A stretch of DNA of 63,567 nt, filler included, from Klebsormidium nitens (Eukaryota > Plantae > Klebsormidiophyceae), in NCBI GenBank assembly GCA_000708835.1. It is 7 parts of 7 records of this genome, joined end to end, with 100 filler letters (N's around TTAATTAATTAA, not from the genome) between each part and the next. Parts side by side here need not be neighbours in the genome. Positions count along the whole stretch, not along the records: positions 25,207 to 36,730 come from DF237963.1; 6 more parts are not named here. One strand, 5' to 3'. Both the position numbers and the translations under genes were made by a program. Positions 1 through 63,567 of the stretch are shown one piece after another (the stretch's first letter is position 1; each line of letters opens with the position of its first letter). Below the pieces are notes generated by a model, which searched no databases, was not told the DNA's origin, and worked only from the letters and a program-made list of their open reading frames with translations.

Positions 1-406
1 CTGTTCAGCGCCGCTTCAGTATGCGTGGCAACGTTGCTGAGATTTGCGAGGATTTCTTGTCAAGAGCGCACTCCCTCTGATCGCTGCGAGCGCCCAAGTG
101 TCTTACAGAGAATCCTATTGTCTCACCCTAGCTTACAAGTCGATCGTCACATCCCTTCTCTATCTTCATGACCGTGGTCTGCACTCCTATGTATGCGCAC
201 TTTTCCATTGGGGACTAGGCTTTTTTGGGTGGAGTTTGTGTGCACTACAATTATCTGGATACAGTACATTCATCAGGGCTGGATTCTCGTTTTGGGTTTG
301 CTCTTCGTGGCCTTCGATCTTTCTGACCCGATACGTTTTCCCTGCAGTTTGCCACTGACCCACAGTAAGTGTACCTGTCAGCAGGTTCCACTGATCTCTA
401 TTTTAG

Positions 407-2036
407 GCCAGTTTGTGGGCGGCTCGATGAACTTTGACGCGGTCTGTTCTTCTTCGCAATTTGCGGAGCAGCAGCTGTCGGTCGCCGGCGGCAGCGGCAC
501 CCGCGGCGCGTCCGACTTCGACCAGGGCACGATGGACTCCGCAATCCTCGATCTAGTTCCCGACGACGAGGCGGGAATCACCAAAAAGCGCGCGACTTAC
601 CACTGGGACCGCACTGGCAAGAAGAAGAAGTACATTCGACTGCAGCCGGGGGAGATGTTAACGGGCTCCGGGAAGGTGAAGTCGGAGAGCGGCGCGCGCG
701 TGAACGCGGGGCAGCGGCAGAAGGGGCTGTATAAGAAGTGGCAGGCGCGGACGCATATGAAGGTGGCGACCGCCGGGGAGGAGGGGGAGAACCGCCCCGC
801 AGGTGAGGGTTTGCATCGGCTTTTTTAGGGATTTCGATGTGGGTTTGGAGGTAAATTTTGGGGTTTTGAGTCGGTTTGAAGTATCGGTGTCGAGTCGGCA
901 GCCGTATATGAAGGTGGCGACCGCCCGGAAGGAGGGGGAGGACCGCCCTGCAGGTGAGGGTGCGCACCACTGGGATTTTGGGGTTTACGAGTCCCCTTGA
1001 GGATGGGGTTTTGGGGTTTCAAAGTACATTTCGAGAGTAAAATTGAAGTGCGCACCTCGTGGAATCTGTCATAGTAGGGGACAAGCCGTTAATGTGGACG
1101 GTTTGCAGGGTCTTTGAAACGGGAAAATTTTCATTTCCCATTGACAGGGTTTTCCCCGTACGGAAAGGGGAAAAGCTCTCGCCGCTGATATGCATGCCAA
1201 AGACGAACCACTGGACCGATTGTTGCACTTCTTGTTCCTTTTCGACACCTCCAACGCGAGGAGTTCGGCACTCGAAGTGATCAGTCAGTCTATCGAGCCG
1301 TGAAGAGCATTCATTCACTCTTCTGTGACGACGTTTTTGGTATATCTTGCTAGACATGGCACTGTTGACCGATGTTCATTTTCCGTTGCAGCGAGCGGGC
1401 GGGGCGGTCACAGCGGGAGTGGTCGCGGCCGGGGGGGCGGGGGTAGGGGTGGGGGGCGATCCGGACCGGGGGACAAGGTTCGGAGCGAAGTGAGGGGGGT
1501 GGAGGAGATTCGAAAGGAGCGTCAGAAGAAGGTAATGAAGATGGGGGGGGTGAATAGGGGACGCGGCGGCGAGGGGGGGTAGAGGGGAGGGGAGGAGGGA
1601 GGGGGAAGGGGAGGGGGAGAGGGAGGAGTAGGGGGGACGAGGAGGAGGGGGCCGCGGGGGTGGCGAAGGAGGGTGGCAAGGAGGGGGAGGCGAGGGGGGG
1701 AAGCGAGGAGGGGGTGGTGGTGCAGGNNNNNNNNNNNNNNNNNNNNNNNNNNNNNNNNNNNNNNNNNNNNNNNNNNNNNNNNNNNNNNNNNNNNNNNNNN
1801 NNNNNNNNNNNNNNNNNNNNNNNNNNNNNNNNNNNNNNNNNNNNNNNNNNNNNNNNNNNNNNNNNNNNNNNNNNNNNNNNNNNNNNNNNNNNNNNNNNNN
1901 NNNNNNNNNNNNNNNNNNNNNNNNNNNNNNNNNNNNNNNNNNNNNNNNNNNNNNNNNNNNNNNNNNNNNNNNNNNNNNNNNNNNNNNNNNNNNNNNNNNN
2001 NNNNNNAGGAAGGGAGGCAAGGGAGGAAAGAGGTGA
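407..2036 (+). CDS. DDX54: DEAD-box RNA helicase DDX54/DBP10 (plant RH29-like), 3' exons only: 407-802 and 1392-~2036 across a gap
   Basis: Exon 407-802 encodes a DBP10CT-like segment (AILDLVPDDEAG...YHWDRTGKKKKYI...KVKSESGA...LYKKWQARTH). Donor GTGAGG at 803 and acceptor TTGCAG at 1391 join in phase 1. The last exon has an RGG-rich tail with VRSEVRGVEEIRKERQKK. After the gap the frame reads RKGGKGGKR-TGA (stop 2034-2036). The TAG at 1580-1582 lies among G homopolymers and may be a sequencing frameshift. Confidence 0.85.
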
Positions 2037-4132
2037 TTGTCTGAAGGGCCTTTTGTGATTGAATTTCCTGCATTCAAGGCTGGGTGAGACATTGTCCAAG
2101 CGCAAATCGGCGGTCTCAGCGCCTCTCTTGGACACCTTGCTCCCATGAAAGGCCATGCCGCCAGGTTTAAGATGGTGTGCACCGCTCACCCCAATCGCAA
2201 CTCTTGGAGGCATGGAGCACTGCATGCGTGCGTGAGTGTTCGTAATGGCGATCCATGATACAGTCTGGCAGACGGTTGGCAAACTCGTCCACCGGGCGAT
2301 GTTCCCAATACGTGCTGCTTTTCCACGTGTGTGCACAATCGTTGCTGCTGGCACTAGATCCACATTGTTGTAAGGTGGCATGTACAGCATGATATCATCA
2401 GTACCATGATGTGCTAGTGCGCAATTCAAACTGTCCCCAATATAATGGCGGCTGGGAGGGTCCTGCCACCGGGACCGCCGGGGCTGCTTGGTTTTCGCCT
2501 ACATATACGTTAGTGCGTCTGATGTACATATCTAGCTAGCTTAGGTGGCTCTGTGTACGTACGCTTGTACCATCAGTGTTGGACTACTCCTAAGATGCAT
2601 TGCAACATACTATTGCAAGCCTGTGCTACGCAGGATGGCGCGCGTGCCGCGGCTTTGCGAAAAGGAAGCTAGTGGCAGCGCGATGCGAGTTACGTGTATT
2701 CCAGTTGCACTCATGGTCCTTTCTGTGACGCGTGGAATGTGGCGCGTCATGGGTAAATCATGGGTAGTGCGGATGGCATGCCCATGATGTAGTGCGACCG
2801 AGCCATGCGGTGGCGTGCAGCGAGATGGATCGGGTAGGAGATGTGTTGGCGCGACAGATGGACAATCTAATTTAGGCTGGAGGGGCGCGGAAGCTTTTTG
2901 GAACAAAGTGCAATTGAATATTTTCCGCAACAGGTCGATCAGGCCTAGCTATTTTTTTTTTCCGAGTTCAAGTATACGCATTGATGATCCATCAGTTAGG
3001 AACAAGTCTAAGTACATCTAGTGGTAATTCCTAAGGACTTTGCTGAGAAGCAAATTTGGATAGACTTGTAGCGTTGATGGGGTGCCTACGAACCTCTGGT
3101 AGGCAGGCAGACTTGCCATCTAGCCAATGAGACGCAGTTGAAGAAACACACACACTCATCCATGTATGCCATGAGAAGCCTATGGCCTATTTGGCTATGG
3201 CGAGAACGAAAAGAGACCATCAGTGGAGGTTTTGACCTAGATCGATCTTTTGGGGCCGCCGGTATGGTACCATATAGTATGTGCACTCACTCACATAAGT
3301 TCCCACTGGCGCCCATGCTCAATTGCACATGCGTGCACCGTCTGGCATATTAAATTAGTATAACGAAACTTCGCCGCCTGTTCTTGTATTATACTAAGTA
3401 TTTGATAGCATGCGGCCATGGAATTCACTGAGACACACATATACAGTTCGAAACTTAAGCAGGCCCCTGCAACTCACGTATCTACGTACCACGCAAGTTG
3501 GACCCACCATGTGCACATGCAAGCTGCACAGATAATTACTATAATGTTCAATCTAGCACCTAAGTGACATGCACGCACACCTAGCCATATAGGTTAAGTT
3601 CGCAATCTAGAATTTTGTTGATAGGCGTATGCACGTATTGCACATGGCCGCGTATGCCAGCAGTGACGGGCTCAGGCATGGCCAAGCACCATACCAGATC
3701 TGTACTAAGAGCAGGATCATGTGAAGCTGCATGGGCGGCCACCCGACCATGGCATGTGGCAATGCGCGTTTAAGCATGTAAGACACATGCACGTTCAAGT
3801 CATCAAAAGGCCAAGCTTAGCAAAATCAATTTCGACTTTCTAGGAAGGCACATTCATTGAATAAAGTGGGACCAGATAGCACAGCGAAACATATGTGACA
3901 GACAGTAGGCTGTAAAATGTACTGTTGCCTGCATACCACTGTGAAAGCAAGCAATCTTATGCACGCGTGCGCAGAAATGCAGGATGCAGCTACCTCCGCT
4001 TGCTGTTCCCCTCTCCAAACCTTCTCAATGTTGCTCGGTTTCACCATGAGAAATGTAAAATGCAGGATAGATCCACATCTCAGATATGACACGATTTATT
4101 TGAAACATGCCGTCAAGCTAATCAACTAGATC

Positions 4133-6480
4133 TCATCCTGCGACACCATGAAGAGCCCTAAGTGCAGACTGCTTGGCCTCCCCAGAAAATCCTTCCGTAA
4201 TCCACCGTGCGCCCTGCATGATTGGAGAATTTGCATACTGGTGAAACTTCTCTTAGCACATCATTAGGAGGACAAAGCTGACCAAAACCAAGGCGGGTAG
4301 AAGAGGATAGCATCCTCTTTGCACAGATGGTGATCAAAGTGAATGGCGATGTACAATTCCCTGGGTTGACCCATAACCATAAGCAAGCTAGCCATGCTTA
4401 CTTGGAGCGACCCTCAGCCAGCAGGAGCGAAGCTTCCCCCTGGCTTTCTTGGTGGCCCGATTCGCCGTCACCCACGGACGCTTCACCCACGACTTTTTCA
4501 AACAAAGTCTGTGGTTCTTTCAAACCTGCAACGTACAGAACCAGCGTCAAGGCTCAAATATTGGCAGCTGAGACCATGTCTCTTCCAAATTGCCTACCCG
4601 TTGGACAACAAGTTTTGCTCAAACACGACACTGCAGACCACTCCTTGCAAAATCTGGTTGAAAGTCAATGCTTAATCGAGTAGGTCAGGTGCATCATTGC
4701 AGCAATTGAGAACAGACTCCGGGCCAGACTCCGGACTCAGGGCCTTCGTTGAGGAACTACTGTGAGGTACATTCAAGTCCTTCTGACTTGCCAACTACCT
4801 AAAAAGCAGGCTTTTTCAGAATGTCATCAAACCACCTCAAACAAAGTGATTATCCTCTTTTCAAGCCGTCTGTGTGATCCAGACAGTTTCTTTTCCTTTC
4901 CTTTTCTAATTCCAATAGTCCTGTCCTTACTTGCTCCTTCTGAACGGGAGAAAGGGAGCAGCCCTAGAAGGAACAACCGACCTGAGCCCACAAGGAACTG
5001 CATCAGTCCCGTCATCTCGTTCTCAAGATACTGCATGTGAAACTTTTTCAGCTCCTCCGCACTGTTCCTCTTTGCCTCAGCGATCTTCTTCCGCCTATGC
5101 TCAATCATCCTCTTGTACTGCGCCACAGTGTCAATTTGCGAGGCCTGCAAGAATGGTAGAAGCCGGATGAAATCCTTCTTGAGGAGAACAATTCTTGACA
5201 TGGACCTCCTGGATATAAACAGAATAACACCACCATCAAGACTAGCAAGAAGACATCCATTCAAACTGAAGCACTCCATTTTGTCGGGAGAATTCTTTGA
5301 CAAGGTCTCTTGGCTCAAATGAGCAGTTCACTTGTCAAACCTGCACAGTTTTATGCCGCAGCACAACAGTTTGCACACTTGATGCACATTTTACTAGCTT
5401 CAGAAAGCCTGCGTTCCTGTTGTCAGACTACTGGGCGCTCTATCACTGGCTACTTGACACATACAAAGATGATGAATCCTCGAATTGCAGGAAACCGTGT
5501 ACTTTACAAGCTATATTGAGCTAACGAGGAACTTAGAACCACTAGTGCCACAGGACAGCTAGCTTTGCCAGACTATCCACCTGCTTTCCGACTGAATTTC
5601 ACCACTCACATCCATTTTGTTGACTGCGCGTTCCACAGTATCAAATCCTGTGGCCTGCTGTCTTGGCTAGCGCCCAACTGCTCGTGCTTTCTAGGAGGGA
5701 ACCTAAGGCTACAGCAGCAAAACCTCATCTACTTGCACCTCCAATCAAGGTGAGGGTGCGCACAACAAAGGCGAAAAAACAGGATTGTTGAATTAAAAAT
5801 GCTATCGAGAAAGCAGGCTCACTTCCTTGCCAAGTTGCAGGCCTCGGAGTCGGAGCCAGGTGAAAAGGTGGAGATCTTCAGACGCCCGGTGATCGCATTC
5901 ACGGTGTGAATGTGCTGTTACTGGGTGTCATGTTGGTACAGCTGGACTGCATGAGGATATTCACACCTTCTGATTGTGATCAAAGTGTTAATAGCTTTGT
6001 ATGCGTGGTATGGACCGGGGACTTTGCTTTGGGCTGAGCGGTGCGTATTTCCACCTTGGACCTTTCTGACAAGAAAGACGTTGCGTTGAGTGTCATACAG
6101 CGATCACACATGAAAGCGAACTTTTCCGGCCGGTGACAGATTTCGACGGCTGTTTGGCCGGCTTCAGTCGGGTCGATCACACATAGCGACCATCAACTTC
6201 TGGTCGGTACAGCCGTCGAGCTGTTTTGGCGATGGTCAAATCTGGGACGTCCGATGACCGCTAAACAAGGAAAGTCTTCCAGGAACCGAGCAACTTTGCT
6301 TGATATAACCTGCCAGAGTGCATGAAGACTCCGTGCTTATGGTATGCCCAAAGGTAAATCTTTCTCGCCGAATATGTGTCACAGCTTATTACCACCTACA
6401 AGTTTGTATCCCCGGGAGATTGAATCCAAGACCCATAACCCAAGTCCTGACAGGTCTATGATGCCCATGTTCCCCGTGAT
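4133..6480 (-). pseudogene. Decayed multi-exon gene of unknown family
   Basis: Exon-like blocks with AG/GT borders (about 4390-4520, 4900-5145, 5345-5515, 5610-5740, 5980-6480) read as protein-like frames broken by in-frame stops, including four TAGs in one frame at 5667, 5691, 5703 and 5709. Confidence 0.4.
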
Positions 6481-7849
6481 CATGTCAATTTAACCCTACT
6501 TAACTTATCTGAACACCGGTCATTTTTTTATATCCGTCCCATATCCGTATACTCTGTGTTTTGTGATTATAAACACCTATATGAGATTCACATATGCTTT
6601 TCAGCCTGATGATGATGTCCGTAAAACACAACCCGCGACGGCAAGGTTTTGCCCCGGGGGAACATGCTTGCCACGTAGGCTTCCTCGACATTGACGGCAG
6701 TACCGACCGTCGCCGACCGACAAAAGTATGGCAGAAATTTTCTGGCCGCCGTCGACGGCCAGAATGGCCAGAACTGGCGAAAATCGCCGGCCGGAAATTG
6801 GTTTTCCGGCATGTGTGATCGTTGTATCAATTTGAAACTTGAAAGCAGGCGCTGCATACTCGGTGCACTGCTGAGAGGGCGCAAACGCCCCGATCGATAT
6901 CTGCCAGAGGCTCTGGCTGCACTTGGAAGTTGCTCACCTACCAAACGGCACCGCTGCCATGATGATGAGGTTGCAGATCGCAGCGACCTGCCAGGATTTC
7001 AAGGGTAGATGGAACTCAGGGAGCGCTGCTGACACCACGATGGAAGGCTGGGGCCGCTCAACATTCCGATTCCGGGAGGCCTGAGCGGGTTCTGTGCACC
7101 TCAGTCTCTCAGTCTTGGGCCAAGGTGAGGCGCCAGGTCCAGCTGGGTGGGATGCAACCATGATTTTCTTGCGAGCCCACTTGTTGAAGTGACCGACTAT
7201 ACCGTTCCAGAGGGTATTTCAATATAATTACATAGTTTTGGGAGGTAGCTTTTCAATTCATTTTGAAAAGGTAGTAATTTTGTTACAGTGACGGTCTTCG
7301 TTGTTCCATTTGAATACTTTGCCATCACAGTAATATGGGCCGCTGTGCTGCGCAGGCATCATATGCGCTCCGTCTTATGCTGTGCGATCGGCTCACCATG
7401 GTCGCTGGACCCAGTGTGCCCCAACTCACATCACATGGTGAGGCCCTTGTCTGCCAAATTCTGTGCATTCCACGTCTTTGGTTTCAGGTACGCCTGTAAC
7501 TCCTGTTTCTGCAATACGCATCTAGGAAAGAAGGCGGTCAGGCTTCATTTGGCCGCGTAACTGGATAGTTGCCTTGTCACGAATAGTAACAAGGGTGGGG
7601 TTTACCTGGATGAACCTGTTTGTCTTTGCAGGGTCGTCTGTGTCCTTTTTGGCGTAACCTCCTTCTATCCAGTCCCGTTCAGCATGCAATCTGACACATG
7701 ATTTCCTGTTGATCAGCCTGTCGATCAGCCTGCGTGTTTCTTGAATGCAAGGGGTCTGATGCTTCTGAGACCCTTCGCAGCATTTCAGGGCTTTTTCTGA
7801 GTTAGGCGTTTCTCGTATTCAGCAACCGAAGGGTTTTTGGGTACCTTAG

Positions 7850-9030
7850 TAAGATCCGGGTGCTGGTGTTGGAGAGCCGGGCGCTGCTGGTCATCGTGGA
7901 AGCAGCATGCAATGCGTGCCATTCATCATTTCTCTAGGGTGTCTGAATGTGGAGCACGCTGGGCTCTTTTCTGCTCGCCTGCACATGAGCTTACAACATT
8001 GCGCTGGCCGTGGATCAGGAAGACGGAGATGAAAACGGAGGGCTGATGGGGTTGCCCGAGGAGGCTCCTTTGGAATTCCGGCGAGGGGTTACGTTGCTTC
8101 CTTGTCGTCAGCACGCGACGTGTTGTTCCAACATTCGTGACACCTCCCTTTGCGCGTCCCTTCCTCATGCCTACCCGGGGTTTGGGAGTCTAGTAAACGC
8201 AACAACGAGTGACTCCTAAGCACCTTTTGTGTTGAAATGCTAAACTGCCGTCAAATCATCTGGCGACCCTTTTCTTCCAGGCAGAAGCTTTCTCCAGGGC
8301 AATGGCTGCAACAAACACCTGCGCCAGAAAGCACCAGCCTGTGCAAGCTGCACCATGGACTGACTTCTCGCGACGCCACACTTCATTGGCATGGCAGACG
8401 ATAAATCAAACAGGTGCGATGTCTGGGCGAGCTTCCTTCCAAGTGTCCCTGTTTATTTAGCTGGTGCGAGGCCGGCCGCTCTGCTTCGCATGCTGTGTAC
8501 TTGGGGTGGTGAAGATTCTACTGCGGTGTGGCACCAAGGCATTGGATGCGTTCCGTAGTCGACAGAGTTCCCTGATATTTTATGGCAGAGCTTGCTCTCT
8601 GTGCAGAAAGGACGCCCCCTCTTTCAACATCAGCGCTTCTTGAGGGATAAGGGGCGTTGAAGTGACTCGACTTTGGCACAAGTGTGTCAAAGTGACGTCA
8701 GCTTGTCAGCACACCTGGATGAAGTTCGGCCTAATACAAGGGAAACGAAAAAGGAGGAAGAACCTATGCCGGCCTTGAGAGCATGCGAAATCAGCTCAGG
8801 CCAATCCATGCAATTGGTGACGTCAACCCTCAGCAGTACTTGGCGACGTGAGAAGGATTTTGCGAAAAACGAGTGCTGGAGCTGATGCCAGCGTTCCATC
8901 CACCAGGATCACTGCAGGGCTGCTCATCAAGCAGGGCCGCAGCGCATATTCGCGCAGGGGCTGCAACAGCTTTCAGCACAAGCATAGCAAGACGGGCTAC
9001 CTCCTCTACCTTGTGCACCACAACGGTGAG
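7850..9030 (+). pseudogene. Decayed gene fragments of unknown family
   Basis: Exon-like segments such as KIRVLVLESRALLVIVEAAC, AYNIALAVDQEDGDE and GGRTYAGLESMRNQLRPIHAIGDVNPQQYLAT* are interrupted by TGA stops; no recognisable domain. Confidence 0.3.
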
Positions 9031-9188
9031 AGAGCGCCCTGTCCTTACATGCTTCGGCCTGCTGTGTTTGCTAATCTTTTGTGTTTGCTCCTGAGAAGCC
9101 CGTATGTCAAGCAAGCAAACATTCTTTCTTCCTGGCCCTATGCTCAATAAAGATAGCGCTGTTACATCAACTTAATGATGTGCAAGTC

Positions 9189-9895
9189 CAGTGGTAACCT
9201 TAATCAGTGCGAGTTCAGTGGTAACCCCCTTCCCGGTGTCAACTTTATTTGCGCTTTGCCCTTCTCAAATAGTTCAACATAACCGCTTGTATTCATATCC
9301 AGTGCAAACCCCCTGGAGTACGTCGAGTGAGTGCGGACGTATTTCTGTGGAGTGCAACAGAACCCTTGGAAATTACCTTCTTTCGAAAACTTATTGCGAC
9401 CCAGTTCAGTTTGAACGTACTTCAACCCAGTCCAGCACAATCCATTTGTAACTTGATTTAGTGCGTCCCCTTCTAATCAAGTTGAGTGCTATCGTACTTC
9501 GACTTCAGTGCAAACCCTTTCGTCTTCCAATGCAGTGCACACCCCATTGTTGCCGAGGTCAGCGCATGCTGAACTTGAGATGATTTGTCAAGCGCAGAAC
9601 CCATTCATGAATTTCTTCAGCGCACACCCTCTCCTCGTACGAACCTAGGTCAATTGATTGAGCGCAACCTCGATTTTCAACCTATTCGCTGCGACCTCCA
9701 ATCAATTAAGCGCAAACGTATTCTGGCTTACTCAGTACACACCAGTTGATAGTCTATCTTAGTGCAAATCTGTACCCCAATACGGGTTAGCGCCAACTCT
9801 TCGCAACCTTCTTAGTGCAAGCGCCTTTCTAATTCCGTTCATTGTAAACTGACTTCGACTCAGAAAAGTCGCAGTCCTGATCCACCTCAGCGCAG
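9189..9895. repeat. Degenerate array of about 20 copies of YYAG(T/C)GCA(A/C)ACC with variable spacers
   Basis: Copies near 9300, 9504, 9532, 9559, 9589, 9617, 9659, 9707, 9731, 9759, 9787, 9812 and 9887; spacing often 25-30 bp. Confidence 0.65.
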
Positions 9896-10991
9896 GCCAT
9901 CTATCCTTGTTCTTCCCACAGCCTGATTCTACTCTCTGGTCGCATGCTGGGCCTGGTGCACTCTCACCCGTGCTTTGGCTTGGTCTTGCGCGTTCCTCCT
10001 CAACTTCGTCGCCCCGTTTTGCCAGCTGGTGCATCTTCGTGATCGACCACGCCTTCATGAGCGTGCTCGTTTCTGGCGACCACGGGCGCCAACTGTCCAC
10101 TTTCGGGCTCGCCCTCAACAAGCTCTACAATGATTTTTGGGGACGTTCTGGTGAGCTGCCCGCCTCGTTTGGAAGGTCCCCTTCCCGTTTGCATAAGCAT
10201 GGAGGTTTAGGCGTTGTACTCTAACTCAAGACCACCCCTTCTTCATCGCTAGTGGCCTGAGCAGCCAGTGCTTTCAGAAGCGCTTCGGGGTCTGTAACAC
10301 TTCGGTTAATGAGTTCCTGGAATTTGACAGTCAGCAGTACTCCAAAGCTGTCTCTCTCAGACGGGATCCGAGACCACAAGTGTGCCGCAAAAAGTTGGGA
10401 GTTGCGTGCTTTCTACAAAGCGCTGCAGGTCGGTTCCCTTTGGTTAGAGTCCAAGGACATCACCCGATTGTGTGCAGGTTTTCTGGTTCCTAGAGCCAAC
10501 TCCTCAATCCTCAGGTTCTTCTTTCTTGTTCGTCATGCATATGTTTCCTTAGGATGATACCGCGCCGTCCTTGATTGGTAACGCACTTGGACAGCGTCTA
10601 AAACGAATAGCGTGTTGTTCTTTCGATTGAGGTGAGTAAGGAGCTGCTGGACGTGGCCACCACGATGTGGGCTGATCCCAAGTTTCGCAACTATCTCTGG
10701 CCCCTTCCCTTCCCAGGCACTCTCACCAGCCCTCGACGCTTGGTGGCTGTCTTGGTCGACGCCCTTCAGGTGCGGCCTTTTCTGACCCGTTCGCAAGCTT
10801 TCCGCCTTGTTTGGGGTCCCGCTACGGTTGGATACTCTTTTTGAACTACCTGTTTTGCATCCTGGCGCCTCATGCATCCCTTTCCCTTTCCGTTGGTGAC
10901 GGGTAGAAGCGTCCATTTTGTTCGTCATGGCTATGCTGACGAACAAAGCCGGGGAGTGATCGTTTCGTATGGAGATGGGTCTCACAAACAT
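9759..10991 (-). pseudogene. Decayed ~410-codon reading frame without frameshift (TE ORF or gene remnant)
   Basis: ORFs 10533-10991 and 9759-10121 share one frame and are joined through stops at 10533 (TGA), 10413, 10221 and 10125 (all TAG). Confidence 0.5.
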
Positions 10992-13588
10992 TCGTCATTG
11001 GGGTCTTGATGTTGAGCTAAAACCCTAAAACCGCTTCCAAGCGGTGCTTGTTTCGGTTTCCGAGTCCGCCAGTTTGACTTAGGGGCCTCCACGCCTGCGC
11101 TCCTCTGCCAAACGTGCGTTGAAGCGGCGCCCGACTGCTGTCTTCCCACCTTTTGCCGCCTGCTTGTGATGCTGACACGCGTCGCTCTGCCGTTGGTCAG
11201 CGGGCTGCCCCAGCAGACGCCGAGAGCCGCCCACTGGTGGCCGCTGGCGGCCGGGCAAGAGGGGGGCAAGAGGCACGGGGACGCAACAGCCGTGACGAGG
11301 GACGTCCCAGGTGAGGCTGCCAGCGCTTCAGGAAACGATTTCGACAGTTTTTCCGTTCGACGTCGTTGATTGTTTCTCCCGAGATGGTGCTCAAACTCGG
11401 GCTGCGTCAGGGTTGCGCCGCAAAGAGGGAGCGCTACGCCGCGCATTTGACTCGGCTGTGGCTCATCAGCGAGCAGAGCGGGGCTAGTCTAATCGAACGG
11501 TACAACGGCAAAAGCCGAATTGGAGACCGAACAGGCAGCATGAGGCCAAGGCTACCAGACCTGAGACGAACTGGGAACCTTCGATGCGTCTTCTTTATCC
11601 TGTTGCATTCGAGGCTTCCAAGGACCAATGCAGTGCGGGCATCTTGTCGCACCTGAGGTCGGCAAGGAGAATGTCCCGTGTGCTCGTAGTCGGTTCTCGG
11701 TAATGGAAGCCTGAGATTTGTCCGTTCCGCTTGCAGCCCATTCCGCCCCAGCGGCCGGGACTGGCGGTACACCGCGCGGGGGCGTCGCTGGCCCGGGCCA
11801 AGCGCGGCTGCAGCACCAGACAAGGTAAGCCGACCTGGCAGGAAACTCGATAACGGGTCTCAAAAGTCCCAGAAGCTTCAGGGTTTGTACCTGGACGTCA
11901 AAGTTCGAAGTTCGAAGTTGCAATATCCCCCATTCGAGTCATAGGTTTCAGGCGCCAGAGTGCGTGCACTCCGACCCAGGGAACCAATTGCTTCCGAAGC
12001 GCGAACTTTCTGCAACTGTGAAAAGCTAGCGCCAAGACGGGAGAAAAGACTTGCACAGCATAGACGTGCCTTCGGTTAGATGCAGGACGTAAACGAAAGC
12101 GTTCGCCGCTACCGAGTTTCTGATTTCAGCACCCGCGTGTAGAAGTCTTCTCCTGCTATCATCGTTTGTGGTTGGCGGGTCAATGTCAGCGGACAAGACA
12201 AAGGGATGGGTCATTTTCAGCCTGAAGGTCATAAAGGCAACGCCTTGGGGATACCCTGTACAAACCCCTAAGCGCCCACTCCTACTTCCTTCCGAAGTCG
12301 CTTTTCTGTTGGATAGGTAAAAGCCCCGTCGGTGAGATCACGGCGCTTCCATCTACGAATCAAGGTCGCACCGGTACTTCGGCGGCGTCGTCTGTGTTTC
12401 TGAAACCCGCTCATGAGTTCGTCTGTGCTCCCCGAGTTCTATTCGTCAGACCTGACCCGCCCTTCCGTCCGGCATCCCCCCAGGAGTGCCGGTCACGCGT
12501 GATCCTTGACGTGGATTCGCACCATTTTGCGCGCACTTTCCTCATTCCCGACACGAGCTCTCGTTTCCGTTCCGTGCAAGGTTGCGGAAGGGGCGTCGTC
12601 TGGGAATGGCGACCTGCAGCGCTCGGGGGAGTTTGTCGTTGCGGGCTTCGGCGGCGCACCTCCCTTTGAGCAGGCCTGGTTGGCGCGGCAAGCACAGGGT
12701 AGTGCGAGGCTGCATTCTGAAAGACAAGGGACGCCCCTGGTGCTCGTGGAAACGTTAGTCGAACTTGTCTGGTAACAGTCCTCACTTGATTGGTGTCGGT
12801 GGCGTTCCTCTAGGAGTGGGTCAGAACCCAGTAGAGCTGATTACAGTTTGTTGACCAGGTCTCTACAACGTTCTATTTATTAAAGTAGGTCGGGCACGTG
12901 TCATATCTCTGTTGCTGAGCGGCAGGTGCATCCGCAAGCACACCTTTGCACACAGCGAGGAGATGTTCTGTCGAAGATTATGACGATCCGGAGTTGGCAA
13001 GGTGGTGCTTGTAGGGTCGTGAAAACGAAGACCTCAATTCTTGGTATCATTGAGTGTAGCCTTCCCAGATTTCCATTAAACGAGAAGGTTCGGACTCTTT
13101 TGACGGATGTCACTGTGAAACTTGAAAGTCGCATTTCAACTTTGCCACTTTCGTTGCCATCACAACCTTCCACACCTTTGACCCGATTGAGTTTCCAACT
13201 CGTCGGCCGTCAGCATGCATGTGCTGATTTACAGTTGCAGTTGCTTAGTTGCATGAATAGTATGCCATGTGTACCACGAGAGTGACTGGATACGATTCTT
13301 ACTTGTTCGAGTTGCGTACCTTTAACGCCAACATGCGCGGCAAAGTTACTGCATGCAAACATCTGTCTCGATCATGCATTGATGGCGATCGTGATCGCTA
13401 GGTACATATTCTGATGCATGTATACCCTGATGGTGAAGTCTACACTTACATGATTAATTGGTAATTCGGAAACGACGATGCAAGCATGAAGTATGTTAAA
13501 CCCGTGCCCTCAGGCACTCGTAGGACCTGTCACGTGACCTCCTAGTCTTGCAGAGACTTGTGACTTGTTGCCATCTCGGAAGATGCAA

Positions 13589-16500
13589 TTACCAACCTCC
13601 AGCCTCTCTCAAAGCCTCTGCTTTTGGATGCGTGACTTGTCTCTCCCCTCTCTGGTTACGCTCGAAACCCTGTCTTCCAAATCCGTTCTCCCTGTAGACC
13701 GGACCTCCCTCTCGGCGGTCACTTCCGGTGCCACGACGGCTATACATAATGTCGTCTTGAGCTGCCAGAGCGCGCCTGCGATCTGCAGCCCGGAACGCAT
13801 CCTGCTCTAAGCCCCTGTCGTCGTGTCCCCACCTGTCCAACCCGCCCCCCCGCTCCCTTAAATACCCGTCAACACCAACCCTTCCTGTCCGGTCAGCCAA
13901 TCGCGGATCCAGAAGCGGCCCCCTGTTTGCCGCCAATTGGGCTTCTAGAGCCGCAGGGTTTTGTCTCAGGTACTGACTCACAAGGGCCCGCTCAAACTCT
14001 GGATCCCGCAGGCGCCTCTCCACCTCGCGCCTCTCGAACAGGGCTTCCATGTGCAGGGGGCGCTCCAAAGGCCGGTCGAACCGGTCGGCCGAGGCCCCGC
14101 GAGGCGCCGGTTGCCAGCCACCCCGCCTGGGAGACCCGGTGTCAACCTCAATGTCAGCCCAGGAAGCTGACTCGTCGACAAGGCTCTCGGCAGTGGCCGC
14201 CCTTCCCGTCTGTTTCGTCTCCAGATCTCCCGAGCGCGGCCGAACGCCTCCCTCCTTTCTTGAGGGCGCAAACTCAGGGGCGGCAGCGGATATTCCGAGC
14301 CCCTGTCTGAGCAACGCATCCGAGGGCGCTGGCGCCCGTCCCCGCACCGCTTCGGGGGGCGCGCTCTCCTGTCTGGGCGCCCCTTCTGCCCGGGGCACCG
14401 CTTGGCCCCCCTCCCCGCCCACCATTTTCTGCACCGCCATTGCCAGGTCCGACGCCGCTGCTACGGGCGTTTCCGTCGAGGCCGCCCACTTCTTAGTAGG
14501 GGACGAAGTCAGGCTCGTGCTGCTAGGCCGGGAGACCCCCCTGGACCGGGGCGGGCTGTCAAACGACGCCTTGTGGGATGCTCCTTTCTCGTACGGAACC
14601 ATCTTCTTGATAGGGGCGTCCAGGACGGGGGACGCGAGCCGCTTTGGGGGCACTTCGAAAGGGGGGGCCGCCGCTCGAAGAGTAGACGCCAGAACTTTTG
14701 ACCAGGGTCCCGTTGCTAGCCCCAGCTCCGAGGCTCTCGGCTTGACGTCCGGCGCCTTCACTTCTAACCTCGTCTTTTCTTCTGGGTTCGGTTCTGATTT
14801 ACTATCGCCTTCCCCGCTAACCACCTTCTCAACCGACGGCTCGACTGGTTCTGTAACCGGCGCCGGTTCCTTCTCCTGCAGCTGCTCGACTGCAGAAGCG
14901 GTCTCCATAGTATCCGAGTCGGCTCCCGTCACTGGGGACGCTTTTGGCCCCCCTGTCTCCACCTTCTCCTCCTGGCGCTTGCCCCACGCCCCCTTCAGAA
15001 CAGGCGCCGCAACCTCTGGCACACTTCCATCCTCAGCCGCTTTCTTCTCGCCCCCTAACTCCGGCCAGGCTTCCTGGACGTCTTCGGTCTGTTTCTCATC
15101 TGGCGCCGGCGATGCAAAGCGGGTGTGCGTGGCCTGGGCCTCAGGGGCGCGCCGCCAGCTGTCAGCGGAAGAACCCCTCTCGCTTTGGGGGGGTGGCTGG
15201 AGGGGGGCACCAGGGAGGGGGGTGTGGATTGCGGTCTGTGTGAGGTGGTAGGGCGCCTTGCCAGGGTCCATCTTACGGAGGGTAATGGAGATGCGCTTGG
15301 CAGGCACGCCGGGGATGCAGTGCTTGGCAACGTCGGCGCCGTTCCCGTTCAGGATCAGGACCGAGCTGCAGGTAGCAAACGCGACAGCGGTAAGCGTTTG
15401 CGTGAAAGCATAAGGTGCAGAGTGCCGGATACGAGGGCTGGGAGCTTGACGAGGACATGTATGCACGCTGAAAGAAATCAAAAGGGGAAGGCGCAGAACA
15501 GCAATACGGGGGGTCTAACTAAGACTCAACATGCCATTTGCATTTGCCCAAGGCTGAAAGCTTGTGGCTACTCTCGAGAGAACGTTTTGTGTTCAGGGTA
15601 CTAAAGGCTGACAGACTCTCGAAGCAGCTAGGGTTAAGGGCAGCCACTGACCAGAGCCAGAAGAGTCCAGGTTTGAGGCAAAAGTAGAGATAGACACCGC
15701 AAGCTCAGCTACTGACGTTGAAGAAGTAATCTCAATCTCGTTCTCTGTTGTGATGGCGCAGACCAAGATGTGCAGCGAACAAAGCGTTTGTCGCAGGAAT
15801 CCTTACCCGACTGGGAGACTGATACGCACAGGCCCCGCGAACTCGCCCTCGCCTACTGGCTCTAGCTTGGTCCCAAACACGATGTTTGCTTCGGACAGGA
15901 GCGAGAGTGTGCAGAAGGGCCTCAGGAAGTCGTGGTGGTCGATGTGAGGAGGGATGCAGTCGCCCTGCGAGAAACAAGAGCAGGACAGCAAGCATTCAAA
16001 AGGTGCAGGAAAGGGACGGACATTACGTGGCTGCTAAAAGCGGGACGGAGCACTTGTATGCCGCTTGACAACCGCTGTAAACTGCTCCACTATGGAAACG
16101 ACGATTCTGCCGACCATAGCTTCGTGTGCAGGCTCTTAAGTGGACCCGGAGGACGCCCAGGGTATTCCTGTGTAGGATCAGGGCCCGGAAAATGAATAAC
16201 TGTTAACACGTCATGGCTGCAATTGTTGACAAGGAGTGTCACCACTTGGTCAGAAAGGCTGCAGAGCACAGCATAAGGCATTGGAAACTGCTGCGCTCGT
16301 GTGATAGAAATTGTTTATTGGTGACAAAGAGCAAGGTTAGTCACAGTGAAAAACCTAAAGTAAGAAGCCTGACTGAATGGCACTCACTTCATCGTAGATG
16401 TTGACAATGCAAGAGTCGGGCCGGCAGCTCTCGGGTACGACGCCCCAGTTGATCATGCGCTTGATGATGCTCTGGATGATGGGCGGGATGGGATCCACCT

Positions 16501-19500
16501 CCTCGTCTGCATTACTCAGGGCGATTTGGCTTTTATGTCAAGTGAGGGCACGGCAGAACGGTGGTCATGTGCCAGCTTCATAGACGTTGGCAAGTACCAT
16601 GCGTCAGCATGCAACGGCCGGGTTTGAATCTTCCTTAAATCATTTCCGTTGACCCTGAGGGATCGGGTTGAGTGTTCTTCTGAGCTTGTCAGCTGCAAGC
16701 TGTAATCTGGGCTGGTGCAACAAACAACGCAGCATGACACTGACGTGGCTCTTTTCGAACCCACGGATCAATCAGGCCAGCCGACGGAAAGGACAACTCC
16801 AAAATCACCTCGCACGATGCCAGGGGGGTTGCCCGTTTTGTCGATTGCGTAATTGTAGCAGCAGCCAAACTGGATCGTCACTCGGCCCTTGCCACGCATC
16901 CACTTCCGCGGCTGGGTGTACGTCCTGGCTGTGACGTCAACAAAAGAGAGTTAAATCAAACTGAGAACGGCAGACAGGGAGCTCATTTGGCACTGCTCTC
17001 GTACTGGCACGACATCGAAACATGAGGCCACAGGCAGCACGCAAACTTCGCAGTCCCTCCGTTTTCTCTTTTAGAAGACAAACCGAATGGGCAGGCATCT
17101 CCAGTACAAGCCAAGAGACAGCTGCACGTGTACTCACGCATCAGCTTCCCCGCCTGCCCTTCCTCCTGAAGGGTGTAGATCCTCTTGACCAGCTTCGCCT
17201 GCTCGTCTGCGTTCAGAACATTCTCGTGCAGCTCTAACCCTTGAAGAATATTCACCTGCAAGCACGCAGATTGGGCTCACCATCATCTGCTAACGATACC
17301 TACGTGGAACACAAGGGGCACGAGTGCCGGCTGCTACTTTTACTGGGTTTTTGTCAAGGCAGACTCCTTTATCCTGAGAAACGACACAACAGGTCACGTG
17401 CAGGTCTGATTGTCATTGAATTCAAGGTGATACAAGAAGTGTAAGCCCTGCACTTTCATCCCCGAACATGCCGAGCAATTCGACAATCCTTGGTTAACCC
17501 ACCAACACTCTGCATAGATTGGTGTTAAATCAGCCACTTACCATTCGCCCTGACCTGTCTCTCTCCATGTACACAAAGTCCCGTGTGCTCTTCATCTTTG
17601 CCTTCCGCTGGTCCTGTGTCAACACCACCTTTGGTGCCCCAGCTGCCGGGGCTCCCGGCTCTGCTGTTTCCGAACTGCTCGCTAACGCCTGTGAAAAGCT
17701 CTTTACAGGGGCGGCTGCTGTGCCCTGCGAACCACCCCCTGCCGCCTCCGGAACTGCCTCCGGTCCCGCTCCATCTCTCTCTCCAGACTCTCCGCTAGCA
17801 CTCGTCACCGCTTCCAGTGCTCCACGGGGGTTCTGGTTTTCCTTGCCTTTCTCCAGCTTAGGCTGGAGGTCGCCCCGGCCAGCCTCCGCCAGGGCGGGCT
17901 TGCGGCTGGCAGTCTGCCGCGCAAGCTCCTGCTTCGCCGCTTCCCTCTCCGCCTTTTGCCTCAGCAGGCGCTCCATCCGCTCCTGCTTCGCCTCGTGCAT
18001 AGACTGCCCCTCCTGCGTCGTCTTGGCAGCGTCCTTGAGCGCCGCAAACAGGGTGAATGTTGGCGCAACACGCGGCCGGACTTTGACGGGGTTGCCCTTC
18101 ACAGATTTTGTCACCTCAGACCCGGCTGATTGCGGTGCCCCATCGTTTTCGCCGTCAACTTCTTCGTCCCCAGGCTTAAAAACCTCGCCTCCCTCCCGTG
18201 GCGGCTCCTCCGTTGCTACTTCGTCCACGTTGATGTCATCAACGTCCGCAGTGGACTCTGAGTATGAGATTTCCGGCTGCTTTGCAGGCTGGCCAGAACT
18301 CAACTCTGTCTCGTCCTGATCAACTTCGAAACCGCTGCTCTCTGCGCCTTTCTCGTCAACTCCAGCCCCGGCTCCTCCAGCCCCTTCCACCTTAACGTCG
18401 GCTCTCCCGTCCACACCACCTCCACTAATTTTCCTACCCCCCTCGACGGCAACGTCCGCAACTTCTCTCGATGCCTCTGCAACTCTGGCGCTCTCCTCTT
18501 TGTTACCACTGTCCCCAGTCCCGCCTGCATCGGCAGGGCCCTCTTCCCCGCCCTTATCTAACTGATCACCCCTGTTCCCTCCTCCCCAAGCTTCCCCTGT
18601 CTCATTTGCCTCAAGGGCCCCAACAGCCTCCCCCCCAAGTGCGCTTGCTATCCCCTCCGTGGCCTCACTTCCAGCTTTGCTCTCATGTTCCTTCTCTTCT
18701 TCCTTGTTGTCTCTTGCTGCAGCTACCCCCTCCCCTTCCTTTCGGACAAGAACCGGGCTCACTATCGGGGCACGGGAGTCACCATCGTCCTCCAAGTCAT
18801 CTTCGTCCTCTATCGCATCTTTCCACTCGCTCTCGGCAGCCCCCTCACTGCTCGCCCCCCTGCTGTCCATCCCCTTTTCCATCTCGGGGGGTGGCCCCAC
18901 GATGCTGCTGGCACTGCTCCCAGTGCTCTTGGTGGACAGGTTCAGGACCCTGTTCAGAGACCGCCCAACCAGCACCTTGGCCGTTTCTACGGGCTCCCCT
19001 CCGGCCCGAGCGGTGCTCCCCTCCTCAGAGGAGAGGTCGTCCTCGACTACCGACTTGTAATCGCTCTTGTCAAAGGGGCTCTGGCCCCTTGCACTCTGCC
19101 CTGGCCCCTCGCTTCCCCCCTCCTTGAGGCCTCCGTTCACGCTACAGTCCCCGCTATCCTCCTGAAAGCCCCCGACAGGCTCCTCAGCCTGAGGTGCAGG
19201 CTTGAAAGTCTCTGCTGAGGTATCTCCTCCCAAGGGGACCGCTATGCGGCCCTTACTGGGGCTGTGACTGCTGACCTCCACCTCGCCCTGGCTTTCTTCC
19301 TGGTCCCCCTCAGCACAAGCGGCCGCACCGTCATCGTTTGAGGGAACTTTCCCATGTGCTGCTGCAGCCAGACGTGTACTGTCGATAACGGCTGCAACCG
19401 AGTCTGCCGCACTATGTTCCCGCTGCAGCGGCGCCACCATTATACGGGTCAGCGCCGCTAACCCCTCATTAACCCTCTCGCCTTCGACCTGCCGTGGGAG

Positions 19501-19890
19501 CCTTCGAGCCGTCCGCACAGGCCTGGCCGCCCGCTCCTCCTCTACCCCCGTCTCTTGTTTACCCTCAACTGACCCAGTTTCTAAACCCTCAGCCTGGACA
19601 ACCCGCTCAGGCTTGTCCTCAGGAGCCGGCGCAGCAAGAGCGGCAGACGAGAGGTGCTCTGCTTCTAATGCCCGCACTCGCCTCTTGAGCTTCAGGTAAC
19701 AGCCGCTGCACATCCCAGGATCGGGCTCCCCCTCAAGGAGCCTCAGGATGTGCGCTTGCGCGCTCACACGCGCCTCGATGTAGCGCTGCTCCTCCTTGTA
19801 CTCCGCCAGCTCCCCTTGCACCTGCTGCAGCTTTGCAGCCAGCGCCCGTTCCGCTGGGGAACTCCCAGCAAAGAGTTCAAGGCCTTCCAT
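13589..19890 (-). CDS. ALKBH9: ALKBH9-like AlkB-family 2OG-Fe(II) RNA (m6A) demethylase, ~1546 aa, 6 coding exons
   Basis: Exons 19890-17542, 17255-17138, 16928-16809, 16506-16388, 15964-15807 and 15365-13589 have GT-AG borders and total 4641 nt in frame. Motifs: GLELHENVL, KWMRGKGRVTIQFGCCYNYA, PDSCIVNIYDEGDCIPPHIDH (HxD), AKHCIP (distal His) and KRISITLRK. Confidence 0.95.
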
Positions 19891-21330
19891 CGTCGCTTCC
19901 AGCGCCGTTTAAAGGTTGGACTTTCGTCCAACTGCTTCCACTCTCGCACCCTGTGAAAGCAAGCCAACTTGGATTTAGAAAAGCCGAAGGTAAGCAACCT
20001 AGACTCTATAAGCTTCTCGCGTTCTCACAAAGTCCCTGAGACAGGAAAATGCTTTCGAAAGATAAGATGCATATTGTTTACATGGTGACAACTGGACATC
20101 GCAACAAAGCTCGGTAAAAAGAAGCAGGGGGACACCAGAAGCAGAGGGGATATAAGAGCAGGCCAAAGGCATACAGAATCCTAAAACAGTGCCGCTCCGG
20201 CGCTCTTTTCGCCCTTGATTATCTTGTATACGCGTCCTGCATCCAGTTCACAGCACTCTAAACAATCAACCTTAAAGGTGCTCCCACAATATAATCATGT
20301 ATGACTCTGACATGTCGTTGCAGGGACAGCCACACGAGCAGTTGTTCCATGTGATCCGACCAGAAGTGGATGGCCATGTTACCAAAGAAAATTTTGCTCA
20401 CGCAGATTGAAGTAGTAAAGCGAGGGCAAAGAAAGGGCAAAGAGAGGGCTCCGCATCCCTGAGGTTGCACAGCAAGATGTTCACTATTATTCCAATCAGA
20501 CACCACATGAGCATAAGGAGGCTGCCTGGCAGCAGGGCAAATGATTCTAGGCAGGTAGAATGTTTACCCTCAACGCCTCAAAGAGACTTTAAGTGTGGAG
20601 CAGACCAAAAGCTTCAATCAACATACATTCAGTGCGACTCACATGTTTGCAGACAGTAAGACAGAAGTTCTAATCTACACATCCAGCGAATTGTGTTGTT
20701 CAGGAATCAGATGCAACACAAAATCTCCATCTTTACCATAGGGAGACAATCTTGGGTAGAGCTGAGGTTGTCTAAAACAATCCACCAAAGTGCAGAGAGT
20801 GTTTGCCCCGGTGCATTTGTGAATAAAAGTGGCAACACAAACCAGTCCCATCGATCCTTTTGACTGTTCCCAGTGTTATAGAACAAGGCCAAGAGCGTCG
20901 CTTGCAAAGGACGTCAAATAAAGCAGCGCAGGAATTGAATCTTGGCTTCCCAATCAACCGAAGTAACGAAGCAGCAAAATCTTCGAGTATCTTTCTCCGT
21001 GCACCGAGATTGCTGCTCAACTCTGTGCTCACCTCAAAACAGGGGCGCCCCTAGTAGTTGTACTTCAACCATCCAAGAATCTTGACACTCCGCTTTGAAA
21101 ACCACCTGCCGCCGCTGTTTGCAGCGCCCCGCCACCATCCGAGCTCTGCCCTTCTAACTTTTAGAGCGCAATCCAGTCTGTGCGCTCGATCGAAAGAAAC
21201 CATCGAACCTGACAGTGAGGCTGAACACCTTGAACCTGACCTCTCGAGTCTCAGAAGCAGAGTGAAGTTGGCCGCCGCCCTGGTAGGTTTTACGACGAAG
21301 AAGCACAGAATGCAAACCGATTCTACGGAA

Positions 21331-24754
<3,424 letters not shown>

Positions 24755-25447
24755 GCTTAAAAATCTCGTAAGAACTCACATGCAATCCTCAGGGCCGCAC
24801 ATTTTAGATTGTGAATGTCTCTAGGCCAAACAACAATTATGTACAAAGGAAGCTCGTAATCCGAAGAAGAGCCTCTTATGCGTTAGGAACTTTGCAGCAC
24901 CGATCAAGTCGTGGGATTGAAGGTTGTTGTCTATCCCCTGTTGCTTGCGCAATGGAGCAGTAAAGTGGCGCATACAAGACAGATGTCTGGCTTCCGCTTG
25001 TACGTTTCCCTGTATACAAAGATGGCTACTCTGTCTCGAGCAGCATGTACAATTGGCTTGTACAACCTGTGTGATGCGGAATGACAACGTTTTATGGACA
25101 AACTTTNNNNNNNNNNNNNNNNNNNNNNNNNNNNNNNNNNNNNNNNNNNNTTAATTAATTAANNNNNNNNNNNNNNNNNNNNNNNNNNNNNNNNNNNNNN
25201 NNNNNNCACATGGATGGGGCAAGTCGGTGATACCCTTGCAAGCGCGGCGCCTCCTTTGCACAACATTCTGCCCCTCAATCGTCCCATTCAGCACCAGTAT
25301 TCTGTCGTGTTGTCTGAAAGGTGCTCACTGCAGTCCGCGCGGCTTCAGCATCAGCTGGTCTCATGGCGTCGTGTTGTCTCGAAAGGGGCCAGACTGAGGT
25401 TCTTCTTTGAGTGCGGTCGTAAGTAGCTCGTTCCTGCTGTGCTGCAG

Positions 25448-28400
25448 GCCCGCGAAGAGGTCAAGCTGCCATTCAAAGTGCCCGACAGACTTCACGAGGG
25501 TTTCAGAAACCCCCGCGTGATGTCTGAACGCGGCACCGAGCGCAGCTCCCAGAATTCTGAGTTTGTCAAGGCGCGCATGCTGGCGCTGCTAAGAGAGCGC
25601 CTGCACCCCACCGCTTGCGAGGAGGGCGAGGATCGCTACAATTACAGCGATCGCACAGAGCCCTGCTACACGGGTCGGATCCACGAAAACCGTCAGAATC
25701 TGAGATGCTTCCTCAACCCGAACGGCAAGATCTATGCCCTCTGCTACAGCCAGAACACCGAGGGTGGGGACTCGGAAGATCCCTGCGTCAGCACAGCGTT
25801 TTGCCTTGGAGACCTTTACGAGGACGACAACTCGTACGAGAGCGGCGCTGTCCAGGTGGACCTGGAGCACCTCAGGCGGGTTCCCGACGCGTCGACCCCT
25901 AGGCTCGTGTCCGAAGTCGCAGCTGGTGTGAGGAGTGCGGACGACGTGATGAAGCTGAATGCGGTCACCAACGAGTGAGCATCACTCTTTCGATTTGCAG
26001 GCATCGTCTTTGCCGGTTGAGGCTTGAAGCATAATCTGTCGGTCTGCAGTACAGGTCGGTCAATATCTGTCAATGTCTGTTAATGTCGGTCTGCGAAACA
26101 GGCGCGCTTGCTTTCTGCGGGTTGTGAACACCCTTGTCAACCTCGTTTTCATAATAAAATCGGCTATCACACCAATTGTCGAGGCGCAAAGACTTTCTCT
26201 TTCTGAGAGAAATCTGAATAAAGTCCTCCCTGGCTCGGCTGATTCCAGGCCCCTGATCGAATTGATGCCAAACCAGTGAAAGGTGTTTGCTTTCAAGGCC
26301 CCCAAAACATCATGCTGAGTTTTTCAAGAGCCCCATAGGACTCTTCTCGCTTTGTGTCTTGAAATCTTTCACTGCCGTCCAGCCGGGTCCTCAGCAAGTG
26401 TCGTCATCTGCTCGCTCGTTTTTTTGTTGTCTTAGCTGACACAGTGCTGCCCGGATTCGTGTAGGTGGGTCGCGGGCACGTTTCCGCTGCTCGGCATCAG
26501 GTCCGGCGTCAACACCGGCAAGACGGTGTTCTGCGGGGCGGTCGGGGACGAGCTCTGGCGAGCCAGCGACCGCCCCATGACCACGATCATGATCACATAC
26601 CGTGTGGCGCAAGCCCAGGACCTCAAGCTCCGCTTTCCTCGCACCGTGAACTACCTCGACCTGAAGGCTGACCACGCGGACGAGTGGTTCTCAGATCCGC
26701 GTGATGTGCGCGTCCTCCTGACGGCGCTCCAATGCCGGGAGAAGTTCCCTGAGGTAGTGGTTCAGGTGGACAGCCTTCTGCACCTCCGGCCGGAAGGCAT
26801 CGGCGAGGTTGCTCCGTTCGACCTCGTGATCCTGGACGAGGTGGCCAGCATTCTTGCGCACCTCTCAGCGGCGACCCTGAGAAACGGCATTGAGACCAGT
26901 GAGCTGCTGCTGGAGATTGTGCGGCGGGGGAAGCGCGTGTTGGCCATGGACGATGGGTACGGCCAGCGGGAGCACGACTTCTTCCAGCTCGCAAACGTGC
27001 CCGGAAAGCTCATCATCAACACGAGAAGGGCAGCGGTGGGTCTCTCTGTCTCTATGTCTCGTGCAGGGCTTCCTAGGGGTCAAGCGGCTATTCAGCAAAT
27101 GCTCGTACCGGGCAAGTTTCAGGTGTACCACAAAAGGATCGCTTACTTTTTAAGAAAGAAACGCATTGCTTTGTGGTACGCCCCTCCCTTCCTTTCGCCC
27201 CCTCTGCTGCTGGGGGCAACACGGCCGTACCAAGAAACATTCACGTGTACCACAAAAGGACCGCTTACTTCTTTAGGAAGAAAAGCATCGCTTTGTGGTA
27301 CGCCACCTCCCATTTTTAAGCCCCCCTCCGCTGGTGCGGGCAACTAGTTGCTCAGGCTTGCTTAGAACCGAAGGCTTCATTCGTGGTGTGCAGCTGCTTT
27401 TGGTCATGCTTTGGTGAATCATTTCCGTACCGATTCATGCGCAGGTACCCCTGACCTTCCTCGTGTGTCAGGATGAGGAGAAGTGGCTGGCGCGGATCGT
27501 CGCTGATCTCGAAGCTGGCAAGAACGTGGTCGTCGTCAGCATGTCTGCGCGGGTCCTGGACCGCATCCGGGACCGGGTGACGAAGCACCGCGGGCTCGGG
27601 CTCGCAGACGGCGACATCCTAATCCACAAGGCCCTGAGCGGTGGCGACAACACGGCTCTGCTGAGGAACGTCGCTGTCAATTGGAAGGTCCGCCTGCTCA
27701 TGTACAGCCCGACCGTGGAGGCCGGCGTGAACTTCGACGAGGACTGGTTCCACACCAAGTTCCTCTACATGTGCATGAAAAGCACAACGGCCCGTGCAGC
27801 CTGGCAGGCGACGCTGAGGGTGCGGCGAACCGAGAGCTCGGTGGTACACTGCTTCGTCCAGTCATCCATCTCGGTGTTGCTGTACTCTACGCCATTGATC
27901 CCGGCCTCACGCCTTCACACCTCCGAAGATCAGGTGAGCAAACCCTCACGTGAATAGAATCCCACGCACCCCTCTCTGCTTGACTCCCGTCGCTAAACTT
28001 TCCGTGCTCGAGCTGTTTGGACTTTCACGTGAACACTGACCGCTCGGGAGTCTAAACACACGCACCCCTCTCTGCTTGACCGCGGCGGCTCAACTCTCCG
28101 TGCTCGAGCTGTTGAAGCTTCTCGTGAATCTGCAATCCTCTTCGATATTCGAAGCTCGGTGTGCCTGTTGTGATTCTGATGGGTCTTTTGGCAGGGCATG
28201 ATGGCCACGACACCGGAGGCATTGGATGCCGACGACGACGACGAGCCGGATCCACAGGTGACCGCATCTTCTCCTCCATGCGCCTCATATGCGCCTGTCC
28301 GCTTACTTGCAGCTTGGTGGGTCAGCTTGTTTGGTGGGCCAGCTTTGGCCATGGGCCAGACATGGTGGCCAGTTTTGGTGGGTTGGCCTTGATGGGCAAT

Positions 28401-30504
28401 GCCTTGTGGCCAGCCTTGGTGGGCAGCCCTGGTGGGTCCGTTCAGCGTCTTTCTTTTCGGATATTTTTAAGAACTCAGAGGCCGGTTTGTGGTGCAGCGC
28501 CGTCAACTACAACTTCTTTGAGAAACTTGGAGGAATGGTTGAGCGGCCCCACAAGCAGTCATCACCACGGCGGTGTACCACGTTTCAATGTCTTTCTTCT
28601 AAGAACTATTAGGCCACTTTGTGGTACATCGCCATCGACTATGACTTTTCTGGGAACTTGGTGGAATGGTCGGGCGGCCCCACAAGCAGTGGTGTACCCG
28701 GTTCATTGTCCTTCTTTCTAAGAACTAAGAGGCTAGTTTGTGGTACAGTGGGTCAGCCCCGGTGGATCAAGCGTGGTAGACGAGACACAAAGCCCATCGG
28801 CGCATGAGGCTACACCCGTTAAATGAGCTTCGACCCCAAGTTGACAACTCCTTTCTCTTTTTCGCTACTAGGAGCCCGGGCTCGATCGCTTGGACCAGCA
28901 AGTTGCCGTCGATTCTGTCCTCGACGACGCTTCTCTACCGCGCGGTGGCGAGGGTGCTTCTCGCGGTGGGTCCTCCAAGCGGGCCAAGGTGGGAAATCTA
29001 TGAGTTCGACGCGCCTCTTCTGATTTAAATAAGCTATTATGGTTTCCCGGGAATTGAAGAGATTCCTCCTGGGAAGCAAACAGAGAGTGTGCGAGAATGC
29101 TAGGGTACTCTCACAGAGTAGGAGAGGCTGGTCGCGTGCTCTCAATCCCGAGGAGGACACATATTGTCCGGCTGACAAAACAAGGAACCACATCTGATGA
29201 AGACGGTAGCATCAGCAGCACCTGGTTGCCTACCACTGTGCGAGAAGCTCCGCTCAACCTAATTATCCATTTCTTCACAGGGGCTCTTTGCGCCTCCGCG
29301 GCGAGTGACCACGGCTGAGACGTCGCAGTACCTGCAAGTCTGCAACAACAGAGCGACGGCGGCATGGAGGCGGGAATGGACACAGACCGAAGATCGTGCG
29401 AGGGTCGTTCGTCTGATCGAGGACGGCCCCCTCTTCCGCGCTTTTGCGCACACCGAGGCGGAGCGGCAGAACTCAAACGCGCGACTTCTCCACGAGTTCC
29501 AGCTGCAAGTCGCTCGTGCTGGCCATGTGGTCGAGATTGAGCAGGTCGAGGAGCTTGCTAAGAAGAAGAGGAGGCCAAAAGGGTTGGACCCAGATGCGGT
29601 CAGGATTATCGAGGCGAGGGCGATCGATGGGGCAGAGTATGAGAGGGTGAAGCGGTTGGTTCATGTGAAGAGGGATAGCGGGTCGCAGCATCTGGAGGTG
29701 ATGCGTTACGAGGCCTGTCAGTATTACGGGCTCAAGGACATTGACGAGCACTTTCTCAGAGAGACGAAAGCCCACTACAAGGCGCCGTTCTCGGAGCAGC
29801 TCGACTTTCTGTTGAAGGTGCTGCTTCCGGGGAAGTTTCTCGATGAGGGGGCCGTTGCTCGCAAGAGCCACGAAGTCGTCATGGTGCAAACGGCCCGGAA
29901 TCTGCTCACGGGCGTTATGGGCCTAGCGCATGCCTTCGACGTGGGCGGCGAGGCCCGGTCCCTACTCGCAGGCGGGCTCAAGGACAGGCTGGAGCGCTCG
30001 GACCTGTTTGAGGGCCACCGTAAGCGGGGTGGTGGGAAGGTGGCGATGCGAGAGCGGCCCGTCTCTCAACTGTTCGGCATCCAGCTCCCGAAAGTGCGAG
30101 AGGGAAAAGATGATCTCGAACCCCGGCAATGGAAGGCGGTGATGGACGGAGTGCTCAAACGCATGGGCCTCAAGCTGGGGAAAGCGATCGAGGTCAGCCG
30201 CCCGCGACGAGGGAAGGGGAAGGAGCACGAATCGGGGGCCGGAAACAGCGACTACAAGTGGAAGCTGGAGGCGAAGAACGTCCTTCGGATGGCCACGCTC
30301 GTCAAGCTGCAGGTCCGGGAGGTCCCTCGCGTCTGGCAGCATCGGCGAGAGCTGGCGCCCGCTGTACGAGAGTTCCTCAATGAAGTGGATGCCAGCGGTC
30401 TCGATTATTTATTGCGTAGGCCATCTGGTGACCCTCCGTTAGAGGACCTGGGCCCGCCGGCAGGTACGGAGGACACGGATGAGTGTATGATTGTGGTCCC
30501 ATGA
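25448..30504 (+). CDS. UL9/origin-binding-protein-like SF2 helicase with N-terminal primase-type zinc finger; 5' end missing (gap), about 996 aa recovered
   Basis: Exons 25448-25974, 26465-27035, 27445-27933, 28195-28257, 28872-28988 and 29281-30504 join in frame without stops (2991 nt). Motifs: I RSGVNTGKT, Ia ITYRVAQA, VVQVDSLLHL, II DLVILDEVASILAHL, III VLAMDD, V LMYSPTVEAGVNFDEDWF, VI QATLRVR. These parallel UL9-family motifs as recalled (Pfam Herpes_ori_bp). Upstream C-H-C-C pattern: PCYTGRIH...IYALCYS...DPC. Confidence 0.8.
27125..27301. repeat. Two 55-bp palindromic units (GTACCACAAA-35 bp-TTTGTGGTAC) in helicase intron
   Basis: Units at 27125-27179 and 27247-27301, period 122 bp, in reverse orientation relative to the copies at 30.8-31.1 kb. 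Confidence 0.9.
27962..28117. repeat. Intronic ~55-bp direct repeat pair
   Basis: CACGCACCCCTCTCTGCTTGAC...CCGTGCTCGAGCTGTT occurs near 27963 and near 28060. Confidence 0.85.
28305..28746. repeat. Intronic TTGGTGGGCCAGC-like minisatellite followed by ~120-bp tandem units with GTACC...GTGGTAC palindromes
   Basis: Degenerate GGTGGGC repeats at about 28315-28440; palindromic units at 28575-28627 and 28694-28746; partial unit ending near 28497. Confidence 0.8.
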
Positions 30505-30729
30505 TCGGCTATGGAGTTGTTCGTTGGAACTTGACACAACTACCGCATTGGCACAAGTCACTTATTGATTGAAAGCCCTCTAAAATCTCAAAGGAAGCTT
30601 TATGGCAATTCTTGGGTTGCAGCATGTAGCTCCCTTTTTGATCTATTGAGCGCATGTCCGACCAATTCGAGTGCACATCATTCGCTGATCACATGAAACG
30701 TTGTATTGGTTTCTTAGTAGTCTAAGACA

Positions 30730-31114
30730 TTCGCACTTTTGTGGTATACCTCCAAGTTGTCGGACGTGCCCCCTTAAGCGGTCCGACCATTCAACGCATG
30801 ATCGAGGCGTACCAAAATAAGATGTATATCTTCTTTATAAAGTAATCGGCCGTTTTGTGGTACACCTCCAAGTTGTCCGATGTGGCAGCGCGGCGCCCTT
30901 AAGCGGTCCGACCATCCTACGCATGATCCGCGCGTACCAAGAAATGGTGTGTTACTTCTTAAGAATCTAAGTGGTCCTTCTTTGGTACACTCTGAATCTT
31001 GCAGGGTATGGCTGGACGGCCCCTTCCAGCAGTCCAAGCATCCAATGCGTGATCCGCGTGTACCAAGAAACGATGTCTTTCTTTCTAAAGAAGCAATAGG
31101 CCGTTTTGTGGTAC
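30730..31114. repeat. ~125-bp tandem repeats each carrying a 55-bp GTACCA...TGGTAC unit
   Basis: Units at 30809-30863, 30934-30988 and 31060-31114; partial right arm near 30740. Confidence 0.9.
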
Positions 31115-31296
31115 ACTTCAAAGTTGCAAGGCATGGCCGATCTTGCCGCACAGTCCGATCTTCGAGCGGGTAATCAACCATATTCGGAACCCTTGGTTTT
31201 GCGGACCGAGCATGCACGCACATAGGGAGAGGGTTGGAAGACTTAGAACAATGTGGGGCACCCTCTTCGTCATCATTCTCGATTCGAAGGTCCATC

Positions 31297-31839
31297 ATGT
31301 CCGCCGCCGCCCCCTCGCATGATGCCGCACACTCAACAGCATCCTATATGCCACAACTTTGGAAGCGGGATAAGGGTTGCTTCATTTGCCTCGAACGGCA
31401 TGCCAATGCCTCAGCGACTTGCAACAAGAGCTTCATGTCGAAGCAAGCCTTGGAAGGTCATCGGAAGCGGATGGGGTGTCAGCCTTGGAAGCTCCCGAGC
31501 GATCGTGCGCCCTCAAAGTATGATGGCCTCGAGCCAAGAGCTTCCCGTCAATTGAAGCGCCAGAGCAACACCGCCGCAGTTGCAAAGTATCGCCGCACTC
31601 TTGAAGGAGAGCGCGCGGTCTTTCGCTCACGACACATGGCAAAGTACCGCATCTTGGCTCGCAGCGCCATCCCCGCTCCACCCATGCCAAAGGCACCGGA
31701 GTACACGCCCCCGCCATTGTCGTGGCTCATCGCAGGCGCCGAGCTTCTTCCATGCGAAGCCTTGGAAATGTTGGATCGTGGCAAGATTGTGTTGAGCCAC
31801 AAGACTTGGTCGGTGCGCTTCCATCCTGACAAGATCAAG
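31297..31839 (+). CDS. Hypothetical protein exon with QALxGH-type zinc finger, bZIP-like basic segment and J-domain-like HPD motif; 3' part unresolved
   Basis: ATG at 31297; contains TCNKSFMSKQALEGHRKRMGC, LKRQSNTAAVAKYRR and HKTWSVRFHPDKIK; donor GTAGGT at 31840; copia inserted 122 bp downstream of the exon end. Confidence 0.55.
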
Positions 31840-31961
31840 GTAGGTGCCACGAATTCTTCAATTCCTTGAAGTTGGAAAAAATAGCGTGTACATCTCCGAG
31901 AATTAGTGTACATCACTCAAAATATATAGTCGATTGGACAAAGATTCGTGTACATACGCAC

Positions 31962-32349
31962 TGTTGGATTGTGACGAGACAATCCGGACGCCAAACATTA
32001 GGGTTAGTAGATTAGGGTTTGTGGGTTTGAGTCTAGATCGTAGGGTCAGGAGTAGACCCGGCCTTGGGTCGATTGTAGGCCGTCGATATTGTGACTCAAT
32101 GGTTAGAGTCGGAATTGAATCGAGTTGGACCCTAGCCTAGGTTGCGTAACTCGGAGTAAGGGGAGTACCCTAGATCTGGAAGACTCTAGAAGTTGATCTG
32201 GGTATGCAGGAAGTTAGGAACGGGACCTGACATGAACCTGCATCATAATAAGAATGTGTCTACGTGCAGTTGAGAGTTGAGGGCGCCTCCCCATGTGCTT
32301 TGTGTGCACCTCTGCATCCATGTGTGCTGTCTCTAGCTGATTTCCAACA
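31962..32349 (+). repeat. 5' LTR of copia element (388 bp)
   Basis: Starts TGTTGGA and ends TCCAACA (7-bp inverted termini), immediately followed by the PBS. Confidence 0.85.
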
Positions 32350-32365
32350 GGTTATGGGCCCACCA
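32350..32365 (+). other. Primer-binding site for a half-molecule of initiator tRNA-Met
   Basis: GGTTATGGGCCCACCA is complementary to the internal UGGUGGGCCCAUAACC segment of plant tRNA-iMet as recalled, not to the tRNA 3' end. Confidence 0.85.
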
Positions 32366-32486
32366 TTGCAAGGGTGAATCTGCTGTGAAGTTAGCGTTGG
32401 GAGAGAAGCCGCGTGGTGTAGAGAAGTTGTCTTGTGAGAGGGTGAATTCTTGAAGCTTGAGGGAGTAGAGAATTCAGAAGGCAACG

Positions 32487-35400
32487 ATGGGGAGCTTAAA
32501 GATCTCGATGGAGCCTCTCGGGGAGGGGAACTACCACTCGTGGTCGATCAAGATGAAGAGTTATCTTATCACCAAGAGCTTGTGGAGGGGGGTAGAAAAT
32601 CCATCGGAGAACGAAGAGGAGTCAAAGCAGGCGTTGGCTCTGATAACGTTGAACGTGTCAGACCATCTGCTGGGGAGCCTGTCAGAGCTGCAAGATGCTG
32701 GGAAAGCGTGGAAGCAGCTAGAGAGCACTTTCAAGAGCAAGAGCGTGGCTCGGAAGTTGCAGCTAAAGAGGGAGCTGCAGACACTCAAGATGAAGGGAGA
32801 TGAGAGTGTCACTCTCTATATCACACGGGCGCGTGATATCTGGCAGGAGCTGAAAGCTACGGGTGAGAAAGTCACTGATCAGGAGCTTGCATGGAGTGTG
32901 TTGACCGGGTTGCCTAGCTCGTTTGACGTGTTGGTAACGGTGCTAGAGACTCAGGCTGAGGATCAGTTAACGGTAGATAAGATCTTGCCTACTCTGGTTG
33001 TGCATGAGCAGAGGTTAGGAGGATCTGGAGGTTCCAGTGAGGAGAGGGACACGGCTGTAGCGTTCGCGGCCAGCGGGAAGGGTCGCAAGAGCTTTGGGGG
33101 CAAAGGGGCCTCGGGAGGTACGAAGGGCTCTGCCCGAGGGGACGTGAGTGGCGTGAGGTGCAGGAAGTGTGGGGAGCTTGGGCACTTTGCGAGGGACTGC
33201 ACCCAGGAGGTCAGGTGCAACAATTGCTTGCAGCATGGCCACATGGCGAAGGAGTGCAGGAAGCCACCCACGTGTCTCAAGTGCGGGAAGTCGGGGCACG
33301 TGGCCAAGGACTGCAGAAGCGGGGGCAGTTCTGGGGGCCCGAATAAGCGGGGAGTGGCGTTTTCTGCGGTGGCCGAGGACAGGGGCGGTGCAAGCGTCGA
33401 GTGGCTGCTGGACTCGGGGAGCAGCGAACGTCTGACGGGGAACAAGGAAGTCTTCAAGACGTTCCGGGCAATCAGCAAGGTGGCTGGGCGTATCACGTTT
33501 GGGAACGGGGGGGTCCTGTATGCAGAGGGGGAGGGGACCGTCGAGCTGCAGTGCAAAGTGCCGGGTGGTGAACAGCTCGTAACCCTCACCAACGTGAAGT
33601 ACATCCCAGGTATGCCGGTGAACCTTGTCTCGGTGGGTTGCGTAGAAAGTAGAGGAGCTGTGGTTGTGTTCAGGCAAGGCGGGAGTCAGGTCTTGCTGGA
33701 CGGTGATGTCGTGATGGAGGCTAGACTGTCAGAGGGGGTCTATGTCATTGAGATGGCCGGGGCTGTGTGCAACGTGGTCAGGAGCGAGTCGGCGACGTTG
33801 TGGCACAGACGGCTGGGGCACGCAGGGTTCGAAAACCTAGCAAAGATGGTCGAGAACGGCTGCGTGAGCGGGGTCAGGGTTAGCGCGGATGAGTTTCGAG
33901 GGGAGTTAACCCGGGTCTGCGAGCCGTGTGTGATGGGAAAGCAAACAAGAGCGCCCTTTCCGGCGAAGAAGGAGAGCGAGACGGAAGTGAAGGGGCCCCT
34001 GGATTTGGTGCACACAGACGTGTGTGGCCCGATGCCAGAAGAGTCGATTGGGGGCAGCCGGTTCTTCGTGACGGTGCTCGATGACTACAGCAAGCTGTCG
34101 GTGGTGACGCCGATCCGGAGGAAGAGCGAGGTGAAGGACGTGTTAGAGGGGGTGTTCAACCGGTTAGAGACGGAGACCGGCAAGCGGGTTAAGCGGGTTC
34201 AGAGTGACCGGGGGAAGGAATACCTCAACAAGGAGATCAAGCAGATGTACCGGGGCCGGGGGATCATCCAGCTCGCACATCGGCTCGGTACAGTCCGAAA
34301 GAGAACGGATCGGCAGAAAGTCTTAACCGTAGGCTGGAGGAGAGGACACGGGCGATGCTGGAAGACTCGGGGTTGCCGAGCAAGCTGTGGGCGGAAGCGG
34401 TGGTTAGCGCTAACTACACACGAAACCGGACGCCGGTGAAGGAGCACGGGAAAACCCCGCTGGAGATGCTGACGGGCAAGAAGCCGGACCTGAGCAGGCT
34501 GCGGGTGTGGGGAGCACCAGCCTACATGCACGTGCCGAAGGGACTGCGCACGAAACTGGAGCCGGTGAGCCAGAAGGGGTGGTTCGTGGGATACGAACCG
34601 GATTCGACGGGTTACAGGTTTTTGCGGAAGAAAGACGGGCGGATCTTGGTGACGAGGGACCTGATCGTAGACGAGGGCGTCGCAGGGGAAAGCGTGGTGG
34701 AAGACGAGGTGGCAGAGCCCAACCCGGGGAAGCCAACCGGGGGAGAGGGGTCGGGGGAGTCTGCGCCTCGGGAGGAGAAGCGGGAGGCAGTCGAGGAGAT
34801 TGACCTGCGGAGCGACGATGAGGAGGAAGACGGGCAGCGCTACCCAACGCGGGCGCACGTCGTTCCAGCGCGGTATGCCAACGTGGCGCGGGCACGTGGC
34901 GGTGACGCGTGGCAGACGGAGAATACCTCCGTCGTCGTCGAGCCGAGCTCCGACGCAGGGAAGGAGCAGGGGGGTGCTCGCGGCCCTAGTCGTGTGAGCC
35001 CCCCTGTCTCAGCTGGTGCGGGGGCTACTCCCACGGGAGAGGCCAGTGCCGGCAAACGGGGTGAGGGCCATAACACGCAAAATACGTTGGGAGGCCAAAA
35101 TGGGGCCAAAACGTATAGTCCGCCCCTAGAGACACCCAACGAGGGTTCGGGGTTGAAAGAACCCCAGTCGTACCAGGAAGCCGTAGGGGGAGAGCAGAGT
35201 GAAATCTGGCGGCAGTCCATGGACGACGAGATGCGGAGTCTGCTGGAGAACGGGACGTGGGAGTTGGTCCCGAAGCCTGAGGGGGTGAAGCCGGTCCCGA
35301 TGAAGTGGGTTTACAAAATCAAGCAGGACGCAGCGGGAAACATCGAGCGGTTCAAATCGCGACTGGTGGCGAAGGGGTTTCTCCAGCGGCAGGGGGTGGA

Positions 35401-36685
35401 CTTCGAGGAGGTGTACGCGCCGGTGTCGAAGCACACGACGCTGAGGGCGTTGCTGGGAGTCGTTGCGGCGAGAGACTTAGAGCTGCACCAGCTGGACGTC
35501 AAGACGGCGTTTCTGAACGGTGAGCTGGAGGAGGAGATTTACATGCAGCAGCCGCAGGGGTATGAGCAGGGTGGACCGAAGACGGTGTGTCGTCTGAAGA
35601 AGACGATTTACGGGTTGCGCCAGGCGCCGAGGGCTTGGCACCAGAGGCTGAAGGCGGAGCTGGGGGAAATCGAGTTTCAGGCCTCTGAGAGCGACGCAGC
35701 GCTGTTTACGGGAGTAGTAGACGGAGAGCGGGTGTGGGTAGTCGTCTGGGTGGACGACATTCTGATCGCAGCGGCGGGGGAGAAGAGGTTGGCCAAGGTG
35801 AAGGCGCACCTGTCGAGGAAGTTTGACGTGCGTGACCTGGGACCGGCGGAGTACTTCCTGGGGATGGAGCTGACGCGCGACAGGCGCGCGCGCACGGTCA
35901 AGCTGACGCAGAAGAAGCTGACGAAGGAGTTGCTGGGGCGGTACGAGCTGGAGGCAGCAAAGGCGCGAAGCACTCCGCTGTCGTCGGGGGAGAAGCTGCA
36001 GAAGGAGGGGGATCCTCTTGACACCGGCAAGTACCCCTACAGTGAGTTGGTCGGGAGCCTGCTGTATCTGAGTGTGTGCACGCGGCCGGACATTGCGCAG
36101 GCAGTTGGAGCGCTGGCGCGCTACATGTCGGGGCCGACACAGGAGCACTGGCGGGCAGCGCTTGGGGTGGTGCGCTACCTGTCCGGGACAGCAGAGCTGG
36201 GAGTGACGTTCGGGGGGAGCGCAGAGCCGCTGGTGGGTTATGCAGACGCAGATTATGCGGGGGACGTGGACAGCCGCAGATCCACGACCGGGTACGTCTT
36301 CCTGGTGTACGGGGGAGCCGCAAGCTGGTCGAGCAGGCTGCAGCCCACGGTGGCAGCCTCAACGGTGGAAGCGGAGTACATGAGCGCGGCGAGTGCCGCG
36401 AAGGAGGCGCTGTGGCTGAGGAAGCTGTGTGGAGATTTGGAGCTGCCCGGGGGAGCTGTCCAGATCTACGGGGATAACCAGGGTGCGCTGCAGCTGCTGA
36501 AGCACCCGATTGCTTCGCAGCGCACCAAGCACATCGACGTGCTGCATCACTTTGTGCGAGAGAGAGTGGCTCGGAGGGAGCTGCGGTACGAGTACGTTCC
36601 GACGAAGCAGATGGTGGCGGACGTCTTTACTAAGCCGTTGGACCCGGGCCAGTTCAGAGCGTGCAGGGAGATGCTAGGGATGTAA
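32487..36685 (+). CDS. Copia gag-pol polyprotein with one frameshift near 34270
   Basis: Gag start NYHSWSIKMKSYL; three CCHC knuckles; protease WLLDSG; integrase LWHRRLGH, CEPC, HTDVCGP, QSDRGKEY and (after the frameshift) ENGSAE; RT QLDVKTAFLNG, YGLRQAPRAW, VWVDD; RNase H ADADYAGD, YGDNQGA, TKHIDVLHHFVRE. Confidence 0.95.
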
Positions 36686-36934
36686 TCGAGAGGCAGTGTA
36701 GAAAGAGAGATAATGTTCGGCGTGGGGGAGNNNNNNNNNNNNNNNNNNNNNNNNNNNNNNNNNNNNNNNNNNNNTTAATTAATTAANNNNNNNNNNNNNN
36801 NNNNNNNNNNNNNNNNNNNNNNNNNNNNNNCTCAGCCCCCCCCCCCTCATCAGAATACCTACCCCGCTGCCGCGCGGGCCAAGCTTCAAAGTTCGACGGT
36901 ACAAATTACAGTTTCATCGAAACCGTCGCCCCGG

Positions 36935-37512
36935 ATATACAGGAAGTTTACGCTCTCTAAGCTACGCTCTCTAAGGATAGCGACGATTTCAGGAATTGCA
37001 ACGATTCCACCGTGGCCACTACCCTTTGAAGTTTGCACCGGGGCAGCCTCCTGGGACAAGAACTCGACGGCGCGGATCGATCGAGCTCTGGAAGAAAGTT
37101 GCCCGTCCGTAAGTTAGCTGCGTGACCGGTCATCGGTGCCAGGTTCATCATCTGACCGGAGGGCGCTGAATATAGCCAGCGAAAGCCACCGAAGCAGCCG
37201 GTACGTTCCTGGTGGTCACCTGCCAAGACCTCGGAGTGCGGGCCCGGGCAACGCTGACCCAGTCCGGACACCCCCCTGGGACACTGAATTTGTACCGCGG
37301 AATTAAACTGGCCGGTACTGACTGGTGGCGACCGGCGTTTGTCAATGCTCACTGCACTCGATGCGAACCGTCGATTTCAGGCCCGTAAGTATATGGACGG
37401 CAACAGTCAGTTAGATTGCTGCCACGCTGGAAATTGTCGCTACGTCAGCAAAGTCTGCAATCGGGCGAGTTTAGAGAGCGTAGGGCTTAGAGAGCGTAAA
37501 CTTCTTACATAT
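36935..37512. mobile_element. MITE with imperfect TIRs and 8-bp TSD (hAT-like)
   Basis: Left end ATATACAGGAAGTTTACGCTCTCTAAG matches the reverse complement of the right end ATATGTAAGAAGTTTACGCTCTCTAAG; CGCCCCGG direct repeat at 36927-36934 and 37513-37520. Confidence 0.8.
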
Positions 37513-37560
37513 CGCCCCGGCCCCAGGGGGACCAAACGCCTCAGGTATTAATAGGTTTGC

Positions 37561-37687
37561 CTCCTGAACCATGTGCCAGCAGCCAAACCCCTCATTGCCC
37601 CAACCCGAAAATTGGTGGAATCAAACCTCCGAAGGGTCTTGTTTGTAACCCTTGAGTTTTGGGTTGGGGCAAGAAGGGGTTCAGGAG
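37561..37687. repeat. Small foldback element
   Basis: CTCCTGAACC pairs with GGTTCAGGAG; TTGCCCCAACCC pairs with GGGTTGGGGCAA. Confidence 0.7.
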
Positions 37688-37704
37688 CTATTTTGTGCTA
37701 ATTA

Positions 37705-38092
37705 GGCCACGCGAAGTCAATATGTTGTTTCCGGTCCACCCCCTTCTGGGGTGGGTCGGTCGGTCGGCAGAAAATAATAAATAAAGTTTTGGGCTGATAT
37801 AGGATATTTCTTCGCATTTTGCACAAAAACTGACCCAAAAATCCAACATCCGCGATTTGGGTAGTAATTTTGGCCCAAGAATCCGTTCTTCCTGACGGAT
37901 GAGAGCAGAACTTGTCGAATTCGTCAAGTTTTCCCTCTTGATGTCGAGACTCACAGCCAATTTGACCAATTTTAAGGTGCATAAGTGGCATATGACCTGC
38001 CAAAATCCAAATTATTATATTATTGTTTTTCAAAATCTTCCAAAATTTGGGTCGGTCGCGGACCGGAAACTACATATCGACTTCGCGTGGCC
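37705..38092. mobile_element. Tourist-like (PIF/Harbinger) MITE
   Basis: 33-bp TIR GGCCACGCGAAGTC(A/G)ATATGT(T/A)GTTTCCGGTCC with 2 mismatches; TTA on both sides (37702-37704, 38093-38095). Confidence 0.88.
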
Positions 38093-38325
38093 TTAAGGAG
38101 GGTTAACCAGGCAGAAATGCCTAAACTGCTTGATAACCAGCCACTAGACCCAATCTACATGCCAACCGGGACCTACCGAGCACTGGGGACGCTTTAAAAG
38201 GCAATCTGGACCGTTCATTGAAGAGAGATTTCATCCGACGGCACATAACATGGTGTCGGCCCTTCAACTGGTGTTTGGTCCCCCTGCCCGGCCCGGTTGG
38301 CAGGCCGCAGAGTGGGGCAAAACGT

Positions 38326-38735
38326 ACAAAACTTGTGAACTCCTTTCGAAAGTTCGGATGCGGACGGTCTTTGTCCAGTGTTTTGGGTAGTACCGGCGCG
38401 GATTGGGATTGGCGGACGGTATGCACCGTTTAATACGAGTACGGTACCGGGTAAAGCAACCGGGACACTCTCTGTGACATTAGGGTTAAGTCACAAAGTA
38501 CTGATGGTGTGTTAGGGTTACGCCACTTCCTGGGACGGTTTGTTAGGGTCACGTCCCTTCCCTGTGACTGCTCTCAGATTAGGGTTCCCACTAACGGCTG
38601 AGCACTTATTCCTAGGATTTTAGTGTGGTTAGGACCACCCGGTTGGTAGGACGACGAAAAATACCGGTCGCAAGCTTTGACCGGCGACAGGAACCGTCCG
38701 CGTCCGAACTTTCGAAAGGAGTTCACAAGTTTTGT
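38326..38735. mobile_element. Foldback/MITE-like element with 42-bp inverted repeats
   Basis: ACAAAACTTGTGAACTCCTTTCGAAAGTTCGGA(T/C)GCGGACGG at 38326-38367 and inverted at 38694-38735; no clear TSD. Confidence 0.75.
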
Positions 38736-38877
38736 GCCTCTTGCGCTAGCCTGTCACTGGGGCAAAACTATCAAAGTAGACTCCTTTTGTTAGTGTCTCC
38801 GCCACTCTGAGTGGTGTGAAGCACTCTCAAGCACCTGGAAGCACCTGAATTATTGCAGTCTTTCAGCGGTTAGTAAT

Positions 38878-39065
38878 GAGACTGACACTGACATTGACAC
38901 TGACAATGACATTGACATTGACATCGACATTAACATTGACCCAGGGCACTCTCTGTGACATTAGGGTTACGTTGCAAACCTGTGACGGTTCACGGCAATC
39001 GACGAGCGCTTTGTTAGAGTCACGCCATTTCCAAGTGACATTAGGGTTAGTCACTGACAGTGACA
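38878..39065. repeat. (TGACAY)n hexamer run plus GTGACATTAGGGTT repeats
   Basis: About 10 hexamers at 38878-38940; CTCTGTGACATTAGGGTT near 38471 and 38951; GTGACATTAGGGTT near 39035. Confidence 0.8.
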
Positions 39066-39145
39066 ACCGGGCGGAGTTCTTTTGGTTTTAGTGTTGTAGG
39101 CCACTTATAAGTCCGGACCCGATTCCACCCGTACTAGAAATTGTA

Positions 39146-39599
39146 CCGAGGCATGTCCTGGGCTTGGATTTCCGCGGTGGAAGCAGTTTCTGCGTGTTTC
39201 CGCAAAGCTTCCGCGGCTCTTCCGCGCTGCTTCCGTAGTGGGTCCGCGCATCCGCAGACTTTCCGATGTGCTTCCGCTGTCTTTTCCGCGTATGTGGCCC
39301 TTATGTTTCTAGCGTATCATGTGAGTTTTTGTATGCTTCATACTTCCGCGCACTATAGATCCGCATAAAGTTCTGCACCCTTCCGCACGCATCCGAGTGC
39401 TTCCGCAAGCATCCGCACATTCCGCGTCCATCCGCCTTTCCCATTTGCATGCCTTCGCATGGTTTTCACAAGCTTTCGCAATCTTCCGCATCTTTCCGCA
39501 AATTACCGCGGTCTTCCGCCATAGCTTCCGCGCTTTCCGCGAACATTTCCGCAACGCTTCCGCGGTGGAAATCCGAGCCCAGGACATGCCTTGCAACGG
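39146..39599. mobile_element. TIR element filled with about 25 (T/A)TCCGC repeats
   Basis: AGGCATGTCCTGGGCT(T/C)GGATTTCC inverted at 39149 and 39591; outer TA-CCG...CGG-TA ends; dense same-strand TTCCGC array inside. Confidence 0.8.
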
Positions 39600-40517
39600 T
39601 ACTTCTTACAAGCTTCCATTTGGGTTTAGCTTCTCAATCTAGGCAGCCCTCCCCGGCTACCTTCTTCTTCTTGTCGTACGTAGACACCCAATCAATAACC
39701 CTCATCGGAGTTAGAAGCAGATTGATCCGATTACGATGAAAACTTAAAATAGCAACAGCCCAGGTGCAAGACATCTTCCCTTCCTTACTGTACGCTGCGC
39801 TGACCGCAACGTGAGTGACGGTCCGTGCCCCCCTTTCTGCTCGGTAATTTGCTCATTCAAGACGCTTGATTGCAGAACTGTGACGAANNNNNNNNNNNNN
39901 NNNNNNNNNNNNNNNNNNNNNNNNNNNNNNNTTAATTAATTAANNNNNNNNNNNNNNNNNNNNNNNNNNNNNNNNNNNNNNNNNNNNGGTGGAGGAAGTG
40001 GAGGCAATCTGCCCCTGGTGGTGCGCCGATCCGGTGAGTGGTCAGCAGATGGAATTTGGGGACAGGAGTTTGTGTTTGAAGGTGCACAGCGCGCAGATTC
40101 CAATATTGATGACTTTGCAATAACTATCTGAACTCACGTGCCAAGGGCCGTAGTTGCAAGGAACTTCGGGACTGTCTGACATTCTGATAGATGCAACGTG
40201 ACTTAAGATCTTCGAGGTAGCCAGTACATACAGACAGTATATCTTGTATGTTTTTCACTGCAGTCCCTGTGCTTTTGCTTTGATCCACCCTAGTGGCGTT
40301 CAAGATATGGCTTCCAACAAATTGTAAGGGCTTGATGTGTCTTTGAACGCGCCGTAATTCCGATAGAAGGTTTGAATATGAGTTGACCGGATATTGCGCG
40401 CAGAGTATTGTGAGTTCGCGAGTGAATTTTAAGAACTCTTACAGCTTTTTGAAGAACAGGATAGGGAACTTTTGGTTTTTGACGACATAGTGACGATTAT
40501 GCATCAATGTCTTGTAG

Positions 40518-42147
40518 AGGACGGCGAGGTCACCGTGAACGATGTGGACAAGCAGTTCTTCCGACCCAAGAAGGGAGACGACATCGTAAGTGAATTTCTA
40601 TGAATAAGGAGTCCATGGCAGTTTCTCACTGCAAGCACAGTCTTCGGAGCTCAGATTCAATTGAACTTGTTGATTCGGTGCTCTTTGAACTGCCTCAAAT
40701 GCTTTAGGATGCTCCTCCAAACTGAACATGCCTTGTTGCATCTTTCAGAGTGTGGAAAGGGCCATGGCTGTGGCCTGTATGATGGGGGAGTGCGCCGGCG
40801 CCGGCATGTACCCGACAAAGGAGGAGCTGGTGTACTGGCGAGCTGTTTATGAGGGCATGGAGCGCAATGATGCTGAGTCAGGTGAAAAGCACGACCCCAT
40901 GGTTGTGTTCAAGACCAAGACCAACTACAACTACTGCGCCACCGAGCACCTGAAGGCCTGCTCCTCCAAGAGGGGGGAGTTGTCTGGATCAAAGGGGATC
41001 CGGGGCGTGTTTGAGTCTAACACAAGCTTCAACCTATCAAGGGCAAAGACCGTGGAAGATGTGGCGGAGATGACGCCCTGGCCGAGACCCTGAAGGGTGA
41101 GGCAAAGTCTGTCTATCTGTTTGTGTTTACCGTTGATAAAAATACTTTGCGCGCATTGATCCAGTACACTTGCGAAGGATTGATCAATCTTGATATGTGA
41201 AGGTTTGCACAGCTTTTAACTGTCATCTTTGAGCACGCAGGTCTTTTGCTGTGTTGACTTGCTTCTTGCGGTGTTGCAACTTGCATTGAAGCTGCTCGCG
41301 GTAGCTGCAACATACATACGAGCGGCTTTTAATGTACCCCATTTTTTTTCATGAAATGTTGCAGACGGCAAATGGCACACCGACGCCGACGGGGTGCCCT
41401 TCTCCTCCATCCTGTTCGTGCAAATCTGCCGTCAGGTCTGGAAGAAAGACGACTGCTCGCTCACAGCCGAGCAGCTCGTGTGGACTTGCCTCGTGGTAAG
41501 GAGTCTTCTTGATGTCCGAGTATTCTTTTTGGGGAACTTGGAGCTCCAGAGTACTTGGAATTGTTGAAATTTGGAGTTTGTCGACTTTGATGGCACCTTC
41601 CTGCATCCCGAATTGTGTCGTGTCTTCTCCAAGCGTACGAGTCTGACAGATGTCCTTCTTATCAGCACATTGTTAGGGTCCAGGCTGTAATGATTCAATT
41701 GGGTCCTCTTAAACAAAACGTTTGAGGCCGCTCTCTTCCGTGATCTGCCATTTAATTCTAAAATTCCGTTACCATGTGCAGGTCAAATTGTTCCTCGTGA
41801 ACAAGTCATTCGACCACAACGACCAGGTCAACGCAGACGACATGGATGACTTGGCGGAAGTGGTGCTTGACGAGTTCTCAAAGGCGAAGAGCGCCAAGAA
41901 GCCCATGAAGGTGAAGGTGCTCCCTCTGGACAAGACGGTGGACCTTGCGCTCCTGACGGCGGCGTACCTGACGGAAGGCATGGCCTGCATTGGCAGTAAG
42001 GGCCGCCTGCGCCAGGAGAGGAAGAAGAGGCCCAGTGCTAGGGAGAAGCGCAACCGTGCTCCTTACGAGGCCGTGAACCGGATGGTTTCCGAGGAGCCTG
42101 AAGAAGCGGCGGAGGCGGAAGCCCCAACACAGGAAGTGCCGCCTTAG
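40518..42147 (+). CDS. Hypothetical multi-exon protein; 5' exons unresolved; frame discrepancy in exon 2
   Basis: Exon-like blocks 40518-40585, 40749-~41096, 41365-41495 and 41782-42147 with canonical splice sites and protein-like codons. TGA at 41091 just before the 41097 donor suggests a frameshift or an unrecognised intron. Confidence 0.5.
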
Positions 42148-42352
42148 TTGGTATTGCTGGTGCGTTAGTATTCGCCAGTTTTTGTACTCAAACACTTGTA
42201 TTGTAAACCGTGGTCGTGTATCTCCAACTTTGCGCCCAAGTGTGAACCTCAGTCAATTCCATTATATTGTAGTTAGATGTCGAGACTGCGTAGGGCGCGT
42301 ACGATCCGACGAAGCAAAGTTTCGGTCGGAAATCTGACCGTACGCGCCTCGT

Positions 42353-42896
42353 ACGGCACCGCAATCATTGTCCGGCATGACGCGGCATAAAATGACGGCA
42401 TGTGTGCGGCATGAATGTACGGCCTATGATTGAATGTCCGGCACTACCGTGCGGCGTACAAGCGGGACCTTTGCGGCGCACCACCGGCCAATACATCGCC
42501 GCATAGGTGCCGCATCTCCCCCGCTGCGGCACCGCAGGCATGCGCCGAGCCCCAACCGGCCGAAAGTCATGCCGCGCCGGCCATTCTGGTGCCGCCTAAG
42601 TGCCGGCTTGTGCCGGTGACATGCCGCAGGTCAGGCCGACCCGGCGCACCGCGGCACCGCTGGGTGCACCGTTACGGCACTCCCCGGCGCCGCTCGCGTG
42701 CCCGCGGCGGCAGCTCTCCGGTGCCGCCCTTCCACCGTCTGCATGCCGGCGGTGGTGCCGCTCCAAGGTAAGAGGCCCCGGATTGCTGCCGCCCGGCGCG
42801 CTCGGCGGCGCCGCATCACACGGCCGGTCTATCTCCGCTCCATGCCCGGCAGTTCCGGGGCGAGCACGGTTGCCGGACGGTATAGGGGTGCCGTCT
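42353..42896. repeat. GC-rich element with CGGCA repeats switching to TGCCG (inverted subterminal arrays)
   Basis: Left part is enriched in CGGCA and right part in TGCCG; ACGGCACC at 42353 is inverted as GGTGCCGT at 42889. Confidence 0.5.
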
Positions 42897-43225
42897 TGGT
42901 GCCGCGGGTGCTGACGGCAACCCTGCGGCATAGAGCCGGCGACGTAGGAAATTTCCGATGAAATGCGGCAAGGGACGCCACGAGCGCTGCAAGCGGCGCC
43001 TTCGACGCAAGGAGCGGGGCGTGTGCAACCGGCGGCGCCGCGTGCGCCTATTCCCAACCTTCGTGGAAACATCCTCCTTCCCGGATAGCTCAACTTAAGG
43101 GAGGTCATGCAACTCAATACATGGTGCTACTGGTCAGCTCACTTAACCACTAATCATCCCACCGCCTCCAATGGTGCACAACCTTTCAGCTGCAACACGA
43201 AAGAGAGTATGTATCACACTCTGCC

Positions 43226-43480
43226 ATCAACCCACCACTAGCAGTGTGCTGTACAAGAATTCAACATATGGGTCAACCTGCCGCCATCTTTCAACGTCGG
43301 AGCATCGCACCAGGCGATCGTTCCCCTACATGGACCATTCACTTACAATCTCTCTACTCAAGCTTTTTGCTCGTCGATCTCTACTTGCTTACGCACGGCG
43401 CATTGTTACAAGTTCATTTGAACTCGTGAACAGACTCTTCCTAGCTTCAGAACTGCATCAGAAAGCTTGATGACACCCTT
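43226..43480 (-). pseudogene. Decayed coding fragment
   Basis: Frame reads KLSDAVLKLGRVCSRVQMNL*QCAVRKQVEIDEQKA*VERL*VNGPCRG, with TAA/TGA stops in an otherwise helical sequence. Confidence 0.3.
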
Positions 43481-46400
43481 ATAACAGCTGTTAAAGTTTG
43501 ATACGAGAAAAGATAAGTGTCGCGGCATACCAATAAGAAAACATTTCAAAACATCGATGATACACAAAGAAAGGTCGTTTTACCTCGATGCTTGAATCAG
43601 CAGAGGAACATGCTACCACACCCAGAGGCGCCGCAGCGCTTTGCGCTATCGTCAAATGAGCTCTCTTCCCGACCCAGATAGACCCCCGTCCAAGAAACCC
43701 GCCCCACCAAAATATTCCTATTAATGACCCCCCCATGGCGCAAGCGTAAGAACAGAGCCGTCAGTACTGCATGCTTGGATACCAAAAGCGGAGTATCCGA
43801 CACACAGATGACCTGCACGCCAGCACTATCAAGAAGCCCAGCTGAAACTATTCCTCAAGGGCTCAAGCGAGCCTTTGATAGCACTCTTCGTGTTCGTCTG
43901 TTTCTCTCTTGGGCTGACTTGCTGTGGGCTTGCTTGCAGCTTCCCTCTCAATATTACCCCTGATTCACCAATCAATCACCAACGCATTAAAAATCTCTGA
44001 AGCCAACGAGCCCAGTATGTGCAACCGTAGCAAATCTACTTACCAGTTAGTAATCCTACCTTGTATCTGCTTGTAGCACATTTCGAGCCTGCCAAATGTG
44101 ACTGCCCAGCCTCTCCGAGGGTACCCTCGATTTTCAAATCGAAGCCGAAGGATGACAGCAAAACCCCTGCAAACAAATCACCGCCCAGCATTTCAAGCTT
44201 GGCAGGCAGTTAGGTGGTCTTCGACATTTTTGACCCGCCACTGGTAATAGCTGAGCTCAGCCTGTACGTAGCTAAGCTCCCGGCGGGCTCCCGACCTTGG
44301 CCCACTGAAACAGAGACCCGATCAGCCAGTGTGATCGGCCGAGCCCAAAGCCTGCTACCAGTGGCCTTGCAACCGGGGGCGTTCTCGCAAGGAGACTTCG
44401 CACAATTTTTGCATGATGTTTGGAGACTTTCGCAAAATGCTGCGCGCAATCATGACCAGCGACCCTTGGGGCAGTTTTAATGTTCCGAAATCCGCATGCG
44501 CCTGGCATGCCAATAGCCAACTCTCAAGGTCACGGTACGCACCGTTTACCATGGTGCACATCCACGTGACTGGTACGAAAGACCATCATAGCCCGAGCGG
44601 CCGCGGCAAACTTGCACTCAGGGCACATTCGTAAGATGAATATGGTGGCTTGGCCGGCCAGCCGATCGATGGATCATGGTTTAAATGACATCCAAAAAAG
44701 GTTTGCAACAAACAAAAGAAAACTCCGAAGCATCGAACCCAAAAACTCGTTGAAAAGGAGTACTCGAGCAATTCAGACCTGGAAACGCGCGAAATGACCG
44801 TTCGACATATAAAACCTGCTTAATTGAGTGGCCCAGTCTGCAGCGCCAGCTTCTTTACATTCCAAACTCTATGATGGATTGCTATAGCTGTTTTTGATAA
44901 ATTAACGAACCGAGCTAAAAGTTGGGGCGCAGCACCGGCGGGAGCACGGCGCAGGGCCAAGTTAATTTGAGTGCGATTTGTGCCCGGTCTTTGTGCAAAA
45001 CCTGCTGCAACTTTCCCCTGCGGCAGCACATGTCACGTACACGGATCCTCGACTGCGGAGTTTCGCGGAGTACAGCGGGCTAACACCGAGCTGGTATCAT
45101 GTCGGTACCACACCGCGACCGTGGTGCGTACATGGTGGCACCACGAACGGTACGCGCAATCGGAGAATTTGACCCCGTCGACACTGTACAAATCAAATTT
45201 GGACAACACGGTACCTGCAGAGGAACACCGCAGAGGTACTCGGATGTTGCCCGGTTTCAGCATGGATGTCCGCAAAAAACGGTGCTTCTTCGGAGAAATT
45301 ATGGCTCTTTGAAAGTACCGGTAGTTCCCCGGGACCCGAATATCCGGCCGCGCTCCCAGTGCTTGCAGGCTCTCCTTTGCTCTCCTACAGTCCTACTGGG
45401 CTGCGCTTAGAACCTAGATTGCCCGGTGAAGGCTGAAGCCACGGGTTTGAGCCAGCCACTTTGGCACCGAGTACCATGGTCCGTACTATGAGTCGGAGTC
45501 GGAGTCTATGACATCTATTGCATGCGGTACCAACCTACCGTGGTTCCTATCTAAATTTTGCGGGTACGGTACCAGGCAAAGTACCTACTACCATACCTAC
45601 TTAGAACGAAACCACACTTGTACCGGTACACTCAGACTGCCAAATGTATACCTAGATACCTGTCAGCCAATTTGAAAATTGGATGAACGGCCCTTCGAAT
45701 TTCTTTTCGGGCCCGGCAACCGTCGATTACAGCCGCGATGTGCCAATTGACGCCTAATGTGGATGCTCCCAAACAAGAAATGCATTGGCGAAGGTACCTA
45801 TACGGTACTCTTAAATGGATGTACCTACTGTACTCTACCGGGTAATGGTACAAAACTTAGCTGTCTTAGCTCAGCTGGATGACCGGAGCTGGATTGCAGG
45901 GTTGAATCTTGAATGTAAACATGCGAGCATAGGCTTGGCCTGCTTGGCGGCCACAACCTCAGCTCCATGCAGCTCCTAGCATAAAAAGGGGGACACACAG
46001 ATTCTTCTTGAGGGGCGCCGAATTCCGACTTGCTCATAAGGCACACCAAATGATTTTCTCATGCGGAATGAGAAGCTATGATGCATTCGGGAATATCACA
46101 AAAGGTTGTTTCCAACTTTGTGAAGAGCGGCATGTCTGAACGAGAGTTGGGTTCCGCAGCCATTGTTGTGAGCCTTGAAGACGATTTTCCGGCCAGTGAA
46201 AACCATGTTTGCGTGCGAGCTCTTAGCTCCATGCTCGGAGCCCTAATTTTCTGTACGCAGCCAGTTCGTTGTCACTACAGTGCCAGTGTACTAGCAGCCA
46301 GGTACCAACTCGGAGTCATCATAGTACAACTCCGAAAATTCACGGTCCCGGACCGAAATTAATGAACCGAAACCGCGGTGGCACCGGGCTGGCAGTCCGC

Positions 46401-49400
46401 CGACTCCGCGCAAATTAAGGCTCGGAAATCCCCGTACGTGTGACACGTGAGAAAAGCACCATAATTGCCCCGTGGGCTCGATTGCTGTTGGATTCCACTG
46501 ATCAGGCTAAGTTCGGGTGCTCAGCAGTTAACCTTCGATCCTATGACCAGCTTTTTGAGTGTCGTGCCATACGACCGGGATAAAGGCTCTGCGGTCTAGT
46601 GACTCGTTGCCCGAGTTTGGCAGTTTGGATTCATGCAAGCGCGACAGTCGGGAACCAGGCGCTTCCTGGTTCCCGACTCTTGCGGCGGCACCAACCATGC
46701 AGAATATCAACGTCACACCAACACAATCCTTTGGTCAGCCCCAAAAGTGGTCGTTCCAAGTGGTTCGTGATTCTGAAAGGGGAATTTGATGGCGTCAGTG
46801 GAGTGATGATGACGCTTTTGGCATAGTTCAACCAATCATTTTGGCATACTACGCATACTCCGCATACTCCGCAGTTGCCCCAAGCACCCAGAGCATTTCG
46901 GGTACCTCGGACGACACTTTTCCGAGGCCTCGATCAGCACGTAACTCGCGCCAGCAGCGTATGCTCGCGTCATCCTCGTCGGGCCCTGGGGAACTCCCTC
47001 ATTTTGCCAGGCTGGGACGTAACCGCGCAAATACTGTTTCGACTGGCAATCGAACAATGCTTGCGGCACCACTGACCTCTGCGCCTGGGCACATGACCAG
47101 CTCTGCCGTCGACGTGGTGACGCCACCCGCTCCGCCGACGTCGGGAACGCATGCGACCAGCGACCTTCAAAAAAGGAATCCGGCATTCGTGGTGAGTTCC
47201 CTGCCACCAGCCCCGCAGCATGGATTAACTCGCTGTTACCCTTTCGACCGTTAAAAGTTGACAGGTGGTCGAGGTGGTTAGATTCAGATTCAAATAGTTT
47301 CTACTCTACCTTGTCAGACACGGACTGTGTTTATAGACAACGAGGCGACGCGAATTGAGCCATATAGATGTCGTATTACAGTTCGATTGGACGCAATACC
47401 GGGCGCAAGTGTTAGTGAGCGTTTACAACATACTTGGACAATGCCCGGATTTTTCGGCCGCCAGTTCACGTTCGTCGAGATTTATTGTAGCGCTCCGCTC
47501 AGTTCCAAAACGTTGAATCTTGTACGCGTCATTCAAGATCTCAGCTGCCCAATTGGCCGTTCGCTAAATGATCATATAACGCAGGTTCGATTTAAATTTC
47601 AAAGATTGAATGACGCCATCGAATTGATGTCGCGTGGGTGTTTACAGCAAAGTTAGATATCGACAGGGCATAGTATCGTCACGGTTCCAATTAACCCTCT
47701 CGAATAAGATAAAGTCGCATTGCTTCACCTAGAAAATTTCACAAGCTACTTAGGGTGGGTACCGGTCGAGTCAATTTCGACTCGAATCGCGTCGATTTTG
47801 TCATACCGTGTAACGAATATCCTCAGTGTTATCGGCGTTTCGCGTCACGCCGACTCAGGCTTATGTTACTTATACGGTACAAGTACTGAGAAATTTACGC
47901 TCGGCCGTAAGTCAGTGTGATAAAGTCGTAAGATGGTGTTATGAATTACATTTGAAAAGAAGCATCAAAATACACCTCAAAGAAGAGGCTTATGCAATGC
48001 AGAAACCTCTGACAAACAAAAAAGAAGGTTGGGAGAGCGTCATTAGGTGTCCTTTGAAGCTTTAAGTTTTTGTTTTGTTGAGGACAAATCTCCAATAGCA
48101 GCATACGCGGCGCAAAGTTTGCCGCCATGGTTCTTGAAAAGCGCCTTCTCCTACACTTGTGTTTCGAGTCTCTGCACTCTTCTTTCAGCCTAGGTACCGC
48201 GGTACTCCTACTTGGTATAAGTCGGAAGTTCCGATCGCGACCATAAAATTCAAATTCTACCGACGCGCAGTCTCGAGTCTAGCGCGGCGGTACCATACCG
48301 CCGGAGAGTACGGAGATAGTCATTGATCGACTTGTCAGAAAAATTTCCGACTCATGAACTCGGACCGGATTCTACAATTTCACCGAGTACGGTCGTCAGT
48401 TTGGTGTATAAAATTCGTCGCGACGCATAACACCGGTGAAACAAATTGAGACCGGGTCGACACGAGATCGAAACCGCCGAGACCCACCGTAGGTTGCTTG
48501 TGTTAAACGAAAATTTCGACGGTTTCTCGCATTTGGGGCGAACCAGTGCGTGCGAGTTTTTCAACTGTCTTGGTTTAGCTTCAAACGAATGATGTCCGCT
48601 TGGAATAGCGTTAAATTTGTTGTATATGTACGGACGATTTCTTGATCGTAGCGGCGACTGAGGGCGAGGCGTGGCGCGTTTATCTCGTGCTTTGCGCCCC
48701 TCTTCGTTCGCTACGATTTACGGTGAATGTGAAACCGTATATATATATGATTCTTTCTTTGCCGCTTACATTTGCACATTTCTAGGGACTTCCTACTTGC
48801 AACATATATTCCCCAAGAAGGCCGTCAAGCGCCGAGACTTCGGAAAAGCATCGCGGGCAAGCTGAATTGGATTGCCCACGTCGTATAAGGGGGTCACGCT
48901 TTCCCTCGGCGGGTTGTTGACGCCATCGACCGGCGGTGTCAAGCATTCATGACATTTCATTCCCATCTCAGGTGGCCATTCTCAGAATCTGGAACATACA
49001 AATCTCTGCCGACTTTTAACGGGCCGGCAAATTGCGCTCGTCTCGTCGTGCCCACTGTCGCCTGATCAGTTTTCAAGAAATGCATCTTTATATGGCTACG
49101 GAGCGTTCTTGCAAGGGGGTTACATTCTCTCGCCTTTCAGGCAGCCGCGTGCTTTTGCCTCGACGCCCCTCCGCAAAGCGCCCCAGACATATAAACAAAG
49201 ATTTTCGCCTTGCTTATTAGGTGCCGCACATGGCCTGCGTCACTAAGCAGTTTGTTTTTTTGGTTGTCGTACTGACAATTAAGTGGTTGTTTCGACCGTC
49301 AACTAGGGCACGGCCAAGGGCGAGTTTGGACCATCGATAATGCAGTACCTACGCAAGCTATTCTGGCTTTCGGCATCACTCGATTTCCGATACATTTCCA

Positions 49401-52091
49401 GTACATTACGCTCAAAGATATTGTCTTGTCAAACGCTCTCAGCCGCAATGATCGGTCGATTTGGCTATCTATGCCGCTATGCTGATAGCGTTTTTTGGAC
49501 ATTCCGTAGGGGAATGTCACGATTGACTCGCACCGAATTTTGCAAATCCTGACCGTTTTCTCCGCCGGTGCGACATTAAACTGGATCCCCTAGGTTATAG
49601 TTCATCAAACGAAGACCATTCAGTATTTTGAGCGCGAATTGCGAATCCCTTCGGCCGCTGTCTTCTTTGTCTTCTGTTCTGTGCCCCGTTCAGGCGCTGC
49701 GCTGCCTGTTTGCAAAGTCAGTGCACCATCTACCGCCCACGCTTTACATTATTGTTTACTCACAGCGGTCTGAACATTTGACCCATCAAATTGTTCTGAC
49801 TCGGTTTAAAGTTTAGTTTGGTTTCGACGCTTCCTTGAAATCCAGACACAGCTTTCGCTGGAAAGGCGCCACCAATGCATTTTCGCTCGGCACTCTGGCA
49901 AAATTAAATCAGCTTCAAGGTGAGCGTTTCAACCCATATCTGATGTTGTGTCAACCAAACAGAGTGTCCTTGTCACGTCGTCCATGTTCGCCGCCGTTCG
50001 TAACGGTTGCTTGGGGTACTCTTGATTTTGCAGATTACAAAACAGCGTTTTGAGGCATTGGGCTTAGGCTAAAAAAAATCTTAGCGTTGCTAAACGTGTT
50101 GTCTTGAAATAGTCTTTCAACGAACACGTGAAAGACGTGGCTTAGCCCACATTACCTCCAAGCCCCGTTTATATTTAGATATTCTCTCTTTTCATACTTG
50201 TTTAGTAATTGTCCACACGGAGTGCGACCATGATTTGATTGATTATCGAATTAGACGACATAATCAAAGGCTCACGGCGTTGAGCGGAGCCTGATTAAAG
50301 AAGCGGAATAATTCTGAGCAGAGTGCTCGTGAGCACATGTTTATTTGCGAGAACCGGGCGGTGTATACCGTGCATACCGCCCAGCGCATTCGGCCTGCCA
50401 TTATTGCCTGGTGACTCGCCGCCCGGCCGTCAAAATGACGTGTCGAAAATCAATTAATACATGTACGAGCAGATCAACGCCCAACTGCGGCGGCGTCGAC
50501 CGGGCCAAGTGAAAACAGTGAAGGATAGTGTAAAATCTACACTAGAGTAAGGCTAGATAGATACATAGAGCGCATTGCAAAGAGCATAGCTCGTTGTTCC
50601 ATGATCTTGCTTTCAAGTTACAATGCTCCTGAGCATAGAAACTATTTCCAAACCCGTCGCTCCCAAACATTTATTATTTGTATTAGTGAGTAGATGCAAT
50701 GATGTGCGACATTGGGCTTACCCTCAGAACTTTACGCAGCGTTGTCAGTACGACGAGTTGCCTTGTATAATTGCAACGATTACGTAAAAGATGTGGCTTA
50801 GCCCACATCACTCCCAAGCCCCGTTTATTAACCCACGCGGATTGCAACGATGAGCCGTAAGCTAGCGGCTTGCTCAAGTACGGCTAGGTATCTAGATGGT
50901 ACCTCTCATTTGAGCATTGCCGGTTTGAGGGCACCTTAAGTACCTATGGTATGTTCAGCCCGGTGAATAGTACTCACACTTCCGGGCTGAATATATTGAG
51001 CAGGAAGGTATCAAGGGCGGAAGTTGGATTTTGAATAGGTACTACTACCTAGGAACCTAACTTGTAACCGTATTTGTACCGTCCAGTACGTTCATTTGAT
51101 ATACGTGATGATCCCATGACACGGTGGAAAAACCCTCCAAATTAGACAGGTCGGATAGACCAAAGTAGCGCAGAGGCTTGCAATGTAACCGACCGCAGAT
51201 TACGTGCGGGAACATAGATTACGTGCGGTTTCCACGCTGTAGGTTCAAAAACAGGGGGCCCTCAATGAGCGTGCATCTCAAAAAATATCAAAACATGGCG
51301 TCCAAGCATCAAAATGGAGCTTTAAATCATCTACAAACGAGTGCATGTTTTGCGATCAGATATGTTCTATGGCATTGCACACCATTGGACACCTACCCTA
51401 TTGAGAAAAGTGGGGAAGCGTGCTTCCTTTTCGTCGTTTTGTAGAGTGCTTTTTGTCAGTGGACCCCCATTTACAAGCAGATTGGGACAATTTTCCGCTT
51501 TTTCGCGGCAGATGAGAAAAAATTGCGGGTAGTTCCCCGGCTGAGTTGGCGGTACGAATTTGGGGATTTGCAGGGCCGGCCGGCCGTACCGACGATGATT
51601 CCCCAACCAAAGAAACTTGGCCGTACACAGTCGCACGACCGTACTAGAAATTGGGGATATGGAAACGCGCACCGTAGCTATCTGGTCAAGCCGTTTGTGC
51701 GGCGCTTCCTATGTTCCTGCTAGGATGCATGGCTGCCATAAATGAGTGATGAGCATGGGTGTTGGGCACTACGATAAGACACGATGACGGATGACTACAA
51801 CACAAAACTAGGCAATTGTCAACAACACTGTAAGCGGCGCGCATTTAAGTAGAGTAACCGTCGTTTTATCCTTGATGTCGTGATTGTAAAATCCGCAAAT
51901 CGCTCAGAGATTCGGTCCGGATCTCAATACTAGCTCTGCGGGTTTTGATAGAGCGTTGGGGCGAGGTAGGAATTGGCGCCTTTTTGCCTACNNNNNNNNN
52001 NNNNNNNNNNNNNNNNNNNNNNNNNNNNNNNNNNNTTAATTAATTAANNNNNNNNNNNNNNNNNNNNNNNNNNNNNNNNNNNNNNNNNNNN

Positions 52092-55000
52092 ACAGTGAGG
52101 GCACAAATCTCCTTCTCCTTGTCGGCCGTCTCCTTCTCCCAAGCAACTCCCGCGCTTTCATGCGCATTCATTGCACTCTTCCTCCCCTCCAGCTCCTCAA
52201 CCCACGCCGTCCGCTCCTCGCTCAGCCTCTCCGCTTCTGCCGCCCGCCCCGCGAGTTCCGCCTTCAGTGTCGCAATCGTCTCGCTCGCCTCCGCGGCCGC
52301 CTTCTCCTCGCTGCCGCTACTCTTCTCCACCTGCCACCTCAGACGCGCAACCTCATCCTCCAGCGCTGCGACTTTGCCGTACGCATCCGCGGCCGCCGTT
52401 CCTCTTTCCCGGCTTCCTTCCTCGAGGTCTCGCTAGAGCCGCGCGTTCTCCTCCTGCAGCGCCGCCATTTTCGCCCGCCCGTTCGCAATCTCGCCCGTCT
52501 TTTCCGCCATCTGGCCCTCCAATTCCGCTACTTCGGTTCTCAGATCTCTCACCTCCACCCCCCGCGCCGCCAGCTGACCCTCCAGCTTCTCAATTTGCAA
52601 CAACGCCTCCGGCACCACACCCTGAGCTTCTTTCAGCTCGCGCGTCAGCCGTCCATTCGTCTGCTTGAGCGCCGCGATCTCCGCCCCCGCCTCTGCAGCT
52701 GCCCGCTTGCCCGTTGCCGTCTTCTCTGCTATCCCCCGCCTCCAGCGCGCGCTCTCGTCCTCGAGCAGCGCGATCCGCGCGCGCGCCTCCGCGGCCGCGG
52801 TCTCACGCTCCCCAATCCTCCCCTCCAGCTCCCGCTTCACCTCTGCATTCTCGTCTTCTACCGCCGCAACCTTCGTGAGTAGCTCCGCGACGCGGGCCGC
52901 GCTCGCATCCCGCGCCCGCGCGCTCTTCTTCCGCTCTTCGTGTAGCCGCCCCTCCACTTTGCCGAGTTTCCGGATTACCTCCCGCTCCTTCTCGGCGTCA
53001 TCAACCGTCACCCTCAAAGCCTCTAAAAGCGACTCCGCCTCCTTGCTGACGCCTGCCAGCTGCTCCTCCTTGCCTGCCAGCGCTTGCTGTAGCGTGTCCG
53101 CCGTCAGCCGCTCCCGTGCCTCCGACGCCCGAAGCGCGGCCGCGTGCTGCTGCAGCGCCGACTCCAACTGCTGCACGCGCGCACCGAGCTCGCTCAGCTG
53201 AACCTCCTGGCCAGGAGATAAGAAGATTCAGAAATCCTTCAGACTCTTAATCGATTTTGAAAATGGTAAATCTGACTCCGAAGACCGCTTCGTTCAGAGC
53301 AAGATTGTAGATTGTTAGAGCTGATTCTGGATTTCAGCGTGTTCGCTGAGGTCAACTCTTCAGAACATACGAGTAGGATGTTCAGAGTTGGAACGGGACA
53401 GGAACGAGGCCTGGCTGTCGGTTTTTCAGAAAGCAGAAGCTTACTAGGAGTCTCTTTGTCTAAGGTAGGACCCAACGAGATTTGCAGCACCAGAAGACGA
53501 CACAGCCCCTACGTAGGTCGCTCAGAAAGCCGCCCATTTCCGGCTCAAATGCCACGACAGTTACACGATTGCCTCACCTGTGCCGGTGCGATCTGCCCGG
53601 CCTGCGTCGCGGTCCGCAGCTCGTCCTCGAGCGTCGCCGCCCGCTCTTCCGCCGCAACCTGGCGCGCCTGCGCCGCCGCAACCGCCTTTGTCAGGCCCTC
53701 CGTGTCGAGTCTGCTGTCGGTGCGCGACGCCGCCAGCTGGCTTTGCACTTCGGCAAGTTGCGCCTCCAGCTCCCGGTTGCGCACCTCAGCCCGCGACAGC
53801 GCTGCCCGGAAGCGCTCCACGTCGGCAGTCAGTTGCGCGACAGTCATCGTCTCGGGCAATGCCGCGGCAGGCTGCTACGTGGCGACCTGCACGGAGGACA
53901 CCTTATGAGCGCTGTATACTTAGGAGTGGACGACGATGCGGAGGCCTTTGCGGCTGCAAGAAAGATGCTCTGAAAGTCCCTTTTCAATCCCAATGACACT
54001 TTCAATTCAAGTGGCATCCAGACAAAACACGTAAGGCACGGCTCCTTCATTAGCTCTGAGCCTTCTTTCTCACGTGTCTCAAGGGCGGGTCTCAATCGCT
54101 TCGAAGTGAAAGGAGGCCGACGGTGCGCGAAGAAAAGCCATCCTCCTGGAAGTGTTTCCATAAGCTGACATTCGGACCCTGCAATATGTTCGCAACGACA
54201 TTTCAGGATTTAGCACCTGGGAAATTCAGATACCACTGAGTCCGTCTGTAAATCCGCATTACGAGGTGCCTCACCTCCTCGTCGCTGGCCGCCTGAGGTG
54301 AAGCTTGCGCGCTCTCGTTCTCCTTCTTGCTCTCTGGCACCGTATCCGCTTTGTTTCCGTCTCCCGCCGCTCCCTTAGACGTCTCCCCGGCAGGCACACT
54401 TCCCGTCGTCTGTTCGCTCTCAGATGACGGGAACGCACCTTTTGCGGACCCCTCCAGGCCGGCGCCATGTGGTGGCGCTTCTGGCGCTCCAATCTTGAAG
54501 ACGTCGGCGACAGAGTGGGAGGTGGCGGGCAACAGCTGCAAGAAGGACATGCGCTGAGATCAGAAGTGAATATGCGCAAGACTGTTTTGACATCCTGTAG
54601 TAATTTTGACGGCAGGGGCATTGGATTTGGGAAGAAAGTCCAGCATAAGACCGGCGGTCGTCATGTTTTGGGCAATGGTGAGTATGGAGAACGGCCATAG
54701 TGAACAAAAATGATCCATAGTCCAGCCATGTGGGGACTGCTGTGGCGTTGGGGCTACTCGGCGCAAGAGACGTACAAGGAAAAGTTGCGAGTTTCTGTGA
54801 CGCAGGAAGCTCAGTGACAAGGCCTCCAGACAGCGTGTACATAATTGCTGAGGCGAAAAGAAGAAACTAACAAAATGAAGCGGGAGAAATGATAATGAAG
54901 CTGGCTCGAATGTATCATCGCATTCAAGGATACAACTTCACGGGCTGATCTTGAAGGGGTACTCACGACCTCCCATCTTTTCCCATTCCAAGCAGAAACT

Positions 55001-55413
55001 CTACAATGACAGACTAGGCACCTACGAAGCATCTATCTACGAGATGAACATCACGAAGGAAGGATATCGATAGAGGTTCAGTCCACAGATTGGGATACCT
55101 TTATGAGCCAATCAATCCTCACCTGCGTGGACACAGCAACCTCGTCGACATGGCTCGCCGATGCGTGCTTCAGATTCACCACTCTCTTTCCCGCTACTTG
55201 CACCTTCGCTCCGGCCCGCGGTGTCTCCTGCTCGTCGATCCGAACAGCGGCGCCCTTCTCCGCATACGCGACCGTCCGCTGACCTTTCTCGGCACCCACG
55301 TGGCCCGTCGAATCCTGGCACAGCGCCTTGTCTTCAGCAGGCGAAGGAGATGGGGGCGGCAGCTTCTTGACCGGTGTGATGGGGTGTGCTCCGAGAGTTC
55401 TTGGAGGGTGGCC
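52092..55413 (-). pseudogene. Long coiled-coil protein gene, partial (runs into gaps), with in-frame TAG codons
   Basis: Phase-0 exons 55413-55123, 54553-54275, 53886-53578 and 53206-52092. Ala/Glu/Arg heptad-rich product. TAG at 52433-52435 with the same frame continuing; TAG at 53875-53877, which a nearby NAGNAG acceptor could bypass. Confidence 0.6.
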
Positions 55414-56137
55414 CTGCAGATATAGAGGAAAGCAGAAATTTGCTAGGCTCTAGAAAAAGAGAACAATCGTCGGCTTCTACTTTTTCTTCGGGTCGAAATC
55501 TGCAACTACAGGACGGAGGGGTGATTGTCTTCTTGTGNNNNNNNNNNNNNNNNNNNNNNNNNNNNNNNNNNNNNNNNNNNNTTAATTAATTAANNNNNNN
55601 NNNNNNNNNNNNNNNNNNNNNNNNNNNNNNNNNNNNNGGGCCGCCCGCATATATGCGGATAATTTAACGGCATGCATGCGCAATGCAGCTGTATATACGT
55701 TGCATGATTTTGCGTTCAAATTTCACTTGCCTAGGCAACTGTACGTACCTCAATGAAATATTATCATTAACTTAAGTACTAAACGTCGCGACTAGCCTAG
55801 CCGATTACTAACGGCTCCAAACCGACGTCGTCGCGTTATTAATCTATATTTATACTGGTCAATTATTCGAAATGCCCACGTACCGTTAAGTTATGAAGTT
55901 ATGCATCATCGATTCATATTGAATGCTGAGTAGCTGCCCGGGCGTGACCATCTAAATTCCGTTCATTCTCAATGATGACACTCTCAAAATGATCATCATA
56001 TACCTAGCTAGCCTGGAGCAAAAGTAGCTTGAACATTCACAGTAGTAGCCGCGCGCGCACGCCATGACCACGGGCCCGGGGCGTCGATTGCACTCGGTGC
56101 AGGCCGTGCACGCGGCATCAGCTTTAAGTTTAGGGTA

Positions 56138-56576
56138 CCGTCACTTTGAAGTGGCACCCCCTTAGGTATATTCTGTAGGGGGGCTTGGGTTGATGGGTTG
56201 CATGAGACAATCGAAGGCCTGGGGAGGGGGGGGGCCGGGGCTTGAGGCTTGGGGCGAAGCCCTAGCCGGACTCGAGCTGCAGAGCGTGCTTTTTCATGCT
56301 GATTTATCATCATTTAGCCCACGGGTCAGACATTCTAGACCATGAATGAAACGAAGAAGCACTTTTCAACCTTCAAAAGGGGGCGAATTTATGCATACGA
56401 CAGTGCTTTTGTCCATAAAGTAATAAAGTTTGCCCGGTTGGTGTCCATGTGGACCGGGGCCTTGACGTACCGGCCTTTTCTGTGACAACAAGCTGCCGGA
56501 GGGGGGGGGGGCTTGAGACCCTCCAGTTGCAAAGTGCCTCTAAAATACCTAACCGGGTGCCACTTCAAAGTGACGG
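56138..56576. mobile_element. Tc1/mariner-type MITE with TA TSD
   Basis: TA-CCGTCACTTTGAAGTGGCACCC...GGGTGCCACTTCAAAGTGACGG-TA; the perfect 22-bp TIR extends imperfectly to about 35 bp. Confidence 0.88.
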
Positions 56577-57654
56577 TACCCGGACCCTTATCATGTCGAC
56601 TAGTGCATCATTAACACCGTATATGCCTTTCAACAAGTTATCATTAGCTAGGGTTAGTACTCTTAAGGGCTAGTATTCTTAAGTCAACTTATGCTACAGG
56701 CTATACACATGTTCGATACCCTTCATCTTCAGGATAGCCGGAGCTAGCGCTTCCGTATTGAATCCTATAGCTGAAGGTCAAGAAACTATAGTGAACCCTT
56801 AGCAACTTCCTAATACTTCATATATAATGATGATCCCGGTCAGCCACAATTTGGCAGAACTTCTAGGAAGCATCAACTACGTTACTAGCTGAAGTAAGCA
56901 TGCCGGCAGTGCCAACACAGCATCTACAGGGCAAACATCTCATGCATGAGTTGGACCGGCTGCCTTGCATCTGATGCATCCGAGAGCGAAGGCGAAGGAA
57001 CACGATAACAACCTGCGACTAGACACACTGCTAGCTTGCCGGCAGAGAGAGTATGGTCACGCCTTGACTAAGACTCTAATTGCATGTCCCCACCATCCTA
57101 ACTGTTTCGAAAGTCCATACTCCGATCATAAATCACGACCGAAGCTTTCCATACGCCATCATGTCCCAGACGTTTGACCTTGGTCGCGCGGCTCAGTCAA
57201 TATATGCACTCTTGAGGACCAAGCCGATATGTACAACTCATATGACCATATTCTATCTCGATGTTTCTTCTGACAGGCGTCCATCACTTTCAAGAAATTT
57301 ACAGCTGCAGAGACAAAATACGTGGATCAGTGTGTCTTCAAAATGTTGATGAAATATAAGAACCGACCCTGCCTGCCATGCCCACAAAGAATCATTTGGA
57401 GTACACCAATTTCCAGAGTGTCTCCGCGCTATCAGCTCCAAGGCAGCAATGTTTTAGGACCAGGTTTCAGATTTATGCAACCGTGCATCAGCAAGGATCG
57501 TTAGGCAGGGCTTGGGGAGGCAGCACCGTCTGCCTTGTGCATGGTCTTGGCCCCCCGTTCCCTGGATAAGGTGCTGCATCCCGTCACTTTCGGTCGGGCT
57601 GGTGTGCGAACGAGTCCTACCTGCTCGGAAGCCCCAGCTTACCTGCTGCGCCCC

Positions 57655-59232
57655 TCAGCGGGAGGGCCCCTTCCGGTCTAGGTGCGAGAACCACGACCGA
57701 GGAAACGAGCGCTCCCGATCTCGCCTCCCAAGCTCTGAAGGGAAAGAGGCCGCGATGCATTGAGGGGGAAAGAGAGCGACGTGACATGCTTCTAGATGGA
57801 GGACATGTAGCTTGTGAATTGTCTGCCGAGCTGCGCAGCCATTTGGCTGTGTGCAGCAACAAATAAAACACAAAGAGAAGTCCTCTCGCCACAAACGACT
57901 CGATTCTTCAACAACGCTGACAGAAACTTGAGCGAGAAAAAAAGGACCTTTTCAGCCGGCCATCCAAAATCCGTTTTTGCTTACGAACCACGCAAACGCC
58001 AAACCCGGGCAAAAAGCATCTCACGTGGGCACACATCCGCACGCTGGCACAGGCTTGTCGATCGCACATTGCTTCGCGTGTCTCTCTCACCTGGCTGCGA
58101 CTCGCTGCTGCCCCCCGCCTGCCTGTCGCCGCCGGCCCCCGGCCACCGGAACCTCAGAGGACTGCCACGGTCGGAGGCAGCGGCCGTCGTGGCCCCCGAG
58201 GGCTGCCAGTCCATGTCCGTGTCGGGGTCCAGCTCCGAGATGGCTGGGGCACTCCCCGCAGGAGCAGGCGCATCGTCGCCCCTGCACGCACAGCGAACCA
58301 GTCAGCCAGGGGGGGCGGGCGCCACGAGGTGGCGGCCATCAAATGGCCCTTGAGAAACAGGGGCGGAGCAGGGCCCAATATGGGCCTTTCTGCTGGAACG
58401 TACTGAACATCTAAGGGCTTTCCTTGGCGTGGCACCCATGAGCAGTACCTCTCATTGCTGGAGGCCAATTGCATGGCGAGAGGAGGGCTTTACGGGCGCA
58501 ACAGGCGAACCTTTTCCATCACCAAGCAGCTTTCTATCTGCTGCACCGGAAAGGCACCCACCCGAACCCTGCAACGCGGCTTGCAACCGGCAGGTGATAA
58601 GCACCCAGGCCGAGACTGTGCGCTTACCAGTGGATGGGGATGTCCCGCACTGACTTGGGGGAATGCTGCCAGCGCGGCCCGGCCTGCGCTGGCCCCTCGC
58701 CCTCATCGTCCTCCTCTCCCTCGTCTTCGCCGGTGTCATCATCTGCTGGTAAGGGAGGCAGGATGTCAGGCAAGCCTGTCCAAAAGTGGAACAGAAAAGG
58801 AGTAGGAGAGGGTGAAAGCCAATTATACAAGCAAGCAAAACGAGACAGCCGTTATGGACAAGCTCTCATCGAAGTTTATTATTTGAGGACTGAAGATTAA
58901 CGCCAACATGAAGATGCCGCCTTTATGATAAACTGGATTGTATACTTGCAGCCAGGCCCATGCCTTGAGGCACACACGAGCGCGAGCGCAGATGGCCTGC
59001 GCCCGCGCCTGCCCGGCTGATCTGCCAGTGTGCGTATGCGCATCCTGCCTCTGCCCTGCCTCACCCCACAGCCTGCCCCCCTGCCAACCTTCCCTGCTCG
59101 CGCTCAGTGGAGGGGCGCGGCGCTACCTTCTTCCTCGGCGTCGCTGTCGGGGTGCTCCACCAGCGGCTGCTCGCGCGACGCCACCTCGGCCTCCCCCACC
59201 TCCAGCTCCACCACGCGCAGCGCAGGCAGCGA
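57655..59232 (-). CDS. Hypothetical acidic/low-complexity protein, 3' exons; start unresolved
   Basis: Exons 59232-59127, 58745-58628, 58281-58091 and 57734-57655 have consistent splice phases (1, 2, 1); peptides SLPALRVVELEVGEAEV and DDDTGEDEGEEDDEGEG. Confidence 0.5.
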
Positions 59233-60146
59233 CTGCACATCACACGCAGCCGGGTCAGCACCCCACCTGCTGAACTCCAGTAGGACACAGACAAGACCTC
59301 TGCGCCCGTTGCCTTGGTCCGTCTGCCTGTACTACAACCTCACAGGGTGGGCATCGAGATGAAGCGAGGAGTGGAAGTTCAGCCTGTCTGCTAAAAACTC
59401 TCACAATTAATCATCGATCCAAACAGCAAAAGGCTTGCACGAAAACCTGCTGCTATTTGGGTGGTCAAATGCAGTCGCTTGTCACAATGGACAAATGGTG
59501 CAGAAAGCACCACACAAATCTTGTAAAGCATGAGCTATGGAGTAGTCAACTTCTGGCTTGGCATGTAGCCTGTGGATTACTAGTTCAGGATTCCAAAAAC
59601 ACTACGGTACGAGCGTCATAGATGCAACTGTATATACAAATTTTGAAGGCAACTTCAACCGCCAATCTTATCTGACTTTTGAGCAAACTTGGTCAGAGCT
59701 CCCCGCAACTGTTTTCTTGATGGTGTGGACCTTTTCAAGGAGTCAAAGAGGCAGCAATGGGAAAACTTAAAAGAAAGAGGGAGCTTGACATTGTTCCGAA
59801 AACACGACGTCCGTCTCAAGATTGGGCCGTTCAATACTAGGATACTAAAGTCAATCATCAAATGTCAATGCACATTTGGAACATATCGAACCAGAGCAAG
59901 CAAAGTGGGGCTTCTATACCATTGCAACATGTCTGTTGAAACCTTCTCAGCATTGAAGATCTACTGTAACTCAAGTATCATCATTTGTGACTCCAGTCTT
60001 GGGGGAAATGAGTGGTTCTGGTCTATTTGGCACGGGGTTTTTATACTTTTGAGAGCATTTTAACGCTGCCCATAGTTGAGCGCAGCTAAAGCAGGCTTCA
60101 GCTGACTGGGTCCCTGTCCAACCGTGTATTGCACGTTGAAGTGTCT

Positions 60147-60246
60147 TGATTGGCACGAGGAGTCTGGTTACGTGCTCAAGAGGAGAAAAGAATGGCGAGA
60201 ATTCAAGCTCCTCTTGAGCACGTAACCAGACTCCTCGTGCCAATCA
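60147..60246. repeat. Perfect 39-bp inverted repeat with 22-nt loop
   Basis: TGATTGGCACGAGGAGTCTGGTTACGTGCTCAAGAGGAG at 60147-60185; exact reverse complement at 60208-60246. Confidence 0.97.
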
Positions 60247-60490
60247 GGTACACAGACATTGAACTAAGATGTTCCCCAAAGAGAAGCGCAGTGGTCGACC
60301 TGGTCCCCAAAGCAATTCAGATGCTGAGCCTTAAGGGAACCCTTCTCCTCGCTTTAACCTCATGCCCTGAGCAATGGGCAGCAAACTAGCAGGGGCAGAG
60401 ACTGAAGGTGAGCTAGACAAAGCAGAAATGCTCTTTAATTGCAGAACTGAGTCGTTCCGTACTGGTATGGCTAAAGAAGCAAAAGCTTAC

Positions 60491-60751
60491 CTGGTGGGAT
60501 GGGCTGCTCCCATAATCGCCAGCGCTGGTTCCTTGCATGCTTTGCATGGCCGGGTGGGGTCGCTGAAAAATCTCATCTACGAGACCCCCAAATGGATGGG
60601 AGAAGAAAGTGGACGAAAATGGAGAAGAGAAGAAGGCGCTGCGTTGTTGGAAAAAAGGATCCTCAAAGAAAGGGTCGTCAAAGAAACCATCGAAGAAACT
60701 TCGCAACCGAGGACCCCTTCCAAAAGGGGTTCCATCATTGCCCCTGCGCAT
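60491..60751 (-). CDS. Hypothetical protein exon rich in FFDDPFF motifs (possibly myeloid-leukemia-factor-like N-terminus)
   Basis: MRRGNDGTPFGRGPRLRSFFDGFFDDPFFEDPFF...; upstream CCGCAG acceptor and GTAAGC donor at 60490; downstream exons not resolved. Confidence 0.45.
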
Positions 60752-61122
60752 ACTCTTCTTTTGGAGAACCTGCGGACGTAAGACAAGCTAACGCCCTTGC
60801 TCAAATGCAGCTCCAGCTGCTTCAAGTTCCACTACTACCTAGTACAGACTACGCTGGTTCTAGATAGCTAAGCTTCTTGTGTTTCTTCTAGCTTGCGCAT
60901 AATACGCGTTCAAGTTTTCATGGTGCTCTTTGTGGCAAACTGCAGTCTCGAAACTGCACGGGCTGCTTGCCCGGTACGGTACAATCTCATCTGGAGCGCG
61001 GTTTACAAGTAGGCATTTGCTCTCAGGTCCCCGGGCAGTACAAGAAGCCCGGCGGGTTGACCGCGCTTTCCGGCAGATGGCCTTCCTAGAATCGTTTTTT
61101 TTTTTTGAATTGTTTTTTAAAA

Positions 61123-61169
61123 TAGGGTTTTAGGGTTTTAGGGTTATAGGGTTTTAGGGTTTTAGGGTT
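61123..61169 (+). repeat. Telomere-type (TTTTAGGG)n tract, about 6 units
   Basis: TAGGGTTT TAGGGTTT TAGGGTTA TAGGGTTT TAGGGTTT TAGGGTT, next to a gap. Confidence 0.9.
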
Positions 61170-62029
61170 CCCCNNNNNNNNNNNNNNNNNNNNNNNNNNN
61201 NNNNNNNNNNNNNNNNNTTAATTAATTAANNNNNNNNNNNNNNNNNNNNNNNNNNNNNNNNNNNNNNNNNNNNCACACAGTGGGCTAGAGTGTAGACCTA
61301 GAGATAGGCCGTGACTTGGAACACTCCATATACATTGTGTGAACTTGATTGATTGAATATCACTTCCAACAACGCTGTGTTTCAACAACTTGTAAGGCTC
61401 CAAATCAGAGTATCAACCGTCATCCGCGCCTGCTCGGCAATGGTAGGCACGCTGGATGTAAAGAGATGCGGGGTCGGCTTGATGTTCCTCACGAGCATGA
61501 CTGTGACCCCCGACCCTAGAATGGTTGATAAAACCCTTGGCGGTGTGTCTATCACTATCTTCTCATCTCTTCTCTTGCGGAGCCTTCCAACTTCCTCATT
61601 GTCACGAAAAGGTCGTTCTCCTGGACACCTTCTTCAAACTGATCGCTTTGTCGATTTTCGATTGGAAAGATGTCATGTGCCTTATTAAAAGAGGTTCGTG
61701 GGCTCACTTCGGTCTTGCGCGTAAAGGGCGCCCCCTCTCTGCATCAAAATGCAACGGGTGCATATTAAGAACAAGAGCTATGTACGAACTCGACATGATC
61801 GGAAAACAACCAGGCATTTTAATTGGTCAACTGGATGAATCTTGTTTATCAAATGTCCCAAACTTGATGCAATAAACTTTAAGCTCCAAGGCAGTACAAG
61901 CCGCCTATCGATTTCTACGATCAATGCTGCTGCTCAAGAAGACGATGCAAGTAAAAATGCTGATAAAAAAGGAGTTCATGATGGCTCTGAATTTGGCATT
62001 TTGTGTTTAACATTTTACATTAGCCACCA

Positions 62030-62345
62030 AATTATACAACAGAAGAGGAACCAGCGGCATGGTGCTGGTGCCGCGGCATTGTTGCTGGCGCTGCTTCAAC
62101 ATTGAATGGTACACATTTACCTGATAGACTGCTCTGTTTTGACTTTGTTTTAGCACCATAATGTACAACAATAGCGGCATTGTGCTGGCGCTGCTCCAAA
62201 ATAAAGAGAAATAGAGAAGGGTGTACAATATACAAGTTGCTTGGACTTTTTTGCTTTGAATTCTGTAATGGGCATTCATTTGTACAAGGGAGGAAGATAT
62301 AGCGGCAGATTGTGCTGGAGCTTCAAAACAAAGAGAAACAAATAT
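62030..62345. repeat. Three degenerate ~120-bp direct repeats
   Basis: Core GCGGCA(GA)TTGT(T)GCTGG(C/A)GCT near 62077, 62174 and 62302, each preceded by T(G/A)TACAA. Confidence 0.6.
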
Positions 62346-63134
62346 TGAAAAAAATACAGACTTCTCCTTGCCTAAGGGCGCTCCAGGAAGCCGCTTCATG
62401 CTAGTTGGTGCTGTTTCACGCTGCGAACCGCTCTGACATTCCTCTGGAGAGTCTAGATGTTGCTTGTGCACAACCAACTTCAGATCTAATTTTGGTAGTG
62501 ACACTGGATTAACTAAGTTGAACTCTAAGTGAAGTTGTTGTCCGGAAGAAAGTTGAAGATATACAAATCTAAACATGCATGCAACGTTTAAAATTACGGA
62601 AATGCGGATTTACCACAGGCGATTTTTCGCAAACCTGGAAACTTCGATAATGTGGAAGGTGTTTCGAGTTCTAGCATTTTCGGGTTGTGGCTTTGGGTTT
62701 GTGGACACCTAGCGATTTCCCTCGGACCACCGGGGCGACGCAAATTCGATGATTTGAGAGATCCCGTGCAACGTCATTCCAAGAGCATTCATTCGACGAT
62801 TCAGCCTGACAGAGACTTGCAAGGAGTATCTAAGTAGCCCGCACTTATAGTAGATCAATTGGAACCCGATGAAGGGTGCGCGCGTAGAAACGCGCTCATA
62901 ATCGGTTCAGACTAGGTCCATCGAAAACATATCGTGGAATTACTATTTTGCGAGTTTCCGTGGTTTGCGGTATGCAGGGACTCTGGTTGACTTTCCGGAT
63001 AGAGGCTTAAAGCTAGAACCTTCTGTCGAGTTTTCGGTTCAAGTCGTGTCAGTATATTCGGGGTTTAAGGCCCAAAGACGGCCGGGGACCAGGTCTTTCT
63101 TCTTTAAGCGTTGGTGATTTTGACGTGGCTTTAC

Positions 63135-63567
63135 CCGGATGGCCGCAATTCTCGTCTGGAGGCTGGGGATGTGATCCCAGCAACATGCAAGACAACTTGG
63201 GGAAGTCATCACTTGAATGGGCGCCGAGTCAGATTTAAAATAGCTCTGACAAATACTAAAAGATTGAACGCTGTAAGTTGTAGGGTAGCTTCCAATAACA
63301 TTCGGAACTGATTTTCCGAGCCCATCTCGAAATTCTCATCATGGCTATAAATGGAAATGGCCTGATGCATTCTGGCGGCATAATTGTGGGTAAAACGTTG
63401 GTCCTATATATTGGGTATTCAAAGCCTGAGAAATGGTGACGCATGCTCAAGAAATGGCCGTGGCTAATGCATGGGGGGGGATGCCAAATGTAAGGCCTTT
63501 TGCATTGATGCAAGGAGCCGCAGATCAATGGCTCATGTCGAATGAAGATTCTCAGAAGGAGTCTGAT
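63135..63567 (+). pseudogene. Heavily decayed reading frame, family unknown
   Basis: One frame (GWPQFSSGGWG...HLEILIMAINGNGLMHSGGIIVGKTLVLYIGYSKPEKW*RMLKKWPWL) with seven stops and no frameshift. Confidence 0.25.

Follow-up and report, generated by a model that had tools for sequence, protein, structure and literature searches.

The window analyzed here is a stretch of 63,567 nucleotides from Klebsormidium nitens (GCA_000708835.1), in which parts of seven records are joined end to end with filler. Between 25448 and 30504, six exons separated by five GT-AG introns (490, 409, 261, 614 and 292 nt, in phases 2, 0, 0, 0 and 0) encode 996 codons and one stop, with no internal stops, confirming the uninterrupted, intron-containing gene of the initial annotation. 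The protein contains a C-H-C-C zinc finger, followed by a UL9-type SF2 helicase and a C-terminal domain, and what the exons encode, once spliced, corresponds to the back two-thirds of a primase-helicase gene of the giant-virus type. The features of the locus are listed in Table 1.

Splicing of the exons is also borne out by RNA. One contig (X1 record 4, 261 nt, one mismatch) omits precisely the lengths of introns 3 and 4, and introns 1 and 2 are joined across in paralogue contigs of runs X3 and X6; no join across intron 5 was found among the 15 joints listed of 31. Contigs at least 99% identical to the gene account for 2 of 89 from X3 and 4 of 94 from X6, and the window copy is therefore little expressed in these runs. 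The introns had been taken to imply long residence or domestication, which they do not by themselves: an active endogenous giant virus has introns in 61 genes (10.64898/2026.10.09.758095).

Table 1. Coordinates of the features at the helicase locus, counted from the first nucleotide of the window.
Feature	Coordinates	Strand	Evidence
Assembly spacer, 44 N + 12 nt + 44 N, true size not fixed	25107..25206	.	
Exon A: end of primase linker, C-H-C-C zinc finger, helicase start	25448..25974	+	
Exon B: helicase RecA1	26465..27035	+	Pfam PF02399, E 6e-9
Exon C: helicase RecA2	27445..27933	+	Pfam PF02399, E 0.015 (weak); RNA contig
Exon D: acidic linker	28195..28257	+	Spliced on both sides in X1 record 4
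Exon E: linker	28872..28988	+	
Exon F: C-terminal domain, homologous to that of intronless relatives	29281..30504	+	hhalign
Two ~122-nt repeat units, intron 2, reverse to the others; cores 27125-27179 and 27247-27301	27085..27327	-	DNA fold z -3.9, -4.7
Three repeat units, intron 4; right boxes 28486, 28618, 28737; first and third left arms degenerate	28425..28785	+	
Four repeat units, 3' flank; right boxes 30738, 30854, 30979, 31105	30680..31165	+	
First exon of gene 2, a multi-copy gene of K. nitens: HPD tripeptide and C2H2-like zinc finger; second exon absent from the window	31297..31839	+	
Ty1/copia retrotransposon in gene 2 intron, passenger	31963..36730	+	Pfam gag, integrase, RVT_2; X3 joint 36730 to 31963

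Domain composition of the protein

Exon B matches the Herpes_ori_bp family of Pfam with 35 bits (cut-off 20), as do all of the first ten homologues above the same cut-off, and each of its four PDB matches is a replication origin-binding protein. SF2 motifs I, II (DEV), III, V and VI are all present. Exon B contains the Walker A sequence SGVNTGKT (26502-26525), LDEV (26832-26843) and motif III AMD (26943-26951), and exon C contains YSPT (27703-27714) and motif VI (27805-27825), which reads QATLRVR, as was noted at first, where UL9 has QSLGRVR. The motif VI glycine is also missing in four of eight non-Klebsormidium proteins checked, and its loss was therefore rejected as a sign of inactivation or decay. 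A family profile matched the HSV origin-binding protein with an E-value of 9e-36 and UL9 led every search; the helicase is thus of the UL9/giant-virus type originally proposed, rather than a cellular RecQ, DEAD or Lhr helicase.

Exon F aligns with the C-terminal domain of the relatives (alignment A3; hhalign 99.1%, E 4.5e-19), and the model of one relative, P0013, aligns with UL9 over 339-1040 (up to residue 832), with a Z-score of 27.7 and an rmsd of 14.0 for 515 aligned residues. Based on these alignments, exon F is probably homologous to the DNA-binding domain of UL9. No RVKNL recognition motif was recognised by eye.

Residues 1-984 of the window protein are identical to K. nitens KFL_010140010 (P0001), whose extra N-terminus (about 605 residues from the 5' exons) includes a PrimPol-like primase, with AEP motifs II and III just upstream of the shared stretch and motif I missing from the gene model. 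The presence of this primase in a near-identical protein places that of the window copy 5' of the gap. A 6196-nt X2 contig reaches 4287 nt upstream of 25218; no record of this kind was among the pieces listed for 12000-25106, a region with an X2 depth of 2.2 or less except in two short bins. The 5' exons of the window copy, with the primase, thus belong beyond the spacer. P0001 and the window copy could represent a single locus that was assembled twice. AEP motifs I (DxD/E), II (SxH) and III (D) are found in both subfamily-2 copies and in seven of the nine subfamily-1 copies spanning the region, the other two models lacking motif I. The family profile matches human PrimPol (E 9e-13; structure alignment with Z 22.5 and rmsd 2.7 for 215 aligned residues). 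The suspected primase-helicase fusion is therefore real.

The zinc finger in exon A (C-x5-H-x19-C-x13-C, 25664-25786) has the three cysteines and one histidine that follow the AEP domain in PrimPol/UL52-type proteins (PMC5295015), in agreement with its initial assignment to this type. The finger reads C-x5/6-H-x18/19-C-x4/5-C in nine non-Klebsormidium relatives inspected. Exon A alone had no Pfam match; residues 180-600 of P0005 have Atlas neighbours with AEP_C962R and Herpes_UL52 (score 0.90-0.92), and P0010 has a PriCT-2 domain between primase and helicase.

The Klebsormidium copies begin with a long, low-complexity N-terminus carrying a 2A-like motif, which recurs in eight otherwise divergent N-termini as G-(A/G/C)-(V/I)E(S/P)NPG-(P/W/M) or SGIESNPGM. 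The motif does not match the D(V/I)ExNPGP core of ribosome-skipping 2A peptides: the aspartate is absent here and only four of the eight end in proline. Eukaryotic 2A peptides often occur in transposon proteins (10.64898/2026.06.17.732966), and the motif was therefore counted among the signs of mobility.

Repeats and neighbouring sequences

Nine repeats of ~125 nt are located in introns 2 and 4 and in the 3' flank, most of them with two inverted boxes around an AT-rich core. All ten matches of the 10-mer box in the window (at most one mismatch) fall within 27125-31114, about 11% of its length; 2.9 were expected window-wide, and none of 100 shuffles reached ten. In the six clear units, the arms are 43-45 nt apart and the central 16 nt are 69-81% AT; the box arms have 78% complementary cells, compared with 36-65% when slid. 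These six units have the layout of HSV oriS, with inverted boxes flanking an AT-rich spacer over about 55 bp; the oriS substrate of 56 bp contains two such boxes (PMC13483431, PMC12543377). By analogy with oriS, the nine repeats are candidate origins of the proposed element, although they could also be a minisatellite. Compensatory changes were no more frequent than in shuffles (96-141 of 500 as high), so a selected hairpin was rejected, and the DNA folds of two of seven cores were no better than shuffles. The X2 copy has repeat-like sequence in its upstream intron as well, as do X3/X6 paralogue contigs (opposite-strand joints). No recurrent box pair like those of the window was found in ten metagenome loci, and the palindrome pattern had nine single matches in viral contigs, none with helicase, gene 2 or element DNA, which were taken as chance.

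Gene 2 follows the last repeats, and X2 depth falls at the start of the copia element in its intron (31963). A gene-2 homologue, KFL_005490055, comes directly after the distant helicase copy KFL_005490050; five of six NCBI gene-2 loci are on scaffolds without any of the 13 retrieved helicase copies. The HPDK sequence of gene 2 is conserved, with a model pLDDT below 50 at this position, and a J-domain protein found no support (no DnaJ match in 14 members, best score 0.78, best Z 6.0).

The description of the window as full of decayed ORFs did not hold, since 12-25 kb contains a dihydrolipoamide dehydrogenase gene as well as long exons at 13.5-20 kb, all of them spliced and transcribed. Besides such genes, the neighbours are the copia element and short inverted-repeat elements, and the locus is not a virus-dominated, gene-dense block. 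With the 5' flank in the gap, Pfam searches of the 128 window ORFs detected no element integrase, transposase, DNA polymerase B, HUH nuclease or capsid. Polinton, PLV or mriyavirus genes and terminal inverted repeats were likewise not seen in the window. The gap takes the 5' part of the element and copia interrupts the 3' part, so that neither termini nor a target-site duplication could be delimited. An Rfam search of the window gave no match.

Copies and relatives

K. nitens has at least 13 copies of the gene (13 distinct locus tags), ten of them on records of at most 31 kb and four flagged as partial. This combination of intact and decayed copies is one that mobile families show, and a single domesticated viral gene, as initially considered, is ill-suited to so many copies, several of them partial or without motif I. 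Selection is purifying: 23 of 38 listed exon differences from expressed paralogues are synonymous (24% expected), and identity to paralogues is 63-84% in the catalytic domains and 33-52% in the linkers.

In a FastTree phylogeny of 118 proteins of at least 550 residues covering the helicase core (the set excluded the truncated P0039 and P0171 and contained no named viral sequence), ten subfamily-1 copies (SH 100) group with subfamily 2 in one clade (98). This clade adjoins 42 environmental and green-algal proteins. The relatives are intronless and come from virus-like contigs and two other green algae, Tetrabaena and the source of the eukprot 'Astpho2' protein, which we take to be Asterochloris; both algae are hosts of endogenous viruses. 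The nearest named proteins are R8/F1055L-type primase-helicases of giant viruses. Two of ten metagenome loci (L008 and L012) were rejected as members, being D5-type giant-virus primases with the same finger. Viral contigs had no match to the Klebsormidium alignment or the zinc-finger pattern; the family alignment retrieved, among the matches listed, three distant DEAD-type phage loci at 28%, and in a phage collection, the 15 records listed of 140 were only 22-26% identical. Databases label the Klebsormidium proteins 'replication origin-binding protein', and our literature searches turned up no publication in which they are described as a family or an element.

In X2, another Klebsormidium data set, the element including introns differs at 217 of 5582 nt (3.9%) with a depth of 6-9, and host DNA at 646 of 6869 nt (9.4%) with a depth of 2.2. 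The element is therefore 3-4 times as deep as host DNA, and its introns are closer between the data sets than host exons are, which was read as a sign of mobility. X2 may be a mixed sample.

Possible origin and replication of the family

The protein family itself is already known from giant viruses and mriyaviruses, whose AEP-SF2 helicases include mimivirus R8, ASFV pF1055L, Yaraviridae SF2_hel and the OsHV-1 homologue (PMC11253617). The Klebsormidium proteins share with the R8/F1055L type an N-terminal AEP primase, a UL9-like SF2 helicase and a helical C-terminal domain, but differ in the finger between primase and helicase, spliceosomal introns, the low-complexity N-terminus with its 2A-like motif, the number of nuclear copies and the lack of a hallmark neighbour in the window. 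With HSV they share the Pfam family, the helicase motifs, the structural match into the C-terminal domain (P0013 model), and paired inverted boxes with an AT-rich spacer of similar length; however, UL9 has no primase, the box sequence is unlike that of oriS, and the candidate origins are ninefold and partly within the gene's own introns. Polintons/PLVs and Helitrons are self-synthesising or rolling-circle eukaryotic elements that are also multi-copy and encode their own replication enzyme. In contrast to these, the Klebsormidium set is an AEP with a UL9-type SF2 helicase, and no protein-primed polymerase B, retroviral integrase, HUH nuclease or Pif1 was seen; a Helitron, with its HUH Rep-Pif1 SF1 helicase, was thus rejected.

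We consider the chances about even that the window gene serves as replication initiator for a resident, self-amplifying DNA element, to which the zinc-finger gene and the predicted origins would also belong. The self-synthesising element proposed in the initial annotation is thus still the best guess, although the window yielded no element integrase, DNA polymerase B or termini. The host transcribes the family and splices its transcripts, as the RNA contigs show. By comparison with UL9, the C-terminal domain would then bind the paired boxes in the introns and 3' flank, and the helicase would open the AT-rich core between them. Primase and zinc finger, acting as in PrimPol, would make primers for extension by host polymerases or the primase-polymerase, such that the element is over-replicated, and new copies could enter chromosomes via recombination or an enzyme encoded in the part outside the window. 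The ancestor would be a gene without introns that belonged to a linear replicon or DNA virus infecting algae. The window copy itself may be disabled, with gene 2 split by copia and motif I absent from the gene model of its identical twin.

It is possible, but rather doubtful, that the copies are instead pieces of endogenous giant viruses or of one latent lineage, in which an R8/F1055L-type gene gained introns like the punuivirus latency genes, replicates only within the whole virus, and has viral origins or intergenic repeats as its palindromes. The intron-bearing genes of the active endogenous virus and the relatives in Tetrabaena and 'Astpho2' agree with this origin, as do the gene-dense contigs of the nearest intronless relatives (L004, L006 and L011), with D5-like primases and T5orf172 genes beside the helicase, and the best fold matches of P0013, which are proteins of Bodo saltans virus (E 5e-61), Indivirus and Samba virus. 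K. nitens also holds several giant-virus inserts, and K. flaccidum/nitens has five polymerase, six capsid, six ATPase and five VLTF3 genes of giant-virus type (PMC5294986). Green-algal giant endogenous viral elements (among them punuivirus and these inserts) likewise bring giant-virus genes, some known to have introns, into the algal nucleus. However, they form extended blocks that are rich in genes and include capsid, polymerase B, A32 and VLTF3, whereas the Klebsormidium unit, as far as the window shows, consists of two genes between host genes and transposons: none of these four hallmarks was found in the 128 window ORFs (5' flank in the gap), and the left neighbours are ordinary expressed host genes. 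Furthermore, the 13 copies exceed the 5-6 reported per hallmark gene, and the matches of gene 2 are all from Klebsormidium or unnamed, with no match in viral contigs. Contig depths of paralogue transcripts range from hundreds to about 1300, by this rough measure of the order of the dehydrogenase gene, yet K. nitens viral genes are reported as enriched in the methylated fraction (PMC12344493).

A virus-derived gene co-opted as a chromosome-end helicase, helping to replicate or repair ends and spread by ectopic subtelomere recombination with the repeats as subtelomeric minisatellites, is improbable. The yeast Y' and fungal telomere-linked helicases are comparable families, and purifying selection and transcription are compatible with such a role. 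In L006 and L013, the gene is 1-2 kb from the contig end and points at it, beside a perfect 100-nt palindrome or 62-nt tandem repeats. In six of the 13 copies, no annotated gene precedes the helicase on its scaffold, but this position is common by chance on small scaffolds. The telomere repeat of Klebsormidiophyceae, TTTTAGGG (PMC3622300), is present in about six units at the end of a contig (61123-61169), 3' of the gene on the same strand; this array is, however, just 47 nt long, about 30 kb and four spacers away, and followed by another contig of 2.3 kb. The X2 divergence below that of host genes is also unexpected for ordinary subtelomeric DNA.

It is very unlikely that the genes are simply a host multigene family, derived from a virus long ago and acting in repair or repriming, with incidental repeats and neighbours. 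Purifying selection, spliced transcripts and the host-like GC3 (0.77, compared with 0.83 in the exon of the dehydrogenase) would fit, but some copies have decayed, the introns differ less between data sets than host exons do, the boxes occur at this locus alone, and no land-plant or other streptophyte protein was found among 26 helicase-family matches checked by name or the named rows of a further homologue listing.

More tentatively, the resident self-amplifying element could represent an undescribed class of capsid-less, self-replicating eukaryotic elements, in which one giant-virus-derived protein combines origin recognition, unwinding and priming, with herpes-like origins in its own introns. 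Such elements would amplify and move sideways between Klebsormidium lineages, having descended from linear, hairpin-ended algal replicons such as L006. If the element reading is right, a replication strategy would be added to the eukaryotic mobilome, and an alga closely related to land plants would harbour a virus initiator gene that lives on as a selfish unit with introns. We know of no mapped origin for the R8/F1055L family, and the repeats provide a candidate DNA target for this type of helicase, with the predicted site adjacent to the protein gene and directly testable.

Gene structure, splicing and 5′ extent

The window gene consists of six exons and five GT-AG introns, and its spliced translation gives 996 codons followed by one stop, in agreement with the initial annotation, which had described an intron-containing, uninterrupted reading frame for a virus-type origin-binding helicase. 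The helicase assignment is likewise confirmed, as exon B matches Pfam Herpes_ori_bp at E 6e-9, above the cut-off, and all four of its PDB matches are to origin-binding protein. Exon A carries a zinc finger of the form C-x5-H-x19-C-x13-C. An RNA contig from run X1 (261 nt, one mismatch) spans exons without introns 3 and 4, at their exact lengths of 261 and 614 nt, and a second X1 contig is identical to exon F over 266 nt, with 0 mismatches. The RNA bears out the junctions of introns 3 and 4 in this copy and those of introns 1 and 2 in contigs of paralogous transcripts (runs X3 and X6), but no spliced joint of intron 5 was found among the RNA-contig joints listed.

The window translation is identical over 984 residues to KFL_010140010 (P0001, 1619 aa, on a record of 18,827 nt), starting from P0001 residue 606. 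The P0001 model uses a different last splice, and its resulting 32 residues are also identical to the 3′ flank in the window. P0001 is therefore either a twin of very recent origin or a separate assembly of this locus. Residues 1–605 of P0001 contain primase motifs II and III, and the primase exons of the window gene accordingly lie 5′ of the spacer at 25107–25206; the primase-helicase fusion proposed initially is upheld, with the catalytic domain placed ahead of the spacer. Motif I is absent from the P0001 and P0008 models and present in the other seven of the nine copies of subfamily 1 (one of two groups of Klebsormidium copies) that cover this region. Additionally, a 6196-nt contig from X2, another Klebsormidium data set, reaches 4287 nt upstream of 25218 and has no counterpart among the X2 pieces listed on 12000–25106, so several kilobases are probably absent from the window 5′ of the gene.

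Features of the window, with positions along the whole stretch
Feature	Position	Strand	Remarks
DBP10-type RNA helicase, C-terminal exon	172-825	+	Pfam DBP10CT, E 2e-11
One or two genes, transcribed and spliced, with long exons (frames of 641 and 792 codons)	13465-21200	-	No Pfam match; ~91% identical in X2
Dihydrolipoamide dehydrogenase gene	21870-24754	+	Spliced, highly transcribed in X3/X6
Exons A-F of the window gene	25448-25974, 26465-27035, 27445-27933, 28195-28257, 28872-28988, 29281-30504	+	
Tandem duplication, 96 nt	27944-28113		Intron 3; absent from X2 copy
Minisatellite, 13 nt	28354-28436		Intron 4
Gene 2 exon	31297-31839		C2H2-like finger and HPDK
Copia element	31963-36730	+	Two frames that overlap, of 656 and 825 codons, for gag-integrase and reverse transcriptase
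MITE-like inverted-repeat pairs (34-43 nt, 390-560 nt apart) and 116-nt palindrome	36943-38735, 56133-56581, 60141-60253		
Multi-exon gene-like region	40500-42150	+	No Pfam match in frames scanned
About six TTTTAGGG telomere-type units	61123-61169		Contig end, after T-rich run; another contig scaffolded beyond

Protein family and its copies

A search with exon B found 10 proteins among 2375 candidates, nine from K. nitens (66–100%) and one environmental (31%). With the homologous protein P0005 as a probe, 1586 relatives were retrieved at E ≤0.001 among 1.84 billion proteins. The closest among the best 150 of 1586 have about 1030–1175 residues and 31–39% identity, span primase, finger, helicase and C-terminal domain, are for the most part unnamed, and include a Tetrabaena socialis protein and the eukprot 'Astpho2' protein. 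A profile of 20 close relatives matches the HSV origin-binding protein at E 9e-36 and also recovers human PrimPol, at E 9e-13. The best matches of a structure model of the homologue P0013 (pLDDT 83) are giant-virus origin-binding proteins, and its residues 339–1040 align with UL9 (Z 27.7, rmsd 14.0, 515 aligned). Exon F is homologous to the P0013-type C-terminal domain (99.1% by hhalign). The combination of primase, UL9-like helicase and C-terminal domain is the architecture reported for mimivirus R8, ASFV pF1055L and some Yaraviridae (PMC11253617).

In a FastTree phylogeny built on 118 helicase cores, 10 copies of subfamily 1 group at support 100. Together with subfamily 2, which comprises P0014 and two unnamed proteins, they make up a single clade (98) next to an environmental/green-algal group. 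Overall, the protein is encoded under 13 distinct K. nitens locus tags; 10 of the 13 copies are on records of ≤31 kb and four are flagged partial. Between P0001 and its paralogues, the catalytic domains are 63–84% identical, compared with 33–52% for the linkers. Of the exonic differences between the window and expressed paralogues (821 in all), 23 of the 38 listed are synonymous, compared with an expected 24%. The gene, present in multiple copies, is spliced, under selection and of viral ancestry, and it joins a primase and a zinc finger to a UL9-type helicase. A literature search that covered few of the subscription journals found no paper dealing with the family in Klebsormidium.

The N-termini of eight helicase copies, from both subfamilies, contain a 2A-like motif that lacks the aspartate of the canonical 2A consensus. 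In P0007 and P0008 it is preceded by a cysteine/histidine motif, presumably resembling EsV-1-7 repeats, for which no Pfam match was reported. The N-terminus of P0014 (KFL_005490050) carries the UniRef label ubiquitin-like-domain-containing.

Linked repeats and second gene

Nine repeat units of about 120–130 nt are found in intron 2 (two, reversed), intron 4 (three) and the 3′ flank (four). In six of the nine, the inverted arms are clear and read GTACCACAAA and TTTGTGGTAC or close to these; they are spaced 43–45 nt from each other, and the 16 nt at the center are 69–81% AT, compared with 46–53% in the non-coding DNA around. All 10 window matches to the box fall within 27125–31114, against 2.9 expected across the window. 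Folding of the core gives z < -3.4 in four of seven cases and -2.1 in one, and two are no better than shuffles. The repeat units show no compensatory signal, which fits candidate pairs of sites for protein binding, or recent shared ancestry, better than a selected hairpin. HSV oriS similarly consists of two inverted boxes flanking an AT-rich spacer, with a 56-bp piece covering both (PMC13483431, PMC12543377). Joints on the opposite strand put the repeat unit of the window into the upstream intron carried by the X2 copy, and into X3/X6 paralogue contigs as well. No recurrent box pair of the window type was found at the loci of the metagenome relatives. By their geometry and position, the repeats may be replication origins.

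The boxes, confined to the locus within the window, are accompanied by a linked second gene with a zinc finger (gene 2), whose full protein has about 289 aa. It has 13 homologue clusters, including six NCBI loci, and every named one is from K. nitens. One locus, KFL_005490055, lies directly downstream of the distant helicase copy KFL_005490050, to whose C-terminus its gene model is fused; the other five are on scaffolds without any retrieved helicase copy. The gene 2 intron is interrupted by the copia element from 31963, relatives of which are about 90–93% identical in X3, and the second exon is absent from the window. Assignment of gene 2 as a J-domain protein was not supported.

Transcription, surroundings and metagenome relatives

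The X3/X6 contigs match the host exons of the window with 0 mismatches and are spliced; therefore, they represent RNA of the window's genotype. Their helicase contigs are mostly <95% identical to the window, and their depth ranges from hundreds up to about 1300, compared with 1000–2600 for the dehydrogenase gene and 120–190 for the genes at 13.5–20 kb, and only 2 of 89 (X3) and 4 of 94 (X6) are ≥99% identical to the window copy. Thus, the paralogues are well transcribed and the window copy little, with contig depth as a rough measure.

Among the X2 pieces listed, those of the putative element, introns included, differ from the window at 217 of 5582 nt (3.9%) at depth 6–9, compared with 646 differences in 6869 nt (9.4%) and a depth of 2.2 for host pieces. 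A closer strain in X2 was rejected as the cause, because no host-side cover near depth 8 is seen over the genes at 13.7–20.3 kb. The pattern would follow from transfer between lineages, combined either with three to four almost identical copies or with an extrachromosomal form; X2 may still be a mixed sample. Origin binding, self-replication and mobility are inferred properties, and the favored reading, a resident self-amplifying element, has an even chance.

An endogenous giant-virus remnant is a rather unlikely reading. Several giant-virus inserts are known in K. flaccidum (PMC5294986). A Pfam scan of 128 window ORFs found no viral hallmark, integrase or transposase except those of copia itself. 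The introns had initially been taken to imply long residence, which does not follow from them alone; they do not date the gene, because active endogenous viruses have intron-bearing genes (10.64898/2026.10.09.758095). A subtelomeric helicase family appears improbable. TTTTAGGG is the telomere repeat of Klebsormidiophyceae (PMC3622300). Expressed host genes occupy the left side of the gap; on its right come copia, short elements with inverted repeats, and small contigs with spacers between them. An ordinary host family is very improbable.

A zinc-finger pattern search retrieved 10 metagenome loci, eight of which encode the primase-helicase family; the other two were rejected as D5-type primases. 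Four loci (L004, L006, L011 and L013) lack introns and are densely packed with genes; they have GC of 54–64% and D5-like primase and T5orf172 neighbors, and no capsid gene was found in the parts examined. In L006, the helicase gene stops 0.8 kb short of a contig end formed by a perfect 100-nt palindrome (within 1–600) and then GT-rich repeats; in L013, 1.6 kb separate it from the 62-nt tandem repeats with which the contig ends. These ends suggest that the relatives reside in linear, possibly hairpin-ended viruses or plasmids, although the L006 palindrome could be an assembly artefact; L006 is possibly a 28.5-kb linear hairpin-ended replicon. A repeat of about 120 nt occurs in L006 at 4783, 10220 and 12720, with two D5-like primase-helicase genes close by. 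In the near-identical loci L005, L007 and L010, the relative's sequence is broken across two frames, and partial copies of its C-terminal domain follow.

Follow-up and report, generated by a model that had tools for sequence, protein, structure and literature searches.

Palindromic units in and behind a UL9-like primase-helicase gene of Klebsormidium nitens as candidate binding or origin sites of a multicopy element

Introduction

At the herpesvirus origin oriS of HSV-1, two inverted boxes lie on either side of an A+T-rich spacer, and UL9 is the origin-binding protein (PMC12543377, in part). Proteins combining an AEP primase with a UL9-like SF2 helicase are described for mimivirus (R8), ASFV (pF1055L), OsHV-1, some mriyaviruses and SmDNAV (PMC11253617 and bioRxiv 10.64898/2026.08.29.747986, both in part), and binding sites of such giant-virus-type primase-helicases are not named in the parts of these two sources used here. 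Repeat arrays are found in Firehammervirus phages (CP220/CP21), where units of 72–86 bp form dispersed arrays in both orientations and in variable copy number; the part of PMC4546147 used here treats these regions in terms of recombination, not of origins. The hrs of baculoviruses are origins and enhancers (PMC4535591, in part).

A stretch of 63,567 nucleotides from the alga Klebsormidium nitens (the window) was found to carry a primase-helicase gene with repeated palindromic units in and just behind it, which a first-pass annotation had proposed as candidate cognate origins. In the literature search, where most matches were judged from search entries alone, neither this Klebsormidium element nor its repeats turned up.

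Results

The gene encodes a primase-polymerase (AEP) followed by a UL9-like SF2 helicase. K. nitens has ten close gene models of this kind, including this one, and in FastTree they form one clade; P0020 also joins this clade, possibly through a long-branch effect, of which FastTree warned. More distant relatives are a subfamily on scaffold 549, with 39% identity, and intronless genes on contigs of 13–37 kb. The gene is predicted to be spliced. A six-exon model equals residues 606–1589 of P0001, the model of this locus, and the 5' 605 codons lie beyond this contig.

25207–25218, minus strand: contig edge; related copies in the runs X5 and X7 have an extra inverted unit-like stretch just left of 25218, outside the window
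25448–25974, plus strand: predicted exon, end of the primase region and Cys/His putative zinc-binding segment
26465–27035, plus strand: predicted exon, SF2 helicase domain 1 with Walker A and B (Pfam Herpes_ori_bp, E 1.1e-8)
27445–27933, plus strand: predicted exon, helicase domain 2
28195–28257, plus strand: predicted small exon, acidic linker (six-exon model)
28872–28988, plus strand: predicted small exon, linker (six-exon model)
29281–30504, plus strand: predicted last exon, helicase end and C-terminal domain resembling the DNA-binding domain of UL9
31234–31839, plus strand: ORF2 exon (start uncertain), C2H2 zinc finger, multicopy

A database model splicing into 31007–31096, across the last palindromic unit, was rejected because the end of the paralogues resembles that of the frame read through without splicing, at 30504. 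Herpes_ori_bp matches (E 1e-8 to 1e-11) identify the helicase linked to the units as an SF2 helicase of the UL9 family, and a sequence search of the PDB gave weak UL9 matches (E 0.011). AEP motifs I–III were present in five of the nine close paralogue models examined, with the SF2 helicase in the same protein; P0001 has motifs II and III and lacks motif I, in a region outside the window. In helicase motif VI a Leu replaces the usual Gly, and the RVKNL motif of UL9 is absent from the helicase translation.

The C-terminal domain was modelled with a pLDDT of 86. The best of 48,161 chains was HSV-1 OBP bound to oriS (rmsd 4.8, 165 residues, chain 547–832), with a Z of 6.4, which is modest and lower than the value from which the tool itself regards a match as certain; the second-best row had a Z of 4.1 over 51 residues, and a longer C-terminal model reached 6.1 against HSV-1 OBP. 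Foldseek with the last exon returned no PDB match. In the BFVD search giant-virus origin-binding proteins stood on top (E 7.6e-7), HHV-6 UL9 attaining merely E 0.65. As judged from its modelled fold, the domain is likely a DNA-recognition domain. Like UL9, the protein has a UL9-family SF2 helicase and a C-terminal domain whose fold is predicted to be similar; unlike UL9, it has a primase fused to the helicase and is the product of a nuclear algal gene with predicted introns. With the mimivirus R8 type it shares the domain order, the AEP motifs and the match of the C-terminal domain to giant-virus members. R8-type genes are intronless and viral in the parts of the sources used, whereas the Klebsormidium gene has predicted introns and ten close copies, and its protein begins with a lengthy N-terminal extension that contains a 2A-like motif; no capsid gene is in view.

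Pattern search found seven units exactly where the first-pass annotation had placed them, starting at 27125, 27247, 28575, 28694, 30809, 30934 and 31060. These are imperfect palindromes, 55 bp long in five cases and 53 bp in two. The pattern GTACC-N40-48-GGTAC has nine matches in the window versus 0.11 expected, and none of 100 shuffles gets to nine. A profile of the seven recovered both partial units noted earlier, 28446–28498 (E 1.8e-5) and 30692–30751 (E 0.28), and gave no further match below E 3, which bears out the remark that the unit was not noticed elsewhere in the window. The two remaining pattern matches, each of 58 bp and starting at 38390 and 45794, did not fit this profile and were discarded. 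The arrangement into three tandem clusters was likewise reproduced, with periods of 122 in cluster 1, 132 and 119 in cluster 2, and about 116, 125 and 126 in cluster 3.

27104–27344, minus strand: cluster 1, two monomers (palindromes 27125–27179 and 27247–27301), period 122, in predicted intron 27036–27444; orientation opposite to that of clusters 2 and 3
28446–28746, plus strand: cluster 2, partial unit 28446–28498 and palindromes 28575–28627 and 28694–28746, in predicted intron 28258–28871
30692–31135, plus strand: cluster 3, partial unit 30692–30751 and palindromes 30809–30863, 30934–30988 and 31060–31114, between the helicase stop and ORF2

The inversion of cluster 1, also claimed before, agrees with a unit likeness of 65–89% in the assigned orientation versus 57–76% in the opposite one, and the unit centres are indeed A+T-rich (68–84%). 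What had been described as a repeated palindrome does recur, but the true repeat is the whole 119–126-bp monomer, spacer included: the spacers are homologous between clusters (z 4.5 and 7.9), with divergence between clusters down to z 0–8. The outer boxes are invariant and their spacing is nearly constant, while the interior of the unit drifts; the inverted boxes lie about 33–43 bp apart with the A+T centre between them. All seven units share the same G and C outside the TA, with a Y before and an A after, and in all seven the symmetry passes the TA. The half-site TTTGTGGTAC, with one mismatch allowed, has ten occurrences within the element (6,754 bp) and none in the 56,005 bp outside. Other tandem repeats, unrelated to the unit, were seen in the same introns, namely a 96-bp pair at 27944–28113 and a 13-bp array at 28354–28436, so that tandem duplication by itself is common here.

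Inverted boxes at a fixed distance around an A+T-rich spacer are the layout of herpes oriS, as first proposed, and the distance from Box 1 to Box 2 in HSV-1 oriS is 49 bp (hand count on an oligonucleotide in PMC12543377, in part) against unit lengths of 53–55 bp here. The box sequence is unrelated to that of HSV-1, and the GTTCGCAC boxes of alphaherpesviruses are absent from the units; as RVKNL is also missing, the units are no herpes origin and at most work like one. Unlike in oriS, no separate Box 3 or oriS* hairpin partner was seen, all ten half-site matches at one mismatch falling within full or partial units, and there are nine units in tandem arrays here as opposed to three origins per genome in HSV-1.

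The set X1 comprises 103.4 Mb of whole-genome contigs of the same organism and agrees with the window without a single difference along 3,267 nt. At 80% likeness, cluster 3 matched 36 of its contigs, three of them at 99% or more, which leaves 33 others; this is a lower bound, the threshold undercounting diverged units because those inside the window are only 65–89% alike. One contig of 683 nt, alone among the 33 in having a tandem array, contains at least three tandem units, and a further contig matches over spacer and unit. With 1,000 randomly placed units assumed, the probability of two further clusters in 6.7 kb is 0.002, and with 5,000 it is 0.04; given the low genome-wide number, random scattering would hardly yield three clusters in 6.7 kb. 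The units are strongly concentrated at the helicase element relative to this number. Two X1 paralogue contigs spanning intron 27036–27444 had no unit match at 80% among the matches listed.

Unit number differs between copies, the one in X7 skipping 126 bp at 30923–31050 and the one in X5 returning from 27226 to 27124. In X5 and X7 a joint connects 25218 to 30949 on opposite strands, with a side of 42 letters. Summed contig depth, which is not copy number and served as a rough check only, was about 440–490 over the units, 150–415 over the exons and 11–14 on unique parts.

At a second genome locus a distant helicase copy is immediately followed by a relative of ORF2, 67% identical, so that helicase and ORF2 are linked at two loci. 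No genes for a capsid, packaging ATPase, integrase or transposase and no terminal repeats were found among the ORFs and sequence scanned in the window, where the contig edge takes away the left end of the element, while a Copia element and a further contig edge interrupt it on the right.

A search of viral and metagenome contigs gave no close relatives of the locus. Protein homology alone led to L002, a distant phage-like contig; immediately upstream of its UL9-like helicase are four units built of inverted 16-bp boxes (eight boxes versus 0.28 by chance), in a sequence unrelated to the algal unit. The single unit-pattern match in viral contigs (within coding-like sequence) and the four in metagenome contigs were dismissed as chance, all being single, without a helicase and at background profile score. 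L002 was the one of three phage relatives inspected to show the two-box layout beside the helicase. In CP220 no such layout was seen, its 71-bp arrays being of different build and 3 kb from the helicase, and a Vibrio phage relative has no annotated array beside its helicase gene, nor room for one. Firehammervirus phages resemble the Klebsormidium locus in carrying arrays together with a distant helicase homologue (22% identity), but in the array inspected their units have no long two-box dyad.

Discussion

The concentration of units at the element, their oriS-like layout and size, and the C-terminal domain resembling the origin-binding domain of UL9 suggest that the palindromes are cognate binding or origin sites of a nuclear element that derives from a virus and probably replicates itself, a reading to which we give a probability of roughly 0.55. 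The primase-helicase encoded around the palindromes would recognise them as DNA sites, and they probably serve, or until recently served, as replication starts of a multicopy nuclear element of Klebsormidium. If HSV-1 oriS is taken as the model, the C-terminal domain would bind the two inverted GTACCA-type boxes, upon which the A+T-rich centre would open, the SF2 helicase would unwind it and the fused AEP domain would prime synthesis, so that additional or extrachromosomal element copies would arise. Monomers may multiply locally by tandem duplication, like baculovirus hr arrays, and those inside the gene would be tolerated because splicing would remove them.

The monomer might instead be an element-internal minisatellite or a decayed relic that travels with the element but that the encoded protein no longer reads, or has never read. 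The other tandem repeats of the same introns, the variable unit number in X5 and X7, the two partial units and the fact that two of the seven units fold no better than shuffles all fit this account. It is nevertheless rather unlikely, as the boxes are invariant at a near-fixed distance while the spacers have diverged, and neutral decay would not have spared the boxes; the units also occur in two orientations at three to four sites. Somewhat less probable still is repeated insertion into the gene of an independent short non-autonomous transposon, either a micro-MITE or a tandem-forming element of Helitron or Replitron type. A TA lies within both arms, the clusters have both orientations and similar sequence is present on at least 33 other contigs. 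The invariant G and C outside the TA in all seven units, and the symmetry continuing beyond it, imply that the TA is no target duplication, and the spacer homology across clusters (z 4.5 and 7.9) speaks against the TA-flanked micro-MITE of about 50 bp that the first-pass annotation had offered as its alternative, which is therefore disfavoured. The clusters are not bounded by terminal repeats, and the copies are too few for random landing unless targeting is strong.

That the palindromes are sites for another protein, be it the ORF2 zinc finger, a recombinase of the element that has escaped notice, or a factor supplied by the host, seems about as improbable as the transposon. At two loci ORF2, with its C2H2 finger, accompanies the helicase, cluster 3 lies immediately upstream of ORF2, no integration enzyme was identified for the element, and GTAC is the core recognised by plant SBP-domain factors. 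Against these points, a box distance of about 33–43 bp around an A+T centre matches the scale of oriS, the helicase itself has a likely DNA-recognition domain according to its model, and the layout recurs beside the phage homologue, where Pfam reveals no ORF2-like gene. A role as RNA hairpins processed out of the introns, in the manner of pre-miRNAs or snoRNAs, is very improbable even though, as single strands, five of the seven units gave better folds than shuffled sequence (z -2.1 to -4.8). Covariation was not above shuffles (122 of 500 attain the score), a G-G mismatch is invariant in all seven units, Rfam gave no match to E 1, and the clusters point both ways within one transcript; for want of pairing covariation, double-stranded DNA sites fit better. 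A snoRNA, considered for the ACA after the arm, was ruled out by orientation, Rfam and covariation.

If the cognate-site reading holds and the sites are origins, a nuclear mobile element in a relative of land plants would replicate by a herpes-like initiator, and introns would be a safe location for its cis sites. A wider and decidedly tentative proposal is that Klebsormidium harbours capsid-less self-replicating nuclear elements with a viral primase-UL9 helicase, which gained spliceosomal introns, hold herpes-like origins inside them and amplify independently of host licensing. The alga is culturable, it has at least ten copies of the gene and the candidate site is short and sharply defined, which brings the question within reach of gel-shift assays.

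Among cellular elements, the subtelomeric Y' elements of yeast are multicopy and nuclear and carry a helicase gene, tandem repeats and an origin of their own, but their helicase is of a different family and their origin of the host ORC type. Baculoviruses use other initiators. In layout only, the baculovirus hrs likewise form several separate clusters of tandem repeats, each repeat with an imperfect palindrome; in the virus treated there the units are 64 bp long with 24-bp palindromes (PMC4535591, in part), compared with monomers of 119–126 bp and palindromes of 53–55 bp at the Klebsormidium locus.

Structure of the locus and its repeats

The window is eukaryotic, its pieces being separated by N linkers of 100 bp. 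The helicase gene was predicted to have six exons in its piece, and the product matches Klebsormidium nitens KFL_010140010 exactly over residues 606-1589. The annotated final exon of KFL_010140010 (31007-31096), which overlaps the last unit, is suggested by the paralogues to be an annotation error.

Features of the helicase locus (X5 and X7 are sequencing-run contig sets)
25207-36730, helicase gene piece, six-exon GT-AG model, 997 codons
predicted intron 27036-27444, cluster 1
27944-28113, 96-bp repeat pair, single in X5 and X7
predicted intron 28258-28871, cluster 2
28354-28436, 13-bp array
between helicase stop and zinc-finger gene ORF2, cluster 3
31872-31955, three GTGTACA words of about 62-bp period, resembling the unit arm
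31961-36730, Copia LTR retrotransposon; 5' LTR 31961-32349, gag-pol frames 32487-34439 and 34355-36685

Seven complete palindromic units were recovered where the first-pass annotation had placed them (nine pattern matches against 0.11 expected), and a profile search of the window returned these and the two partial units but nothing further; the first-pass annotation had likewise noticed none elsewhere. The columns that did not vary among the seven units were the outer boxes (G-x-GTACC and TGGTACA), an internal TG, a CTT and a few A/G positions, and 15-19 of 27 mirror positions paired in the five 55-mers. Spacer homology was found inside each cluster (z 7-19) and, between clusters, for 3 with 2 (z 7.9) and 3 with 1 (z 4.5), the remaining pairs giving about 0-3. 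Hence the repeating unit is a monomer of 119-126 bp, of which the palindrome is the best-kept part. Across 25207-31135 the left sites (an upstream unit in X5 and X7, and cluster 1) run opposite to the right ones (clusters 2 and 3), a polarity that is not significant with four clusters.

The invariant boxes, near-constant spacing and drifting interior fit a protein-bound duplex. Single-strand folding beat shuffles in five of seven units, but the pairing lacked covariation (five pairs with two-sided change versus 4.1 in shuffles), one mismatch is invariant and Rfam gave no match to the units; RNA hairpins are a very improbable explanation. The TA-flanked micro-MITE that the first-pass annotation offered as its alternative is not supported: symmetry runs on past the TA in 7/7 units, hence the TA is no target duplication, and an independent short transposon of monomer size is unlikely. 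About as unlikely is a duplex site serving another protein, while the tandem monomer as a relic minisatellite is doubtful, if somewhat less so.

The encoded primase-helicase

K. nitens has ten close helicase gene models, this locus included, with 53-96% identity over the regions searched; nine of the ten were placed in a tree, as one clade. An additional model on scaffold 549 is 39% identical. In full-length copies, a long extension at the N-terminus is combined with AEP primase motifs, a Herpes_ori_bp-family SF2 helicase and a C-terminal domain. In the extension, outside the window, nine protein models (P0001, P0003-P0005, P0007-P0010 and P0016) carry a motif ending in ESNPGP, or a variant, between a Cys/His-rich N-terminal part and the primase-helicase; it resembles a 2A ribosomal-skipping peptide. 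In the distant copy P0020, a ubiquitin-like domain takes its place.

Protein-family matches at E 0.001 numbered 1,586 representatives, many being metagenomic single ORFs of 1,030-1,170 residues. The AEP plus UL9-like helicase architecture is known in mimivirus R8, ASFV pF1055L, OsHV-1 and some mriyaviruses, according to PMC11253617 and bioRxiv 10.64898/2026.08.29.747986. The last exon had a confident predicted fold (pLDDT 85.6 and 86.0 in two models), and among 48,161 solved chains its best match was HSV-1 OBP on oriS, residues 547-832, with a modest Z of 6.4 (rmsd 4.8, 165 aligned; runner-up Z 4.1). The matched residues fall within the DNA-binding domain, 536-851 (PMC12543377). Foldseek missed this match in PDB, and the RVKNL motif is absent from the protein. 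Giant-virus origin-binding proteins are nearer relatives of the C-terminal domain than HSV-1 OBP.

A multicopy element

The helicase belongs to an element rather than standing alone as a gene. X1, the contig set of the same organism, contains multiple copies of ORF2, whose sole longer homologue found, KFL_005490055, is modelled as a distant helicase C-terminus fused to a 67%-identical ORF2; helicase and ORF2 thus adjoin at two very different loci. The ORF2 exon (31234-31839) ends in HPDK, which resembles the J-domain signature; Pfam gave no DnaJ match to it, and the gene is disrupted by the Copia insertion.

X5, X6 and X7 hold related copies differing by a few percent. To the left of 25218, both X5 and X7 carry an additional unit-like stretch in inverted orientation. 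X7 is without one cluster 3 monomer, and X5 appears to have one extra in cluster 1. X5 and X6 contigs diverge from the window at 31962, consistent with no Copia insertion in those copies. The window, in which both ends are cut off, showed no integrase or capsid gene and no end of the element.

In X1 (103.4 Mb, 108,628 contigs), 36 contigs matched 30560-31260 at 80% likeness, three of these at 99% or more, and among the 8 of 39 matches listed one 683-nt contig had at least three tandem units. No unit match at 80% was listed in two paralogue contigs spanning the cluster 1 intron. The X1 count is a lower bound genome-wide and gives no positions; units may accompany the other helicase copies. Three clusters per 6.7 kb by random placement would require about 46,000 units; the probability of two further clusters by chance is 2e-6 to 2e-3 at 33-1,000 units and 0.04 at 5,000.

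Putative function of the units

It seemed somewhat probable (about 0.55) that the units are cognate sites bound, melted and primed by the encoded protein. Its C-terminal domain would bind the boxes, the protein would melt the A+T-rich centre, and its own fused primase would prime synthesis. UL9 at oriS is alike in binding and melting, but the protein here would use its own primase; the array may function like oriS, yet is no herpes origin. Tandem duplication would have generated the arrays, as in the baculovirus hrs (PMC4535591). The literature searched gave no description of the element or repeats; catalogues of endogenous viral regions (e.g. bioRxiv 10.1101/2025.04.19.649669) or repeat databases may already list the loci.

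A similar layout was present in one of three phage or phage-like relatives inspected. L002, a terminase-bearing contig fetched solely through helicase homology (22-27% identity), has at 86-685 four tandem units of inverted 16-bp boxes, 60-73 bp apart, directly upstream of its UL9-like helicase; this candidate origin lies at one A+T-rich contig end. CP220 differs in having 71-bp arrays of another build 3 kb from the helicase (PMC4546147), and the annotation of Vibrio phage SRILMA shows no array adjoining the helicase.

Other repeats in the window

Nested inverted-repeat pairs in 36831-39887 (36934/37513, 37704/38093, 38317/38744 and 39149/39591) resemble small DNA transposons. A 100-bp palindrome occupies 60147-60246, and a TAGGGTTT array lies at a contig end (61122-61169).
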